From positions 2,112,001 to 2,176,000 of the forward strand of contig CAXXYH010000004.1 of the NCBI GenBank assembly GCA_963677925.2: 64,000 nt of DNA, given 5' to 3'. The stretch is from Spirochaetia bacterium. Its GTDB lineage: Bacteria > Spirochaetota > Spirochaetia > UBA9216. Numbering within the stretch: position 1 is the stretch's first letter; each line of letters begins with the position of its first letter. This document shows positions 1 to 64,000 of this stretch, one piece after another. A model generated the notes under the pieces. It did no database searches and was not told the origin of the DNA. It saw only the letters and a program-made list of their open reading frames with translations. The translations under genes were made by a program, and so were the position numbers.

Positions 1-1
1 C

Positions 2-676
2 GGACTCCTTCAGATTAGAGATATTTCCGGGGACTTTATCGATAAACTGCTTGCTGAACGGAAATCACGGGGTGATTTCCTCAGTTTCAATGATTTCACT
101 ACCAGAACAGAGCCTTCATACCGGGATATAAGAATGCTTATAAAATCAGGCAGTCTTGATTCGATTGCCGGAGAACTTAACAGACCCCAGATGTTCTGGC
201 TTTTCTACAGCGGGAGCTGCCGCGGCGGATTCTTCGGCAGACAGCTTGTTCCGGGCCTGAAGGCATACAGCAGAAGGGTCTGTCTCAGCGATGAAATCGA
301 TACTTTGAGTCTTTTTTTTTCAGAACATCCAATCGATGTTTTTTCGGACCGGATAAAAAGGAGTTCTCCGCAGCCTCTGATCGATTCACGGGCTATAGGG
401 GGCCATATGGGAATGCGGGTTTCCATAGCGGGGACTCTTGCTGCAGAGAAGGAAGCTCTTACATCAGATAAAAAGCCGATGTGTTTCATCAGTTTTGAAG
501 ACCACTTTTCTATGTTTGAAACCGTATTTTTTCCCGATGCCTGGAAGGCTTATGAGGCTGTAATTTCGTCAGGTTTCGCTTTTATAGTGAGCGGGGTTGT
601 TGATAATGACCTTGGCGCCGAGTATATTAGAGTAACAGACCTTAGATGCCTGAACAGGATAAGAGAAGCTGTATGA
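2..676 (+). CDS. dnaE: DNA polymerase III alpha subunit, C-terminal part (partial, runs off left edge)
   Basis: Frame open from base 2: GLLQIRDIS..LLAERKSRGDFLSFNDF..LIKSGSLDS (HhH region), then OB-fold MCFISFED..FETVFFPDAW. Whether this is the replicative or a DnaE2-like copy cannot be resolved. Confidence 0.85.
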   Translation, partial: GLLQIRDISGDFIDKLLAERKSRGDFLSFNDFTTRTEPSYRDIRMLIKSGSLDSIAGELNRPQMFWLFYSGSCRGGFFGRQLVPGLKAYSRRVCLSDEIDTLSLFFSEHPIDVFSDRIKRSSPQPLIDSRAIGGHMGMRVSIAGTLAAEKEALTSDKKPMCFISFEDHFSMFETVFFPDAWKAYEAVISSGFAFIVSGVVDNDLGAEYIRVTDLRCLNRIREAV

Positions 677-691
677 ATTTTTTGAGTACAG

Positions 692-1639
692 TTGCCGAGA
701 ATAATACGGGGATATACATTGAAAATATTATTGATCGGCCGGAAAGACAGAAAAGAGGGTTTCGAGGCCCTGGCACGAATACTGACTCTTGAGAATGTGA
801 AAACAGAAATTCTGTGTTTTGAAGAGATTAACCGTGAAACCCTGCTTCCGACCCTTTTCGGTGCAGATATTTACCTCATATCCCCTGAAACTGAAATAAG
901 CGAAGATGACCTTCCCCTGAACAATCCCTGTTCAATCTGCCGGCTTGAAGCAATTGTTATGGGATTCGCCATTGCCCAGAAGGGCCGGATGATGCTTCTG
1001 GTAAGAGCAGGAGACAGCCCCGAACTGCCGTTCTCCGGACTGCCGGTGGTTAAAAGTCTTGGGGAGGCTATTTCTTATTTCCGGCGGGCTAAAAAGGAAT
1101 TCGAGAGTACAGAGGTTTTCCGTGAGGCCAGAGAGATAATTTCTGCTGCATCGCTTTCTTTCAGCGGAAAGGGAATGATTGAGGCTGTAAAGAATGAGAT
1201 GATGCATGAGGTAGAGGCCTTTCTCAGGGTCGGATTTGCCACCGATACTGAAGATTCCGACGGTGTTCCGGTAATTTCATGGGCGGTGAGAAAGGGTAGC
1301 CTTGAAATATGCAGGCTTCTTCTAAGCTATAATGCATCGGTAAATGTTATCGCCCGTGATCGAACTACAACGCCCCTTATAGACGCAGTTTCCTCAGGAA
1401 ATCATGAGCTTGCAGTAATTCTGATGGATGCCGGAGCTGATCTTGATTTCAGGAACCGAAACGGTCAGACAGCGCTTATAATTACAATTGGAAACAGGAT
1501 GCTCGATCTGGCCAGAGACCTGATTGATAAGGGTGCGGATATCAGCATATCAGACAGTCTAGGCATGAACGCTGCTGGTTATGCAAAGCTGTTTTCCATG
1601 ACTGAACTTGAAGAATACTTAAGCAGTAAAATTTCTTGA
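692..1639 (+). CDS. Ankyrin repeat protein
   Basis: C-terminal ankyrin repeats (GVPVISWAVRKG, TTPLIDAVSSGN, GQTALIITIGN). Start may be the TTG at 719. Confidence 0.85.
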   Translation: MPRIIRGYTLKILLIGRKDRKEGFEALARILTLENVKTEILCFEEINRETLLPTLFGADIYLISPETEISEDDLPLNNPCSICRLEAIVMGFAIAQKGRMMLLVRAGDSPELPFSGLPVVKSLGEAISYFRRAKKEFESTEVFREAREIISAASLSFSGKGMIEAVKNEMMHEVEAFLRVGFATDTEDSDGVPVISWAVRKGSLEICRLLLSYNASVNVIARDRTTTPLIDAVSSGNHELAVILMDAGADLDFRNRNGQTALIITIGNRMLDLARDLIDKGADISISDSLGMNAAGYAKLFSMTELEEYLSSKIS

Positions 1640-1686
1640 TATCCCCGTCTTGACCTTGGGGGGCGTGTAGATTACTTTTAAAGTGT

Positions 1687-2457
1687 ATGGAAGAAAAGAC
1701 AAAAGCAACCATTTTTCATGTTTACAGAAAGGATGGCAGTTCAATATTTTTATATCCCATGATAAAAGGCAAAAATGTACTTGGCCTTTTTGAGAATAAT
1801 GATTTTACCGGAGTATACGGTAAAGAACCCCGGGTTGAATCACTTACACTGCTTCGAAATGATCTTTACAGGATGATCGAGCAGTCGGTTAAGGAATGGT
1901 CTGCCGAGCGCAAATTTATTCCCCGTTTTCTTATATCAACCGGATGTTTTCTTCTCGTATACCTGCTTGCATCAGTGGTTATCAGAGATCCTCTGCCAAT
2001 GATAGATGAAATCCTGATTGGTCTTGCCGCTGCAGCCGCTCTCTATTTTTTCCTTGCAAAAAAGGATACTTCATCTAGAGAGGTTACCGAAAAAAAGGTA
2101 AGGCTCCGGATGAAAGTTGACGAAATAGTTTTCAACGAAGATCCCTTTGTCAAGGATGCTGAACAGTATCTTCAGAAATGTGAAGATGCTGAAGACATTG
2201 AAAAGCTTCTGATGAATATGCTTGCCGACGAAGATAATATCATGCATGCCCCCGAGGAGCTTAAGAAGGTCGAGCAGTTTCTGGAATACATCAGTCTTAT
2301 GTATGATCAGAATGCCATCAAAAAGCATGAAAAGATGCTGTCAAGGATGAAAAAAGGGAATGACTCCCAGCAGAAACAGATGGTTAAGTGGCTTTCAAGC
2401 AGAAAGGTTGATCCCTTTCTTTTTGCGGTCTATACGAAATACAAAAAACAAAGCTAA
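1687..2457 (+). CDS. Hypothetical membrane protein (2 TM)
   Basis: 256-aa ORF with two hydrophobic segments around RDPLPMIDE. Confidence 0.7.
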   Translation: MEEKTKATIFHVYRKDGSSIFLYPMIKGKNVLGLFENNDFTGVYGKEPRVESLTLLRNDLYRMIEQSVKEWSAERKFIPRFLISTGCFLLVYLLASVVIRDPLPMIDEILIGLAAAAALYFFLAKKDTSSREVTEKKVRLRMKVDEIVFNEDPFVKDAEQYLQKCEDAEDIEKLLMNMLADEDNIMHAPEELKKVEQFLEYISLMYDQNAIKKHEKMLSRMKKGNDSQQKQMVKWLSSRKVDPFLFAVYTKYKKQS

Positions 2458-2603
2458 TCGGCTTTTAAAAACTTCAGTTTTTAATAGGCTACGATAACAA
2501 AGAGGAAGAAAGATTTGCAAATAGTTCCTCAGTACTTATTTACATGCGATTGTAAAATCTTTCTTCAGATGAAATAAAAAAAACAACCGGTTTTTTTATT
2601 TCA

Positions 2604-3860
2604 TCAATCTACCTTGTTTAATTCCTGCATCTGTTCAAGAAGATTAACCGAGCGTGAGGCGCTTGCGAGAAATTCCTCGGCGGGAGTGAAGCTGTTGTCT
2701 AAATCAAGCGCTGCCTGCCAATATGCAATGGCTTTTTCAAGATCACCTGAAGCATAGGCTTCAAGTCCTGCAATATACAGTTCATCAACCCTCTGCTGCT
2801 TTTCATAGCGGCCCTCATCTCCGAGTTTAAGCTTTGCGGTAATACTGAAACGGTCAAGAAGGTTATTTGAGGAAGTTGTGGGGTCATGGGTAAAATTGAT
2901 GTTATAAACAACCTTCTCAAGGTTTATAGTGCTTCCAAGTGCTACACCAAGGCTTCCGGCTCCTGTACTTAGAAACACACCGCCGTGAAATGAGAAAAAA
3001 TCAGTCATTTCAGAGTTAAATCCCAGTGCATAGCCGGGAGTTTCCGCTTCAACATCAGGATCAAGGCTGACAGGCAGATCGAAATCAAAAGCAAGTTTAA
3101 AAGGCCTCACCGGCTGGTAGGAAATACCTGCTGAGAACTCGGTGGGCAGGGGCTCCGGATCCGTGATTGTTTCAAATCCAAGGTTTTTAAAAGCGGCTCC
3201 TATGGAGAAGTTCTTATCTCTTGAAGAATAAAACTTCAGAAAATTAAAACTTGAAAGGAGTCCGATGTCGGCTGCAAAGGCTGCAGAATTCTGAGTGACC
3301 GGATAAAAGACTTCCGGTATATGATGGTATGCTGCTTTAAGTGAGATTCCTGCGGATATCCCGTTAAAATAATAGGAGCGGAAGAGGTTATAGGCTCCGG
3401 TAACAGAGATAACCGCCTCGAAAGGAGTTCCCTTTGCGACACCTTCGCCCCAGTCATTATATTCTGTGAAATTCAGATGAACTATATTTCCTGTAGCTGC
3501 TATTCCCAGATCCTCAAAACGCTTTGTGAATGCAATGCCGTCTATGTAGGAATCTGCAATCCAGTTATTATGAAGAAATGCAAGCTCTGTGAGATCAAGC
3601 AATGCTGCTGAAGCAGGGTTATAAAGAAGTGATGATGTGTCATATGCCACGGCTGTTCCGACTGATCCCATACCGGCAGATTTTCCACCGACCGGAATTT
3701 CCAGTATAGGGAAAACGGTCTGTCCTGTATTGCTGTTTTCGCCCTGCAGATACTCTATAAATGTTGTAATATCACCGTAGGTATCGGTAAAATCCGAGGC
3801 CGTGCAGATGACGGGGATGAAAAGAGGCAGAAAAAATGTGAACAGCAGAAATCGCTTCAT
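2604..3860 (-). CDS. UPF0164 / PorV-FadL-like outer-membrane protein with C-terminal TPR
   Basis: Signal peptide MKRFLLF.., motif LEIPVGGKSAGMG..A..D.SSLLYNPA, LAFLHNNWIAD, C-terminal TPR (LYIAGLEAYASGDLEKAIAYWQAAL). Confidence 0.8.
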   Translation of the reverse strand: MKRFLLFTFFLPLFIPVICTASDFTDTYGDITTFIEYLQGENSNTGQTVFPILEIPVGGKSAGMGSVGTAVAYDTSSLLYNPASAALLDLTELAFLHNNWIADSYIDGIAFTKRFEDLGIAATGNIVHLNFTEYNDWGEGVAKGTPFEAVISVTGAYNLFRSYYFNGISAGISLKAAYHHIPEVFYPVTQNSAAFAADIGLLSSFNFLKFYSSRDKNFSIGAAFKNLGFETITDPEPLPTEFSAGISYQPVRPFKLAFDFDLPVSLDPDVEAETPGYALGFNSEMTDFFSFHGGVFLSTGAGSLGVALGSTINLEKVVYNINFTHDPTTSSNNLLDRFSITAKLKLGDEGRYEKQQRVDELYIAGLEAYASGDLEKAIAYWQAALDLDNSFTPAEEFLASASRSVNLLEQMQELNKVD

Positions 3861-3934
3861 ATACAATTTAATATACTACAGATGAACAGTCTTTTCTATC
3901 ATACTTTTCAGAACTGTATTCATCCCTGTATACT

Positions 3935-6900
3935 ATGTCGGTTGTTTTCCTTATTTCTTTTTCTTTTTGTGATAGTATTTTAGCAGAAAGTTCGATAAAT
4001 TGTCGGCTCATAAGGAGCCTCTTTTCTGCCGATATAATGAAGAGGTTTACCATGCCCTGCAGACCGGATGGAGAAACGGTTTCAGGCAGATTTTGCAAAG
4101 TAACAGAGGCTTATTTTTTGTTGAAAAGTGCTGCCGGTACTCTAAAAATTATACTACTCATAATACTGCTTCTGAATTCGGCTTTGGCCTTTTCCGGCGG
4201 CCGGCAGGAAGGTTCTGTTAATCAGCTTGCAGAAGCCGAGGAACTTATCAATCAGCGTCAGTATAATCAGGCTGTTCTTATCCTGTCGGGGATGTTGAAG
4301 ACCAGTCCAGATAAACTCGATGAAATTCAGGAACTTCTCAATCGTGTAAGGACTGAAAAGGAACTTTATAATGATCGTTATGAAGAGCTTCTTCTGACAT
4401 ACGGCGGCGATGATGTAGAGGCTGCATATCCAATAATTAAAGATCTTGAAGATATGGATCCCGATCCTAATGAAGCTACCCGTGAATCCCTTGTTCTCGC
4501 CCGAGAAACCGCCGGTTTCGTTTTCAATAATAACAGATACAATGACATAATGGAGGAAGCCGCTGGCCATATGGCAGCCGGACAGCTTACTCAGGCAGTA
4601 AATACGTATATGAGCGGCTTTGATCTCAGCCGTGATATTTTTAATGATGCAGGTTACGGCAATATTATCATGAACGATGTTTATGAGCATACCAATCAGA
4701 TGGACGAACTAAGCCGTGAATTTCTGACCATATATACTGCTCTTGCCTCAAGTCTTGGGAATGAAACCGCTGTTTTTGATCGGAGAGATCTCGCAGAATA
4801 TCCAAGGACTACCGCTCCTATTCTTGAAAATCTGACCAGAAGTATTGAAATCAAGAACCTGCTTGATGAACTTGCAGTGTATTTCCTTGAACAGGAAGAG
4901 AATATCCGGATAAGCCGCGGAGATGATAAGCAGGTGCATTACCTTGTTTATATGAACAGACTTCTTATGGGCAGAACCGACGCTCAGTCTCCTGAAGGAA
5001 TAGTGGGCGCTGTAAATGTAAACAACACCGGGGTTGCGGAAACTATCCGAAGTCATGCTGTTCTTCTGGTTGAAGAGGCTTATTCTGATGCTCTTTCTCA
5101 CTATTCAGCGGGAAGGTACGAGCAGGCAGGCGCGGGATTCTCGACTGTAATGACTCTTGCTGAAAGCGTGGTGCAGACATTTGCAGTCTGGGATACCGGC
5201 TATACAAGCTTTTCCGGTGAAATCCCTGATCCGAATGAGGATGAGCAGCTTAATACTATAATTTCAAACCAGGTCAACAATGAAACCTGGTATTCCGCAG
5301 CTGAATCCTACAATTCCCTGATAGATGAAAATCTCGCCTATCAGGATCTTAAGCAGCAGATAAATTCACTTGAAAATCCGGCAGATGGTGAGCAGATCCG
5401 AAGCGTGCTGGTTAATCATGACCGTATAATCACCAATCTCGGTGACCAGTGGGACTCAGAATACCAGCGGCTGAATACAATTGCATCAACCGGTTTGAGC
5501 ATAGGGCCGTCGGTTGAGACTACCAGTGGAATGCTTAATGAGATTAGCAGGATGGAGGATGATCTTCTTGTCGATGAGATTATTCTTGTTGCTGCTATGG
5601 CGGAAGCTGATCTGTCGGACTATGAAGTTACATTACGCGGGCTGACCGGAATCAAGGATGAAGGAATTTTACTCATTGACGGAGTCCCTGCTGAAGATCA
5701 AAACGCTGCAGCTGATGATACCGGGGAAAATGCCGAAGAAATTCAGATTCTATACAAGTATCCGGACAGGGCCCTTGAAAGCCTGCTGCAGATTCAGCCC
5801 GCTATTACCCGGCTTGCTGCAGATATAAGCGGAATCCAGAATTTTATAGCAGAGGAAAGAATTGAAATCCGTACCGGAGAGCCTGTTCGTGAAGCCTTGA
5901 CCCACGCCGATACTCTGGATAACAGTACCACGGAGCTTGATAACGAGGTTGAAGAGCTTATCGCAAGAGCAAGAGAGCAGATATTTACTGCCGACCGGCT
6001 CAGACAGGAAGGTGAGCGAAGGATTCAGGAATCAAAGACCCTTACTCAGCAGGCCCAGTTTCCTGCTGCAAAGGAAAGGCTTGAGCAGGCTGCACAGAAA
6101 TTTGATGACTCTCTCACTTATCAGGAAGATTCTGTTCTGCGTGATTACCGCGATAATGATATTCCAAGACTCTATGAAGAGATTCAGGTCGCAGAGAATA
6201 ATCTTGTAATACGTCAGGTAAGGCAGTATTTGACCGAAGGAAAATCATATTATTCACAGGGGAAATTCCCCTCCGCTCAGAATGTCCTGATCAAGGCCAA
6301 GAACCGCTGGGCTGATACGAATGTGGAGGAAAATGCAGAGGTTGAATACTGGCTTACACTCACCCAGACCGCTCTGTCGGTAACCTCCGGACGGACAATT
6401 TCACAGACCGATCCGCTTTATTCTGAGATGAACCAGTATCTAAGCCAGGCTCAGGCTGATTTTATCCAAGCCAAATCTCTTTATGACCAGGGCCGTGGGG
6501 AAGATGCTGATTTCTACTTCAGCAGGGCTGAACAGAGCATTTTGTATGTTCAGCAGTTCTTCCCCTTTAATGAGGAAGCCCGGGTTCTTAACCTGAGAAT
6601 AAGCCAGTACAGGGATCCGGAAAGCTTCAGGGAACTGTTTAATAATGACTTTCAGACTGCAAGAAGCTTGATTTCAACCAATCCCAGGAAGGCTTATATT
6701 GACCTGAAGGACCTTGAGGCAATTAATGCTACATACCCTGGACTTCAGTCGGCAATTACTGAAGCTGAATACGCCTCCGGTATAAAAGTTAAGCCTCCTG
6801 ATACGACAAAAATCAACCGGAGCATCGAGCTCTATCAGCTGGCCTACAGTATAGTAAGCCGGAATGTACGCTCCGAATTTAATGTTGCATTAAGCTACCT

Positions 6901-7159
6901 CGATGAGGCAATTACGCTGAACCCGGATAATATAGAAGCTATAAGGCTGAAAGACCGAATTTCAGCGGATGTCGGGGGTACTGCCACAGTTGTTATGTCC
7001 AGTGCCGATCAGCAGCGCTATCTTGAAGCTGTTAATGAATTCTCAGCCGGCAATTACCTTAAAGCCCGTATTATAGTGGAAAATCTTCTTCAGAATCCCG
7101 ATAATCAGCGTAACACCAAGATTCTTGAACTTAAGGAAAGGATTGACAGGACCAGATGA
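3935..7159 (+). CDS. Large exported helical/TPR-like protein
   Basis: 1074-aa ORF; signal-like stretch ILLIILLLNSALAFSGG suggests the true start is near 4120; TPR-like helices in C-terminal half; stop overlaps next start (ATGA). Confidence 0.75.
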   Translation: MSVVFLISFSFCDSILAESSINCRLIRSLFSADIMKRFTMPCRPDGETVSGRFCKVTEAYFLLKSAAGTLKIILLIILLLNSALAFSGGRQEGSVNQLAEAEELINQRQYNQAVLILSGMLKTSPDKLDEIQELLNRVRTEKELYNDRYEELLLTYGGDDVEAAYPIIKDLEDMDPDPNEATRESLVLARETAGFVFNNNRYNDIMEEAAGHMAAGQLTQAVNTYMSGFDLSRDIFNDAGYGNIIMNDVYEHTNQMDELSREFLTIYTALASSLGNETAVFDRRDLAEYPRTTAPILENLTRSIEIKNLLDELAVYFLEQEENIRISRGDDKQVHYLVYMNRLLMGRTDAQSPEGIVGAVNVNNTGVAETIRSHAVLLVEEAYSDALSHYSAGRYEQAGAGFSTVMTLAESVVQTFAVWDTGYTSFSGEIPDPNEDEQLNTIISNQVNNETWYSAAESYNSLIDENLAYQDLKQQINSLENPADGEQIRSVLVNHDRIITNLGDQWDSEYQRLNTIASTGLSIGPSVETTSGMLNEISRMEDDLLVDEIILVAAMAEADLSDYEVTLRGLTGIKDEGILLIDGVPAEDQNAAADDTGENAEEIQILYKYPDRALESLLQIQPAITRLAADISGIQNFIAEERIEIRTGEPVREALTHADTLDNSTTELDNEVEELIARAREQIFTADRLRQEGERRIQESKTLTQQAQFPAAKERLEQAAQKFDDSLTYQEDSVLRDYRDNDIPRLYEEIQVAENNLVIRQVRQYLTEGKSYYSQGKFPSAQNVLIKAKNRWADTNVEENAEVEYWLTLTQTALSVTSGRTISQTDPLYSEMNQYLSQAQADFIQAKSLYDQGRGEDADFYFSRAEQSILYVQQFFPFNEEARVLNLRISQYRDPESFRELFNNDFQTARSLISTNPRKAYIDLKDLEAINATYPGLQSAITEAEYASGIKVKPPDTTKINRSIELYQLAYSIVSRNVRSEFNVALSYLDEAITLNPDNIEAIRLKDRISADVGGTATVVMSSADQQRYLEAVNEFSAGNYLKARIIVENLLQNPDNQRNTKILELKERIDRTR

Positions 7160-10100
7160 TGTGCAGCGGACTGTTAAGAAAATTATTTATTTTTCTCATT
7201 ATTTTCATAAGCACCGCTGCCGCAGTGTCAGCCCAGGATTTCTACTGGGAACAGCAGGAGGTTCTTGTTGATAACGCCGCGTATTTCAGCCGCTCTGCAG
7301 CCGGAACCGAGCTGATGGCTGCTGTCTGGCAGGATCGCATACGGGAAACTGAAAACGGAGCTGAATACGGACTTTCAATAATCACTTCGACAGACGGACT
7401 TGAATGGAAAACTAACAAGCGTTTCCTCGGTCCGTTTTCCTACACGGGCAAGGAGAATTTTTTCTTTTCGCTTGCGGTTAATAAACAGGATATAATTTAT
7501 CTTGCTGTTTCAAACGATGACAACAGTATAAGCCTCTACCAGTCCTCCGACGGCGGAACAAGCTTTACCGAAAATTTCCGTTCTGATCCCTTTCCTGTAA
7601 AAACCAGTCCACGGCTGTCGCTGCGCAGTGACGGCGGGATGATTCTTTTTGTTACTCAGGAATCCAATGTCGATGAGTTCGGTTCGCTGGGAATATACTA
7701 TTCGGTATCCGATAACAGCGGCAGCACCTGGTCTGAATTCAGCCAGCTTGCGCCCGAAGCTGATTTGAAGGGAAACTTTCTGCCTTCCCACACTTCGTTC
7801 ATGGGCCGGGAATACGTGGCCTTCCAGGCCTTTCATCTTGGAACCACTTCTACCTTCCAGCTCTACCTGAAATACAGTGATGACGGCGGCCACTCGTGGT
7901 CTGATGCCGTTTATATATCAGGCTTCGAGGATGATAACGATCTCTATGATGGCGATCCCTATGTTTTTGACAACCAGCGGCCTTTTCTGCTGGGAAATAC
8001 AAGCGGTGTATACCTTGCCTGGGAACGAGGATATGCCGGAAACAACCCGCAGATTTATTTTGCTGAGCTGAACCGCAATGGATCGGTCACCGGATTCCCC
8101 GAACAGGTAAGCGGTGGAATAGCCGAATGCAGAAATCCGAGAATGTCCTATTACCGGGGAATGCTCACGCTTATATGGTTCGACAACAGGGCCGGAGACT
8201 ACCATAATATAATAGCCAGGCGTGACGGTGCGTTCTGGAGTACCAATGATCTCAACTATATTACCGCCGGCTCGTCGGTATTCGGAAATCTCCTCGTCCG
8301 GCAGGATGATTTATTTGTCATGTGGGAAAACACCATCTCAGAGAGGACCCGGCTTGTGCTTCTTTCACCTGACAAGACTGTGTCTGCTCCTGTTCTAAGA
8401 GCTGCTGATTTCCGCGCATCAACCCCGGCTAAGCAGGACAGCTTTACAGTACGCTGGAATACACCTGATGATTCATCAGGCATTGCCGGCTATTCATGGA
8501 CTTACGACCGGGATGAAAACTCAAAGCCCCGCGAAAGCCTTATGATGCTCGATCGTAACCGCAGCATAACCGTTGATGCTGATGACGACGGTTCATGGTT
8601 TTTTCATGTCATTGCCCAGGACTATGCCGGAAACTGGTCAGACACATCAACAATAGAGATTATCCGCGATACAACACCTCCGGGGACGGTTACTTTTAAT
8701 GAGCCTGAAAAGGATGAGCGGGATACGCTTCTTTCCAATACGCTTGCCCTGGGCTGGGAGCCTCCGCCCGAGGAGGATGTAGCCGGATACAGCTATACGC
8801 TGCAGGCTTTAAGCGGCTGGACCTACAGCGGCGAACTCGATGTCTTCAGACTAAGAACCCCGTCGGGCACTGTGCAGACATCCGGAACAAGCTATTCCTT
8901 CAGAAACATTGACAACGGGCTGTGGGCACTGAATGTCCGCGCTATCGATAATGTAGGAAATGCAGGTGAAGCGAATACCCTGTATTTCAGGCTTAACAAG
9001 TACATTCCGGTTACCTATATTACCAGCATAAACAGTAAGAAGGATGAACTTGGGACTCTTACTCTAGAAATTACCGGTCGCGGATTTTCAGTTGGTGGTC
9101 TTATTGAAGAAGTTATACTCGATACAGACGGCGCCGAGCCTTATGACTATGTCTTTACAAAGGATACCGATCTCTACAATGTTGTTGATGATCGGTTTAT
9201 TAGAGGTCCGCTTCTTGAGGATATACTTGCAGGTACTTACCGTGTAGGTCTTATTCATCCGGAACGCGGACTGTATTTCACCAGGACCGGGATAACCCTT
9301 GAATCAAGCGGAACTGTAAAATTCGGTGATTTTTCGGTTATTCCTGTTCCTCAGTGGCAGGTGGTGGAACAGAAACGCTTCAATATTCCGTTTAATTATC
9401 TGCTGATGGCGGTAGTGCTGATTCTGCTTGTCTTCCTTTTTATTTTTACACTGCAGCGGGCCTTTGCTCTTGCTGCTGAAGGCCGGACTCTGCACAGGCA
9501 GGCAGTAGCCCTTATTGAAGGGCAGCTGCTTTCCGAAGAAGAAAAACAGGAGAGGATTGCTCAGATGGCTAAAATGAGAATGGGGCTAAGATTCAAGTTT
9601 GCCCTGTGGGTAACATTACTGGTAATGCTTATAGTCGGAATGGTTGCAGTTCCTGTTGCGGTTGTCACTTCGGATAATCAGCGTCAGATTCTGGCAACGG
9701 GACTTGAAGAGAGGGCTGAGGTTCTGCTGGAAAGCATTACCAGCGGTGCGAGGACTTTTCTTCCTTCAGACAACATTCTTGAACTTAACAACCTGCCTTC
9801 ACAAATGTCCGCAATGGGTAAAGATGCAGTCTCTGTTACAATTACCGGCCACGGAGATACAGCTGCAGAAGGATATCAGCCTGACAAGTTTGACTATGTC
9901 TGGGTAACCAATGACGGCTCACTTCCCGAAGAAGCCCGGGGAACAACGGGAGTCTATCTGATGGAGGATGAAATTTCCTCGATTACAGATGAGCTGTCGG
10001 CCTCTGTAAACGAGCAGGCCGCCTCACGGGTAGGGCTCATTGTTGATGAAATTCAGCTTCTTAATGAACAGGTCGAACCTCTAGTTGACCGGTTTATCAG

Positions 10101-11769
10101 AACCGGGGATCCTGAGGCAGAGGATGCAATCAATCAGATTCAGGAAGAACTGCGCAAGCTTGATACCGAGCTTAATGCAAGGCTGTATGAGATTGGTAAT
10201 ATCATTTCCAGCTATCCAAAGTATAACGCTGAAGAACTTGACCCGCTTATTACTAACTATATTTTCTATAAACCCGTTGTCTACAGGGTAACCGGAGATG
10301 ATGTTTATTACCGCGGTCTTGTCAGACTGGGCATATCAACAGAAGGAATCATCGGAAAAATCAAGGAATCAAGAGATCAGCTTATACTGATAATCAGCAT
10401 AATTGCCGCCGCGGCCATTGTTATCGGAATCCTCGGAGCCCTTGGTCTTGCCGCTATTATTATCAAGCCGATTAACCAGCTTGTACGCGGCGTTGAACTG
10501 ATTCGTGATACAGAGGATAAAGAAGAATTAAAGTCACATTTAATCAAGATAAAAACAGGCGATGAACTTTCGGTTCTGGCTGATACTGTAAACCAGATGA
10601 CCGCTGGCCTTGTCAAAGCCGCCGCGGCAAGTAAAGAGCTGAGCATCGGTAAGGATACCCAGAAGCAGTTTATTCCGCTGGACAAAGACAGCAAGGGAAA
10701 TCCGATGACTACCGGCAGGGAGGATAACAATGATATTTCCTTCTACGGATACTATGAAGGAGCAAAGGGGGTATCCGGAGACTATTTTTATTATCAGAAG
10801 ATAGATGAAGTTCATTATGCCGCTATCAAATGCGACATAGCCGGTAAGGGTGTTCCTGCCTCCCTGATTATGGTTGAGGTCGCAACCCTGTTTCTGAATT
10901 TTTTCCGTGAAAACAAGGTTAAACGCGATATGCGAGGAAAGCCGGTACCACCCGATATTTCTGCACTTACATACAGCATAAATACTATGCTTGAAGAACG
11001 AGGTTTTAAAGGCCGTTTTGCCGCCTTTACAATGCTGATAGTCAATTCGGTAACCGGAGAGATGAAGATCTGTAATGCTGGTGATACGACTCTTCATTAC
11101 TACGATGCCCAGCAGCGCAAAATGGTGGTTAAGGATCTGCCTAGATCTCCTGCTGCCGGAGCTTTTCCTTCCGATATGGTTGAGATGGGTGTGGGTTTTG
11201 TTACTGTCAACCATACGCTGAAGAAGGGTGATGTCCTTGTTCTCTTTACTGACGGTATTGAGGAATCAAAAAGCTATTTCAGGGATGCGGATTTTAATAT
11301 CAGGCTTTGTGACTATCAGGGCGGGGAAGGAGAGACCTTCCATGATGACAACCATAAGATCGGTTCAGATAACGAGGAATTCGGTGTTCCACGAATTCAT
11401 GACATGCTTAATGCTATGAAATCCAGGGGGAAATTCAGTCTTTCACATTACCACAACGATCCTATGGAAAACCAGACGCTTGATTTTGATTTTAATGACT
11501 GTGAAGATACTCTTGAGAACCTTGTAATTGCCGGAATTTCAGTTGAGAAAGTTTTCAGACTCATTCCTGATCCTTCAGCCGGTCCGGAAGATAAGGTCAA
11601 AGTAGACATTAAAGTAGATGAGTTTCTTAAAAAACACTTTGTTCAGTATTCCAAGTATTACAAGCATCGCCTTCCGGGTAAAGAAGATGATCAGTATGTT
11701 GTATACAGTCATATGAAAGAGGAAGATCAGTACGATGACCTGACGGTCCTCTGCATAGAAAAAAAATAG
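7156..11769 (+). CDS. Membrane sensor phosphatase: Asp-box beta-propeller + FN3/Ig-like ectodomain, 3 TM, HAMP, SpoIIE/PP2C
   Basis: Asp-boxes SSDGGTSF, SDNSGSTW, SDDGGHSW; HAMP (IIKPINQL..DELSVLA..VNQM); PP2C motifs VSGDYF, CDIAGKG, FTDGIEE, DDLT. Confidence 0.85.
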   Translation: MMCSGLLRKLFIFLIIFISTAAAVSAQDFYWEQQEVLVDNAAYFSRSAAGTELMAAVWQDRIRETENGAEYGLSIITSTDGLEWKTNKRFLGPFSYTGKENFFFSLAVNKQDIIYLAVSNDDNSISLYQSSDGGTSFTENFRSDPFPVKTSPRLSLRSDGGMILFVTQESNVDEFGSLGIYYSVSDNSGSTWSEFSQLAPEADLKGNFLPSHTSFMGREYVAFQAFHLGTTSTFQLYLKYSDDGGHSWSDAVYISGFEDDNDLYDGDPYVFDNQRPFLLGNTSGVYLAWERGYAGNNPQIYFAELNRNGSVTGFPEQVSGGIAECRNPRMSYYRGMLTLIWFDNRAGDYHNIIARRDGAFWSTNDLNYITAGSSVFGNLLVRQDDLFVMWENTISERTRLVLLSPDKTVSAPVLRAADFRASTPAKQDSFTVRWNTPDDSSGIAGYSWTYDRDENSKPRESLMMLDRNRSITVDADDDGSWFFHVIAQDYAGNWSDTSTIEIIRDTTPPGTVTFNEPEKDERDTLLSNTLALGWEPPPEEDVAGYSYTLQALSGWTYSGELDVFRLRTPSGTVQTSGTSYSFRNIDNGLWALNVRAIDNVGNAGEANTLYFRLNKYIPVTYITSINSKKDELGTLTLEITGRGFSVGGLIEEVILDTDGAEPYDYVFTKDTDLYNVVDDRFIRGPLLEDILAGTYRVGLIHPERGLYFTRTGITLESSGTVKFGDFSVIPVPQWQVVEQKRFNIPFNYLLMAVVLILLVFLFIFTLQRAFALAAEGRTLHRQAVALIEGQLLSEEEKQERIAQMAKMRMGLRFKFALWVTLLVMLIVGMVAVPVAVVTSDNQRQILATGLEERAEVLLESITSGARTFLPSDNILELNNLPSQMSAMGKDAVSVTITGHGDTAAEGYQPDKFDYVWVTNDGSLPEEARGTTGVYLMEDEISSITDELSASVNEQAASRVGLIVDEIQLLNEQVEPLVDRFIRTGDPEAEDAINQIQEELRKLDTELNARLYEIGNIISSYPKYNAEELDPLITNYIFYKPVVYRVTGDDVYYRGLVRLGISTEGIIGKIKESRDQLILIISIIAAAAIVIGILGALGLAAIIIKPINQLVRGVELIRDTEDKEELKSHLIKIKTGDELSVLADTVNQMTAGLVKAAAASKELSIGKDTQKQFIPLDKDSKGNPMTTGREDNNDISFYGYYEGAKGVSGDYFYYQKIDEVHYAAIKCDIAGKGVPASLIMVEVATLFLNFFRENKVKRDMRGKPVPPDISALTYSINTMLEERGFKGRFAAFTMLIVNSVTGEMKICNAGDTTLHYYDAQQRKMVVKDLPRSPAAGAFPSDMVEMGVGFVTVNHTLKKGDVLVLFTDGIEESKSYFRDADFNIRLCDYQGGEGETFHDDNHKIGSDNEEFGVPRIHDMLNAMKSRGKFSLSHYHNDPMENQTLDFDFNDCEDTLENLVIAGISVEKVFRLIPDPSAGPEDKVKVDIKVDEFLKKHFVQYSKYYKHRLPGKEDDQYVVYSHMKEEDQYDDLTVLCIEKK

Positions 11770-11778
11770 GATTATAAA

Positions 11779-12102
11779 ATGCAGCGTTTTTTCTGCGATA
11801 ACTGCGGAACACTCGTAAACAAGAATGCCTCAAGGTGTCCGGGCTGCGGCAGGTTCTTCAGCCTGGTTAAGTGTCCGATGTGCGGCTATGCAGACCGCCC
11901 TGCTTTTTTTTCAAACGGCTGTCCGGTCTGCGGATATGCTGAAGAGAAGGGTGAGGCTGAATTCAGGTTTACCGCCCGGGACACTGATGACAAAAAAAAG
12001 AAGGAACACCGCCATCTTCCCGCAGCCTTCTACAAGGTTATCATTCCGATACTTTCATTTATTCTTGTCGGACTCGTTATCGCTCTTATAATGCTCATCT
12101 AA
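11779..12102 (+). CDS. Double zinc-ribbon membrane protein
   Basis: Four CxxC pairs (CDNC, CPGC, CPMC, CPVC) and a C-terminal TM helix. Confidence 0.75.
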   Translation: MQRFFCDNCGTLVNKNASRCPGCGRFFSLVKCPMCGYADRPAFFSNGCPVCGYAEEKGEAEFRFTARDTDDKKKKEHRHLPAAFYKVIIPILSFILVGLVIALIMLI

Positions 12103-12783
12103 GTTCAGTACTGCCCAGACTGGATCTTCGGGAGGTTCACAGAAGAACTCTTTCTTTCCGCCGGCGGAGGGCAGACTGAATGACAGAAACCATGAATGAA
12201 GATGTATGCCTCCGCCCCTGTTTGTACGCCGTGCACCGTATTTAATATCGCCTTTTATATGCATTCCTTCTGCCGCCAGCTGTGAGCGTATCTGATGCTT
12301 TCTTCCGGTAAGCAGGTTAATTTCAAGGATTGAATATTTCTCAGTCGCACACTTGAATCTGTACTCAAGCTCAGCTTTTTTTGTTCCATTTGCGGGCACT
12401 TTGAGTGCACTGACCTTGTTGCCTCTGCCATCACGGATATAATGGACAAACCTGCCTGATTCAGATATTGGGGGCGAGTCTACAGCGCAGAGATATTTCT
12501 TTACTATGCCGCCGGAAGAAAGCTGCCTGGATAGTTCGGCGGCCGTCCGTCTGTTCCTTGCCAGCAGCATCAACCCCGATGCCGGAGTATCCAGACGGTT
12601 TACAGGATGCAGCTCTCCGTATTCCTTTCCAAGAATACTTAAAACCGAAGTTTCTCCCTTTTTACCCTGCTGCGACATCAGGCCGCAGGGCTTGTTTACA
12701 ACAACCACATTATTATCAGAATAAATTACCATCAGGTTAATTTTCTGTTTAACAGCCGATTTGTCAAGTACAAAGATTTGCAA
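12055..12783 (-). CDS. RluA-family RNA pseudouridine synthase
   Basis: VVNKPCGL, catalytic NRLDTPASG, TGRKHQIR, GDIKYG, LHS motifs. Confidence 0.9.
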   Translation of the reverse strand: MQIFVLDKSAVKQKINLMVIYSDNNVVVVNKPCGLMSQQGKKGETSVLSILGKEYGELHPVNRLDTPASGLMLLARNRRTAAELSRQLSSGGIVKKYLCAVDSPPISESGRFVHYIRDGRGNKVSALKVPANGTKKAELEYRFKCATEKYSILEINLLTGRKHQIRSQLAAEGMHIKGDIKYGARRTNRGGGIHLHSWFLSFSLPSAGGKKEFFCEPPEDPVWAVLNLDEHYKSDNESDKNK

Positions 12784-12831
12784 AACATCAAAACTGAGCG
12801 TACAATAAAATAATTCTCAAAAGGGGGATTT

Positions 12832-13950
12832 ATGAAAAAATCAATCCGTTTGTCTGTGCTTCTTCTATTTTTATCTGCACTACCGGTGTTTGCCGGTGAT
12901 TTCAGTTTTGTTTTCGAAGATGCCAGGTTCCATTCTTCTTACTGGGGCGGTCTTGCACCTTTCTATGTTCGTGCAGGCGCTGGGTACACAGGTCTCAGCC
13001 TGATTGACGGGCAGCAGACTGAAATAGTTTTGGTAGGAGGCGGTGCGATTACGAGCAATAACCTCTGGACTGATGCTGATGGACTCCCTCTTGTTAAGGC
13101 TGTATCCAATTCTGACCTGACCACCAATATGTACAGCCGCTGGCAGTGGGATCTTGGGCTTGGGCTTATTCAGGGACTGTTTGCTGATCCCAAAAGAGCT
13201 AATCCGGTTTTAAGTGTGTATGCCAGGTATGATCTTCATAATGATAATCCTGCAGGTGATGATCTTAACTCAATACTTGAATCAAGTACTAATCAGTCCG
13301 CCTATCCTGATCAGGGCGGAGTTCTTACAAATTCGCTTAAATTCGGGGTTGAGTTCAACAGGCTGACAAAGGGAGATATCAATAAAGGCTACGGTGCTGA
13401 ATTGTGGACAGTTGTAGCCCCCTCATGGATGGGTAATGAAGTCTTAGGTGACAGTAATTTCTATAATATTGCCTTTGAGGCAAAAGCTTTTTATCCGCTG
13501 CTCGATATTAAAATGAAGAATTCAGAAAAGCAGCTTGTTGGAATCTACGCAGGCGATCGTATCCGTGCAGACTGGCTTGACGGCACAGCCATCCCAGAGT
13601 ATTTCCAGGAGCCGGTTACTCTGGGCGGTAAAATGAGAGGCTTTGAATGGAATTCCATGGGAACTCAGTTCACGGTAGTTAATAACTTTGACATCAGGGT
13701 CTATGGACTCGAGTTCATTGACAACACTAATCCGGTATTCAACGTATTTTTTGATATGGGTTATTTTGCTGGAAACTACTACAACACATCTGTCTCAGAT
13801 TCTGGTTTTGTAAGTTCAACAGGCTTCGAAGCTGCAATTAATATTATCGATTTTGCCCAGGTGGGCTTCTGTTTTGCCTTCCCTCTCACCGGTGAAAATA
13901 TGCGCCTGCAGGATATGACAACAGATATTATGTTTATGTATAAGTTTTAA
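12832..13950 (+). CDS. Outer-membrane beta-barrel protein (Omp85/BamA-TamA-like C-terminus)
   Basis: Signal peptide, LGGKMRGFE (resembles the VRGF loop), amphipathic strands, terminal Phe. Confidence 0.6.
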   Translation: MKKSIRLSVLLLFLSALPVFAGDFSFVFEDARFHSSYWGGLAPFYVRAGAGYTGLSLIDGQQTEIVLVGGGAITSNNLWTDADGLPLVKAVSNSDLTTNMYSRWQWDLGLGLIQGLFADPKRANPVLSVYARYDLHNDNPAGDDLNSILESSTNQSAYPDQGGVLTNSLKFGVEFNRLTKGDINKGYGAELWTVVAPSWMGNEVLGDSNFYNIAFEAKAFYPLLDIKMKNSEKQLVGIYAGDRIRADWLDGTAIPEYFQEPVTLGGKMRGFEWNSMGTQFTVVNNFDIRVYGLEFIDNTNPVFNVFFDMGYFAGNYYNTSVSDSGFVSSTGFEAAINIIDFAQVGFCFAFPLTGENMRLQDMTTDIMFMYKF

Positions 13951-14025
13951 TAACCAAAATCTTTCAAAAAAAGGGGGATTCCATTATAGAATCCCCTGCA
14001 TCTTTAAAATCTAATTCCAATTTAA

Positions 14026-15930
14026 TTACCGGAACAGTTCCTTAATTTCGGTTTTATAGATTTTCTCAACCACATTTCTTCTAATTTTAAGCGAGTGGGT
14101 AAGTTCTACTCCGACCTCAAAGTCCTTCGGCAGTACCTTGAAACGGAATATTCTTTCAAAGGCTTTAAATCCGTTTTTAGCACTCACCAGGGCGTGCACT
14201 TCGTTCTGAATCAGCTCAATGATGAACGGGTTACTCACAAGTTCTTCTTTTTCAAGATAAGTAATTGCTTTTTCAATGGCCAGCTGTTCAAGAGCTTCAA
14301 GCTCGGGAATGATAAGTGCTGCAAGAAATTTCTGATCCTGGCCTACAACCATTGCTCTTGCAATGTAAGGCGACTGAGCCAGTTTATCCTCAATTGGAAG
14401 GGGTTCAACATTCTCTCCGCCGCGCAGAACTATTGTCTCTTTAGAGCGGCCAAGAATTTTAAACTCGCCGGTGTGGGTAAAGACGGCAATATCGCCGGTA
14501 TTAAGCCAGCCGTTTCGAAGAACCTCAGCGGTTTTTTCAGGCTCTTTGTAATAACCAAGCATTACCTGTTCACTTTTTACATGAAGCTCACCCTTGTAAC
14601 CAACGGGCATTATTGCGCCGTCTTTATTGATTACCCTGTATTCAATATCGGCCAGAAGCGGACCTACTGTATTGGGTATTGGTTTACTGTCCTTTCGGAC
14701 TGCAAGTATAGGGGCTGTCTCTGTAAGGCCGTAGCCCTCGAGAACTGATATCCCGACAGTCCTGAAGAATTTATCAATGTATGAGGGCAGTGCTCCGCCG
14801 CCTGAGATCCCGGCCTTGAACCGACCTCCGAGCTTCTGTTTCAGTTTTCCGAATACGAGTACATTTCCCAGCAGTTTGAAGGGGGTAAGCAGGGCAAGCG
14901 GTATTACACTCACCGCGATATCTACAAATCTGCTGCGTTTGGAAAACTGAGGAAGCATGCCCGAAAACATATCATAAAGATATGTATGAATCTCTCCTAC
15001 GCTGAGGAAGAAAAAGAAGAGTGCCTTTTTTGCCGGACTGCCGGAATTGATATTTCTCATTACGGCACTGTGAACACTTTCCCAGATTCGGGGGACGGAT
15101 GTAAGCCAGTGCGGTTTTACCTTCTGCATGTCCGGCATCATAACCGCACCCACAGGTTTAGAGAAAGCCGTAGCCAGTCCGAGAAAGACGCAGATGTACA
15201 TGCATGCCCTTTCGAATGAGTGCCATATCGGCAGTACAGACAGCATTACTTCTCCCGGAAGAAGGGCCAGATGCGGCCTTATTCTGTCAATCTGAAACAG
15301 GAAGGCCTTATGTGTCAGCATTACGCCCTTCGGATTTCCCGTTGTGCCTGAAGTGTAAATAATTGTAGCCATATCTTCACAGCTTCCAATTTCAACTTCC
15401 TTTTCGAAAAACTCGGGATTCTGACCGTAGGCTTCTGTTCCGATTTTTACAATGTCATCGAATGAAAGAATTTCTATCTTTTCGTTTTTTTTGAGTTTAG
15501 CGGTGCCGTCTGTATCAAAAAGTATTATCTTCTTTAGAACCGGAAGTTCTTCGGCTTTTGACAGTATTTTTTCAGCCTGAGTCGCGTTTTCTGCGAAGCT
15601 GATCTCACATTCAGCATGACCGAGTATATAGCCTATTTCATCAGCAGTGGAATCACAGCCTCTGGGAACATCCACCGCACCAAGCCCTGCAATACCAAAA
15701 TCGGTCATTATCCATTCTTTCCTGTTTTCAGAAATTATTCCGACATGATCCCCGCGTTTTACTCCGACAGCATTTAGTCCTGCTCCGTAAATTTTAAGAG
15801 CCTCCCAGAACTCGCGGTATGTCATGGGCTGAAATTCCCTGTTGGCATCTTTAATTAGAAAAATATTTAGATCAGCATATTTTGCAGATACAATTTTCAG
15901 TCTCTGGGCCAGTGTATCCTTACTAATCAA
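14026..15930 (-). CDS. Long-chain fatty acid-CoA ligase
   Basis: YTSGTTGNPKG, EGYGLTE, GWLNTGD AMP-binding motifs. Confidence 0.92.
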   Translation of the reverse strand: MISKDTLAQRLKIVSAKYADLNIFLIKDANREFQPMTYREFWEALKIYGAGLNAVGVKRGDHVGIISENRKEWIMTDFGIAGLGAVDVPRGCDSTADEIGYILGHAECEISFAENATQAEKILSKAEELPVLKKIILFDTDGTAKLKKNEKIEILSFDDIVKIGTEAYGQNPEFFEKEVEIGSCEDMATIIYTSGTTGNPKGVMLTHKAFLFQIDRIRPHLALLPGEVMLSVLPIWHSFERACMYICVFLGLATAFSKPVGAVMMPDMQKVKPHWLTSVPRIWESVHSAVMRNINSGSPAKKALFFFFLSVGEIHTYLYDMFSGMLPQFSKRSRFVDIAVSVIPLALLTPFKLLGNVLVFGKLKQKLGGRFKAGISGGGALPSYIDKFFRTVGISVLEGYGLTETAPILAVRKDSKPIPNTVGPLLADIEYRVINKDGAIMPVGYKGELHVKSEQVMLGYYKEPEKTAEVLRNGWLNTGDIAVFTHTGEFKILGRSKETIVLRGGENVEPLPIEDKLAQSPYIARAMVVGQDQKFLAALIIPELEALEQLAIEKAITYLEKEELVSNPFIIELIQNEVHALVSAKNGFKAFERIFRFKVLPKDFEVGVELTHSLKIRRNVVEKIYKTEIKELFR

Positions 15931-16006
15931 ATTAGTCCTCCGGTCAAAAATGTATCTTTAAAGAATAACAGAACTGAGTCCGGTTGTCTATTTGAATTAA
16001 AGTTTT

Positions 16007-17704
16007 TCAGCTGTCGGCTGATAAGGGAAGTTCTTTTATCATTCCCTTTGTAATTATCTCGGGAAGAAGCTGTGCTTCGGAACTTCCTGCCGGATACCAG
16101 GCATAAAATGGAACCCCTGCTCGTCCGTGCATGTTCAGCCAGCTGTCAATTTCCGGATTTCGTGTTGTATAATCTCCGTGAATCAGTATAACGTTATTTT
16201 CTTCAAAAAATTCTTCTATCTCTTCAGTGAAGATCACAGTGGTTTCATTTGTTCTGCATGTCATGCACCAGCGTGCTGAAAACATGACGAAAACCGGCTG
16301 ATTTCCCCCGACAGCATCGTTAACAAGTCCGGGAGAGAAGTCCAGCCATGATTTATAATGTTCTGATCCGGCCGATATTCCGGAGTCTGTTCCAGAAATA
16401 CTCTGCTCTTCAGAACTTCTGACAATAAATACTGCTCCGACAGCAATTACGGCGACTGCAAACAAGGCTGTAATTGTCCTTCCTGCAGTACTGTACTGCT
16501 TTGCAGATATTTTTCCGTACAGCCATGCAATAACGGCAAGAAACAGCAGATAGATAAGTGTCAATGTTATTGCTGCCGGACTGCTCTGGTATACAAGAAC
16601 ATCAAACAGCCATACGGCAGTACCCATAAGCAGAAAGGCCATAACCTCTCTGAATATATTCATCCATGCGCCGGGTTTCGGTAGTTTCTTTACCAGCCCG
16701 GGAAAAAATCCTATTAAAAGGAAGGGAAGGGCAAGTCCAAGTCCAACGAAAAAGAAAATCATAATAATTACAGGAGCTGTGCTTGAGAATGCAAAGCCTG
16801 CAGCAGTTCCAAGAAATGGGGCTGTACACGGTGTAGCCAGCAGTACCGCTATAACACCGCTGAAAAAGTGAGCACTTGCGTGGCCTGCTTTCTTAACAGA
16901 TGTCCCCGATTTGATAACCGGTGCTGCAATTGTGAAAACTTCAAAAAGCGACAGGCCGAACATGAATATTACTGTCAGCAGAAAAACGATAAAGCCCCTG
17001 TTCTGAAACTGAAATCCCCATCCCACCTTTGCTCCGGCTGCCTTAATTATAATTACGGCCGCGGCCAGGGCCAGCATCGAAGCTATGACTCCTGCTGTAT
17101 AAAAAAGTGAGGATGCCAGTATCTGTTTTCGGTCATCACCGCCCTGTTTTACCAGGCTTAAGGCTTTTATAGAAAGAACAGGAAGCACACAGGGCATTAC
17201 ATTAAGCAGCAGTCCTCCTGCAAAGGCCAGAAGCAGGAATAGCAGCAGTCCTGACGTGGATGCTGCTGCATTGGGTGCTGCCGTATCTATACTGATTTCA
17301 AGCGATTCAGAGGCCGGGAAAAAACATGTTCCATTCTCATCACAGAGCTGCCAGTGCACATCCACAGAGAGCGAGTCGCTTTTTACTCCCATAATCTCCG
17401 CGCTTAGTTCAACAGTACCGTAATAATTAACAAGTCCATCCTCGGATTCTCCCTCAGGATAGAAAATTTCACCCATTATTACTTCATCCGGAGATGTGAT
17501 TTCAAAACGGAAAAAATCTTCCGAAAAGGTCTGATGATAACCTTCCGGAATTATATATGTAACTGTTAATACCCCTGTTCCGTTACTGTCAACGAAAGCT
17601 TCTGCTGAAACTTCAGCAGGCGGTACTGATATCTGAGCGCTGAGCGTGCCTATAGATACAGCTGCCAGAAAGAGAGATATTATAAAACGGTTTATTTTTT
17701 TCAC
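16007..17704 (-). CDS. dsbD: DsbD-like thiol:disulfide interchange protein
   Basis: N-domain CDENGTC, TM motifs MPCVLP and ATPCTAP, thioredoxin WCMTC. Confidence 0.88.
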   Translation of the reverse strand: MKKINRFIISLFLAAVSIGTLSAQISVPPAEVSAEAFVDSNGTGVLTVTYIIPEGYHQTFSEDFFRFEITSPDEVIMGEIFYPEGESEDGLVNYYGTVELSAEIMGVKSDSLSVDVHWQLCDENGTCFFPASESLEISIDTAAPNAAASTSGLLLFLLLAFAGGLLLNVMPCVLPVLSIKALSLVKQGGDDRKQILASSLFYTAGVIASMLALAAAVIIIKAAGAKVGWGFQFQNRGFIVFLLTVIFMFGLSLFEVFTIAAPVIKSGTSVKKAGHASAHFFSGVIAVLLATPCTAPFLGTAAGFAFSSTAPVIIMIFFFVGLGLALPFLLIGFFPGLVKKLPKPGAWMNIFREVMAFLLMGTAVWLFDVLVYQSSPAAITLTLIYLLFLAVIAWLYGKISAKQYSTAGRTITALFAVAVIAVGAVFIVRSSEEQSISGTDSGISAGSEHYKSWLDFSPGLVNDAVGGNQPVFVMFSARWCMTCRTNETTVIFTEEIEEFFEENNVILIHGDYTTRNPEIDSWLNMHGRAGVPFYAWYPAGSSEAQLLPEIITKGMIKELPLSADS

Positions 17705-18447
17705 TGCATTACCCCCAGCATTGTTATCAGTAGAACAGAAAAGTTATACAGACCATGTCCGATAGCTACAGTATGGATAGATCTGGTTTTTATGAACATG
17801 AATGTCAGAAATCCGCCGATAAGCAGAATGGCTCCGGCTGCATACAAACCTTCATAAATATGTCCGGAGGCGAAAAGCAGCACGTTCAGTACTGCAGCAG
17901 CAGGGAGGCTTACTCCGCGTGTTGTGAGTGAGTTGATAAGATAAGCTCTGAAGAAAATCTCTTCACTGTAACCGGTCAGTATGCAGGAAACGAAGACCAG
18001 AGGAAGCAGTTCCGGCCGGCTGAATACCCATCCGCTGCCGTAGATCATGCTGTTGCTGTAATCGGGTTCAATCAGCATTGCCGCTGTACCGGCTATTGCA
18101 AGGCATGCAAATATCCCGGCAAGTGTGAGAATTGAGAGCAGAATATCCTTCAGTCTTATTTTTCCAATCCCGTAGTCACCGAGAGGCTGTCCGGGTTTGA
18201 GAATTATCAGATAAATAATAAAAAGGATCTGCGGCAGAGTTGTTATTATATAGATAAAGTTGAACCATGAGCTTTCAAATACCGCCGGATCGTAATCAGA
18301 CGTTCCTTGCGACAGGTATCCCGGAAGAAAAAACACCGCAAAAAGGAGCAGGGGTTCAAAGACGGTTAAATCTATTTTTTTTCTGTTTCTACTGGAAAAA
18401 AACTCATTCACCCTGTAGAATATTATCAATATTTTAGTTAATTGCAA
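17701..18447 (-). CDS. CPBP/CAAX (Abi) intramembrane metalloprotease
   Basis: EEIFFR, FASGH and HGLYN motifs in a multi-TM protein; start may lie further downstream. Confidence 0.85.
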   Translation of the reverse strand: MQLTKILIIFYRVNEFFSSRNRKKIDLTVFEPLLLFAVFFLPGYLSQGTSDYDPAVFESSWFNFIYIITTLPQILFIIYLIILKPGQPLGDYGIGKIRLKDILLSILTLAGIFACLAIAGTAAMLIEPDYSNSMIYGSGWVFSRPELLPLVFVSCILTGYSEEIFFRAYLINSLTTRGVSLPAAAVLNVLLFASGHIYEGLYAAGAILLIGGFLTFMFIKTRSIHTVAIGHGLYNFSVLLITMLGVMQ

Positions 18448-18497
18448 GGATAATCGTGAAGTTACAGTTAATAAGGTAAGAGATCGATACTAGAGTT

Positions 18498-19532
18498 ATG
18501 TTGATTGTAGTAGCCGTAATATTTTTTCTGCTGATCATACTCATTTCCATCCTCAGGAAAATGGGGGGGGGCAATTTTCCCTGGGCTCAGTTCTATGCAA
18601 AGGGCCGTGAATCCGGATTTTCGCTGAAAGAGATAAATCTCCTTCGGAAGGTGGCCGTTGAAAACAGGCTTGAAAATCCTACATCACTTTTCTGGTCAAT
18701 TAAGCAGCTTGACCGCTCAATCCGCGGTACCATTATTAAGTTCCGGAATGAGGGTGTAAGCGGCAACGAAGAGAATATCAACTTTGTTTCAAAGCTTTTT
18801 GATTTCAGAAGCCGTGTCGAGCTTAATCTACCGAAATTTACACTCGGACTTAAAACATCCCGTAAAATATCACAGCATCAGAAAATCAAGATAAATCTAC
18901 CGGGCGCAGGAACTTACACTGCCAGCGTTGTAGAGAATCTTAAAAAATATCTTGCTATTTCCTATCCCGAAGGTCCGGTTCTGCCTCAGGGCTTTGACTG
19001 GAAGGCTCAGGATATCAATATCTTTTTCTGGCGTGCGGATGATGCCGGATACACTTTTGATTCAATAGTAATAGACGATTTTTCCGATAAAAACTATTCT
19101 ATACTCCATATAGCCCACTCTGATAATCTTCAGAGAAGTCAGAAGCGCTCGTCAGTCAGAATCGATGTTAATAAACCGGCATATCTGTATCTTCTTAAAA
19201 GTATAGGCGAAGCCAATGAACGCGAGGAGAAAACTGCCGGTCTGAGATGCCGCCTGATTGATGTATCTGAAGGCGGTGCAGCGATAATGATAGGCGGAAA
19301 AGCCAGAGTCGGTATTGCCGTAAAGCTTCAATTCAGTATAGGCCCTTATAAAATCAGAATGTGTGGTAATGTTAAAGGTGTGAACTTTAATCCGAAACGT
19401 AACCAGTCCATTCTGCATCTGCAGGCAGTTCCGCTGCATCCTGTGATGAGAAATCAGCTCCTCTCCTATATTTATAATATTTTCGGAGAAAGAGAATCTC
19501 TGGGCAGAAAGAGCAGGGTAACCAATTACTAA
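18498..19532 (+). CDS. PilZ-domain c-di-GMP receptor (YcgR/flagellar-brake-like)
   Basis: QKRSSVR (RxxxR) and DVSEGG (DxSxxG) motifs; N-terminal TM. Confidence 0.85.
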   Translation: MLIVVAVIFFLLIILISILRKMGGGNFPWAQFYAKGRESGFSLKEINLLRKVAVENRLENPTSLFWSIKQLDRSIRGTIIKFRNEGVSGNEENINFVSKLFDFRSRVELNLPKFTLGLKTSRKISQHQKIKINLPGAGTYTASVVENLKKYLAISYPEGPVLPQGFDWKAQDINIFFWRADDAGYTFDSIVIDDFSDKNYSILHIAHSDNLQRSQKRSSVRIDVNKPAYLYLLKSIGEANEREEKTAGLRCRLIDVSEGGAAIMIGGKARVGIAVKLQFSIGPYKIRMCGNVKGVNFNPKRNQSILHLQAVPLHPVMRNQLLSYIYNIFGERESLGRKSRVTNY

Positions 19533-19541
19533 GGGGTCTAG

Positions 19542-20741
19542 ATGAAAGCCAGATTAAGGTTTTTTAGCATTTTATTTATATTATCCGTTTTATCCTCATT
19601 CACAGTCTTTGCTCAGGAAAGTACAGATGTTGTTGAGGCATTCCGGAAAAACTTCACCAGAGGCAGTCTTGCCACCAAAGCGAGGGTTCTGCAGGATTCC
19701 ATCGACTACAAAGATTCTGATATGTCGGAACTCTATCTGCTCTCTCTCAACTTTGTCATAGAGAACTCATGGATGCTGGTGAATGATGCTCAGGGAAGGG
19801 AACTTGTTCTTTTTACTGTCAGACTGCTTGGGACAACAGGAGTCGAATCATCAGCAGGAAAGCTGTGGGCCTTCTTCAGAGAAGTTGAGGATGATGAAAT
19901 TAGAGTCGAAATCATGAATGCCCTCGGCGATACAGCTTCGGGTGATAAAAATATAATCATCGGAATAAATGAATGGCTGAGGCTTCAGAACAGTCAGTAT
20001 AAGAGCGGAAAAGCTATTGATGAAAAGCTGATTTCAGAAACTGTTGCAACACTCGGGCGAATTGGAGACCCTTCCTCCTTCCCTGTGGTTTTTACAACCG
20101 GAACAATCGGCTATTCTGATGATGTGAATCTGAGTGTTTCCGAAGCTTTAAACGGAATAGACGGATATTTTACAGACCATATAATGCAGGTTATTAAGAG
20201 CTCTTCATCAGAAGAAAAACTTGCTGCGCTCAAAGCTGCTTTCAGTCAGAGTAATCTTACGAGGGAGGACAAGGCGTCAATTGCCGAGGTAGCTCTCGAT
20301 GTAGGCTTGTACAGTGATGCAAAATCTCCTGCTGATGAGAAAAATCTGCGTGACCTCCGCTTCGAGGCAGTCAGAGAATTGACTCAGCTGAACTGGAGCG
20401 GTGTATCAGAAGGGCTGATAAAGCACTTTGACTACACGGTTTTTGAATTCGAACAGGGCGTGATAAGGAAGGTAAACCTTCTTGAAGCAATAGACGCACT
20501 CGGCTCTGCCGGGACTCATGATGCAGCAGTAAGGCTGACACTGTATCTTGAGGTTTTAAATACTTATACTGAAAACGGCCAGCCTGTTGATGAACAGATT
20601 ATTCTGGGGGTTATAAGAAACCTCGGTAAACTGGGAGACAGCACGGCCTTCGACTACCTTCTCTACACCGGCTATCTCAATTATTCCGGTACTGTCCAGC
20701 GGGCAGCAAGAGAGGCGTTGAAGAATCTTAAAAGTATGTAA
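19542..20741 (+). CDS. Exported HEAT-repeat protein
   Basis: Signal peptide; repeated ALG/LGxxGD helical units. Confidence 0.75.
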   Translation: MKARLRFFSILFILSVLSSFTVFAQESTDVVEAFRKNFTRGSLATKARVLQDSIDYKDSDMSELYLLSLNFVIENSWMLVNDAQGRELVLFTVRLLGTTGVESSAGKLWAFFREVEDDEIRVEIMNALGDTASGDKNIIIGINEWLRLQNSQYKSGKAIDEKLISETVATLGRIGDPSSFPVVFTTGTIGYSDDVNLSVSEALNGIDGYFTDHIMQVIKSSSSEEKLAALKAAFSQSNLTREDKASIAEVALDVGLYSDAKSPADEKNLRDLRFEAVRELTQLNWSGVSEGLIKHFDYTVFEFEQGVIRKVNLLEAIDALGSAGTHDAAVRLTLYLEVLNTYTENGQPVDEQIILGVIRNLGKLGDSTAFDYLLYTGYLNYSGTVQRAAREALKNLKSM

Positions 20742-20922
20742 AAATAAAATCCTGAGTTTATTAATCTCGAATCCTCTTGTAACCGGTTTTTTTCTCATCA
20801 TTCTTCTGCGTCTGTGTCTGTTCGATTATTTTGAACTCAGAACCCGGCTGATAATCTACATTGTACTCACTTCAGTCTCGATCACTGCTACAGCTGTCTT
20901 TATACTGAGGGGCGGCCGGTCC

Positions 20923-22239
20923 GTGAATGCATTGAAAATGAAGATACTGCTTTCAGCGGTCACTGCTGCCCTTATTGTCACGGGGCTGAGTTTTGAGCAG
21001 CGACTGCGCAACTCTGCAGTATTTGCAGGCATTCCCTATGATTCAGTCAGTGAAATGGAAGCTGTGGCTATATCGGACAGCTGTCTGACATCATCAGGCA
21101 GATATCTGACCGAAGCTTCGCTTATGAATACAGTATCCGGGAACGGAATCAAAACTACAGCATCGGGCAAACTCCTTGTTTTCTTTGATGATGATCCCCG
21201 GCTTAGTCAGGGCGAGTTTTTCAGTGCTGCCGGCGGCCTTATGAAATCCGAACCGGACAACGGAGGCTTCAGCTTTCATAATCCAGAATATTTTCTACTT
21301 TTCTCAAAAAATGCAGGTTTATTGAGACTGGGCTGGAAGTCCGGACTCTACCGGATACGCTCAGAACTTCTTTCCTCCGCACAGAGCAGACTTATGAGGC
21401 TTGATAATGGTTCGGGGGGGATTCTTCTTGCTCTTTTCACAGGCAGCAGGAATATGATGGAGCATTACGATACCGAACTTTTCAGAACTGCCGGTACTGC
21501 GCATATCCTTGCTCTTTCGGGGATGCACCTGGGAATAATGTGCGGAATCCTCTATATTATTTTGATTCCCATGACAGGAAAAAGAGCGGCTTTCATAATA
21601 TGCTCGGTAATTGTTGTCCTCTATCTGTTTCTCACCGGCTTTGGAGAATCCCTTGTCAGGGCCGCTCTGATGTTCTTTCTGATAGGATTAAATGAGCAGC
21701 TTAACCGGAAATCAAAGTTTACAGATATTCTGATATTGAGTTTCGTGTTTATGACTTTAATCAGCCCTGAGGCGTTTTATACTATATCTTTCAGACTTTC
21801 CTTTGTGGCCATAGCCGGAATGGTATACTTTGGAAGTCTTTTTAACCGTGTACTGCCGAATCGGATTCCACGCTGGCTGCGTCTCTCAGTCAGTGCATCA
21901 GCAGGTGCCCAGACGGCTGTTCTTCCGCTGGTTCTGTCTGTTTTTGGAAAGGTGTACCCTGCAGGACTTATTTCAGGAATAGTTCTCACGCCTCTGGTTA
22001 CATTGTTAATATGGACAGGACTGCTTTTTTTGATTACCGGCTGGGAAATGCTATCAATTTGTATAGAATTCATTTATAAAATAATCAGGGCTGCGGCTGA
22101 AATATTTTCTGCTCTGCCGTCCTTCGGGACTGATAATTTTTTAATTGCCGGTACACTCGGCTTTTACTCAGTTCTGATTATTTCAGTTATTTTTCTGATA
22201 ATCAGGGAAAGGTATAATGAACTATCCGTTAAACTATGA
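20923..22239 (+). CDS. comEC: ComEC/Rec2 competence membrane protein
   Basis: AHILALSGMHLG, RAALM, SFRLSF motifs; start may be upstream. Confidence 0.85.
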   Translation: MNALKMKILLSAVTAALIVTGLSFEQRLRNSAVFAGIPYDSVSEMEAVAISDSCLTSSGRYLTEASLMNTVSGNGIKTTASGKLLVFFDDDPRLSQGEFFSAAGGLMKSEPDNGGFSFHNPEYFLLFSKNAGLLRLGWKSGLYRIRSELLSSAQSRLMRLDNGSGGILLALFTGSRNMMEHYDTELFRTAGTAHILALSGMHLGIMCGILYIILIPMTGKRAAFIICSVIVVLYLFLTGFGESLVRAALMFFLIGLNEQLNRKSKFTDILILSFVFMTLISPEAFYTISFRLSFVAIAGMVYFGSLFNRVLPNRIPRWLRLSVSASAGAQTAVLPLVLSVFGKVYPAGLISGIVLTPLVTLLIWTGLLFLITGWEMLSICIEFIYKIIRAAAEIFSALPSFGTDNFLIAGTLGFYSVLIISVIFLIIRERYNELSVKL

Positions 22240-23083
22240 TTCACCTTCGGAACTGCGTGAATTTCTTGAAAATCATGAACTCAGTATGAAGAAACGCTTC
22301 GGCCAGAATTTTCTGATAAACAGAGGCGCACGCGAAAAAATTGTAGATCTTTTAGGCGCCGAAGCCGGCGATAAAGCCTGGGAGATAGGACCCGGACTGG
22401 GCTCCATGACATGGCACATGCTTGAAAAAGGAATAGATCTCACTGTTTTTGAAATTGACAATGGTTTTGCATGTCTGCTTAGAGATTTTTATTCAGATCT
22501 GCCTAATTTCAGCATTATTCAGGGTGATTTTCTTAAGACTTTTAAGAATGAAGCTGAAACTCAAGGGATTCCGCCCCTTGTCATAGGAAACCTTCCGTAC
22601 TCTTCAGGCTCTCCGATGATAGCGATGCTGATAAAAAATGAGCTAAGTCCGAGAACCATGGTGTTTACTGTACAGAAGGAGGTTGCTCAGCGGATGGCCG
22701 CTAAACCGGGCAGCAAAGATTATTCAGTGTTTTCTCTTATCAGCGGATCTAAATATAAGGTGGAGCTGTCAGGGGATATTAAGGCGGGTTCCTTCTATCC
22801 CAGGCCTGCAGTAGTTTCATCGGTGGTAAAGCTTACAAAGCATGATAGCTTTGATCCCGGTGACTCATCGGTCTACTATACTCTTATAGACGACATGTTT
22901 CTTTCACGCAGGAAGAAAATATCGAATAATTTGGCTTCCGGACGTCTTGCTGCAAGATTCGGCCGGGAAAAAGTGCTTGAAGCCTTAAATGCTTCCGGGA
23001 TTTCTGCCGAGAGAAGGGGTGAGACCGTATCTGTTGAAGAGGCTCAGCATCTCAGCAGGCTGCTTTCAAAAGAGTTTAAATAA
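22217..23083 (+). CDS. rsmA: 16S rRNA dimethyladenosine transferase
   Basis: KKRFGQNFL, EIGPGLG, GNLPY, QKEVA motifs. Confidence 0.95.
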   Translation: MNYPLNYDSPSELREFLENHELSMKKRFGQNFLINRGAREKIVDLLGAEAGDKAWEIGPGLGSMTWHMLEKGIDLTVFEIDNGFACLLRDFYSDLPNFSIIQGDFLKTFKNEAETQGIPPLVIGNLPYSSGSPMIAMLIKNELSPRTMVFTVQKEVAQRMAAKPGSKDYSVFSLISGSKYKVELSGDIKAGSFYPRPAVVSSVVKLTKHDSFDPGDSSVYYTLIDDMFLSRRKKISNNLASGRLAARFGREKVLEALNASGISAERRGETVSVEEAQHLSRLLSKEFK

Positions 23084-23155
23084 TTTGGACAGTTCTTTTG
23101 ACTAAAAAGATCTAAAAACATATAATTTGTTTATAAGATAAACTCATAGGAGAAG

Positions 23156-24028
23156 TTGGTAATGAAGAAGTTTGCAATAATCACAGCGGTGATTGCAGCA
23201 GTATTTTTTTCAGGATGTGCGACAACAGAGTCTGATACCTCAGGGGTACAGGAAGAAAAAATGGTGGAAAAGGCCTCTGAAGTTGAAAAAGAAACTGTGT
23301 ATGAAACAGTTTATATACCTCATGCCGTAAAAGAAACATCATATTACAGTGACGGATATATAGAAAGTTATAAAAATTTTACTTACGATTCAGATATGAA
23401 TCTTCTAAAGGAAGAGCTGTACGATTCATTTGACGAAATTATTGAATCGCTTGAATTTACTGTAGCAGGCGGAAAAACAAACATGAAAACCGTTTACGAC
23501 AACAGGGGCAGTATTCAGTCGAAAAGAGCTTTCAGCTACAACGGTGCGGGACTTCTTTCCCGTGAGGAGATTATGAATCCTGAGGGTGCTCTTCAGAATG
23601 TATCTGAGTACGAATATGACGCGCAGGGAAATAAAATACGATGGATGATCCTGAGTGCGGACGGTGTGATGCTTTCAGACACTGTGTATAAGTATGAAGA
23701 TGGTCTTAATACAAGAATAGAGATTTTTGATGGTGCAAAGATTCAGGAATATTTTGTTCTCGATTATGAAAACGGGAACCTTATCAGAAAATCGCATTAT
23801 GAAGATGATGGAAAACTGGTTGATTCGGTTGAATATGAATATGTGAATGGAATGCTCAGTGCCGAGAATTATCTCAGGGCAAACGGCTCGGTCAGTAGAA
23901 AAGTATTAATCGTCAATGATGATAAAGGTAATCCCGTAAAAAAAGAATTTTTTGACGGAAGCGGAGAGCTAAGAGACTTTGTTGAATATGAATATAAATA
24001 TACAACAGAGCAGAGAGCTGTTAACTGA
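23156..24028 (+). CDS. Lipoprotein with YD/RHS-like beta repeats
   Basis: Lipobox FFSGC; repeated YxYD..GN units. Confidence 0.7.
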   Translation: MVMKKFAIITAVIAAVFFSGCATTESDTSGVQEEKMVEKASEVEKETVYETVYIPHAVKETSYYSDGYIESYKNFTYDSDMNLLKEELYDSFDEIIESLEFTVAGGKTNMKTVYDNRGSIQSKRAFSYNGAGLLSREEIMNPEGALQNVSEYEYDAQGNKIRWMILSADGVMLSDTVYKYEDGLNTRIEIFDGAKIQEYFVLDYENGNLIRKSHYEDDGKLVDSVEYEYVNGMLSAENYLRANGSVSRKVLIVNDDKGNPVKKEFFDGSGELRDFVEYEYKYTTEQRAVN

Positions 24029-24045
24029 TAATTCAGGAGGGGATT

Positions 24046-25227
24046 ATGCGCAACAGATTTTTATTTATTCTGATAATAGTGACGCTGGTTGTACCGGTTT
24101 CAATGGTTTCGGCTAATGAAACTGCAGCCGTCTGGTCCAGAATATATGAGGGAACTCCAACACTTGAGAATAAACTCTCAGTTATGAAGAGTATATGTGA
24201 ACTGCATGACAGGGATTTAGCCCCGATGATTACTGATACGCTTACTGAACTTGTTTATTCCAAGTATCAGTATACAACAACAAGGGATCGTCAGCTTATT
24301 TCTGATCTGAAAAGAGTGATGATTACCGAGCTTGGTAATTTGAAGGCAGTAGATGCGACACCGGTAATGTTTAAGGTTTTTGAAGAAGAGGATAATGATT
24401 TTCTAAAAGCGATAGCTATCTCCGGTATTGGTGCCGCAGGCGGACGAGACTATGCAGATGAAATTGCAGATTTTCTTAGATATATCAACCTTGATATTAT
24501 TCAGATTGAAAATAATGAAAAAAGGGAGTCTCTTGTAGGTGCATGTATCTATTCGCTTGAGAGACTGAAAATGCCGGTAGGTTTTGAACCGGTATTCTAT
24601 GCTGCAGTAGGCGGTTATAGTAGAAATACAATAGCAAAGGCAGAACGTGCTCTTGTTAACATAATGGAAGACCCGTCGGATGAGCTGGCCTCAATAATAA
24701 GGGCTGATACTCCGTATGAAATTCGATATGCTGCCTTAAGTGTTGAGGAGCGCAGCAATGCTTCGCCTGAAAGAAAAACAGAGGTTGCCTCAGCCGCTCT
24801 GGAGGTGTCTCTAGTGTATAACGCTGCTACTCCGAGGGAAAGGGAATATCAGTCCCGTTCGAAGATAAAAGCAGCGGAAATGATTCGCGATCTCGGTGTT
24901 GCAGATGACAATGCGGTTCAATGGCTCGGGAGAATGCTTAACAGCTCTTCAGATATCAACGAAGTGGTAACCAGTCTTCAGGCTCTCGGTACCTATTCAA
25001 GTGATTCTGCTGTTGAAGTGCTGAGTAAATATCTGAGAGACAACAACCAGAGAAGAGCCTCGGGTATTCAGTACAATGATGAAAGAGCCATCAGGGAATG
25101 TATAAACGCGCTGGGAAACAGCGGGAATTCGAATGCCAGAGCTGAACTGACCATGGTTGAGTTTTCAAACTGGAGTAGCCAGACTATCAGAATGGCAAAG
25201 AATGCTTTAAAACAGCTTCAGCAGTAA
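24046..25227 (+). CDS. Exported HEAT-repeat protein (paralogue of 19542-20741)
   Basis: Signal peptide; C-terminus DERAIRECINALG..AKNALKQL parallels DEQIILGVIRNLG..AREALKNL. Confidence 0.7.
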   Translation: MRNRFLFILIIVTLVVPVSMVSANETAAVWSRIYEGTPTLENKLSVMKSICELHDRDLAPMITDTLTELVYSKYQYTTTRDRQLISDLKRVMITELGNLKAVDATPVMFKVFEEEDNDFLKAIAISGIGAAGGRDYADEIADFLRYINLDIIQIENNEKRESLVGACIYSLERLKMPVGFEPVFYAAVGGYSRNTIAKAERALVNIMEDPSDELASIIRADTPYEIRYAALSVEERSNASPERKTEVASAALEVSLVYNAATPREREYQSRSKIKAAEMIRDLGVADDNAVQWLGRMLNSSSDINEVVTSLQALGTYSSDSAVEVLSKYLRDNNQRRASGIQYNDERAIRECINALGNSGNSNARAELTMVEFSNWSSQTIRMAKNALKQLQQ

Positions 25228-25298
25228 GCTGTAAAAATGCCCGGAAGGTATTCCGGGCTTGATATAGACGGTCGGTAAAAACAGATTTGCTGATCGCC

Positions 25299-25340
25299 AA
25301 AAAAAGGGGCAGGTACTAATCATACTGCCCCTTTTTATTT
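25299..25340. terminator. Bidirectional intrinsic terminator
   Basis: A-tract, GGGGCAG / CTGCCCC stem, T-tract between convergent genes. Confidence 0.75.
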
Positions 25341-25357
25341 GTATTGATCTGAACCTC

Positions 25358-26236
25358 TTAGAGTAGACCGGTTTCAGCCATTATCTTTTTAAAGGTCTGC
25401 TTGTCATCATCTGTCATTTCGCAGAGGGGCAGTCTGTAAACTTCCTCCATCATGCCCTTAAGTGCACATCCGTATTTAACAGGAACCGGATTTGAGTCCA
25501 TAAACAGACCTTTGAAGAAGGGGAGCAGATGATAATGAATCTCTCTGGCTCTTTCGAAATTACCCGCGTTTGCGTTTCTGACAAGTTCCTCCATTTCTTC
25601 CGGAATGATGTTGCTTGCTACAGAAATTATTCCTCTTGCTCCACAGGCGATCATCGGCAGTCCAAGATTGTCGTCTCCTGAGAGTATTGTGAAGTCTTCA
25701 GGTTTGTAGAGAGCGAGTTCCATAACCTGGGGAATGCTGCCGCTGGCTTCTTTTACTGCAACAATATTCGGATGAGCAGCAAGCTTTAGCATTGTACTGT
25801 TTTCAATGTTCTTTCCAGCTCTGCCTGGAATATTATAAACAACCATTGGAAGATCAACAGAGTCGGCAATAGCCATAAAGTGGCGGTAAAACCCTTCCTG
25901 TGAAGGTTTATTGTAATAAGGTGCTACCTGCAGACTGTAATCGGCTCCAGCTTCCTTTGCGTGTTTTGTCAATCTGATGGCTTCTTCTGTAGAGTTTGAG
26001 CCTGTGCCTGCTATTACCGGAACCCTTCCGGCTGTTTTGTTAATTACAGTTTCAATAACCTTGTCATGTTCTTCATGGTTCAGTGTGGGACTTTCACCTG
26101 TTGTTCCTACCGGAACCAGACCCGATATACCCCTGTCGATCTGAAACTCAACAAGTTTTTCAAGGCTTGTCTTATCCACTGAGCCGTCTTTTGCGAATGG
26201 GGTTACAAGCGCTGTAAATACACCTTCTAAATTCAT
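25358..26236 (-). CDS. dapA: 4-hydroxy-tetrahydrodipicolinate synthase
   Basis: GTTGES, PYYNKP, YNIPGR, KEASG motifs. Confidence 0.96.
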   Translation of the reverse strand: MNLEGVFTALVTPFAKDGSVDKTSLEKLVEFQIDRGISGLVPVGTTGESPTLNHEEHDKVIETVINKTAGRVPVIAGTGSNSTEEAIRLTKHAKEAGADYSLQVAPYYNKPSQEGFYRHFMAIADSVDLPMVVYNIPGRAGKNIENSTMLKLAAHPNIVAVKEASGSIPQVMELALYKPEDFTILSGDDNLGLPMIACGARGIISVASNIIPEEMEELVRNANAGNFERAREIHYHLLPFFKGLFMDSNPVPVKYGCALKGMMEEVYRLPLCEMTDDDKQTFKKIMAETGLL

Positions 26237-27000
26237 TTATTCACTCCTGCTTTGTTGATTATATCCTGCATATTATATTGTCCTGGAGGACAGTCCGCCA
26301 GAAACCTTGCTGCGGCAATAGCTCCTGTTGCAAATACATTTCTTGAGTTTGCTGAATGCCCGATAGTGATTATTTCATCAGCTCCGGCAAAAAAAACATC
26401 GTGTTCTCCGACAATTGTTCCTCCACGGACTGCATGAATCCCCAGCTCATTGGTTTTTCGCTGGCAGTCCTTACCCGATCTGCCGTTTACATATTCAAGA
26501 CTGTTATCAAGTGCTTCATTGATAGAATCTGCAAGCATAAAGGCTGTACCGCTTGGGGCATCTTTTTTCATTTTATGATGTTTTTCCACTATCTCGATAT
26601 CAAATGCGTTTCCAAGTACAGTCGCAGCCGTTTTAACAAGCTGCTGAAGCAGATTGATGCCGAGCGACATGTTCGCAGATCTGAAAATTGCTACTGATTC
26701 AGATACTTTTTTAATCCATTTGAGATCATCATCGCTTAACCCTGTAGTTGCAATCACAGCCGGAATCTTTCGTACAGCAGCTTCATCGAGGTAGCCTGCA
26801 AGAGTTGCAGGGTTTGAAAAATCAATGATAACATCCGCTGATTCCTTGCATTCTTTAAGGGTTTGATAAACCGGAAAGGCTCCGTCACCTGCAACAAGAT
26901 CTATTCCGGCTGCCACTTCCATATCGGAACTTTCATTGATGAATGAGGTAAGAACTTTACCCATTCTTCCGCTGCTTCCTATCAGGATAACTTTAATCAT
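26233..27000 (-). CDS. dapB: 4-hydroxy-tetrahydrodipicolinate reductase
   Basis: GSSGRMG, ATTG, EKHHKMKKDAPSGTA, GEH motifs. Confidence 0.96.
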   Translation of the reverse strand: MIKVILIGSSGRMGKVLTSFINESSDMEVAAGIDLVAGDGAFPVYQTLKECKESADVIIDFSNPATLAGYLDEAAVRKIPAVIATTGLSDDDLKWIKKVSESVAIFRSANMSLGINLLQQLVKTAATVLGNAFDIEIVEKHHKMKKDAPSGTAFMLADSINEALDNSLEYVNGRSGKDCQRKTNELGIHAVRGGTIVGEHDVFFAGADEIITIGHSANSRNVFATGAIAAARFLADCPPGQYNMQDIINKAGVNK

Positions 27001-27140
27001 AAGGCCTCCTCACATAAGCGGTATTGTGTTTGAACAAAAAGAAAGGAAAAGAATTTTTTTGACAGTAAATCCAATATTTATCTCCTCTAACCTTGCCCGG
27101 ATTCAAGAAGATACAGGATTTCCGTAACTCTGAAAAGTCA

Positions 27141-27317
27141 GGTGACTAGCTCCCCAGCGTACTTAAAGTAGCGCTGACAGTTTTGGAAGTATTAGCTTCC
27201 AAGCCCAGAAAACTGTTCTGCGGAAAACAGCCTCTTCGGCGGCATTACCTTTCGCTCAGCTTCTCGGGCGCCCGCGGCCTCAGCTGCCTACTAATTAACT
27301 GCCGCACCTCTATCACC
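27141..27317 (-). ncRNA. Lysine riboswitch (L-box)
   Basis: Minus strand reads AGAGGTGC..AGTA..GAAAGG..GCCGAA..TGGG..ACTGTCA..TGGGGAGCTA with P1 GGTGAT/GTCACC, directly upstream of dapB-dapA. Confidence 0.92.
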
Positions 27318-27337
27318 GGTGCAATCAATTTGTACTA

Positions 27338-27366
27338 AACATAACTATTGAAAAATGTATTGTCAA
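27338..27366 (-). promoter_or_regulatory. Sigma70-type promoter for riboswitch-dapBA
   Basis: TTGACA-17 nt-TATGTT on minus strand. Confidence 0.6.
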
Positions 27367-27419
27367 GACCCGGTGTTTTAATTCTCAGCCTCCGCAGTTT
27401 TTCTTTTTTTTGCAGCTGT

Positions 27420-28280
27420 TTAATTCAATTTCTGCATCAATGAATTGAAACCGCGTATATTCCGCTCTAATTCCGAATCATAACGGTTTGATAGTTCGAT
27501 TATTATTCCGGGAATCCCCCTGTTGTAGAGGTACCCGGAGGCTGTCCCTGTGAATGGAACTCCGGAAGGCTGGGTACTTCCGACGTATATTTTATAGCCT
27601 GAAGCTTTGGAATATGCTTCTGCCAGACGCTTTGCAGGTTCCCATGAATCAGGAAGTCCGCCGTACCATATATTGTTTGAAGCACTATGTATAAAAAGTA
27701 CCGCAGAAGGCTTAAGTTTATCCACTAAATCCCTGATCGCTGCACTCTCGGGCTCACTGAAGGGGGCGCTTCCGGCGCTGACTTCAGTTATCCCATGATA
27801 CGCAACCGGCTGCCATCCATTGTCGAAATTCCGGTTCAGATCAACTAAATTTGCATTAAGTCTGCCAGGCAGAAGCTTATCTCTCCCCAGACGAAGGGCT
27901 GATTCATCAAGCAGTGCAGGATCTGCTTCACCTGCTATCCGGTAAAGGCCATCCGGGTTAAGCACCGGTATTATATGCAGAATGATATTTGACGGTATTT
28001 CATCGGTGTTTCTACTGTAATGGTCAAGCATATCCCTGACAAGGATTACGGAGTTCCATTCATAGCCTCCGTGTATTCCGCCTATCAATATCAGGTTTGA
28101 TTTATTTTCATTTCTCATGTTTAGTAAAGACGGTCCGGTTCCCTGTATTGTATAAGAATAGATAGGCCTTTTTTCTACTGATCTTCCGATGATATCCTGC
28201 GCCGAAATATAACCGCCGTATGCAAGCAATAAAATTGCTGATACAGATAATATTCTTTTAATGTTAATGGTCTTTATCAT
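27420..28280 (-). CDS. M14-family zinc carboxypeptidase
   Basis: GGIHGGYE, NPDG, VDLNRNF, PFSEPE, IH motifs; signal peptide. Confidence 0.85.
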   Translation of the reverse strand: MIKTINIKRILSVSAILLLAYGGYISAQDIIGRSVEKRPIYSYTIQGTGPSLLNMRNENKSNLILIGGIHGGYEWNSVILVRDMLDHYSRNTDEIPSNIILHIIPVLNPDGLYRIAGEADPALLDESALRLGRDKLLPGRLNANLVDLNRNFDNGWQPVAYHGITEVSAGSAPFSEPESAAIRDLVDKLKPSAVLFIHSASNNIWYGGLPDSWEPAKRLAEAYSKASGYKIYVGSTQPSGVPFTGTASGYLYNRGIPGIIIELSNRYDSELERNIRGFNSLMQKLN

Positions 28281-28384
28281 AAATATAAAATTATTATGTT
28301 TACTGATAAAGTCAAGTAATAGGGAGCAGAGATATCTTTAAATATTCAGCTTGATTTATTCAGAATTTTTATGCCGGAAGGTAT

Positions 28385-28424
28385 AAAAAAAGCCGACCGT
28401 GAAAACATTACGGTCAGCTTTTTT
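28385..28424 (-). terminator. Intrinsic terminator after pta
   Basis: AAAAAAAGCCGACCGT..ACGGTCAGCTTTTTT stem with T-tracts. Confidence 0.65.
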
Positions 28425-28458
28425 CAGAAAGATGGAAAAAATCCACCCTCTTTATTTA

Positions 28459-29451
28459 TCAGGACTGTGCCATGGTAACTGCAGATGTAGTAACGATATC
28501 CTCAACACTGCAGCCTCTTGAAAGGTCACTGACAGGTTTAGCAAATCCCTGAAGGAAGGGACCGTATGCTTCAGCACCTGCAAGTCTCTGTACTAGCTTG
28601 TAGCCGATGTTTCCTGACTGAAGATCAGGGAAAACAAGTACATTTGCCTTGCCCGCTACTTTTGAACCGGGAGCCTTGCTGCTTCCGACAGAAGGTACGA
28701 TTGCCGCATCAAGCTGCATTTCACCGTCTATGTTAAGGTCAGGACGTTTTTCCTGAGCCAGTTTTGTTGCTTCAACAACCTTGTCAACGTTCTCGTGTGA
28801 TGCAGAGCCCTTTGTTGAGAATGAAAGCATTGCTGTGCAGGGTTCGGCATCCAGAAACTTTTTACACGATTCTGATGCTGCAATAGCAATTTCTGCAAGC
28901 TGTTCAGCAGTAGGGTTGGGGATTGTAGCACAGTCGCTGAAAATCATGTTGCCGTTTGCGCCGTATTCAGAATCTTTCATATACATTACAAAGCAGCTTG
29001 ATGCTGATTTAACACCGGGGGCAGTTTTTACAATTGTAAAAGCTGCACGAAGCACATTGCCTGTTGAGTTTTCTGCACCTGCAACCATTGCATCAACATC
29101 GCCTTTTCTAACCATCATCGCTCCCCATTTAAGCGGATCAATCATGGCTTCTCTGGCCTGTTCTTCTGTAATACCCTTGCTTTTTCTCAGTTCATAATAT
29201 TCAGCGGCATATTCATCCATTTTGTCTGAAACTGCCGGATCAATAATTTCAATTCCATTAACATTAACGCCTGCGTTGGCCGCGGCGCTTTCAACATCTG
29301 CCTTAACACCTACAAGAACAACTTTTGATGCCAGTCCCTCGTCAACAAGGATTCTTGCTGCCTTGAGAGTCCGTGACTCGGTACCTTCAGGGAGCACAAG
29401 TTTCTTCTGTAGTTTTTTGGCCTTTTCTTTCATGAGTTCTGCGAAAGCCAT
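28459..29451 (-). CDS. pta: Phosphate acetyltransferase
   Basis: LVLPEG, AMLSFSTKGS, DGEMQLDAA, GNIGYKL, DLSRGCS; start at MAFAELM behind an AAGGAG RBS. Confidence 0.95.
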   Translation of the reverse strand: MAFAELMKEKAKKLQKKLVLPEGTESRTLKAARILVDEGLASKVVLVGVKADVESAAANAGVNVNGIEIIDPAVSDKMDEYAAEYYELRKSKGITEEQAREAMIDPLKWGAMMVRKGDVDAMVAGAENSTGNVLRAAFTIVKTAPGVKSASSCFVMYMKDSEYGANGNMIFSDCATIPNPTAEQLAEIAIAASESCKKFLDAEPCTAMLSFSTKGSASHENVDKVVEATKLAQEKRPDLNIDGEMQLDAAIVPSVGSSKAPGSKVAGKANVLVFPDLQSGNIGYKLVQRLAGAEAYGPFLQGFAKPVSDLSRGCSVEDIVTTSAVTMAQS

Positions 29452-29556
29452 ATCTGAATCTCCTTGGATCAATAATCTTTTACTAAATAATAGTACAATA
29501 TCAATTCTTTGCACAGACTCATTGAGAAAATATAGCAAAGTGATTATTATTGCCGC

Positions 29557-30273
29557 ATGAAGATAGCAGTGTACGGTATGGGCAGATTCGGAGCTTTCTG
29601 GGCGTCTCGACTTGCTGAACATGCCGATGTAAGCGGTTTTACCAGAAATCAGGAACGGGTTTTTCCTGCAGGTGTAAAAAGGATAAGTGAAAGTGAGCTG
29701 TCCGGTTTTGATGCCGTATTTTTATGCTGTGCAATCAGCGCGGTTGAAGAAGTTCTTGAAAGAATAAAACCATATATAAAGCCCGGAACCATTGTTTTGG
29801 ACACCTGTTCTGTAAAAGTCGAACCGGCTACTCAGATGCAGAGAATCCTTCCCGAAGATGTGGAAGTCATTGCGACTCATCCGATGTTCGGTCCCGATTC
29901 CGGCCGGAACGGAGTTCAGGGGCTTCCCATAGTATACTCTCCTGTCAGGGCCTCAAATGAGACAGCCTCAAAGTGGTATGATTTTCTAAAGAGTATGGGA
30001 CTTCATGTAATAGAGATGACTCCTGACGAGCATGATCAGGAGGCCGCCTTTACGCAGGGCGTAACCCACTTTATCGGCCGTGTTCTTGACCAGCTCAAAC
30101 TGCAGAAGAGTCCCATTGCTACGGTTGGGTATATGAAACTTCAGGAAATAGTTGAACAGACCTGTAATGACCCCATGCAGCTTTTTCTTGACCTGCAGCG
30201 CCATAATCCTCATACAAAGGAAATGCGTGCCAGACTTAAAAAAGCCCTGGATGATACCCTCAGCCTGTTCTGA
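29557..30273 (+). CDS. tyrA: Prephenate/arogenate dehydrogenase
   Basis: GMGRFG Rossmann motif, DTCSVK, HPMFGP, EHD motifs. Confidence 0.85.
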   Translation: MKIAVYGMGRFGAFWASRLAEHADVSGFTRNQERVFPAGVKRISESELSGFDAVFLCCAISAVEEVLERIKPYIKPGTIVLDTCSVKVEPATQMQRILPEDVEVIATHPMFGPDSGRNGVQGLPIVYSPVRASNETASKWYDFLKSMGLHVIEMTPDEHDQEAAFTQGVTHFIGRVLDQLKLQKSPIATVGYMKLQEIVEQTCNDPMQLFLDLQRHNPHTKEMRARLKKALDDTLSLF

Positions 30274-30410
30274 TGTTTTCTTAAATATCCGATATATAAG
30301 CAGCCGTGAAGAAATAACTCAAAGAGCTATTTCTTCAGAGAACGTTAAGTTCAGAGAACTTAACGTTCTCCCTTGACAAGAACCTAAACTGACAGATACG
30401 ATGGTGGGAT

Positions 30411-30836
30411 ATGAGTGATATTCAGATACAAAATATTGATGAAGCAGAAATTGATACAATCCTTGAAGATGATATCGAATTCACCGGAGACCTCGGTTTT
30501 GATAAATCCCTGCTTATAAAGGGGAAACTCAAAGGCAATGTAAAAGCTACTGGAGATCTGTATGTTGCCGAAAGTGCGGTTGTAGACGCTCGGGTTGAAG
30601 CACATGTTGTTTCGGTAAAAGGCCGTGTAAACGGCAATATATATGCCTATGAAAGAGTAGAACTGTTTTCATGCGGAAGAATTGACGGTGATATAACGGC
30701 ACCTGATATAATTATGGAAAGCGGCTGTACCTTCAACGGAATATGCACAATGCGTTCACCGCGCGATGTTCTTAAATCCGGTAAGAAAGATGATCCAATT
30801 AATGAAGTTCAGGAGATCGTAATAAATGAAGAATAA
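30411..30836 (+). CDS. Bactofilin (polymer-forming cytoskeletal protein)
   Basis: Beta-helical pattern F.GDL..LLIKG.L.GNV..V.G.V.GNI..IDGDI..G..FNG. Confidence 0.88.
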   Translation: MSDIQIQNIDEAEIDTILEDDIEFTGDLGFDKSLLIKGKLKGNVKATGDLYVAESAVVDARVEAHVVSVKGRVNGNIYAYERVELFSCGRIDGDITAPDIIMESGCTFNGICTMRSPRDVLKSGKKDDPINEVQEIVINEE

Positions 30837-31461
30837 AAAGTTATTTTCACTTTTATTAATACTTATGCTTGCTTCAACAGCATTTTTATCAGCACAGGAC
30901 AATAGGGCGGATGCACTTCTTGAGTACCGAAATGGTAATTTCGACAGGGCTATTTCAATTTGCCTTGAAGAAATAAGACAGATGCCCAGAAATATGGATT
31001 CTTATGTTGTTTTGGGGTGGAGTTACCTTAAAAAAGGTGATAATGCCGGGGCATTAAAATCGGCTCAGGACGCACTGAAGATTTCAAGGCATGATATCAG
31101 GGTTATTGAGATTGCCGGCGAAGCTGATTACTATCTTGGCAACAACCTTGACGCATTAAAATATTTTGAAGAATACACAGTTCTGGCCCCGACCGGAGAT
31201 CGTATAGAACTGGTCTATTTTTTTATGGGTGAGATATTTATCAGACTCGGAGAATACAACAGGGCCGATATAGCTTTTACTACCGCTGTTTATCATTCCC
31301 CGAATACCGCAAGATGGTGGTCAAGACTCGGTTATGCACGTGAGATGGCTGAGGACTGGCAATATTCTCTTGAAGCCTATGACAAGGCTCTTCAGCTTAA
31401 TTCAGCCTATACAGAGGCTGTGCGCGGCAGAGAACGTGTCAGCAAAAAACTGGGGACATGA
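30826..31461 (+). CDS. Exported TPR protein
   Basis: Signal peptide plus several TPR motifs. Confidence 0.8.
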   Translation: MKNKKLFSLLLILMLASTAFLSAQDNRADALLEYRNGNFDRAISICLEEIRQMPRNMDSYVVLGWSYLKKGDNAGALKSAQDALKISRHDIRVIEIAGEADYYLGNNLDALKYFEEYTVLAPTGDRIELVYFFMGEIFIRLGEYNRADIAFTTAVYHSPNTARWWSRLGYAREMAEDWQYSLEAYDKALQLNSAYTEAVRGRERVSKKLGT

Positions 31462-32831
31462 TGAGGGCTGCTTTTTATACTCTAGGCTGTAAGCTTAATC
31501 AGTGTGAGAGCGAAGCCCTGGCTACGTCGTTTGACAGCCAGGGCTTTTTAATTGGCTCATACCGTGATTCCAGCGATATTTATGTAGTAAACACATGTAC
31601 GGTTACCTCAAAGGCGGAGCAGAAAGCCAGGCGGATGATAAGAAAGCTTGCTTCCGAGCATCCCTTTTCTGTTGTTCTTGTTACAGGGTGTTATGCTCAG
31701 CTTAATGCCGAAGATCTGAAACTTGCACCCAATGTTGTTGTCGTACCGCATGATCAGAAGGTTCGCATCAATGAACTTCCAGGACATCTGAATGACTCCG
31801 GAACAGGTGAAGGAAGCAAAGAAATGATTACTCAGGTACAATCATTTTTTGGACTGGTGGCTGAACAGGCAATGAGGCAGGAATCTGAAGATACACCGCA
31901 GCGGTTTTGGTATGATTCTGTTAACTTTAATTTTCACACCAGGGCATACCTGAAGATTCAGGACGGCTGCGATAACAGCTGCGCTTACTGCAGAGTTCCG
32001 CTTGCCAGGGGCAAAAGTATAAGTCAGGATATCAATTTGCTCTGTGAGCAGTTTAAGGAACTGCAGGATAAGGGGTATCTTGAAGTAATACTGACGGGCG
32101 TGAATATCTCATCATATAAAGATAAATCAGGTGCTGATTTTTCAGATCTGCTGAAGAGACTATGTGATATCAGGGACAAGGCACGTATACGGCTTTCTTC
32201 GATTGAGCCGGAATCTATAACCCCCGGGCTTGCGGAAGTTTTAAAGGATCCGGGAATCTGTCCCCATTTTCATATTCCTGTTCAGTCAGGAAGCGATAAA
32301 ATTCTTGAGGTTATGAAAAGGAAAAACCGTCGGTCTCAGATAATTGAAGCGGTCAGGCTGCTTCGTGAAGCTAAAGAAGACCCCTTTATTGCTGCGGATA
32401 TAATTGCAGGTTTTCCCGGTGAAACAGATGAGGATTACCGGCAGAGTTTCAGCCTCCTTGATGACTGTGATTTCAGTGCGCTGCATGTGTTCCCCTATTC
32501 ATCAAGGCCCGGAACTGCCGCCAGTACGATGAAAAACCGCGTTCCCGAAAGAATTACATCACAAAGGACTGCTGAATTGCGTGAACTTTCGAGCCGTAAG
32601 ACCCGTGAATATACCGAAAGATGGATGAGTAGAGAGCTTGAGGTTTTAATCGAAGAAAAAAAAGATAACTGTTCTTACGGAATCAGCTCTAATTATTTGA
32701 AAACTGTTTTTTGTGATATACTTAAGGAAGAGGGAAGTCTGTGTACTGTAAAACCTGAACCGGGACTCTCTTCTGATAAAACCGCCGGTTCCGACACTAT
32801 TCCCTGCCGATTTATAAAATGGATAGTTTGA
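31458..32831 (+). CDS. mtaB: tRNA methylthiotransferase MtaB
   Basis: TLGCKLNQCES, NTCTVT, radical-SAM CDNSCAYC, RLSSIEP. Confidence 0.92.
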   Translation: MMRAAFYTLGCKLNQCESEALATSFDSQGFLIGSYRDSSDIYVVNTCTVTSKAEQKARRMIRKLASEHPFSVVLVTGCYAQLNAEDLKLAPNVVVVPHDQKVRINELPGHLNDSGTGEGSKEMITQVQSFFGLVAEQAMRQESEDTPQRFWYDSVNFNFHTRAYLKIQDGCDNSCAYCRVPLARGKSISQDINLLCEQFKELQDKGYLEVILTGVNISSYKDKSGADFSDLLKRLCDIRDKARIRLSSIEPESITPGLAEVLKDPGICPHFHIPVQSGSDKILEVMKRKNRRSQIIEAVRLLREAKEDPFIAADIIAGFPGETDEDYRQSFSLLDDCDFSALHVFPYSSRPGTAASTMKNRVPERITSQRTAELRELSSRKTREYTERWMSRELEVLIEEKKDNCSYGISSNYLKTVFCDILKEEGSLCTVKPEPGLSSDKTAGSDTIPCRFIKWIV

Positions 32832-32875
32832 TTTTATAAGTTCTTTTGACGATAATTCTGATTAGGAGGGCTGTA

Positions 32876-33487
32876 ATGAAAATAAAACTCATTATGGTTG
32901 CAGTACTTATATCAGCTGCCCTGATACTTGCTTCCTGCCAGCAGGTTTTTACCAGTAGTGTTTACACTCTTTTAGGTTATTCAACCGATATGTCCAGTAT
33001 GACCGATGAGCAGAAGGTTTCTTACGCACAGGATCTGCTTAGTTCCGGCAGCGCAGAAGATATGCAAACGGCATATGATGAGATTTTTGCCATGCTTGGT
33101 GATGATCTGAGTACTGCTGATCCGGAACTGGTGCTCCTTGCTGCCGATTTAGCTGTAGGCGCCTCAGGTCTTGGAGATGCTGTAACAGACGGTCTGGAAC
33201 TGCTGACTTCCGGTTCCGAGGATGCTGATGCTATGGCTAGCCTGATTGAAGGCATTGATACGGATAACCTTGCGGATGCAGTTACACTGATGGAAGCTGC
33301 TGAAGCCAGCGGTACCGACATTACCGAAGAACAGTATGCCAATGCTGCCGCAGCCCAGCTGCTTGTAGCTGCAGACGGTGATATAAATAATCTGGATTTT
33401 GAGACTCCTGATGATGATCTTCAGCAGGCCCTCGACTGGGCTGTACTTGGCGGAGTAGATCTGGAATCTCTGTTTGCCGGCGGTTGA
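32876..33487 (+). CDS. Acidic helical lipoprotein
   Basis: AGGAGG RBS; lipobox LASC. Confidence 0.75.
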   Translation: MKIKLIMVAVLISAALILASCQQVFTSSVYTLLGYSTDMSSMTDEQKVSYAQDLLSSGSAEDMQTAYDEIFAMLGDDLSTADPELVLLAADLAVGASGLGDAVTDGLELLTSGSEDADAMASLIEGIDTDNLADAVTLMEAAEASGTDITEEQYANAAAAQLLVAADGDINNLDFETPDDDLQQALDWAVLGGVDLESLFAGG

Positions 33488-33517
33488 TAGCACAATAAAT
33501 ATAAAACGGAGATTCTG

Positions 33518-34708
33518 ATGCCTAAACGACTGATAATAATTTTTTCTATTGCCATTCTGGCGGTAACTGCCAGTCCTGCTTTTTCTGCTCCGGATTTTTA
33601 TATGGAGGATATCCATATACCTTCTGCTATTGACTCAGGAATGGGCGGACCTTATCCGACAGACAACGAGGGGCTTGAAACTATATTTGCAAATCCAGCC
33701 TCATTTAAATCTGCAGAAACAGATGTTACCTTTACAGATTTCAGTCTGCTGCTTAAAGGGCCTATTTTTGATATTACCAGCCTTGTAATAAGCAGTATGT
33801 CCGGAGGAGGAGAGCTTACCGACATTCTTTCTTCCTCTTCGGCCCAGAGTATTCTAAGCAATATTTACACGGGTGTTGAATTGACAGGTCCAATTTATTT
33901 CGGATACACCGGAGACGGACTTGGCTTCGGACTTTTTAATAACACAGATATCACTTTAAGAGAGTCAGGAACACTTGCTCTGACTGTTGAAACAACCGAA
34001 GATATTCTGCTTTGCGGCGGTTATGCATTCAGAATTCCGCTTTCCAGAGATCAGACTCATGTTCTTGATGCCGGAGTAATGATGAAAGGCGGTGTGGAAG
34101 GCAGTCTTGAGATTGAGAAATCGCTTCTTGAACTCACCACGCTGCTCTCTGATTTAAGTCTTGATATTGTTATGAAATCTCCCTTTAGTTTCAGTACGTT
34201 GATCGGTCTTGATGCAGGCCTTCTGTACACCTGGGAGGGGCTTCTTTCCGTCGGCCTTACGGCTCAGGATATATACTCTCCTGCAATCAAATATACATAT
34301 GATACCGGGCTTACCGGCTTTATTGATCCAGCTACAGTGGCACCGACTCCTGAGTATGGACTGATTCCGTTTAAACTGAATGCAGGTGTTGAGCTCAATC
34401 CGGAAATCCCGGCACTTCAGCAGTACATAACAGATTTCCGGTTCCTGGTTGCCTATGATGATATTCTAGATTTCTGGCTTTATCCTTCAGAGGCTGAAAA
34501 CGCCCTGCTTCATATCAAAACCGGCCTTGAGCTTACCATGCTTGAGATTCTATCGGTACGTGTTGGTATGGCGGAAGGCTTACTGAATGCAGGACTTAGT
34601 CTGGATCTGCAGCTGTTTACTCTAAACGCGGCGATGTTCGGCACAGAACTTTCAAGTGTGCCAGGTTTGAACCCAGTTTATAATATGATAATCAGTTTTG
34701 TTTTATAG
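33518..34708 (+). CDS. TraF-like / FadL-like outer-membrane beta-barrel protein
   Basis: Signal peptide; GMGG..TIFANPA plug motif; amphipathic strands. Confidence 0.6.
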   Translation: MPKRLIIIFSIAILAVTASPAFSAPDFYMEDIHIPSAIDSGMGGPYPTDNEGLETIFANPASFKSAETDVTFTDFSLLLKGPIFDITSLVISSMSGGGELTDILSSSSAQSILSNIYTGVELTGPIYFGYTGDGLGFGLFNNTDITLRESGTLALTVETTEDILLCGGYAFRIPLSRDQTHVLDAGVMMKGGVEGSLEIEKSLLELTTLLSDLSLDIVMKSPFSFSTLIGLDAGLLYTWEGLLSVGLTAQDIYSPAIKYTYDTGLTGFIDPATVAPTPEYGLIPFKLNAGVELNPEIPALQQYITDFRFLVAYDDILDFWLYPSEAENALLHIKTGLELTMLEILSVRVGMAEGLLNAGLSLDLQLFTLNAAMFGTELSSVPGLNPVYNMIISFVL

Positions 34709-34754
34709 CAGAATGAAGCACGAAAATCGTACCTAAATTTCTGCTAATTCGTGT

Positions 34755-34783
34755 TGACATTTTATTTTATAGTTGCTATATTC
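34755..34783 (+). promoter_or_regulatory. Promoter of tRNA-Lys/tRNA-Glu
   Basis: TTGACA-17 nt-TATATT. Confidence 0.65.
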
Positions 34784-34803
34784 ATCCAGCAAATGAGCGA
34801 TAC

Positions 34804-34876
34804 GGGCCGCTAGCTCAGCTGGTAGAGCAACGCCCTTTTAAGGCGTGGGTCACAGGTTCGAACCCTGTGCGGCTCA
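34804..34876 (+). tRNA. tRNA-Lys(TTT)
   Basis: Cloverleaf GGGCCGC/GCGGCTC, anticodon arm ACGCC-CTTTTAA-GGCGT, GTTCGAAC T-loop. Confidence 0.96.
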
Positions 34877-34905
34877 AAAGCATTCGCTAGGTGAATGTTT
34901 AAATT

Positions 34906-34978
<73 letters not shown>

Positions 34979-34990
34979 AAATAATTATTA

Positions 34991-35022
34991 TTGGTAGGAT
35001 AAAGATTTACTTATCCTACCAA
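34991..35022 (+). terminator. Element-supplied hairpin after the reconstituted tRNA
   Basis: Perfect 12-bp inverted repeat TTGGTAGGATAA / TTATCCTACCAA; no T-tract on the plus strand. Confidence 0.5.
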
Positions 35023-35104
35023 CGAAACTACCGGACAACCGGCGTTTCTCTAAATCCAAGATACAGATAACTTACAGAAGAAAGTTATCTTAAGGAGTTA
35101 GACG

Positions 35105-36433
35105 ATGCGTCGGTTTTCTGTTTATAAACGTAGTAACAGTCCTTATTACTACTGTCAAATCAAAAATCCAAAAACAGGTAAATATCTTCCACCCAAAAGT
35201 ACAGGTAAGGTTGATGAGGATGAAGCTCTCCTTGTAGTTGCTGATTGGATCAAATATGGGATGCCTCAGAAGGGGCAGCGACGTAACTTTGAAGACATCT
35301 TCATGTTTAGCTCTTTCATGAGCTACGTAGAGAGCTCTACGATAACTGAGAAAGATGCCTCAAGGATTGTAAATGTTTTAAAGAATAAAGGCTTGATTGA
35401 ATCGGTTATATTTACAAGTGATGGCCCAGACACCCAACCTCTTATCCCTTTTTTGAAAACATTCTGGAATTTTGAGAAATCCCCATATGTTAAAGAAAAG
35501 CATAGCTATGGTCAAAAAATTGGTCAGAGGCACTGCTATGAGCAATCTAAGAGACTTTCTCACTGGGAAGAGTATTTTATTGACTTTAGAATTAAGGACG
35601 TTGACAAGCAAGCATTGAAGGAATTTCAATTCTATTTAAGTGAAAAAGGGTTAGCTCCAAAAACTATAAATCATGTTCTAAGTGCAGGTCTTACTGCGTT
35701 TAAATGGATGTATGAAGATGAGAAGATTAAAACAGATCCTGGACATGGTTTAAAGAAGTTTTCCGGGGAATCTGAATCACGTGGAATCTTAACAACAGAA
35801 GAAACTAAAAAGTTGTTTACACTTGAATGGAAAGATGAAAGGGCAAGAATAGGGAATTTAGTTGCATGTACGACAGGCTTAAGAGCAGGAGAGGTCCTGG
35901 CTATTAAACCTGAAAATATTGGTGATGATCTATTGTATGTGAAACATAGTTTTTCAAGGATTGAAGATCTTAAAGATACAAAGAACCACGAAGAGGGGAT
36001 AGTCCCTCTTGTTCCTATAGTCAGGGAAGAACTTTTGAAGCTATCTAAAAAGAATACCTTTGGGACGAACGGATATATTTTTTATTCTGAGTCTCCTGAT
36101 AAGCCAATGAGTCAAAATATTCTTCGTAGAGGTCTTGAGGATGCCCTGATAAAGCTTAGAGCAGGAAATAATCCTAATGAGGATCAATCAAAAGAAGCTA
36201 TTAAATATTGGGAAGAAAGGAATGTCCTTTTCCATTCTTGGCGTCATTATTATGCAACCCATCTTGCAGAGCGAGTTGATCTAAGAACAGCACAGATTGC
36301 CATGAGACACAAGACAGAGGCTATGACAAAGCATTATTCAAACCATGTGCAGACAGAGCGGATGAAAGAAATTGCCGCAGCGGTAGGGGATGCATTTGGA
36401 AACATTATTGAATTTTCGAGAAAAAGAGCATAG
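35105..36433 (+). CDS. Tyrosine recombinase/integrase
   Basis: TGLRAGE (R), DTK (K), FHSWRH (HxxR), RH..MTKHY (H, Y). Confidence 0.93.
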   Translation: MRRFSVYKRSNSPYYYCQIKNPKTGKYLPPKSTGKVDEDEALLVVADWIKYGMPQKGQRRNFEDIFMFSSFMSYVESSTITEKDASRIVNVLKNKGLIESVIFTSDGPDTQPLIPFLKTFWNFEKSPYVKEKHSYGQKIGQRHCYEQSKRLSHWEEYFIDFRIKDVDKQALKEFQFYLSEKGLAPKTINHVLSAGLTAFKWMYEDEKIKTDPGHGLKKFSGESESRGILTTEETKKLFTLEWKDERARIGNLVACTTGLRAGEVLAIKPENIGDDLLYVKHSFSRIEDLKDTKNHEEGIVPLVPIVREELLKLSKKNTFGTNGYIFYSESPDKPMSQNILRRGLEDALIKLRAGNNPNEDQSKEAIKYWEERNVLFHSWRHYYATHLAERVDLRTAQIAMRHKTEAMTKHYSNHVQTERMKEIAAAVGDAFGNIIEFSRKRA

Positions 36434-36529
36434 TACACTATATATGGTATGAAGGAGTGGGCATATGTGTATATATACACTATATATAATGACATATGTA
36501 AATATACATGGTACAATCTTATAGTAATC

Positions 36530-37054
36530 ATGGAAGATATAGATAAGAAAATTTATTTATCAGTAAATTTAGATAATTTGAAAAGAGTAACAGGGATGCC
36601 TTTTCGGTTGATGTCAAAGGCTTCAGGTATCCCTTGGACGGATTTTAGACGGTATATTAGTACTAATAGATTACCATTAAAGGTTGCTGTAAAACTCGAA
36701 ACTGTCTGTGTACGATACATCAATGCTCAAGATTTCTATTTACACCAAGGTGTTAAAAGTAATAGAGCATTACTTCTTTTAGAGAAGAATTGTAAAATGA
36801 GCTCTTGGTTTTCTCATGAGGAATGCGGTAATAAAATAGTTACTTTAGAAGCAGGCTTATTGAAAGCTAATGAAAAGATGAAAAGCGGAAATGCAAATGA
36901 ATTGGAAAAAATGTCCTTTTTAATCAATCAACATAGAGTTTCTTGTGAGTGGCAAATCCTAGGAGAATCTTGGGGTGAAGCTGAGTTTTCAGCATTTGCA
37001 GAAAGAGGGCTAAGAGCGCTTGATAGAAGAATTGAAGAAAGTATGTCTGATTAA
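36530..37054 (+). CDS. Hypothetical protein, possible N-terminal HTH
   Basis: ORF after int; likely start MEDIDKK; NLKRVTGMPFRLMSKASGIPW resembles an XRE-like HTH. Confidence 0.5.
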   Translation: MEDIDKKIYLSVNLDNLKRVTGMPFRLMSKASGIPWTDFRRYISTNRLPLKVAVKLETVCVRYINAQDFYLHQGVKSNRALLLLEKNCKMSSWFSHEECGNKIVTLEAGLLKANEKMKSGNANELEKMSFLINQHRVSCEWQILGESWGEAEFSAFAERGLRALDRRIEESMSD

Positions 37055-37223
37055 GACATAAGATAATATATCTTATCAGCACCAGGCACACCGAACTTCG
37101 GAAGTTGCCACACTGATAAGATAGGAAGTACACATTGTTGATGTAGTTGCTTCTAGAAGGTTGATAAGGTAGACCGGACTCCAAATTAAACTCCTGATTA
37201 CAGGGGCGGGGAGGTCTATCATT

Positions 37224-37451
37224 ATGACGATAGATTCACTCAATTTAGTTTCACATCTCTTAAATTACTCAGAATGCGCTGAGTATCTTGGTGTGAAAGA
37301 AACCACACTTAGAATCTGGGTTTCCCAAGGTAAGGTTCCGTATACCAAGATTGGACGAAGTGTAAGATTTACTTCCGAACAAGTAAATGAAATTCTCGAA
37401 AATGGCCGTCATGAGGCTACAGCGAGGTGTATCAATGAAAAAAATAATTGA
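37224..37451 (+). CDS. Excisionase-like HTH_17 DNA-binding protein
   Basis: LLNYSECAEYLGVKETTLRIWVSQGKVPYTKIGRSVRF; GGAGG RBS. Confidence 0.88.
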   Translation: MTIDSLNLVSHLLNYSECAEYLGVKETTLRIWVSQGKVPYTKIGRSVRFTSEQVNEILENGRHEATARCINEKNN

Positions 37452-37632
37452 TGCAGCCTTTAACTGGGTACTGAAACAAAAAGTTGAATATGGAGAAGTA
37501 ACTCTTAAATTTATTTTTCATGATGGACAACTTAGGCAAATCGAAAGGGATCTTAAGGAAAAGATACAAGTTTCTTATGAAAATAGATCGAACAACGTAA
37601 AGATCTGTAAAAAAGGGGGAACGCATGAATGA
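37435..37632 (+). CDS. Small protein (DUF2292/YezD-like)
   Basis: EYGEVTLKFIFHDGQLRQIER; GAGG RBS; overlaps both neighbours. Confidence 0.55.
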   Translation: MKKIIDAAFNWVLKQKVEYGEVTLKFIFHDGQLRQIERDLKEKIQVSYENRSNNVKICKKGGTHE

Positions 37633-38308
37633 ACTACCTAAGTATAGTCTATCCCCTAATAGGTTCGATGTGGATTATTTCTTAGAATACTGTAAGGATA
37701 AAGCCCTGACATTTAAAGAACTGATTGAACTGATCCCCCATTTTTCTTTTAAAACAGTGATTGATGAACACCATAATGGCCGGAAGAAAAAATATTCTGA
37801 GGAATTAGCCATTCAGTTTTGTATTCTATTATTTGAATATAAATCAATTTATCCGGTATTAGCGAAATTAAGCGTTAACAGGACAACTATTTGGAAGTGG
37901 AGACGCCTTTATATCGAGTTTGATAATATGTTCAGATTTACAATGAATTGTATTTTCATAAAAGAAGAAAAAAAACCTTATTCTCAGCATTATAAAAAGC
38001 AACAAAAAATCCACACTAATGCTTCACCGAAAAAAAAAGGTACAACTGGAGCTCAAACTAAGTATAAACCAGAATATAACAGATTCGTAAAATCCTCACT
38101 TAGTAAAACGGCAAAGACTTTAGGTGTTAGTAAAAGAACAATAGTTACATGGTGTAATAAGTATCCCGAATTTAAAATGGCCCAAACAATAAAAAGTGTT
38201 GAGAGAGCACTTCAATTATTGTGTATAGAAGTTGACAAACAAGAAAGAGTATATTCAGCATTTTTAAAATACTCTAAATTAAGAGAGGAGTTTACTGCGC
38301 ATGAGTAA
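37625..38308 (+). CDS. Tandem HTH protein resembling terminase small-subunit DNA-binding domains
   Basis: Two similar units: GRKKKYSEE..LSVNRTTIWKWRRLYIEF and GAQTKYKPEY..LGVSKRTIVTWCNKYPEF. Confidence 0.55.
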   Translation: MNELPKYSLSPNRFDVDYFLEYCKDKALTFKELIELIPHFSFKTVIDEHHNGRKKKYSEELAIQFCILLFEYKSIYPVLAKLSVNRTTIWKWRRLYIEFDNMFRFTMNCIFIKEEKKPYSQHYKKQQKIHTNASPKKKGTTGAQTKYKPEYNRFVKSSLSKTAKTLGVSKRTIVTWCNKYPEFKMAQTIKSVERALQLLCIEVDKQERVYSAFLKYSKLREEFTAHE

Positions 38309-39500
38309 TGACACAATTCAAATACTTGATTTGTTTAAAAACCGCCCTCTCGTGAATGGTATAGATTGTCTTTCATATAAGCAGTTATTAGAAAAAAAAG
38401 CTGAAAATAGTCATCAGCAAAGAAAAGACAAGAAACAGCCCCTTGCAGAGATACGAAACTTTAAGGAAATTCCACGAGAGGACATTAGTTGGCTTTGGCC
38501 TGGACGAATAGCACTTGGAAAATTATCTATGTTAGCTGGAGATCCAGGGATATCAAAAAGTCTTGTCACAATAGATATCGCAGCTCGACTTTCTAATAAT
38601 TCTAATTTCCCAGATGGTGTTCCTGCTCCTATAGGTGATACGATTTTTTTGAGTTTAGAGGATGATCCATCGGATACCATTAAACCAAGACTTGAAGCTG
38701 CGAAGGCCGATTTAGCCAGATGTCATTTTTTAGATAGTAAACTTGTTTTTAGCAATCAAGGAGCTGTAAAAAAAGAACTATTTACGTTAAGGGATCTTGA
38801 TGTTCTCTCTGATGCCTTAAATCAAATTCTCTCTGGAGGTGGAACACCTCTACTATTAGTTATTGATCCTATTGATAGTTTTCAGGTGGCTGTTGATTCA
38901 AATACCAATGATGTTAGAACCATGCTTGCACCAATAGCTGATTTTGCATCTAAACATAATATTGCTGTTCTTTTTATTAAGCATCTCAATAAAAACACAA
39001 AAAATTCAGTTGCATATAGAGTTAATGGTCATATCAGTTATACGGCAGTAACTAGATCAAGTTGGATTTTGTTAAAAGATCCAAAAGTTACTGATAAGCG
39101 TCTATTTTTATGTATCAAAAATAATATTGGCAAAGATAATAACGGATTATCGTATACTATAAAAGATGATGATACAGGGATTCCATATCTGGAATGGAAT
39201 AAAGATATAGAGGTCCGGACTCCTGATGAAATATTATCTGAAGTATATGGAGCAAGAAATAATTCTATTCAACGGGATCAGGTTCTTAAGTTCTTATCAA
39301 TGAATGGTAAAAGTAAAGCAAGTGAAATTGCTGCTTATATTGGTTCTTCATTATCTTCAACTTCGAATATTCTTAAGAAGATGCTCAGTAGTGGTGTGAT
39401 ATCTAACATTGGATATGGGGAATACGATATTTCACCACCTGAAAAAGCTGATAAAAGTGGTGAAAGTGATGAAAGTGATGAAACTCATAAAAGTAAATAA
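38301..39500 (+). CDS. AAA_25 / RepA-like SF4 helicase-ATPase with C-terminal winged helix
   Basis: WLWPGRIALGKLSMLAGDPGISKS (Walker A), LSLEDD, LLVIDP (Walker B), HLNK, KNN. Confidence 0.85.
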   Translation: MSNDTIQILDLFKNRPLVNGIDCLSYKQLLEKKAENSHQQRKDKKQPLAEIRNFKEIPREDISWLWPGRIALGKLSMLAGDPGISKSLVTIDIAARLSNNSNFPDGVPAPIGDTIFLSLEDDPSDTIKPRLEAAKADLARCHFLDSKLVFSNQGAVKKELFTLRDLDVLSDALNQILSGGGTPLLLVIDPIDSFQVAVDSNTNDVRTMLAPIADFASKHNIAVLFIKHLNKNTKNSVAYRVNGHISYTAVTRSSWILLKDPKVTDKRLFLCIKNNIGKDNNGLSYTIKDDDTGIPYLEWNKDIEVRTPDEILSEVYGARNNSIQRDQVLKFLSMNGKSKASEIAAYIGSSLSSTSNILKKMLSSGVISNIGYGEYDISPPEKADKSGESDESDETHKSK

Positions 39501-39660
39501 TTAATGGTTGGATGATTTAGCCGTAAACGTTATGTTTACGGCTAATTTACATACTTGTTAGACCAATTGGATAATATCCTAAATCTTTCCATTTCCAGTA
39601 TCAAAATCTGAATGTGAAAGTTGAATTATGAAGAAGTTTCATCACTTTCATCAGATTCAC
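39430..39660. repeat. Iteron-like direct and inverted repeats (candidate origin)
   Basis: 9-bp tandem GAAAGTGAT units; exact 18-bp inverted pair 39468-39485 / 39635-39652; 12-bp-arm palindrome 39517-39545. Confidence 0.6.
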
Positions 39661-39770
39661 TAGGCTTTAAATAAGTGAAATAAAAATTGGAAGTTGATAG
39701 CTAATTTCACAGGTACAGTGTAGATTAGGTTAATTCTTCTAATGTAAAGCGGTTTGAATAAATCGACGAA

Positions 39771-40355
39771 CTATAATCCATCAGTATCTATTTTCCCTTG
39801 TCTGAAGGTTAAAGCACGTTTTTGTGACATATAAGTGATTGACACTTGCCATTCTGAACTATGTGAGCTGTAATGTGCTGTTACACTAATAGTATCATCT
39901 TCAATCTCCCAAGTTGTTGTATAGAAGGAGGGTTTTCCTCTTAGTACTTCCTCTGTTAATTCTATTGTACCTGGTTTCAAATCGGGAAGAGCACTCCAAC
40001 TGGACTTTCCATAGACTCTATCTAATTTGTTACATAAGTCATAATATACATCAAAGCATTCGTAGGCATCTTTGGGATTACCAAGTTTTATCAAATACGT
40101 ACTATTAAAAAACTCCCGATCCGTGAATGCGAAAGTCATAGCTACATCATAACCTGCGACAGAATTATTCGAATATTCCAAAAGTGTGTAATCGCTTCCC
40201 TTTACGTTTTCTTCTCTGATTTTATCAGGTTGACCTTCTTGAGCTATAACATCTTCAGGAGATAAACCAAAAGAGAGGTTTCGAAATTTAAGTTCTTCTG
40301 AATAGGCAAAGGCTGTAGTTATTAAAATAATGCATACAAGTATTATTCTCCTCAT
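39771..40355 (-). CDS. Exported hypothetical protein
   Basis: Signal peptide, FRNLSFGLSPEDV N-terminus, AGGAG RBS. Confidence 0.7.
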   Translation of the reverse strand: MRRIILVCIILITTAFAYSEELKFRNLSFGLSPEDVIAQEGQPDKIREENVKGSDYTLLEYSNNSVAGYDVAMTFAFTDREFFNSTYLIKLGNPKDAYECFDVYYDLCNKLDRVYGKSSWSALPDLKPGTIELTEEVLRGKPSFYTTTWEIEDDTISVTAHYSSHSSEWQVSITYMSQKRALTFRQGKIDTDGL

Positions 40356-40526
40356 ATCAACTCCTGGTGATTAATTATCACGATCTGTAATTTCCTGTTT
40401 GAATTTACTCTGGTAAATGCAAAAACACAAGAGTAAATATGGCTTTTTAGACCAACTATATAGAATTATAGTTTCTTGGATTAGTAGTAAAACCCTATTA
40501 CGATGTACATCAATGGGGAAATAGTT

Positions 40527-40844
40527 ATGAGTGTACTACATCCGCTGTCTGTAAATTTAAAGAAATTACGGAAGCAAAATAATATGACACAAGCTATGCT
40601 TGCAGAGAAGATTGATGTAACCACTGCCTTTATAACTGATATTGAGATTCAGAAAAAATACCCCTCACTCAGAAATTTAGAAAAGATTGCCGATGTTTTT
40701 GGTGTTGAACCATTTGAGCTTATAATGCCGGAACAGCAGGCATTATCCTTGGAAGATAAAAAATATATATCAATGAAATATGCATCCCGAATACGAGAAT
40801 TAGCCGATGAGATTGAAAATGAATTGTCTGATTTAGACAATTAA
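40527..40844 (+). CDS. XRE-family HTH regulator
   Basis: NLKKLRKQNNMTQAMLAEKIDVT..IE..KYPSL..LEKIADVFGV. Confidence 0.9.
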   Translation: MSVLHPLSVNLKKLRKQNNMTQAMLAEKIDVTTAFITDIEIQKKYPSLRNLEKIADVFGVEPFELIMPEQQALSLEDKKYISMKYASRIRELADEIENELSDLDN

Positions 40845-41442
40845 CCGAAAACTTGAACTTTTTCATAAAGAATATACATTTTTTGTTTTATATTTTAGAA
40901 AATTATTTAGATGGTATAATTCAATATCTTTGCAATAGTTATATGTTTCCGAATGAATTTGCCACAAGTAAAAACGGTTTGATAACAGCCATTAATAAAT
41001 ATAATCAAAAATACAATATAGTTGCTTCTTTTTTGGTCTTTTGAGAACAATCTAATTTTTTTAATTCTTTTTCACGATTAGTAAATTTCATGCTATGATA
41101 CCCTTATTCTTTCATTGAAATTGACTCAAAAATGAAGGATTGCAGGTAAAAAAGATGTTAGCTACAAATAATAATCTTTGTGAAAGGGTATTATTATGAG
41201 GCGTTTTACAGAAGTAGGAAGATTTATTCAAAATTATTATTACTATTGTTCTCAAAATGAGTGTGATTTGATTACCTTCTATGATTTAATATTATTTGAA
41301 GGCCGCATGGTGCATGATAAATTAAACGACTGCCCTTATTTGGTTATATTTGATATGAATTTTATTGAATACTACCTTACGATATTTAAATATCTAATAA
41401 CAATTTTCATATTTCCCGAAAATAAGTATAGGTGTACTCTTG

Positions 41443-41991
41443 ATGGATAAAATTAATGTAACAGTTCTATTTAGTGGTGGAATAGATTCAACTGCATGTA
41501 TAAACATGTTTCATGGTAAACAGTATAAGATAAAACTTTTATATATTGACTATGGTCAAAAAAGTTGTGAGATGGAAAAGAAGACTGTTTTGAATATTGC
41601 CAATGAAATGAATCTTCCAATCTCAATTAGAAAATATTACAGTGAACATATATATTCAGTTGGAGAGATCCTTGGCAGAAACCTTTTTTTGTTGAGTGCT
41701 GCATTGTTAGAACAAACATCCGCTGGTCTTATTGCAATGGGGATACATGCAGGGACTAATTACTATGATTGTTCGATTGATTTTTTTAATCTTGCTTCGA
41801 GCCTCATCAGCAATTATAGCGCTGGCCAAATAGCTTTTGTAGCGCCCTTTATTGAATGGAATAAGAAAGAAATATGGGAATATTCCAAACTGAATAATTT
41901 AGATAGATATAAAACATATAGCTGCGAATTGGGGTTAATACAACCTTGTAAAAAATGTTTAAGCTGTAAAGATTTGGAGTTTTTAAAATGA
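41443..41991 (+). CDS. cap9: QueC-like protein (type IV CBASS Cap9)
   Basis: PP-loop SGGIDS, DYGQ, GRN, YYDC, Zn motif TYSC-x7-CKKCLSC; overlaps the TGT-like gene. Confidence 0.85.
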   Translation: MDKINVTVLFSGGIDSTACINMFHGKQYKIKLLYIDYGQKSCEMEKKTVLNIANEMNLPISIRKYYSEHIYSVGEILGRNLFLLSAALLEQTSAGLIAMGIHAGTNYYDCSIDFFNLASSLISNYSAGQIAFVAPFIEWNKKEIWEYSKLNNLDRYKTYSCELGLIQPCKKCLSCKDLEFLK

Positions 41992-43004
41992 TAGCTAGGA
42001 AATCTGTAATTTTCCATAAAGAGAGTGGAGTTAAAATTGATACTCCACTGTTAATCCCTTCATTTTCAAGTAAAGGGTTCGTCTTTGACAGTAAAGGTAA
42101 TAGTGAAATAAATAAGATTTATAAAACTTCTAGTGAATTCTTCACTAGAGCATGTTTGGTAAGTGCATATGATATTCATTACAATCATATTAAAGACCCT
42201 TTTAATTTTGAATCTATACCAGAAGTATTCTTTTTAGATAGTGGTGGCTATGAAGTCTCCGAGACAGATGATTTTTCAGCAGTAGTTCACACTCCTTCAC
42301 AGTCGAAAGAATGGAATAAAGAAAAATATCGGCAAGTTTTATCAGAATGGCCTGATGAATATCCAAGCGTCTTTATAAGTTATGATCATCCAGATGACAG
42401 AAAATCTTTAGAGGAACAATTAAAGTCGGCAGATGAAACCTTCAGTCAATATAAGAATAGATTGAGTTTATTTTTATTAAAACCTGAAAAGAATACAGAA
42501 CACACCTTGAAAAGTGTTTTAAAAAAGGTATATTCAAACATTGATTCTCTACGGGGTTTTGATATTATTGGTATAACTGAAAAAGAAATCGGCTCATCGA
42601 TTTTAGATCGGATGGAGAATATCGCGAGATTTAGAATAGCATTAGATGAAGCTTCAATCCAAACACCTTTACATATTTTTGGAGCATTAGATCCCATTAG
42701 TGTTTGCCTATATTTTCTTTCAGGTGCAGAAATCTTTGATGGATTAACATGGTTACGTTATTCTTACCATGAGAGTACTTGTATTTATCCTCATAACTAT
42801 GGATTTATTAATTTAGGTATTCAGGCAGACGAAAAAAGAATAAGGGTAAAAAGTGTTAGTCAAAATATAATCGAATTAGAAAATATTGAATATACTTTAA
42901 GAGAGTATTTAAATACTAAGAATTTTAAAAAATTTGGACTCCATGCAGATAAAATTGAACAAGCTTTAGATCGACTTGAAACTAAAGTGAAAGGAGTAAA
43001 ATGA
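41988..43004 (+). CDS. cap10: tRNA-guanine transglycosylase-like protein (type IV CBASS Cap10)
   Basis: TPLLIP, FLDSGGYE, LHIFG, IFDG TGT-barrel motifs; lacks the CxCxxC Zn site of housekeeping TGT. Confidence 0.8.
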   Translation: MIARKSVIFHKESGVKIDTPLLIPSFSSKGFVFDSKGNSEINKIYKTSSEFFTRACLVSAYDIHYNHIKDPFNFESIPEVFFLDSGGYEVSETDDFSAVVHTPSQSKEWNKEKYRQVLSEWPDEYPSVFISYDHPDDRKSLEEQLKSADETFSQYKNRLSLFLLKPEKNTEHTLKSVLKKVYSNIDSLRGFDIIGITEKEIGSSILDRMENIARFRIALDEASIQTPLHIFGALDPISVCLYFLSGAEIFDGLTWLRYSYHESTCIYPHNYGFINLGIQADEKRIRVKSVSQNIIELENIEYTLREYLNTKNFKKFGLHADKIEQALDRLETKVKGVK

Positions 43005-43939
43005 TGGGTGGATCAGGCAGTATTTGGGGTAGCATTGATCCTGCTACTGAGATTGAAAAAATAAGAAAGGCTGGAGAATCAAATTTGAATGCAGGAGTGG
43101 ATACAGAAGTAAATTCATTTCTTGCAAAACTACTAGTTGGATTTAATGATAGAGATGTTGAGACAATAAATTCGATTCTTGATGAAATAAAAAATGATTT
43201 AAAAGAAGTGATTTCTGATACTATAGATATTCTTTTTGGAGGGTCTATTCATAAAAATACTTATATTGAAGGATTAAGTGACATAGATTCTTTGATTTGC
43301 TTAGATAATCATATTTTTAAGGATAAATCACCCAATGAGGTTAAAAATATTCTTAAAGTTGAAATGGAAAAAAAATTCGGTAAAGAGAATGTAAAGGTTG
43401 GTAATCTTGCTGTTACTATCAATACCAAAGGATATGAAATTCAATTACTACCAGCTATTAAAGAGCATGATACTATAAAAATTAGTTCTTTCGATGGTAA
43501 TAATTGGTCTAGAATAAATCCAAAAAACTTCACAGATATCTTAACAAAAGTGAATAAAAGAAATAATGGCAATGTTATTCCGGTTATTAAATTGGTTAAA
43601 TCTATCATTAGTTCTCTTCCAGAACAACAACAATTAAGTGGGTATCATATAGAATCTTTAGCTGTGAATATCTTTAAGGATTACGATAATATTAAAACTT
43701 ATAAAGAAATGGTGAAGCATTTTTTTATAAGTGCAGTCAAAGAAGTAAAAGAGCCAATTTATGACAAATCAGGGCAATCTTTATTTGTAGATGATTATTT
43801 AGGTCCTTCTAATTCAATTAAGAGAAGGTTGATATCAATATCCCTTGATAGAATTGCTAGGAAAATTCGGAATTTAGATGGCTTAGATAATGGGAATTTA
43901 GTATTGGATACTTGGTCAAGGCTTCTGAATCATGAGTAA
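43004..43939 (+). CDS. cGAS/DncV-like nucleotidyltransferase (CD-NTase, SMODS)
   Basis: FGGSIHKNT..LSDID (GS..DxD), EIQLLPA, NPKNF, VIPVIKLVK, SGYHIE; Gly-rich N-terminus MGGSGS. Confidence 0.88.
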   Translation: MGGSGSIWGSIDPATEIEKIRKAGESNLNAGVDTEVNSFLAKLLVGFNDRDVETINSILDEIKNDLKEVISDTIDILFGGSIHKNTYIEGLSDIDSLICLDNHIFKDKSPNEVKNILKVEMEKKFGKENVKVGNLAVTINTKGYEIQLLPAIKEHDTIKISSFDGNNWSRINPKNFTDILTKVNKRNNGNVIPVIKLVKSIISSLPEQQQLSGYHIESLAVNIFKDYDNIKTYKEMVKHFFISAVKEVKEPIYDKSGQSLFVDDYLGPSNSIKRRLISISLDRIARKIRNLDGLDNGNLVLDTWSRLLNHE

Positions 43940-44480
43940 ATTAAAAGATGAAATAGATAGACAGTATAGGGTCATTGATATGATGATATCGATGCATTCG
44001 TTAGCACGGGATGATAAAAAGCTAAAAAGTAAAACATTAGATGTTACTTTACTTTTATTCTCAGTAATTACATGTGCTCTTCTCCTTTCGGAATACACGA
44101 TATCAACCATTTTGCCTGTGAATGAGAATTTCGTTGAAATCTGTACGGCGTTGTTCTCAATGATAGTCTTTTTTTTATCATTGTTAGAATACAAATTGGG
44201 TTGGAAAGAAGAAAGAGTTTTACACGATTCTGCAGTAAAAAAACTGAGTTTATTAAAAACGAGATATAGACAAGTTTATATTTCAGGAACAATCAATTTT
44301 AACCTTAACAGACTTTTTAATAGTGTTATGAAGAGTATTCATCCCATCCCGGAAAAAGATTTTTTAAAATATAAGGCTAAACATTTATACAAAATTGAAG
44401 TTAGTAAAGCGTTGTCAGGCAATCCAGGAATTTCGATAATTCTACTTAGATTGAAAATTAAATTAGGACTATATAATTGA
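43932..44480 (+). CDS. 2-TM SLATT-like CBASS membrane effector
   Basis: H..AR followed by two TM helices and a W.E...H motif; overlaps the CD-NTase stop. Confidence 0.7.
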   Translation: MSKLKDEIDRQYRVIDMMISMHSLARDDKKLKSKTLDVTLLLFSVITCALLLSEYTISTILPVNENFVEICTALFSMIVFFLSLLEYKLGWKEERVLHDSAVKKLSLLKTRYRQVYISGTINFNLNRLFNSVMKSIHPIPEKDFLKYKAKHLYKIEVSKALSGNPGISIILLRLKIKLGLYN

Positions 44481-45115
44481 AAGACTTAGAATATAGCATA
44501 ATTGAAAAATATTTAGAAATTAAGGAAACTGTAATAGCAAATGGTTATGAGTATGAAATTGAATGGCAGGAAGATATTAAAATTCAAGACATCAACGAGA
44601 ATGCATTTCTAAAAGAATATGTATGGGTTATTCTGTCTTCAGGTTTTAAAGAGCGTGTAGTTAGAAGGATATTCAAAGATATTTCCGAAATATTTAACTC
44701 ATGGTCAGAGATTTCATACTTAAATACAATTAAAGATAACTGCAAAGATGCCGCATTACGAGTTTTTAATAATAAAAGTAAAATAGATAGCATTTGTGAA
44801 ATGATTGACTATATTGATAAAAATGGTTTTGAAGAATTAGAGTATAATATTTATAAAAGCAATGTTGATTTTTTTTATAAATTTAAATATATCGGTCCGA
44901 TTACTGTAATACATCTATTTAAGAACTTAGGTATTTCTGTAGTCAAACCTGACCGCCATTTGATAAAGATATCAAATGCATTAGGTGTTAATTCACCTAA
45001 TGATTTATGCAATTTAGTTGCCCAATTCACGGGAGATGATCTAAAAGTAATTGATTTGATCCTATGGAGATGGGCTACTATAGTTCCAAACTATATCAAT
45101 CTTTTAAAAAAATAA
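44477..45115 (+). CDS. cap11: HhH N-glycosylase/DNA-lyase (OGG-like, type IV CBASS Cap11)
   Basis: EYVWVILSSG, NKSK, HhH FKYIGPIT..HL, KPDRHL, DLILW. Confidence 0.78.
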   Translation: MKDLEYSIIEKYLEIKETVIANGYEYEIEWQEDIKIQDINENAFLKEYVWVILSSGFKERVVRRIFKDISEIFNSWSEISYLNTIKDNCKDAALRVFNNKSKIDSICEMIDYIDKNGFEELEYNIYKSNVDFFYKFKYIGPITVIHLFKNLGISVVKPDRHLIKISNALGVNSPNDLCNLVAQFTGDDLKVIDLILWRWATIVPNYINLLKK

Positions 45116-45294
45116 TTTGGATTTAAAGGCATATACAAGAATCTTAATATTAAGGTGTAAATATAGTTTATTAATTGGTTTGCTAAGTGTTATCAGATTT
45201 GAAAAATGTTAAAGGTAGTCAAATCATAGGGTCAGCTAGGCACATTATGACCAGAATGGTGAATTGATTAGGTTATTATGTAAAAGAGGGAAAA

Positions 45295-47634
45295 ATGTTA
45301 GAAATTGTGAGTGGTTTAGGTATTGGGTTAGGTAAAGTATTTGCAAAATATTTAATAGAAAAATTTAATAAAAATAATTCAAATCTAAGGTCATTAATTG
45401 CAAATGAAATTATTGATACCTTAAAACCAATAAAAGTTAAAGAAGATAATGTGATAACTACATCTACTGACAAAGTATTAGTAGTGATATCACATACTAA
45501 CATTTCTGAAAACACGAAGAAGGCTATTCTTGTTGAAGTAATTTCACTTTTATCAAGAGTGAATACTGAAATGTCATATCTATCAAAATTTTTTTTTAAT
45601 CCTCATCTATATGCTGCGGAAATTAAGAAAATGAGCAGTTCAAATATTTCAATGTTTTCTAAAGATGAAATTTATATTTTTGATCAAATGGTTTTTATAG
45701 CTTGTGAATCAATCATGAAAATATCAGAGAGTTTCTCAGGTTTTTTACATTACTCTGTCAGATCAATTTTTCAAAATCAGTCCGACATCCATAATGAGAT
45801 AAAGAAAATAGGAGCAAATATTAAATTATTAGAAGAATATATACTAAATGATGAATATCTCACCTCTGACTCATTCGAGATGAAATATAAAGAATTTTTA
45901 CAGACTAAATATAATAAATTCGAACCATTCGGTTTAAGAATATACGATATGATTTTTGAAAGTATAAAATTAACTGATGCATTCACAGAGCTTGATTTAA
46001 AAATATCTATCGATATTGATATGGGCAAAGATAATATAGAAAATAGAAATGATGAATTTATTAAATTATATATAGATGAAGATAACGAATTTATTAAATA
46101 CTATATTGAGGATAATAAAGGATTATTTAAAATTGAAAAGACATTAGATGGAAAAAAGCTTACTGGTCAGTCTAAAAATGATGAGGATAATAATCGTGAA
46201 TTAATTAAAAAGGATCATGATGGTGAATTTATTGAATTACCAAAATTTCAATTAGAAAATATCATTCATAATTTACTTGATGACAATTCTCAGAGGAAAT
46301 ATAAAAAGCAAGTTTTGACAATCAATGAGATATTACCTAACGAAAGGCGATTAATGATAGTTGGTCTGCCTGGTTCTGGGAAATCAACATTATTACAATG
46401 GCTAGTTGTAAATATCTCATCATTGAAGAATGAAAATAAGATAAAATACTGGGGAGATTCTATTCCCTTTTTTATTCGGTTAAGATCTTGTTAAAATGGA
46501 AAGTTCCCGCCTCCTGAGGAATGGTTAAGTTTAGAAGCAAAGAATATTCAATCATTGATGCCAAAGAATTGGATTCATAATTTAATGGGGAAAGGTAGAG
46601 TTGCATTATTCATCGATGGTATTGATGAAATTAGTCCAAGCGCTAGAGAATCTTTATTAAAAGAATTATCTGAATTAGTCCAACTATATCCATTATTAAG
46701 ATTAGTTATAACTTCACGTCCTACCGCTGTTGATAATCGTAGTTGGCCTGAATGGAATGTTTGGTTGTTAAAAGAAGGATTTCTTAAAGCATCAATTAAC
46801 GAGTATACAAAAGAACAAATAAATAGTTTTATTCATTCTTGGCACAAAACTCTTGCGAATTCAGTCAGTAATAAGGAGAATAATGATAAGTTGTTAAGTA
46901 ATGCAGATTCCTTAATCAGTATATTGAATGAACGTAGTGACCTGAGTAGATTGGCGACAAATCCATTGTTATGCTCTATGATATCTGCAATATTTTATGT
47001 AAAAGATGGCGAGTTGCCTGAAAATAGAATTGAGTTATATCAAAACTGTATTGAAGTACTACTTGAGAGTCGGGATAATAAACGTGAAATTGATTTGTCA
47101 CACTTTAAGTTATTTAAAAGTATAAATAATAAAATTCTATTAGTTCAATACTTGTCGTATTGGATGATGGATAATGGTAAAGTTGACTTGACCAAAGAAG
47201 AAATAATACAATGCTTTTTACATCGGTTGCCTATTTCAGGCATATCTAATGATGAAATTAATAATATTTTTGATTACTTTATTGAAAGAAGTGGTTTGTT
47301 GACTGAATATATGACAAACAGGTATATTTTTATTCATTTAACTTTCCAAGAATACTTTGCAGCTTTAGAAGGTCTGTATGCATACAACATTGGCTCATTA
47401 GCTCAAAAGGTAATGTTTGACCATTGGCATGAAGTGATAAAATTAACCATTGGAGTAGCTAGACCACATGAACGTAAGGAACTTGTCACAAAGATAATAG
47501 ATGTAGGTATGATGAGTCCATCAAAAGAAACCAAAATGATAATCTCTAATGTATTAGAACAATCATTGGAGATATGTTTAGATAAAAATGAAAGACTTAT
47601 TCGTGATGTTGAATATTATAAAAATAGTTTTTAG
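45295..47634 (+). pseudogene. NACHT (NLR-like) NTPase interrupted by in-frame TAA at 46492-46494
   Basis: Both ORFs are in the same frame; Walker A GLPGSGKS and PFFIRLR precede the stop; FIDGIDE, ITSRP, NPLL and FIHLTFQEYFAA follow; the gap reads NGKFPPPEEWL.. Confidence 0.85.
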
Positions 47635-47998
47635 AGTGATTCACTCTCGGGAGAGATAAATATTTTAAATTGGAATTGAATATAGGGTGATGAAGTATCT
47701 AATTTTATTAGACATAGGAAATAGTATCTGTAATAACCAGAAAACATCGTTATAGAGAAATTTAACGATAGGACCCTATTGTGCTGTTTTGAAAGATACC
47801 TATGGTTGAACAATTACTGATGGAGGTTTGTCTGAATCGAGTAATGAAATTCACAGATAAAAGTTACAGATAGAACCCGGAAAATGGGTCAATATAGAAA
47901 AATACTCATATACGATCATAAACAAACTCTTGAAATATCTCTTTTCATCATCTACACTTGTTTACATAGAGAAATGTCGGGATACACGGTGGACCGCT

Positions 47999-48040
47999 TT
48001 TTCATCCCGGCAACAGGGGTTCAACTCCCCTAGGAGATGC
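47999..48040 (+). repeat. attR core (displaced 3' half of tRNA-Glu)
   Basis: Exact 42-bp copy of attL, here continuing to CCA at 48040-48042. Confidence 0.95.
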
Positions 48041-48048
48041 CAAATATT

Positions 48049-48083
48049 AAGGACTGTTTCTTGACGGAAACAGTCCTTTTTTT
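48049..48083 (+). terminator. Original tRNA operon terminator
   Basis: AAGGACTGTTTC / GAAACAGTCCTT stem with T-tract immediately after attR. Confidence 0.85.
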
Positions 48084-48159
48084 ATGTCTTCAGCCTTTCT
48101 TGTTTACAGATAAATAGTTCTTGCTTTTCCATGTTTCAGTAGATTAAAATTATATTAAG

Positions 48160-50277
48160 GTGAAGTTTAAGAGCAAATTATTTTTTTCATTTTCAACTAA
48201 ACTGATTCTGGTATTCATCCTGCTGTTAAGTATATCAAGCCTCATTACAGGTCTAACTGCTTATCTTGTAGCCAGAAATGAACTCAACAGAAAAGGCAGC
48301 CAGGTTTTAAAAAACAGTGTGGTTCAGGCTCTTGATCTTATAGAGTCCGAGCATGAGCGGTTTATCTCCGCTAACTATTCACTGGATGCTTTACAGGAGC
48401 ATATTAAAGAAATCCTCATGGGGCCTTTAGATCCGCAGCTGGGTACCCGAACACTTCACCATCGCATTGATCTTGGAGCAAATGGTTATTTTATAATCTA
48501 TAATTCTAAGGGCGATGAAATCATGCATCCTACACTTGAGGGGCAGAATGTAATTGATGTAACCAGTTTTGATGATGATGAAAGATTTCTGGTACAGGAT
48601 CAGATTGATGCAGGTAAATCCGGGGGTGGTTTTACCTACTATTCCTGGATGCTTCCGCATTCAACCAGGATCGCCAGGAAAATATCCTACAGCCAATACT
48701 ACGAGCCATGGGACTGGATAGTTGTTGCTACTGCATACGAAATTGATTTTAACAGAGGCGCTGCAGTAATTCTTCTGGCGATCGTTATTACTATGCTGCT
48801 TTTAATTCTCTCTGTATCTTTTCTTATCGTAAAATTCATCCGGGGCGTCACAACTCCAATTTATAAGATAGTTGACGGATTTGGAAAGGTTGCTGTAAAT
48901 AAGCTTGAAGCTGTCGAAAATAATCTCCGTCGGGATGAGATAGGAATGTTGGTCGACGGATATAATCACATGATCAGCGCACTTCAGGAAGCAGAATCAA
49001 ATATTGCGGATAAGGAAGATTATATAAAATTTCTGGCCTTTCATGATGATCTCACAGGACTGCCAAATCGTCACGGAATTGAAGAGCACATCTCCGGAAG
49101 AATAAAAACCGGATGTAACACCGCTTATATGGTTCAGGCTGATATATGGGGGCTGAAGATAATAAATTCGGCACTGGGATACAAACAGGGAGACATGCTT
49201 CTGCAGGTAATAGGGGAGTACTTTTTAAAATCAGATAATTCAGATTTATACCTTGCAAGAACAAGCAGTAATGAATTCACAATGTGGGTAGAAAACAGGA
49301 ATCATAAGGAAATATCAGATCTTGTCTATGATTTAAGAAAATCTGTAAAAGAATATATCAATAAGAGCGGTTACGGACGCCTTGTTAATATGCATCTTGC
49401 CATGACAACATACCCGCTCGACGGCAGTACTTTCAGTGAGCTTTATGAAAAAACCTGTATAGCGCTTAAAACAGCAAAAGATGAAAATTCTTTAAAACTC
49501 AAAGAATATCATGATGATTTTAAGGAAAATATCGAGAATGAACTTTCAATGAGGAAGTATCTTACAAAAGCTCTTGAAGAGGATGAAATAAGAGCTTTTT
49601 ACCAGGCCCAGATGGATATAACGACCGGAACCGTGGCAGGCGTTGAGGCTCTTGCACGCTGGGAATCCAAAGAGTTGGGCTATGTTCCTCCGTCAATTTT
49701 TATTCCTGCTATAAGCAGCCAAAATCTTGTAAATGAATTCAGTATCTATATGATTGATAAGGTCCTTGGTGATTATTCCGCGTTGAAGCAGAAATACAAC
49801 GATGACATCAGTGTTTCAATTAATATTTCTCCATCCTATTTTATGGATAAGGGCTTTCTGGATAATCTTAATACAAGACTGAAAAAATATTCAATTCCGG
49901 CTGAAAAACTCACATTGGAAATAACAGAAGATGTTTTTATATCGGATATCGATAAGATTAACAGTATAATCAGTCAGCTGCATAACATGGGGGTCAGAAT
50001 ATCAATTGATGACTTCGGAACAGGTTATTCGTCATTAAATTATCTGACAAAGATGAATTTTGATGAGATGAAGATAGATAAAAGTTTTATAAATAAGATA
50101 ATAGAGGAACCGAAATCCATGGAGCTTTTTAAAGTTCTGTGCCAGATAGCTGAAATATATGATTATGAAATAGTTGCGGAAGGGGTAGAGACTGAGCTTC
50201 AGCTTGATATGATAAAAACTACACCTCTTAAAATTGTACAGGGATATCTTTTTTCAAAGCCGGAACCTCTGCAATAA
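48160..50277 (+). CDS. Cache-HAMP-GGDEF(degenerate)-EAL c-di-GMP phosphodiesterase
   Basis: Two TMs around a Cache domain, DDLTGLPNR, SSNEF in place of GGDEF, EALARW, DDFGTGYSS, AEGVET. Confidence 0.9.
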   Translation: MKFKSKLFFSFSTKLILVFILLLSISSLITGLTAYLVARNELNRKGSQVLKNSVVQALDLIESEHERFISANYSLDALQEHIKEILMGPLDPQLGTRTLHHRIDLGANGYFIIYNSKGDEIMHPTLEGQNVIDVTSFDDDERFLVQDQIDAGKSGGGFTYYSWMLPHSTRIARKISYSQYYEPWDWIVVATAYEIDFNRGAAVILLAIVITMLLLILSVSFLIVKFIRGVTTPIYKIVDGFGKVAVNKLEAVENNLRRDEIGMLVDGYNHMISALQEAESNIADKEDYIKFLAFHDDLTGLPNRHGIEEHISGRIKTGCNTAYMVQADIWGLKIINSALGYKQGDMLLQVIGEYFLKSDNSDLYLARTSSNEFTMWVENRNHKEISDLVYDLRKSVKEYINKSGYGRLVNMHLAMTTYPLDGSTFSELYEKTCIALKTAKDENSLKLKEYHDDFKENIENELSMRKYLTKALEEDEIRAFYQAQMDITTGTVAGVEALARWESKELGYVPPSIFIPAISSQNLVNEFSIYMIDKVLGDYSALKQKYNDDISVSINISPSYFMDKGFLDNLNTRLKKYSIPAEKLTLEITEDVFISDIDKINSIISQLHNMGVRISIDDFGTGYSSLNYLTKMNFDEMKIDKSFINKIIEEPKSMELFKVLCQIAEIYDYEIVAEGVETELQLDMIKTTPLKIVQGYLFSKPEPLQ

Positions 50278-50303
50278 AAAAGCCGGAATCACCCGGCTTT
50301 TTT
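50276..50303. terminator. Bidirectional intrinsic terminator
   Basis: AAAAAAGCCGG..CCGGCTTTTTT between convergent genes. Confidence 0.75.
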
Positions 50304-50319
50304 ATAATGTAAATCCTGT

Positions 50320-50790
50320 TTAGAACCAGAATCTGAATCCAACAGCAGACTGAAGTCCCCAGTTCGGAAAACTGAAATTATCTCCAAGTGTTACGCCGAC
50401 AGCCGGGGCTACTTCAAGAAAAAGTTCCAGAACATCAATGGGGAATATCTGGAGTCCAACAGGTATTCTGGCACCAATCTGAAAGTTGGTAGAATTACCA
50501 AGACCAAGAACTCCGTAACCGCCAAGTCCTGCATACAGATTTAGAATACCTGCAAGATGTTCATGATAGAGCCACCAGTCAGCAGTTAATCCAAGATTGA
50601 ATTGATCAGAATTACCTGAAGCACTGATGCCCAGCAGGGGCCAGTCACTGTATTTTAATGACAAAGCGCCTGAATACGGAGAACTTCCAATAGGGTCAAA
50701 ACCGAAAGCTCCGCCGATACCGATTGCGAAAGAGCTGGCAGCAGTTATTACTAGCAGAATGACTGCTATAGCTATTATTTTCTTTTTCAT
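50320..50790 (-). CDS. Small outer-membrane beta-barrel (DUF3996-like spirochaete family)
   Basis: Signal peptide, GARIPVGL, ELFLEVAP, C-terminal GFRFWF. Confidence 0.7.
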   Translation of the reverse strand: MKKKIIAIAVILLVITAASSFAIGIGGAFGFDPIGSSPYSGALSLKYSDWPLLGISASGNSDQFNLGLTADWWLYHEHLAGILNLYAGLGGYGVLGLGNSTNFQIGARIPVGLQIFPIDVLELFLEVAPAVGVTLGDNFSFPNWGLQSAVGFRFWF

Positions 50791-50913
50791 GTTTCCTCCA
50801 AAACAGTTGTTGTAAATAATATAAACTCTAAATCTTCATTTTTCACCATATATCCAATGCAATTAATGAAAATTTATTGTAATATCAGTAAAAATACATT
50901 CTGGAGTGAATAA

Positions 50914-51975
50914 ATGAATAAGGTTATTCTTAAAGCCGCAGATCTGGACGGGTATCTGACAGATTACGACAAAGAAAATCTGGCTAAGATGGAAGTCTAC
51001 TATAACGAAGCCATGGAACAGTTTGCTACCATCAGCTCTTCCAATTTTACTGACAAAAGTGAATCAAGTAAAAAAGAACTTATTTCCATCTATAACAAAA
51101 TGGGTGTGCTTATGCAGGAGATAACTAACGAGATTCCTGCAATCAAGGTGTATTCGTTTGAGACCCCAAGAGAAAATCATGGTGAGGCTTCCCGGCTGAT
51201 TGCAAAACTGCGGGATGTGAGAACTGAGCATCATGAGTTTCTTTACTATATCCAGCGGGCTTATGAAATGCTGTTTAATCTGGCATACGGCGGAGCAAGC
51301 TCCAAAAAAAATTACCTTATTACTAAAACTCCTGTAAATATGCCTGTTCAGAATTACGCTGTTCACAAGATTCCAGATGCTGATGAGCAGATCGAGAATT
51401 CAGTTATGTGTGTAATGCTTCGCGGAGCTCTTCTTCCCTCGATGATTATGAGTAAGGAAATACAGGAGTATTCCTCAGAAGGCTATGTCACCCCCTTTGC
51501 CTTATTCAAGATAAACAGGGATGATTCAAAGAAAGAATTAAACATGGAATACATTCTTGATCTTGAGAAATCATACTTTGATCTTGAAAGTCTTGATGGT
51601 AAGGATCTGATCTTTGCTGATCCAATGAATGCCACCGGCGGAAGTCTGGTTACAATAGTGAAATACCTTCTTGAGAACGGTGTGAAACCTAAATCCATAA
51701 AATTTTTCAATGTTATTTCTGCACTTAAAGGATCATTACGCATAGTCAGAGCTTTGGAAAATGTAACCGTTTATACTTTATGGATGGATCCAATCCTTAA
51801 TGAAAAAGCATACATAATGCCTGGTCTTGGAGATGCCGGAGACAGGCTTAATGGAAGCGATGCAGAAGAAGCTCCTCGAAACATTATTCAGCTAATTGCT
51901 GACTATGGAGTAAATATCTCCCAGCTTTACCGATCTCAGGTTCGAAAAATCGAAGAAACAGTCCTTGGAGGCTGA
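50914..51975 (+). CDS. upp: Uracil phosphoribosyltransferase (long form)
   Basis: MLRGAL, PRPP-binding [22 protein letters not shown]. Confidence 0.88.
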
Positions 51976-51981
51976 TGAGTA

Positions 51982-52947
51982 ATGTTTTCTCATCCGGCCG
52001 GTAAGGTAGGTATCTTATTTTTCAGTTCTCTTCTGATTGTTTTTACACTTTCCTGCGGGACTGTTGCCAATGTCTCTGTAGAGGAGACGGCGACAGCATG
52101 GTACAACCTGGGCAATGCCTATACCGAGCTGGGCCGGAATGAAGAAGCCGTTGAGGCCTTTGTTAGGGCAAGAGAACTGGATCCCTCACTTTTCAGCGCC
52201 GGATATAATCTTGCCCGGGTTTATATCTATCTTGAAAATTATGGTGACAGTGTCGATGAATTGCAGGGGCTTCTTGAGGTAGATCCTGAAAACCGGATCG
52301 CTAAGGAGACTCTTGCATGGGTCTATCATCTGCAGGGCGATGATGAAAGAGCACTTGGTGTGTATCTTGAACTTATAAGTAAGTCTCAATTCAGCAGAAA
52401 TTCTCTCTACAATGTTGCAGCTATCTATGATGCACAGGGCAAAAAGGAAAAGGCTGTTCAGTATTACGAGACATTGGTTGATAATTTCCCGGAAGAAACC
52501 ACTGTATACAGGAACCTTGCCATTCTATCCAATGAAGCTCTTGATTATGAAAAAGCCCTGCTTTGGTCCGCTAAATATACAGAATCGGCCGAAGATGAAT
52601 ACCAGTCCTGGGAATTAAACGGAGATATCCTGAAGAATCTAAGCAGGTACGATGATGCACTTGATTCCTTCTTAAAGGCAGAAGAGCTTGCTGATAAAAA
52701 CTCAGAGAAGGGAAGGGTCATATTCAAACAGGCAAGGATATATCTGACAATTATTGATGATTCAGAGAAGGGCCTGGAGCTTCTGGAGAAGGCTGTAGAA
52801 AATGAATGGAAAGACAGCGACGCTGCAGAAGCGCTTTTATCTGATAAAGAAATTCCCTGGTATGAGGATGCTGCTGAAATTTTAAAAACCGTGATTAGTC
52901 AAACGGAAACAACTGAAGTCAGTGAGGCTGCGGATGAAGAAGAATAA
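51982..52947 (+). CDS. TPR lipoprotein
   Basis: Lipobox TLSC; TPRs (WYNLGNAY.., YNLARVY..). Confidence 0.82.
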   Translation: MFSHPAGKVGILFFSSLLIVFTLSCGTVANVSVEETATAWYNLGNAYTELGRNEEAVEAFVRARELDPSLFSAGYNLARVYIYLENYGDSVDELQGLLEVDPENRIAKETLAWVYHLQGDDERALGVYLELISKSQFSRNSLYNVAAIYDAQGKKEKAVQYYETLVDNFPEETTVYRNLAILSNEALDYEKALLWSAKYTESAEDEYQSWELNGDILKNLSRYDDALDSFLKAEELADKNSEKGRVIFKQARIYLTIIDDSEKGLELLEKAVENEWKDSDAAEALLSDKEIPWYEDAAEILKTVISQTETTEVSEAADEEE

Positions 52948-52982
52948 TTCCCTGCTTAGAGCTTCATATTAGAAGCTCTAAT

Positions 52983-53612
52983 TCAGGAATTAACAGTTTT
53001 CAATGTATCCTTTAAGACATTCTCAACGGTCTGTGTTCCGTCGATATCAAAAAGACGGTTTTTAGACTTATAATAATCTATAAGCGGTGCTGTCTGTTTT
53101 CGGTAGACATCAAGCCTGTTCTGGACGGCATCGGCTGCGTCATCGGGTCTGACATACAATTCCCCGCCGCATTTATCACAAATGCCGTCAGTCTTAGGTT
53201 TGATAGTTTTAATGTGATAACCTTCACCGCAGTTTTTACAGAGTCTTCTGCCGCTGAGCCTGTCAACGACTTCTTCGTCAGACACAATAAAATTAATTAC
53301 CTTATCAATAGTACTGAATTCTGCCAGAGAATCAGCCTGTCCGATTGTTCTTGGAAACCCATCCAGGATATAACCATTTGAAGCATCAGCTTCGGCAAGT
53401 CTCTCCTTGACAAGGGCGACTGTTAAATCGTCGGGAACCAGATTTCCGGCTTCAATGATAGCCTGAACCTTAACACCCAGTTCTGTTTTGTTTTTGATTG
53501 CTTTTCTGAAAAGATCTCCGGTTGAGATGTGGGGGATACCGAGGTTTCCGCATGCCCTCGACGCGATTGTCCCTTTTCCGGCACCCGGGGGGCCTAAAAA
53601 AATCAGTTTCAT
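52983..53612 (-). CDS. adk: Adenylate kinase
   Basis: GPPGAGKGT, HISTGD, LDGFPR, Zn-binding LID cysteines. Confidence 0.97.
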   Translation of the reverse strand: MKLIFLGPPGAGKGTIASRACGNLGIPHISTGDLFRKAIKNKTELGVKVQAIIEAGNLVPDDLTVALVKERLAEADASNGYILDGFPRTIGQADSLAEFSTIDKVINFIVSDEEVVDRLSGRRLCKNCGEGYHIKTIKPKTDGICDKCGGELYVRPDDAADAVQNRLDVYRKQTAPLIDYYKSKNRLFDIDGTQTVENVLKDTLKTVNS

Positions 53613-53876
53613 TCATTCCTCCTTCATATCTGGAAGAATTATACCGTCTTTGGAGTAAATTGTTCTACACTCAACTGAACAATAATATTTCGTTTCATTC
53701 TCATTTTTGTCAGGTTTAAAGTATTTGCCGCAGTTTATGCATTTTGCATACTCATTTGTACATTCAGTTGAGCAATAGAGATTATTTATACTCTGACTTG
53801 CAGGTGTAATTCTTCCGCAGGTTTGGCACCTGATATATTTTATATCCGAATCATCCGATTCCATTCGTTTCTCCAT
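53613..53876 (-). CDS. Small double Zn-finger (CxxC..YCSxxC) protein
   Basis: CQTC..YCSTEC and CINC..YCSVEC. Confidence 0.7.
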   Translation of the reverse strand: MEKRMESDDSDIKYIRCQTCGRITPASQSINNLYCSTECTNEYAKCINCGKYFKPDKNENETKYYCSVECRTIYSKDGIILPDMKEE

Positions 53877-53970
53877 CAGTTTTATTATATTCGGTCAAAT
53901 TCCTGAATAAAAAGCTTGAATTACAAAAGCACGGGGTCTATTCTATATAGTATTACATGTGGAGGTAAAT

Positions 53971-54297
53971 ATGTCTATTTACGAAAAGCTTCAGGAAGGA
54001 TTAAGTGATGGCCTGGCTTATGGTATTGAAACATCAAAAAATCTCCTTTCCAAGGCTAAGGAGACAGCGGTTGAACTTGAAGAAGAAGGTCTGCTGCGTC
54101 TTGAATTAAGAAAGTTGAATGCAAGAAAGAAGGAATTAATCAGCGAACTTGGAATAAAGGCATATGAAGCCTTTGTCATAAATAACAGAAAGTCTCTCAC
54201 CTTATCTTCTTCAGGAGTCAACTCAATTCTTTCAGAGATAAATGAGCTTGAAAAAGCCATAGCCGAGAAAGAAGAAGACCTTAGAAAGTCAGAATAG
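53971..54297 (+). CDS. Coiled-coil hypothetical protein
   Basis: GGAGG RBS before ATG 53971; helical, charged ORF. Confidence 0.65.
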   Translation: MSIYEKLQEGLSDGLAYGIETSKNLLSKAKETAVELEEEGLLRLELRKLNARKKELISELGIKAYEAFVINNRKSLTLSSSGVNSILSEINELEKAIAEKEEDLRKSE

Positions 54298-54423
54298 CTA
54301 TTCACTTTATAAATTCAGTTCAACTCATCTCAATTTTTATCAATTCACCTGATATTTCTGGAAACTTGAGTAAATTAGTGTTAATAGTTTGTGTATTCTA
54401 TTTATAATTTTTAAGGAGAAAAT

Positions 54424-55554
54424 GTGAAAACAAAACTAATTCTACTTACAATCGTACTTACAATTGTCGCCATTTTTGCCGGATGCTCATTAATTGGGAT
54501 ATGGCCATCATCCGTAGATGTTTCTGATGTAAATACTGACGGTTTTCCTACTATTTCAGCAGGTCTTGAAATGAGAGGTCTGGATGATGGTTATTTTACA
54601 AAGCTTAGTGCTGATGATTTTCCGGAAGAAGTTACGGAATATGTTTATTATGGAACCAAAGATGATATAGGCGATTTAATTCAGTCTGTAACATTCCCGC
54701 TTGATGTAACTGTAAACATGACAGAAGAAACATCAAATGTTGATGTAGTTTTTGTATTTGATACAACAGGAAGTATGGGCGGTGAAATTTCTGGAATGGT
54801 TGAAAGTGCCAATGATTTTGCAGACCAACTTGATACCTCCGGTGTAGATTTCACTATAGGTTGTGTAACTTTTGGTGATACATATGGAAATACATTGGAT
54901 TCATATTACGAAAGACCATATCTGGCTCCCACAACTGAAGTTTCAGATTTTAAAGACTTTATGAATTCTCTTACTGCAACCGGCGGTGGTGATGGCGCTG
55001 AAAATTTTATTGATGCTATTGATTATGCCAGAACATCAACTTCGGGTGATAACCCGGAAGGCTCGTTTCAAACTCAGGCTGGTTTCACTTATCGTTCAGA
55101 TGCAAAAACAGTTTTTGTCGGTGTGACTGATATCTATTATCAGACTCCTGCATCACCAGGAAATGTTTCCTCATATTATGCGGATGGAGGTCCTTACAGC
55201 AGTGCTGTTTACAACACAATTGAAGATGAAATCGCCCATCTGCAGGATGATGCAATAGTTATGCACGTTGTAAGCCCCTCTTACTATCAGGACTATTATA
55301 CAGATCTGGCCTACCAGACAGGCGGTGTGTGGATAGATATGGATTCTGATTTTGAGGATGTTGTTGATTCAATTGGGACTACCATTAGTTCTAATTATAT
55401 TATCAGGTTTACAACTACTGATGAGACTCTGGGTACATACAGATCTATCTCTTTTTGGGTAGGTGGAGTTTACGTTACGATTGAATATGAAATTGATGCA
55501 TACGGTGCAAGATCAGCAAAAGTTATTTCAATACCGTCAAATTCAAATTATTAA
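54424..55554 (+). CDS. vWA-domain lipoprotein
   Basis: Lipobox FAGC; MIDAS DVVFVFDTTGSM, GGGDGAE, VTD, TGG. Confidence 0.85.
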   Translation: MKTKLILLTIVLTIVAIFAGCSLIGIWPSSVDVSDVNTDGFPTISAGLEMRGLDDGYFTKLSADDFPEEVTEYVYYGTKDDIGDLIQSVTFPLDVTVNMTEETSNVDVVFVFDTTGSMGGEISGMVESANDFADQLDTSGVDFTIGCVTFGDTYGNTLDSYYERPYLAPTTEVSDFKDFMNSLTATGGGDGAENFIDAIDYARTSTSGDNPEGSFQTQAGFTYRSDAKTVFVGVTDIYYQTPASPGNVSSYYADGGPYSSAVYNTIEDEIAHLQDDAIVMHVVSPSYYQDYYTDLAYQTGGVWIDMDSDFEDVVDSIGTTISSNYIIRFTTTDETLGTYRSISFWVGGVYVTIEYEIDAYGARSAKVISIPSNSNY

Positions 55555-55603
55555 TTAAAACCTTTACAAGCACCATTTAAATTCCTAAAATTATAAATGG
55601 TGC

Positions 55604-55632
55604 TTGACATTTTTTCAGCAAATCTGTATAAC
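55604..55632 (+). promoter_or_regulatory. rrn promoter P1
   Basis: TTGACA-17 nt-TATAAC. Confidence 0.7.
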
Positions 55633-55729
55633 TACGAAACCTTCTGAAACAGCAAGTCAAACGGCTCTTCAGGACCAACGATAAGTCAAGTAAGTTCTTA
55701 AAATACTTAAAATTATTTTAACGAACCGG

Positions 55730-55758
55730 TTGACACAAATCGCTGGGTTTGGTAAAAC
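55730..55758 (+). promoter_or_regulatory. rrn promoter P2
   Basis: TTGACA-17 nt-TAAAAC with AT-rich upstream tract. Confidence 0.6.
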
Positions 55759-55812
55759 TACGGCACGCTTAAAACACAGTGTGTGAGTAGCGAAAAAGAC
55801 TCTGATGAGTCT

Positions 55813-55824
55813 TGTTCTTTAACA
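55813..55824 (+). promoter_or_regulatory. boxA-like antitermination element
   Basis: TGTTCTTTAACA versus consensus TGCTCTTTAACA; second copy CGTTCTTTAAAA at 57971-57982. Confidence 0.6.
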
Positions 55825-55951
55825 GTTAATTAGGGAAGGAAAGAGAGCCTGTGTTAATAGGTTTGATACTGAGCTACTTGAAAGATAGTAGATAGTGCGA
55901 ACCGTCAATTGTTAGGATTAAAATTGCTAAGCTTTATGTTTAGCAAATTAT

Positions 55952-57489
<1,538 letters not shown>

Positions 57490-57761
57490 CAATGTGAAAG
57501 GAACGTGACTAAGTCTGAAAACTTCGGTTTAAAACTTAGCTTAGAGTTTGTTTACAAACTTTAACGCTTTAATAGTCATGGAAAAACAGCCTGTTAGGCA
57601 AAAAACAACGCAGTGAAGTTCAGTTTACTGAACTTCCGAGATGCAGCTTGCTGCATCTCCGCTCTCTTTCTTCCTTTTTTATATTAAGTGAAGGTCAACT
57701 GGTTTTACTCGCTTGGAGATTTACCATGTAAAGCTCTGGAGGAAATCTTTGATTTTCTTTC

Positions 57762-57835
57762 GGGGGTATAGCTCAGCTGGCTAGAGCGGTGGCTTTGCAA
57801 GCCATAGGTCTGGGGTTCGAATCCCCATACCTCCA
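57762..57835 (+). tRNA. tRNA-Ala(TGC)
   Basis: GGGGGTA/TACCTCC acceptor with G3:U70, anticodon arm GTGGC-TTTGCAA-GCCAT. Confidence 0.96.
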
Positions 57836-58070
57836 ATAGATATTTAACCGGTAACGGTTTGATATATTAAAGTCCTTTTTGTAGGGCTTTAAGACATAGT
57901 CTCCATAGAGAGATTTAAGTTTGGCATTGTCAAACTTAAGAGAATACGGAATTAAGAATTCAGTATTCTCCGTTCTTTAAAATAGATAAAGACTGTTGAA
58001 AGATTACAGTTTTGAAAACTTATCCATATAACAGGGAGTGGATAAGTATAGGGAAGGGTTAAGAGGTAAT

Positions 58071-61061
<2,991 letters not shown>

Positions 61062-61202
61062 ATTTCCCCTTAATCAATTCCCGGAGAATTGAGCCAATAG
61101 GCTGCATGGACTAAGAAGTCCTGTGAATAGCAACCTATCGTGCCCAAACTCAATCCCTGTTCATTCTGCAATAGCAGGATGTAAGAATAATTTTGAATAA
61201 TT

Positions 61203-61295
<93 letters not shown>

Positions 61296-61314
<19 letters not shown>

Positions 61315-61523
61315 TTTTTTTATTAATTTAGACCAACGGTCTAAATTAATAAAATATGAGACCTAAGAAGAGCTTGAAGTTTGGTAATACCAAACTTCAG
61401 AGAAAGTTCTGAATATTAAGCGGTTATATAAACCAATAGAAGTCTGGAAGATAACCAGAGATAAATGGCAGCAAAGCCACTTTCTCCGGTCATATGCCAG
61501 GCTTTTTTTTATTAATTTCAAAA
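61296..61523 (+). repeat. Hairpin-rich repeat unit, copy 1
   Basis: Matches 61687-61913; the last ~130 bp are near-identical. Confidence 0.9.
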
Positions 61524-61686
61524 AGCAGTATTACAATTCTTAACTTTTAAAATAATCACTCCCGCTAACGCGTGAACTGATGTAACTTTTTTCACGTAAA
61601 ATCTATCTAAACTAATAATTTGCGGGACTACGTTAGGCCCCATAGGCTCACCCTGAAAGTAGCACAGCAGGCTTAGCCTGATGTAT

Positions 61687-61913
61687 AGTAGGTCATTGCC
61701 AGGCTTTTTTTTATTTTCACAGAACTTCTGTTCTGCGAATATAAAATATTAGTCTAAGATGTGGTAAGAAGTTTAGCTTGCTAAACTTCAGAGAAAGTTC
61801 TGAATATTAAGCGGTTATATAAACCAATAGAAGTCTGGAAGATAACCAGAGATAAATGGCAGTAAAGCCACTTTCTCCGGTCATATGCCAGGTTTTTTTT
61901 ATTAATTTCAAAA
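61687..61913 (+). repeat. Hairpin-rich repeat unit, copy 2
   Basis: Begins with the 5S 3' end AGTAGGTCATTGCCAGGC; offset 391 bp from copy 1. Confidence 0.9.
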
Positions 61914-62046
61914 TATAGTTAATTTATAGGAAAACAATAACCTCAGATAACATGAACTCTGATTATTTACATTTTATACATTTGTTGACAGTTTAATATT
62001 TACTAAACATAATGAAACAGTAGATTTAAAATTTCTGGAGGATTTA

Positions 62047-63051
62047 TTGGCTAAGCTTAAAGATGTCGCTAAACTGGCCGGTGTATCTGTTGCAACTGTT
62101 TCACAGGCTCTCAACGGAAAATACGTAAACGAGAAAACTAGAGAAAATATTTTAAGAATAGCTTCTGAATTGAAATACTATCCCAATAAAAGCGGGAGAA
62201 CACTGATAACCGGTAAAGCTTCTGCAATCACTCTGGTTATTATTAACTCAACAAAACATGCAGACATTGTTCATGAGAGCACATTCTTTTACCATATAAT
62301 CCAGGGTATTATACAGATAGCAGAAAAAAATCACCATAGTTTTATATTAGATGTTCGTAATTGGGAAGATGATGATCTTATCGCTTATTTTACTCGAAAA
62401 GTCAATGATCGTTCTTCGGACGGATTAATAATAATACCTCAATTCATACATCCATATATATTCATTGAAGCTTTGCAGGATTTTCCGGTTGTTTTTTTAA
62501 ATGCGTCCGATAGAAGAGAAAAGCTAAATACTGTTTATATGGATAACGAGATGGGAGCAGCTCTTATGGCCAGGCATATAATTGCAAAGGGATACAGGAA
62601 TGTAGGTGTAATTCATGGTCCTGAAGATCATTACGACGGTTATCTGAGGAAACAGGCTTTTTTGAAAATTATGAATGACTACGGATTTGGGATAACTGAA
62701 AAATATCAGGTTTATGGAGATTATACTATCGAGAGCGGCTATCTCGGGGCTAAAGTTCTTTTTCAGCAGTGCAAACCTGATGCTATTTTTTGTGCGAATG
62801 ATTATATGGCTGCCGGAGCTATGAGGTATATCAAGGAAAAGGGCCTGCGGATTCCTGAGGATGTTGCTGTAAGCGGTTATGATAATGTGGAGCTTTCCCA
62901 GGCAGTCTATCCCATGCTGACGACCGTCGATGGTGGTATGTTTAAGTTAGGCCGGGCTCTGGCGGAAAATCTCTTTAAGGTTATGAAGACCGGAGGGCAT
63001 AATCTGAATATCCGTCTTCTACCTGAACTGGTAGAAAGAGGAACTGCATAA
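62047..63051 (+). CDS. LacI-family transcriptional regulator
   Basis: LKDVAKLAGVSVATVSQALN HTH; AIFCAND, IPEDVAVSGYDN, LTTV. Confidence 0.95.
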   Translation: MAKLKDVAKLAGVSVATVSQALNGKYVNEKTRENILRIASELKYYPNKSGRTLITGKASAITLVIINSTKHADIVHESTFFYHIIQGIIQIAEKNHHSFILDVRNWEDDDLIAYFTRKVNDRSSDGLIIIPQFIHPYIFIEALQDFPVVFLNASDRREKLNTVYMDNEMGAALMARHIIAKGYRNVGVIHGPEDHYDGYLRKQAFLKIMNDYGFGITEKYQVYGDYTIESGYLGAKVLFQQCKPDAIFCANDYMAAGAMRYIKEKGLRIPEDVAVSGYDNVELSQAVYPMLTTVDGGMFKLGRALAENLFKVMKTGGHNLNIRLLPELVERGTA

Positions 63052-63103
63052 TAACTAAAATGATAAAGAAAAATAAAATATGACAACATAAGAGAAGTTT
63101 TAC

Positions 63104-63164
63104 TTGACACTTGTTATCAATATGATAAAATATTAAAACGTTTTAGATTAACTGAAACGTTTTA
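63104..63164 (+). promoter_or_regulatory. Promoter with two LacI-type operators
   Basis: TTGACA (63104) and TGnTAAAAT (63123-63131); palindrome TAAAACGTTTTA (63134-63145) and TGAAACGTTTTA (63153-63164). Confidence 0.75.
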
Positions 63165-63186
63165 AATTTGTTTTTGGAGGAAAAGT

Positions 63187-64000
63187 ATGAAAGTAGGCAT
63201 AGACAGTTACTGTTATCACCGTCTTTTTGGAGAGGTATATGATGATCAGAAAGCCCCGACAAAAAATATTGATATGGAATGGTTTGTTAAAAGGGCTTCA
63301 GAACTAGGTGTAGATGGAGTGTCTCTGGAATCGTGTTTTTTCCCAAGTTTCAGTTCAGGATATTTAAGTGAGGTTAAAGGACTGCTTGATGAATATAAAT
63401 TTGAGCGTGTATATGCATGGGGTCATCCTGATGGCCTGGAGGGCGGATACAATGAAGCTGCATTTGACGATATGATGAAGCATATGGAATATGCTGAAGC
63501 GATAGGTGCAGATGTTATGCGTGTCTGCGGTGCAAGTCTGATGTTTCGGTTTCGTGATCATGAGTGGATGCTTGATACATTGACGAGGATGTTTCAGAAT
63601 GCAATGCCGACAGCAGAGAGAAAGGGAATAAAAATAGCCGATGAAAATCATATCGACTTTACTTCCGAAGAAATGCTAAGGCTCATTCATCAGATTAACA
63701 GTCCCAATTTCGGTATTAACTTTGATACTGGTAATTTTATGCGGGTACTGGATGATCCTATTGAAGGAATGAAGAAACTTGCACCATATACATTTTCAAC
63801 GCATGTTAAGGATCTGAAACCTCAGGCAAACTGCGGGGTAGGAAGCTGGCATTTCTTTGCCTGCACACCCACAGGGCAGGGGCTTGTTGATAATCTTAAA
63901 CTTGCACAAATTCTAAAAGATGCAGATTATAAAGGTTTTCTCGCAATGGAAATTGATTACCTTCATGAAGACTACAGAAATGACTGGAGTGATGATGATG
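63187..64000 (+). CDS. Sugar phosphate isomerase/epimerase (xylose-isomerase-like TIM barrel), partial
   Basis: Absent from the ORF track because it runs off the edge; MKVGIDSYCYHR..ENH..NFDTGN..THVKD..MEID; GGAGG RBS. Confidence 0.88.
   Translation, partial: MKVGIDSYCYHRLFGEVYDDQKAPTKNIDMEWFVKRASELGVDGVSLESCFFPSFSSGYLSEVKGLLDEYKFERVYAWGHPDGLEGGYNEAAFDDMMKHMEYAEAIGADVMRVCGASLMFRFRDHEWMLDTLTRMFQNAMPTAERKGIKIADENHIDFTSEEMLRLIHQINSPNFGINFDTGNFMRVLDDPIEGMKKLAPYTFSTHVKDLKPQANCGVGSWHFFACTPTGQGLVDNLKLAQILKDADYKGFLAMEIDYLHEDYRNDWSDDD

Follow-up and report, generated by a model that had tools for sequence, protein, structure and literature searches.

An intact type IV CBASS cassette on a tRNA-Glu island of a spirochaete without a recognisable QueE

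Introduction

Do five tightly packed genes in the genome of a Spirochaetia bacterium form a complete type IV CBASS, and could such a system be armed in this host? The genes lie in a 64,000-nucleotide stretch of contig CAXXYH010000004.1, which was analysed as a whole (the window; all coordinates are positions within it). An initial annotation, made from motifs, had read them as a complete type IV CBASS on a mobile element in a spirochaete and had noted that the class itself was already described. Class and mechanism are indeed published for a Rhizobiales system, Cap9-Cap10-CdnD-Cap11, for which structures of Cap10-CdnD (PDB 9NTN) and Cap9-CdnD (PDB 9NTO) are available (Wassarman et al., bioRxiv 10.1101/2025.04.06.647259).

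Results

A five-gene cassette with the components of type IV CBASS

Five open reading frames on the + strand, at 41443-45115 of the window, overlap from stop to start, as first reported: Cap9 (41440 or 41443-41991), Cap10 (41988-43004), a CD-NTase (43001 or 43004-43939), a 2TM effector (43932-44480) and Cap11 (44477-45115, with a TTG start). Every motif originally named for these genes is found in the translations. All five proteins match the PADLOC models for type IV CBASS components with E-values far beyond chance (2e-32 to 4e-112), at lengths of 182, 338, 311, 182 and 212 residues against profile lengths of 190, 326, 310, 199 and 215 for Cap9, Cap10, CD-NTase, 2TM effector and Cap11, respectively. 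The same gene order, on the same strand, recurs among 80 related loci, with Cap9 present in 80/80, the CD-NTase in 78/80 (the two exceptions lie on truncated contigs), Cap11 in 74/80 and the 2TM effector in 48/80; homologous genes do therefore co-occur as a cluster elsewhere, as the initial annotation needed them to. Its other weak point, a possible grouping of the nucleotidyltransferase with non-signalling enzymes, also fell away: the protein groups instead with CBASS cyclases by PADLOC, NCBIfam and the PDB CdnD.

The published catalytic and ligand-binding residues of the solved Rhizobiales Cap9, Cap10 and CdnD are all kept in the window proteins, as compared by alignment to the 9NTN and 9NTO chains with numbering checked against the text of 10.1101/2025.04.06.647259. 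Gene content, order, integrity and residue conservation are direct observations; together, the five matched family models, the kept residues and the recurrence of the cluster in 78-80 of 80 loci support assignment of the cassette as a complete type IV CBASS, in the order Cap9-Cap10-CdnD-2TM effector-Cap11. A scan for sigma-70-like promoters gave no more hits than shuffled sequence (30 vs 31.3).

Cap9 and Cap10 keep their ligand-reading residues

Cap9 (41443-41991, +) matches the PADLOC QueC model (5.5e-59) and the solved Cap9 chain 9NTO_B (4.7e-40). It carries FSGGIDS and four C-terminal cysteines (C..C..C..C) and, aligned with 9NTO_B, retains S18, D22, S23, R86, Y115, D117 and all four Zn cysteines. 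Its 182 residues compare with a family median of ~185 (PMC13329287), and it scores 71 bits against the 150.3-bit cut-off of the QueC equivalog. By analogy with its solved counterpart, Cap9 is predicted to be a QueC-like ATP-dependent ligase that attaches 7-carboxy-7-deazaguanine (CDG) to Gly2 of the CD-NTase. Deletion of Cap9 from the Rhizobiales system abolished both the NDG modification and defence, and also raised toxicity (10.1101/2025.04.06.647259).

Cap10 (41988-43004, +) matches the PADLOC TGT model (4.3e-112) and, among solved proteins, is closest to Cap10 itself (9NTN_A, 5.6e-65); no tRNA- or DNA-transglycosylase chain appeared among its solved relatives at E<=0.01, and a Pfam search gave no TGT match. 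DSGG and FDG are present, and the nucleobase-reading residues D73, S74, D122 and K154 of 9NTN_A are kept together with the catalytic pair H226/D248, all six columns being invariant across 25 homologues. With only three cysteines in total and no CxCxxC cluster, Cap10 has no TGT-type Zn site. Judged by the Rhizobiales protein, it is a TGT-like barrel that would bind the deazaguanylated N-terminus, and it may also catalyse transfer of that N-terminus.

The start codon of the cyclase sets its acceptor tail

The CD-NTase (43004-43939, +) is a CdnD-type enzyme and the predicted signal synthase of the cassette. It matches the PADLOC Cyclase model PDLC00790 (1.4e-108), CdnD of PDB 9NTN (2.5e-58) and Pfam SMODS (1.3e-11), and scores 244.1 bits with the NCBIfam CBASS_cyclase_b equivalog, above the 200-bit cut-off. 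Its GGS...DID motif places D-I-D opposite D94/D96 of the solved CdnD.

The open reading frame as called mechanically begins MM, with the first ATG at 43001 and the second at 43004. An AAAGGAG at 42990-42996 lies 7 nt before the second ATG and only 4 nt before the first. The second ATG is the likely start, because it combines this 7-nt spacing with an N-terminus of MGGSGS, an acceptor end obtained only if that codon is used. The choice is further supported because removal of Met1 needs a small next residue, a rule given in PMC13279940. Exposure of the acceptor glycine hinges on this corrected start. The published acceptor motif is M(G/S)G(G/S)GG (10.1101/2025.04.06.647259), and the sixth residue here is S, not G. 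An M[GS]G N-terminus occurs in 68 of 78 related CD-NTase reading frames and MGGSGS itself in 6 of the 78, the nearest relative among them. Charge is not kept where the two proteins of the Rhizobiales complex meet: CdnD interface residues R15/S18/R22 are A/I/R here, and the charged Cap10 residues E38/D42/D45/D65 are K/E/T/N.

The effector and Cap11

The 2-TM (SLATT-like) effector (43932-44480, +) matches the PADLOC 2TM Effector model PDLC00681 (2e-32), and its match to Pfam SLATT_4 falls below the cut-off. Hydropathy marks two hydrophobic segments, at residues ~36-58 and 67-88, and the AF2 model is all helical with a pLDDT of 93.4. An effector homologue occupies the same operon position in the 48 related loci counted above.

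Cap11 (44477-45115, +), an Ogg2-like HhH-GPD glycosylase-fold protein, matches the PADLOC OGG model at 3.3e-71. It has an HhH-like hairpin, IGPIT...KNLG, followed by KPDRH. Its AF2 model (pLDDT 95.7) aligns over 179-184 residues with the Ogg proteins of Tm, Mj and Ss (VIA-align Z 15.1, 14.9 and 14.6), and its profile matches the 8-oxoG glycosylase 9O02/9O00 at 7.9e-5. Cap11 thus has its full-length fold in common with Ogg2 8-oxoguanine glycosylase/lyases (MjOgg 3KNT, SsOgg 3FHG, TmOgg 3N0U, 9O00), as well as their D-R-H catalytic Asp motif (D159). Despite this fold and this Asp, we rejected Cap11 as a true Ogg2 glycosylase/lyase: the position of the Schiff-base lysine (S in 9O02, a deposited variant) is Ile142 in Cap11. 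K149 and K157 are invariant across the Cap11 family. By these features Cap11 is a sister family of Ogg2, and the missing lysine hints at a glycosylase that is monofunctional or altered in some other way. Cap11 is optional in type IV systems, occurring in about one-third of them (10.1101/2025.04.06.647259).

The cassette is cargo of an integrated island

The mobile element proposed at the outset is borne out by its genes, its composition and its borders. The 13.06-kb island sits at the 3' end of a tRNA-Glu(UUC) gene (34906-34978, +; ARAGORN, Rfam tRNA), the 3' part of which forms the left repeat. A 57-nt direct repeat, attL (34931-34987, no strand), is 91% identical to attR (47993-48049, no strand) at a spacing of 13062 nt; attR copies part of the tRNA-Glu 3' end, and a terminator hairpin comes after it. 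In G451, a genome of the same genus to which attL was aligned, the site is empty and tRNA-Glu runs directly into this attR-side terminator. Borders and empty site are thus observed, and GC drops from ~0.44 in the flanks to 0.317 within the island.

Ahead of the cassette lie a tyrosine integrase (35105-36433, +; PHROG phrog_1 1.7e-36, Pfam Phage_integrase 4.3e-14), an excisionase-like HTH protein (37224-37451, +; phrog_66 3.8e-10, phrog_1840 4.5e-9, Pfam HTH_17 3.9e-11), an HTH protein with weak TerS-like similarity (37625-38308, +; phrog_309 1.7e-7 over 61 residues, in Pfam HTH_23 only) and an AAA_25 (RepA/primase-helicase-like) ATPase with a C-terminal wHTH (38301-39500, +; Pfam AAA_25 2.2e-22, PHROG primase/helicase 1e-6 to 1e-8), which is likely the replication protein of the island. 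A Cro/cI-type HTH regulator (40503-40844, +; Pfam HTH_3 3.1e-15, PADLOC HTH_VI 2.6e-14, capH 9.9e-10) is predicted to be either the island repressor or a regulator of the cassette; none of the 80 related loci has a homologue of it next to the cassette. After the cassette, a second cargo gene encodes a NACHT-type STAND NTPase (45295-47634, +, in single-frame translation), with weak NACHT matches on both halves and an in-frame TAA at 46492-46494. It is probably a pseudogene, and because of this stop the island may be decaying. With an integrase, an excisionase, an HTH regulator, an AAA_25 rep-like ATPase, an att site and a length of 13.06 kb, and with a TerS-like match that is weak, the island is plausibly satellite-like; neither capsid or packaging genes nor a helper phage is known for it.

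Host and nearest relative

That the host is a spirochaete is supported by four matches to FlaA sheath protein genes, compared with none in 14 control genomes, and by its placement in the same family as a Spirochaetia bacterium MAG. This MAG (OY776510.1; G001, the same as G457; locus L018) carries the one further instance of the cassette within the host's family, and a Cap10 search found none in 400 other Spirochaetota genomes sampled. All five proteins have their closest counterparts in this MAG (Cap9 59%, Cap10 65%, CdnD 61%, 2TM 57% and Cap11 55% identity), whereas Cap10 is 35-46% identical to Cap10s outside the family. Gene order, the MGGSGS start and a low-GC patch are the same. The two cassettes nevertheless sit in different contexts: of the island backbone genes (int, xis, AAA_25, HTH, NACHT), none is shared within 6 kb on either side.

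The host has no evident source of CDG

Searches of the host genome, which is 99.63% complete, found no QueC-family gene other than Cap9, and nothing passed the cut-off of five NCBIfam QueE models. The best cross-matches to these models were NrdG, MoaA, two glycyl-radical activases and two SPASM maturases. By tblastx, eight QueE-bearing segments of other hosts (three also with QueC) gave nothing in the host at E<=1e-3, whereas all eight detected one another, and in control searches the QueE and QueC models do match in E. coli. With no recognisable QueE, and no QueC besides Cap9, there is no evident source of CDG, the published substrate of Cap9. This gap lies in the host context and not in the cassette; it leaves membership of the cassette in type IV CBASS unaffected and lowers the claim that it is active here. 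Going by gene content, arming in this host must draw on CDG from outside the cell or from a route that was not recognised.

The shortage extends to relatives. A canonical QueC was found in only one of 30 relatives, and neither a canonical QueC nor a QueE-like gene was found in the OY776510.1 genome. Besides this genome and G001, up to four more of the 25 type IV hosts tested for QueE may lack it; at E<=1e-15 the models detected QueE in only 6 of 8 QueC-positive control hosts. The host does have Tgt, FolE and a QueD-like gene (TIGR03367 94.9 bits, cut-off 89.25), the last lying between a methyltransferase gene and murE, away from que genes. The literature that we searched ties deazaguanylation to QueE nowhere beyond pathway background; the final Science version or its supplements may address it.

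Discussion

We put the probability that this locus is an intact type IV CBASS, carried as cargo on the tRNA-Glu island and working as in the Rhizobiales system, at about 85%. Each biochemical step that follows is inferred by homology with that system. The CD-NTase would be translated from the ATG at 43004 and lose Met1, after which Cap9, using ATP, would ligate CDG to the Gly2 amine to give the NDG modification. The TGT-like pocket of Cap10 could then clamp the modified tail, holding the cyclase inactive and poised for transfer via an Asp nucleophile, D251. Upon infection, the cyclase would make a cyclic oligonucleotide that activates the 2-TM effector, and the resulting membrane damage would abort the infection.

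The supply of CDG invites other accounts. The cassette could be intact in sequence and yet idle here, with no QueE, no CDG and a cyclase that is never deazaguanylated: the unarmed cargo of a recent, already decaying island. Neither QueE nor a non-Cap9 QueC turned up in a 99.6%-complete genome, canonical QueC is generally absent from the lineage, the adjacent NACHT gene is interrupted, the GC of the island (~0.31, host ~0.44) points to recent acquisition, and loss of Cap9 costs the published system its defence. However, none of the five reading frames is shortened and no catalytic residue has been lost, and the survival of an intact, 59-65%-identical cassette in G001/G457, from the same family without QueE, speaks for use and against drift. 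An unarmed system might also be selected against, as the toxicity of the Cap9 deletion implies, and CDG could be taken up from the surroundings. We regard idleness as unlikely, though a serious contender. It seems improbable, by a further step, that the host makes CDG with a QueE too divergent or non-orthologous to recognise, the system then operating as published. FolE and a QueD-like gene are present, an orphan QueD has to be explained, and the QueE models miss some genuine cases; but the QueD-like gene, apart from que genes, could serve folate or pterin metabolism, the six weak radical-SAM cross-matches are all better assigned otherwise, and diverse QueE sequences that find each other find nothing in this genome. 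QueC is missing from relatives too, in keeping with a lineage that salvages queuosine and has retained Tgt alone.

An outside source could also change the role of the cassette. In hosts without CDG synthesis, Cap9 might arm the cyclase only on imported CDG, for example from a phage that brings FolE-QueD-QueE for 7-deazaguanine DNA modification, in which case the cassette would sense a phage anti-restriction pathway conditionally instead of being constitutively primed; we offer this as a speculative idea with a slim chance of being right. Far less credible is a reading of the QueC-, TGT- and OGG-like genes as an island, Dpd-like or tRNA-modifying, that modifies nucleic acids with 7-deazaguanine or acts in restriction, in place of CBASS accessories. 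The genes do belong to the QueC, TGT and HhH-glycosylase superfamilies, and on a Pseudanabaena plasmid the homologue of the neighbouring gene is annotated '7-cyano-7-deazaguanine synthase'. Against this stand the affinities of Cap10, its missing Zn-site cysteines, the low equivalog score of Cap9 and translational coupling to the CD-NTase and 2TM effector in 78/80 loci. DpdB-K genes are absent, and the sole PADLOC Dpd match is a weak P-loop hit of the NACHT gene to DpdH (0.0011).

Our preferred reading, an intact type IV CBASS, rests on parallels with the Rhizobiales system: the same five functions, Cap11 included, and retention of the named Cap9, Cap10 and CdnD residues and of a Gly-rich cyclase acceptor tail. 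The differences are alignment E-values of 4.7e-40 to 5.6e-65, an N-terminus of MGGSGS here versus MGGSGG there, lack of conservation of the charged residues of Cap10 helix alpha1 and the CdnD clamp, carriage on a tRNA-Glu island, and a host without recognisable QueE or canonical QueC, whereas the Rhizobiales system was tested in E. coli. Type II CBASS follows the same logic, in which accessory enzymes prime the cyclase covalently and another enzyme reverses the priming (10.1101/2025.04.06.647259), but there ubiquitin-like Cap2/Cap3 priming (adenylate/conjugate) acts at the CD-NTase C-terminus, in contrast to the N-terminal nucleobase of type IV; PADLOC found no Cap2 or Cap3 gene here. In QatABCD (PMC13279940), the QueC-family protein QatC modifies the N-terminus of QatB, a partner with an MG.. 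end as here, but QatC has Thr for the CDG-reading Y115/D117. The Cap9 of this locus retains both Y and D, and its partner is a CD-NTase in place of QatA, QatB or QatD.

Taken as annotation, the locus is nothing unusual, a defence system of a well-defined class that sits on a mobile island. It is also a rare spirochaete instance, and its island has clean borders and can be compared with an empty site. Of more use is a mismatch: Cap9, as published, needs CDG, and the host lineage has neither QueE nor QueC. This makes it testable whether priming of type IV CBASS depends on the 7-deazaguanine pathway of the host or on that of others.

A complete type IV CBASS cassette

Five open reading frames on the forward strand of the window (41440–45115), each with a stop that overlaps the next start as initially annotated, make up a genuine and complete type IV CBASS with Cap11 and a two-transmembrane (2TM) effector. 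In PADLOC-DB, ORF 1 matches QueC (Cap9; E = 5.5e-59), ORF 2 matches TGT (Cap10; 4.3e-112), ORF 3 matches the oligonucleotide cyclase model PDLC00790 (1.4e-108, with the runner-up cyclase model at just 5.4e-29), ORF 4 matches the 2TM effector PDLC00681 (2e-32) and ORF 5 matches OGG (Cap11; 3.3e-71), all five over nearly the full profile length. NCBIfam NF041117 also identifies ORF 3 as a CBASS oligonucleotide cyclase (244.1 bits against a 200-bit cut-off). Pfam detects QueC (3.1e-25), SMODS (1.3e-11) and, below threshold, SLATT_4, and has no match of any kind for the TGT-like and OGG-like proteins; such a sparse signal is what is expected of diverged CBASS accessory proteins.

The window proteins align with solved chains of the Rhizobiales Cap9–Cap10–CdnD system: CdnD with PDB 9NTN_G (2.5e-58), Cap10 with 9NTN_A (5.6e-65) and Cap9 with 9NTO_B (4.7e-40). 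The paper on the mechanism (10.1101/2025.04.06.647259) lists which residues matter for function in the Rhizobiales proteins; we counted positions along the pairwise alignments and checked the numbering against the paper's E38, D42, D45 and D65, which coincide, in that order, with one Glu and three Asp residues of the solved chain. Cap10 keeps D73 and S74 (DSGG), D122, K154, H226 and D248 (FDG), columns that are also invariant across an alignment of 25 homologues; D73 and D248 correspond to D84 and D251 of the window protein. Cap9 keeps S18, D22 and S23 (SGGIDS), R86, Y115, D117 and four zinc cysteines. The D94/D96 pair of CdnD aligns with D-I-D of the window cyclase. The TGT-like barrel had been described as lacking a zinc site, and indeed the cysteines of Cap10 number three, without a CxCxxC cluster, like Rhizobiales Cap10, from which the TGT zinc site is likewise missing (10.1101/2025.04.06.647259). 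By contrast, the charged clamp between Cap10 helix α1 and CdnD of the Rhizobiales system is not kept: Cap10 E38/D42/D45/D65 are replaced by K/E/T/N, and CdnD R15/S18/R22 by A/I/R. Judging from these alignments, the Cap10–CdnD contact, if retained, would be achieved in another way.

The alternative that the QueC-, TGT- and OGG-like genes form a Dpd-like or tRNA-modification set was rejected on the Pfam, PADLOC, NCBIfam and PDB matches and on gene co-occurrence. A search of a large protein set returned 2037 Cap10 homologues (E ≤ 1e-10), the nearest 66% identical and the others at most 53%, and a one-genome-per-species scan returned 170 Cap10 relatives. Eighty were retained for locus comparison; by record title, they come from Acidobacteriota, Nitrospirota, Bacteroidota, Proteobacteria, Planctomycetota, Cyanobacteria and three archaeal metagenome-assembled genomes (MAGs). 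When these 80 loci were searched by tblastn with the window proteins (E ≤ 1e-5), Cap9 was found in all 80, the cyclase in 78 (it is missing from L075 and L078, both of them cut contigs), Cap11 in 74 and the 2TM effector in 48, with gene order and strand constant except for one inverted Cap11. The genes therefore recur as an ordered cluster, contrary to the refuting condition initially set, a lack of clustering in other genomes, and the type IV CBASS reading stands. With all five PADLOC models matched and the named catalytic and ligand-binding residues of the solved proteins kept, the initial claim of a complete five-gene system is upheld, and the cassette is apparently intact.

Genes immediately around the cassette do not share this conservation: the upstream helix-turn-helix (HTH) gene, an 84-residue ORF and the downstream NACHT gene recur in 0 of 80 loci. 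The 84-residue ORF (41196–41450), considered as a possible gene, has no family match, and this stretch is probably a non-coding leader. Regulation of the CapH/CapP type was likewise rejected. The HTH protein (40503–40844) matches PADLOC capH weakly (9.9e-10) amid many generic HTH models, no CapP was found, and no homologue of this HTH protein adjoins the cassette in the related loci; we treat it as a regulator of the island. Across 40300–45400, promoter-like sites are not enriched (30 against 31.3 in shuffled sequence), and terminator-like sites number 4 against 1.3. The sole forward-strand terminator-like site lies inside Cap10 (42128–42150), and the same scan found no forward-strand terminator 3′ of Cap11.

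The cyclase start codon

The longest ORF of the cyclase opens with tandem ATG codons (43001 and 43004). In the published mechanism, Met1 is removed and the nucleobase is attached to Gly2, and type IV cyclases start M(G/S)G(G/S)GG (10.1101/2025.04.06.647259). The sequence M-G-G-S-G-S is obtained only from the second ATG, which lies 7 nt 3′ of AAAGGAG (42990–42996), compared with 4 nt for the first. By the rule that the initial Met is cleaved off when a small residue follows it (PMC13279940), a Met-Met start would retain the first Met; starting at the second ATG is necessary for an exposed Gly2 acceptor. Among 78 related cyclase ORFs, 68 start M[GS]G and six, including that of the nearest relative, start with exactly MGGSGS. 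Position 43004 is likely to be the true start. Automatic annotation could misplace it, as the longest-ORF rule gives MM.

The effector and Cap11

The effector has hydrophobic segments at residues ~36–58 and ~67–88 with six loop residues between them, its N- and C-terminal parts are basic, and its AlphaFold model is confident and all helical (pLDDT 93.4). Foldseek against the PDB found no solved relative at E ≤ 0.001 (best 0.37), and the best match in a wide VIA-align search, to BAR-domain and coiled-coil hairpins (Z = 10.5), is below the level that is meaningful for helical proteins; residues 141–182 were barely covered by these fold searches. W91, F144, K148, K154 and S158 of the C-terminal half are invariant among 24 effector homologues, and this conservation makes them candidate signal-binding residues.

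For Cap11 (predicted fold, pLDDT 95.7), sequence comparison with the PDB gave no match below E = 0.27, and the likeness to Ogg2 was reached by profile and fold searches only. Foldseek aligned it over its whole length with Ogg2-type 8-oxoguanine glycosylases (TM 0.60, probability 1.0, E = 4.5e-3 to 9e-3). The VIA-align matches (Z = 15.1, 14.9 and 14.6 over 179–184 residues) were HhH-GPD glycosylases in 50 of the 50 listed, and a profile built from 25 Cap11 sequences reached an Ogg2-like chain at 7.9e-5. In the profile alignment, Cap11 keeps the aspartate of the Ogg2 D-R-H motif (D159), whereas the position of the glycosylase lysine, which the depositors of 9O02 changed to serine, is occupied by Ile142; the family-invariant lysines are K149 and K157 instead. 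Because the aspartate is kept, the lysine replaced and other lysines invariant, Cap11 is a sister of Ogg2 and not itself an Ogg2. This placement is compatible with the suggestion that Cap11 reverses the transfer of NDG, the modification on the cyclase N-terminus (10.1101/2025.04.06.647259).

A tRNA-Glu island in a spirochaete

The cassette had been placed on a mobile element, and several features bear this out. GC content falls from ~0.44 to ~0.30 across 36–48 kb (island GC 0.317). The left border has tRNA-Lys and tRNA-Glu genes (34804–34978), and a 57-nt repeat of the 3′ part of tRNA-Glu (34931–34987) occurs again at 47993–48049, with 91% identity and 13,062 nt apart. These att repeats enclose genes for a tyrosine integrase, an excisionase-like HTH protein, an HTH protein with weak likeness to TerS, a primase/helicase-like ATPase of the AAA_25 type and a Cro/cI-type regulator, together with a signal-peptide-like ORF that runs on the opposite strand, the CBASS cassette and a NACHT/STAND NTPase gene. 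In this last gene (45295–47634), a second cargo of the island, a single in-frame TAA (46492–46494) interrupts the 780-codon frame after Walker A (GLPGSGKS) and before Walker B (LFIDGIDE); it probably encoded a STAND protein of the defence type and only recently became a pseudogene.

A same-genus genome, G451 (98% complete), has the empty site. There, the left flank (90% identity) stops at tRNA-Glu and the window's right flank begins immediately, with its initial 36 bases; in the alignment, tRNA-Glu directly adjoins the terminator hairpin found just beyond attR in the window. The cassette island has clean borders. From this terminator to a GGDEF-EAL gene, G451 carries three genes that are absent from the window, two of them with PKD domains (G451:C4:178700-184100, positions 476–5144). 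The site was considered as a defence hotspot, an idea we rejected: the 5 kb adjoining the empty site encode PKD-domain proteins without a PADLOC match. No island backbone is shared with the related loci, the nearest (L018) included, except for two weak excisionase matches (L042, L045). Among the contigs of X1–X3, one from X1 (13,080 nt) corresponds exactly to window 34949–48028, X2 and X3 gave tRNA-like and short fragments only, and none showed a junction spanning the island; this comparison has no bearing on expression or excision.

Three further features lie outside the island. By its translation only, a membrane sensor (48160–50277) that starts ~110 nt past attR has an EAL-like motif (EITE) and a GGDEF-type motif that is not an exact GGDEF (LTGLPNRHG). 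A complete rRNA operon (16S, tRNA-Ala, 23S, 5S; 55952–61313 and 57762–57835) lies 8 kb downstream of the island, and a lysine riboswitch is on the reverse strand at 27138–27320 (94.8 bits).

The host is a spirochaete, as initially assigned. FlaA, the sheath protein of periplasmic flagella, is matched four times in the window's genome (up to 246.8 bits), and 14 control genomes have no match. In addition, G457, a same-family genome in a single 5.2-Mb contig, has a QueC-family match identical in coordinates, score and E-value to that of G001, which is the host of L018 and a Spirochaetia MAG by record title, and this puts the window's genome in the family of G001. Within an even sample of the phylum, Cap10 occurs in the window's genome only (1 of 401; 1 of 336 at high quality), and one of ten other genomes of the family (G457) has the cassette. 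The window and L018 cassettes are 55–65% identical and have no flanking gene in common. Of the top-ranked literature matches, three name CBASS, a single time each, and by title or abstract none concerned a spirochaete CBASS.

Elsewhere, Cap10 has no match among 50,697 phage records and matches 17 plasmid records, four at ≥80% coverage. The best, on a Pseudanabaena plasmid (H1; NZ_AP017561.1, 66481–67473; 43.8% identity), is annotated 'hypothetical protein' and adjoins a gene annotated '7-cyano-7-deazaguanine synthase', probably a Cap9 mislabelled as QueC. Matches H5–H15 on Rhizobium/Agrobacterium plasmids are distant and Cap10-like (21–23% identity), within genes annotated as TIR-domain proteins, in agreement with the Thoeris-like operons with cap9, cap10 and cap11 described in 10.64898/2025.12.03.692087.

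Supply of the Cap9 substrate

Cap9 ligates 7-carboxy-7-deazaguanine (CDG), the product of QueE (10.1101/2025.04.06.647259). In the window's genome (5.04 Mb, four contigs, 99.63% complete), Cap9 itself accounts for the sole QueC-family match, with no canonical QueC; of 30 relatives, one had a canonical QueC, and the absence of this gene is a trait common to the lineage. The genome does have FolE, a single Tgt and a single QueD-like gene. The QueD-like gene (G000:C3:959447-959791; L003 1489–1923, reverse strand) has CxxxHGH and is barely over the TIGR03367 cut-off; with murE on one side and a DNA methyltransferase gene on the other, it is an orphan in a genome without QueE or QueC and may serve pterin or folate metabolism. 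Five NCBIfam QueE models gave no match over cut-off. The recurrent best cross-match is an NrdG adjoining NrdD (174.8 bits to NrdG2); MoaA, a pair of glycyl-radical activases and a pair of SPASM maturases account for the five others. Also beside nrdD/nrdG is a dGTP triphosphohydrolase-like gene (L005 2133–3074, reverse strand, on G000:C3), probably housekeeping, which scores 90.5 against a 400-bit cut-off for the anti-phage dGTPase model.

Across type IV hosts, 50 of the 170 Cap10-positive genomes of the species set were covered for QueC and 25 for QueE. Canonical full-length QueC was found in 33 of the first 50 of 80 host genomes, Cap9-like matches only in 16, and one was ambiguous. With five QueE models at E ≤ 1e-15, a QueE-like gene was found in 11 of 17 hosts without clear QueC and in 6 of 8 QueC-positive controls, an imperfect sensitivity. 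The eleven (G006, G015, G021, G023, G028, G036, G037, G039, G040, G045 and G050) include seven Bacteroidota by record title, and in G021 and G050 QueE has a housekeeping context adjoining a PorE-like gene. In such hosts, CDG might be consumed chiefly by Cap9; alternatively, a QueC escaped detection or these MAGs are not complete. From gene content, most type IV CBASS hosts would be able to make CDG.

The two spirochaete hosts, by the same measure, apparently cannot. At these thresholds six hosts had no QueE-like gene (G001, G002, G003, G019, G027 and G035), of which G001 and G003 are titled as single chromosomes in their records. The spirochaete host may have an unrecognisable QueE, and the models did miss two controls; tblastx with eight QueE-bearing segments of other type IV hosts, three also with QueC, found nothing in the window's genome at E ≤ 1e-3, and all eight segments find one another. 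CDG may instead reach the host from outside, or the cassette may be unarmed there. Among the papers searched, none links deazaguanylation to QueE beyond pathway background.

Follow-up and report, generated by a model that had tools for sequence, protein, structure and literature searches.

The closest described system is the type IV CBASS of Rhizobiales (PDB 9NTN, 9NTO; CdnD-Cap9-Cap10-Cap11). In this system, Cap9 conjugates 7-amido-7-deazaguanine (NDG) to Gly2 of CdnD after removal of the initiator methionine, and Cap10 binds the modified N-terminus (Wassarman et al. 2025, bioRxiv 10.1101/2025.04.06.647259). Deletion of Cap9 increased toxicity and abolished defence, a G2D substitution or deletion of the N-terminal motif in CdnD likewise abolished defence, and Cap11 is optional, being found in about a third of type IV systems (bioRxiv 10.1101/2025.04.06.647259). 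The first-pass annotation of the DNA studied here had named the tagging of an N-terminal glycine by Cap9 and the binding of the tagged end by Cap10, and the published work agrees with it on both points.

The window, a stretch of 64,000 nucleotides from a spirochaete genome, was found to contain a locus which, judged by profile and structure-database matches, is a complete canonical type IV CBASS operon in the order cap9-cap10-cdnD-2TM effector-cap11. All five genes have open frames. Our reading of the site, to which we give a probability of about 0.8, is that it is the cdnD start of a type IV CBASS located on a tRNA-Glu island, that the second of two adjacent ATG codons (ATG2) is the start, that Gly2 would be tagged, and that the first ATG (ATG1) is a by-product. 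The genes of the operon are, in window positions:

41443..41991, + strand: cap9, QueC-like deazaguanine-protein ligase of 182 aa; putative start TTG 41440 or ATG 41443
41988..43004, + strand: cap10, TGT-like, predicted binder of the modified N-terminus
43004..43939, + strand: cdnD, CD-NTase (SMODS fold)
43932..44480, + strand: 2TM (SLATT-like) membrane effector
44477..45115, + strand: cap11, OGG-like; putative TTG start

The product of cap9 matched Pfam QueC (3.1e-25), PADLOC QueC (6.6e-59) and the solved Rhizobiales Cap9 (PDB 9nto_B, 4.7e-40). Its SxGxDS pyrophosphate loop and Y/D recognition pair are present, with SGGIDS, GRN and YYDC aligned to 9nto_B and S18/D22/S23, Y115/D117 and R86 facing identical residues. 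For Cap10 (PADLOC TGT, 4.3e-112; PDB 9ntn_A, 5.6e-65), the base-reading residues D73, S74, D122 and K154 and the catalytic pair H226/D248 were identical in six of six positions of the 9ntn_A alignment. A Pfam search of Cap10 gave no match, TGT included, which fits a remodelled TGT. The cyclase was recognised by Pfam SMODS PF18144 (1.3e-11), by NCBIfam CBASS_cyclase_b (244.1 bits against a cut-off of 200), by the PADLOC cyclase profile (1.4e-108) and by PDB 9ntn_G CdnD (2.5e-58); in its active site, GGS aligned to GGS and GLSDIDS to GLSDVDC of 9ntn_G, the DxD motif being identical. The functions assigned to these residues of Cap9, Cap10 and CdnD were taken from bioRxiv 10.1101/2025.04.06.647259. 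By PADLOC searches and PDB alignments, the genes at the site are homologues of Cap9, Cap10 and CdnD that carry the published key residues, in agreement with the cap10 and CD-NTase identities given in the first-pass annotation. The effector was found with PADLOC Effector 2TM (2e-32), Pfam SLATT_4 remaining below its cut-off, and Cap11 with PADLOC OGG (3.3e-71); there was no Pfam, NCBIfam or meaningful PDB sequence match for Cap11 (best PDB E 0.27).

The operon lies on an integrative island with a GC content of 27-37%, against 42-43% in the two large contigs. Two copies of a 57-nt repeat, 91% identical to each other, mark its ends (34931-34987 and 47993-48049). A Cro/C1-type HTH gene upstream of cap9 is a possible regulator of the operon.

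34906-34978: tRNA-Glu, the integration site of the island
34931..48049, no strand: integrative island carrying the operon, about 13 kb, low GC, with the 3' part of tRNA-Glu directly repeated at its two ends
35105-36433: integrase
40503..40844, + strand: HTH (Cro/C1-type) protein upstream of the operon, candidate regulator (Pfam HTH_3 3.1e-15; PADLOC HTH_VI 2.6e-14, capH 9.9e-10)

The start region of cdnD reads aaaggagtaaaatgatgggtggatcaggc. The layout described in the first-pass annotation, AAGGAG-taaa-ATG-ATG-GGT-GGA-TCA-GGC with the second ATG 7 nt from the ribosome binding site and a TGATG overlap, is what the window contains: GGT GGA TCA GGC follows ATG2 at 43007-43018, and ATG1 takes the first two bases of the cap10 TGA, giving an additional ATGA overlap. 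The individual elements are:

42991..42996, + strand: Shine-Dalgarno AAGGAG, within the last cap10 codons (K-G-V-K), 4 nt from ATG1 and 7 nt from ATG2
42997-43000, + strand: spacer taaa between AAGGAG and ATG1
43001..43003, + strand: ATG1, first in-frame ATG, formed by the final A of the Lys codon AAA of cap10 and the TG of its stop; probably seldom used
43002..43004, + strand: cap10 stop TGA, sharing one base with ATG2 (TGATG)
43004..43006, + strand: ATG2, most likely the cdnD start codon (gene call, PADLOC profile, SD spacing)
43007..43009, + strand: GGT codon of Gly2, the predicted attachment site of N-terminal NDG after Met removal, aligned with residue 1 of 9ntn_G
43004..43042, + strand: N-terminal tail MGGSGSIWGSIDP, counterpart of Rhizobiales CdnD MGGSGGSFGSGFDP

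No RNA structure was detected at the cdnD start (z = 0.17; 110 of 200 shuffles folded equally well).

The ORF listing placed the upstream frame at 41988..43004 and began the downstream frame at 43001, giving a protein of 312 aa, because it starts each frame at the first start codon after a stop. Four lines of evidence indicate that the real start is most likely ATG2 at 43004, and they uphold the earlier suspicion that 43001 was wrong. The gene call for this genome in the protein collection (P0001, 311 aa) begins MGGSGS. When the protein is started at 43004, its residues 1-309 match positions 1-308 of the PADLOC cyclase profile PDLC00790. The comparison of homologous N-termini, which had been proposed as a check, gave M followed by G, S or A in 116 of the best 120 homologues (104 MG, 8 MS and 4 MA), and a Gly/Ser-rich tail heads the gene in all 80 genome loci; on this recurrence, the Gly/Ser-rich N-terminus is not a matter of chance. 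The published motif M(G/S)G(G/S)GG finds its counterpart MGGSGS only if translation starts at 43004. Position 6 is S here against G in the published motif, and S occupies it in 23 of 116 homologues.

The fourth line is the spacing of the Shine-Dalgarno sequence. Genome-wide, unambiguous starts lie most often 6-7 nt after AGGAG. Among the 181 unambiguous starts of this genome led by AGGAG, the spacer is 7 nt in 39 and 4 nt in two, so that the longer distance is about 20 times as frequent; for the 66 starts led by AAGGAG these counts are 17 and zero. Across the family, 60 of 81 loci carry GGAG before the ATG of the M-G start, 59 of them at 5-11 nt and one with a 2-nt spacer, with none at 3-4 nt.

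A protein that begins MMGGSGS, with ATG1 as the principal start, is scarcely credible to us. ATG1 is the first ATG in the open frame and has its own ATGA overlap with the cap10 stop, but the family N-termini, the collection gene call and the spacing all oppose it, as does the alignment to the solved Met-less CdnD, in which residue 3 of the 312-aa ORF falls on the first residue of the crystallised protein (9ntn_G; Gly2 of Rhizobiales CdnD). The loss of defence upon G2D substitution or motif deletion (bioRxiv 10.1101/2025.04.06.647259) speaks against it as well. For annotation, this means that type IV CBASS cyclases are to be started at the M-G/S codon, since a first-ATG rule adds a methionine at this locus that would hide the acceptor.

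With ATG2 as the start, the presence of an ATG directly before it was considered. Cap10 lies directly upstream of cdnD in 79 of 80 loci, and in 70 of 80 scored cases its stop lies between -4 and +5 nt relative to the start of cdnD. A one-base overlap occurs in 36 of those 70 (20 TAATG, 15 TGATG and one TAGTG). ATGATG was found in five of 81 loci, each time as a TGATG overlap following a cap10 codon that ends in A. The base preceding TGATG was A in 5, G in 2, C in 8 and T in 0 cases, where the third-position composition of cap10 predicts 2.8, 4.1, 4.6 and 3.5, respectively. A is thus not enriched (5 observed against 2.8 expected, P(A >= 5) = 0.12), and, given a TGATG overlap, the doubled ATG is no more than chance would produce. 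ATG1 itself looks like a by-product of the gene overlap that, by its position, would be too near the Shine-Dalgarno sequence for much use. The tandem ATG is also present in L001, the closest relative (61% identity; another genus of the same family); this is not independent evidence, because the cap10 C-terminus KVKGVK is also common to both.

The first-pass annotation had proposed that initiation at ATG1 yields an unmodifiable MMG isoform as a tuning mechanism. Under such dual initiation both ATGs would be used, and the untaggable MMG product would determine how much CdnD is held by Cap10 and how much is free. A large second residue prevents cleavage by methionine aminopeptidase, and the MMG product would therefore keep its methionines. 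The two ATGs are adjacent and in frame and both overlap the cap10 stop, and the arrangement recurs in L001, L002, L021 and L052 and in proteins P0087 and P0008. The accessible part of Huber et al. 2019 (PMC6728339) names ATGA and TGATG, the two overlap types present here, as stop/start arrangements with translational coupling as a potential benefit; since ATGA is among them, some reinitiation at ATG1 is possible. An untaggable form would moreover not be neutral, because without Cap9 toxicity rose and defence was lost (bioRxiv 10.1101/2025.04.06.647259), but the same phenotype leads one to expect such a form to be harmful and not useful. The tandem occurs in only the five loci mentioned, each a consequence of TGATG and a preceding A, and the 20 loci with TAATG have no canonical start at -1. 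Start-capable codons (ATG, GTG, TTG) at -1 are, if anything, fewer than expected (7 observed against 10.4, P = 0.051, in a small set of 15 rows of which several are related). The 4-nt spacer that ATG1 would need serves two of the 181 AGGAG-led starts of this genome. On these counts the tuning proposal is unsupported, and we consider dual initiation as a tuning device very unlikely; a minor MMG product may be made nonetheless. The excess of C before TGATG was also considered as an avoidance of alternative starts; at P = 0.051 in 15 rows, several of them related, this was rejected as unproven.

Returning to the reading of ATG2 as start and ATG1 as by-product, the following course of events is proposed. 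Translation from ATG2 would be served by AAGGAG 7 nt upstream and coupled to that of cap10 through the one-base TGATG overlap. Removal of the methionine would expose Gly2 of the MGGSGS tail, and Cap9 with ATP would join 7-carboxy-7-deazaguanine (CDG) to the alpha-amine of Gly2 to give NDG, by homology with the Rhizobiales system. The tagged tail would then enter the Cap10 pocket, and CdnD would be held inactive in a 2:2 complex until infection. From the sequence we infer the start codon, the removal of methionine, the presence of NDG (+176 Da) on Gly2 and the binding by Cap10, the modification by homology. The earlier claim that this glycine is the modified residue is strengthened as to position by the alignment with Gly2 of Rhizobiales CdnD, and in its chemical part it stands as a prediction by homology; taken together, the first glycine of CdnD is very probably the 7-deazaguanine attachment site.

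The proposed reaction requires CDG, the supply of which by FolE/QueD/QueE is a functional prerequisite and not a defining feature of the system; genes for QueD, QueE and QueC were looked for in the host genome, which is 99.63% complete. QueD was found (equivalog at 94.9 bits against a cut-off of 89.25). The sole match to the QueC family was cap9 itself. QueE was not found with five NCBIfam QueE models and a purpose-built profile from type IV hosts, in which members score 223-297 bits and the best host ORF 48 bits, although the same profile missed some QueC-bearing hosts, four in each of two sets. The weak matches that QueE models gave in the host proved to be NrdG, MoaA, a glycyl-radical activase and two SPASM maturases, and were rejected. 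Its gene set is of the salvage type, with TGT, QueA, a QueD-like gene and, at C3:853792-854277, a transporter of the YhhQ family; QueF gave a sub-threshold match of 24.5 bits. By these searches the host, with Cap9 but neither QueE nor another QueC, appears to be without a detectable known route to CDG, which is the odd point of this locus.

It follows that the acceptor might be intact and yet uncharged, or charged conditionally, in a host that cannot make CDG, the operon being either an idle recent island or dependent on import or on phage-made 7-deazaguanine. We regard this as unlikely, though a real possibility. In addition to the gaps in the host, no full-length QueC was found in 20 relatives searched, the host carries the salvage-type genes, and the island is low in GC and mobile. 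A QueE gene lies next to the operon in three of 80 loci, two of them also with QueD (L050, L041, L097/L044), which suggests that donor supply matters. Against this, Cap9 and Cap10 retain all their residues for catalysis and CDG recognition and the five frames are open, which argues for ongoing selection. QueE and QueC both escaped detection in 12 of 80 type IV hosts, in genomes of unstated completeness, which points either to another source of CDG or to incomplete detection, and the misses of the QueE profile given above weigh in the same direction. Altogether 29 of 80 type IV hosts were without QueC; this count has no matched background, and an enrichment of QueC loss is not claimed.

The nearest type IV-bearing relative is likewise without a detectable route to the donor. 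A stronger form of the idea, that in both organisms the charging of the glycine depends on external or phage-made (FolE/QueD/QueE) 7-deazaguanine, seems rather improbable to us. If true, tagging of CdnD would report the availability of the donor and would not be constitutive, and a donor-limited system would fit the three of 80 operons that carry their own QueE (two with QueD). In the main text and passages of the papers searched, no discussion was found of the source of the Cap9 substrate in natural hosts. The side result that may matter is the donor: this host, its nearest type IV-bearing relative and 12 of 80 type IV hosts are without a detected route to CDG, while a few operons carry QueD or QueE. 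As for the start site, the biology was published in 2025, so that the locus is an ordinary example and the start-site finding adds little. The published list of 49 type IV operons (Table S1) and the N-terminal alignment (Fig. S6) may already include spirochaete or tandem-ATG cases.

Compared with the Rhizobiales system, the window locus has the same five gene families and key residues, and the solved chains match the window proteins with E values of 4.7e-40 to 5.6e-65. The Rhizobiales CdnD tail MGGSGGS...DP is matched by MGGSGS...DP, one residue shorter and with S at position 6. In the N-terminal helix, R15 and S18 at the Cap10 interface are replaced by A and I, respectively, whereas R22 is kept. 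The window locus has an extra in-frame ATG before the start, and its host is a spirochaete without detectable QueE or QueC, whereas the Rhizobiales system was studied in E. coli.

Three other systems share parts of this design. In type II CBASS, the E1/E2-like Cap2 also primes the cyclase by a covalent change of a Gly-rich terminal tail, but it modifies the C-terminus of the CD-NTase, with different chemistry and enzymes (bioRxiv 10.1101/2025.04.06.647259); no Cap2-like gene was found at the window locus with Pfam and PADLOC. QatBC of qatABCD includes a QueC-family enzyme proposed to modify the N-terminus of a partner, as here, but according to the accessible part of that source (PMC13279940) the CDG-recognition Y and D of QatC are replaced by two Thr, whereas the window Cap9 keeps YYDC; genes for QatA and QatD were not found at the locus. 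The Thoeris/TIR operons come with the same cap9, cap10 and cap11 trio and a Met-Gly-rich tail on the signalling enzyme, as far as the accessible part of Yirmiya et al. (bioRxiv 10.64898/2025.12.03.692087) goes; in those operons a TIR protein carries the tag, whereas in the window it would be a canonical CD-NTase.

By its profile matches, the window locus is a complete type IV CBASS operon of five co-directional genes, which overlap or abut (E-values in brackets; PDB chains are those of the solved Rhizobiales proteins):

41443-41991, + strand, cap9 (Pfam QueC 3.1e-25; PADLOC QueC 6.6e-59; PDB Cap9 9nto_B 4.7e-40)
41988-43004, + strand, cap10 (PADLOC TGT 4.3e-112; PDB Cap10 9ntn_A 5.6e-65)
43004-43939, + strand, cdnD (SMODS 1.3e-11; NCBIfam CBASS_cyclase_b 244 bits vs cut-off 200; PDB CdnD 9ntn_G 2.5e-58)
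43932-44480, + strand, 2TM effector (PADLOC 2e-32)
44477-45115, + strand, cap11 (PADLOC OGG 3.3e-71)

The Pfam search gave no match for the cap10 product. At cap9, two adjacent in-frame start candidates were seen, TTG 41440 and ATG 41443 (window 41440-41445), and a clear Shine-Dalgarno sequence was not found upstream.

The operon is carried by a low-GC integrative island of 13 kb at a tRNA-Glu gene, with a GC content of 27-37% between 35 and 48 kb vs 42-43% for the two large contigs:

34906-48049, island
34906-34978, tRNA-Glu
34931-34987 and 47993-48049, 57-nt direct repeat of the 3' part of the tRNA, 91% identical
35105-36433, tyrosine integrase
37224-37451, HTH_17 excisionase-like ORF
38301-39500, AAA_25 protein
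45295-47634, NACHT/STAND NTPase gene (ORFs 45295-46494 and 46555-47634, same frame)

The island cargo consists of the CBASS operon and the NACHT gene. A lone in-frame TAA (46492-46494) interrupts the latter just past Walker A (GLPGSGKST), which may make it a pseudogene or, alternatively, a genuine gene in two parts. A Cap9-like gene was found in only one of 20 relatives searched, a member of the same family but another genus, which carries locus L001.

At the start of cdnD the sequence reads gtg aaaggagtaa aatgatgggt ggatcaggca, with the following features:

42991-42996, + strand, Shine-Dalgarno AAGGAG
42997-43000, + strand, spacer taaa, four bases
43001-43003, + strand, first ATG (ATG1)
43002-43004, + strand, TGA stop of the upstream ORF 41988..43004
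43004-43006, + strand, second ATG (ATG2)
43007-43018, + strand, codons GGT GGA TCA GGC

The TGA overlaps both starts, as ATGA with ATG1 and as TGATG with ATG2. The ORF listing puts the start at 43001 (312 aa) only because its rule is to open a frame at whichever start codon comes first behind a stop. Every element described in the first-pass annotation is present; that annotation placed the real start at 43004 and took Gly2 for the acceptor of the 7-deazaguanine base. In the published mechanism, CdnD loses Met1, Cap9 joins the Gly2 amine to 7-carboxy-7-deazaguanine (CDG) to give an N-terminal 7-amido-7-deazaguanine (NDG, +176 Da), and the TGT-type pocket of Cap10 holds the tagged tail; an M(G/S)G(G/S)GG extension is reported for every type IV cyclase, and a cyclase that has G2D or lacks this motif no longer gives defence (Wassarman et al., bioRxiv 10.1101/2025.04.06.647259).

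A start at 43004 is favoured by four independent lines and appears well supported. In the HMMER alignment, the crystallised CdnD chain starts at its Met-less, modified Gly (residue 1), which pairs with residue 3 of the 312-aa ORF. The collection's gene call for the same genome (P0001) is 100% identical and comprises 311 aa beginning MGGSGSIWGS, and position 1 of the PADLOC cyclase profile aligns to residue 1 of this form. Among the best 120 of 701 homologous proteins (E <= 1e-10), 116 began with M-G/S/A (104 MG, 8 MS, 4 MA). Four did not: two calls were extended upstream and contain ...MMGGSGG or ...IMGGSGG internally, one protein was 5'-truncated, and one began MMGGSGG.

The Shine-Dalgarno spacing, four bases to ATG1 and seven to ATG2, was compared with that of other genes in the same genome. 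Of 4325 ORFs with 150 codons or more, 1035 have a first start codon without a rival within 40 codons, and AGGAG lies upstream of 181 of these. Spacers of 4 nt occurred twice, of 5 nt 26 times, of 6 nt 51 times, of 7 nt 39 times and of 8 nt 23 times; for the 66 starts with AAGGAG, none had 4 nt and 17 had 7 nt. Of 81 type IV loci, 60 have GGAG no more than 22 nt from the M-G start, at 5-11 nt in 59 of these (mode 6-7) and at 2 nt in one, never at 3 or 4 nt; the loci lacking it are mostly Bacteroidota or Ignavibacteria by record title. An RNA structure check of the site revealed nothing that sets ATG1 apart from ATG2. Homology gives good support to Gly2 as the predicted NDG acceptor, in line with published biology.

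The junction was compared in the 80 best of 220 relatives found, in each of which the cdnD start and cap10 stop were located. In 79 of the 80 loci the gene directly before cdnD, and on its strand, is cap10 (1.7 kb away in L040; the flank of L049 is too short to tell). With the window counted, 70 of 80 cases have the cap10 stop -4 to +5 nt from where cdnD starts. The overlap is exactly one base in 36 cases (20 TAATG, 15 TGATG, 1 TAGTG). ATGA overlaps were found in five loci (L018, L045, L057, L069, L074), all with Ser (AGY) as residue 2. Since Gly (GGN) at this residue rules out ATGA, the one-base overlap is the tightest available, which explains the dominance of TGATG and TAATG. Such tight coupling fits a pair forming a 2:2 complex; the same general point is made by the title of PMC10666635. 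The TAGTG overlap belongs to L031, where cdnD begins with GTG, and L038 (a Thermoplasmata MAG) has ATA at the conserved position (I-G-S-G-G-G) and no canonical start codon there.

The codon before a TGATG start is NTG, N being the last base of the final cap10 sense codon. ATGATG occurs in five loci, all of the TGATG type: the window, L001, L002, L021 and L052. L001 is the closest relative of the window among the loci recovered (61% identity), and both share the cap10 C-terminus KVKGVK; their tandem ATG therefore counts as one inherited state. Before the 15 TGATG overlaps the base was A in 5, G in 2, C in 8 and T in 0, against 2.8, 4.1, 4.6 and 3.5 expected from cap10 third positions, with P(A >= 5) = 0.12. 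At -1, codons able to start translation are if anything in deficit (7 vs 10.4 expected, P = 0.051, from a small set of related rows). These counts thus give no sign of selection for the extra ATG. The proposal that an MMG isoform from ATG1 tunes the system found no backing. A minor MMG product could possibly arise by reinitiation at the ATGA overlap. By its specificity rule, methionine aminopeptidase would not be expected to cut Met-Met. Deletion of Cap9 increases toxicity and abolishes defence (Wassarman et al., bioRxiv 10.1101/2025.04.06.647259); judged by that phenotype, an MMG form would harm the system rather than help to tune it.

CDG is made by FolE, QueD and QueE. In the genome carrying the window (99.63% complete), cap9 is the sole PF06508 match, with no further QueC, and none of five NCBIfam QueE models reached its cut-off. 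Weak matches to these models were rejected as NrdG, MoaA, two SPASM maturases and a glycyl-radical activase. A further profile was made from the QueE genes, nine in number, of other type IV hosts; its members reach 223-297 bits, whereas the top ORF of this genome, NrdG, reaches 48 bits. Full-length QueC was likewise absent from the 20 relatives searched. Four related genes were present (positions in this genome):

C1:31195-32265, TGT
C1:102346-103371, QueA
C3:853792-854277, YhhQ-family transporter
C3:959447-959791, QueD equivalog

Judged from gene content, this is a salvage-type set, a profile of queuosine-precursor salvage. With no QueE and no QueC beyond cap9 detected, the known route to CDG, the Cap9 substrate (Wassarman et al., bioRxiv 10.1101/2025.04.06.647259), was not found in this genome.

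Among the 80 type IV hosts (G021-G100, completeness not given), 51 carry full-length QueC (E <= 1e-25) and 60 a QueE-like gene (E <= 1e-18). QueE without canonical QueC was found in 17, and neither gene in 12, the L001 genome included. The hosts that supplied ten rows of the QueE profile (nine distinct genes) were themselves part of the searched set and match by construction, and the profile misses some hosts that do carry QueC. QueE sits amid housekeeping genes in three inspected hosts with QueE and no QueC (G053, G040, G047). It adjoins the type IV operon in three loci, together with QueD in two, and all three hosts lack canonical QueC:

L050 (Actinomycetospora isolate), QueD 5104-5508 and QueE 5521-6225
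L041 (Solirubrobacteraceae MAG), QueE and QueD, 5072-6135
L097, the same locus as L044 (Dehalococcoidia MAG), QueE beside cap9, 6834-7679, minus strand

No discussion of host CDG supply was found in the papers searched, the main text of the Wassarman preprint included. The donor source in a host without QueE and QueC is the one question from this locus worth a bench test.

The locus itself belongs to an already published kind of system, and the findings on start and acceptor restate known biology. Counted along the HMMER alignments, Cap10 D73, S74, D122, K154, H226 and D248, Cap9 S18, D22, S23, R86, Y115 and D117, and the CdnD metal-binding pair D94/D96 are identical in the window proteins. 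These residues, named for the Rhizobiales type IV CBASS by Wassarman et al., are shared by the Cap9, Cap10 and CdnD of the window.
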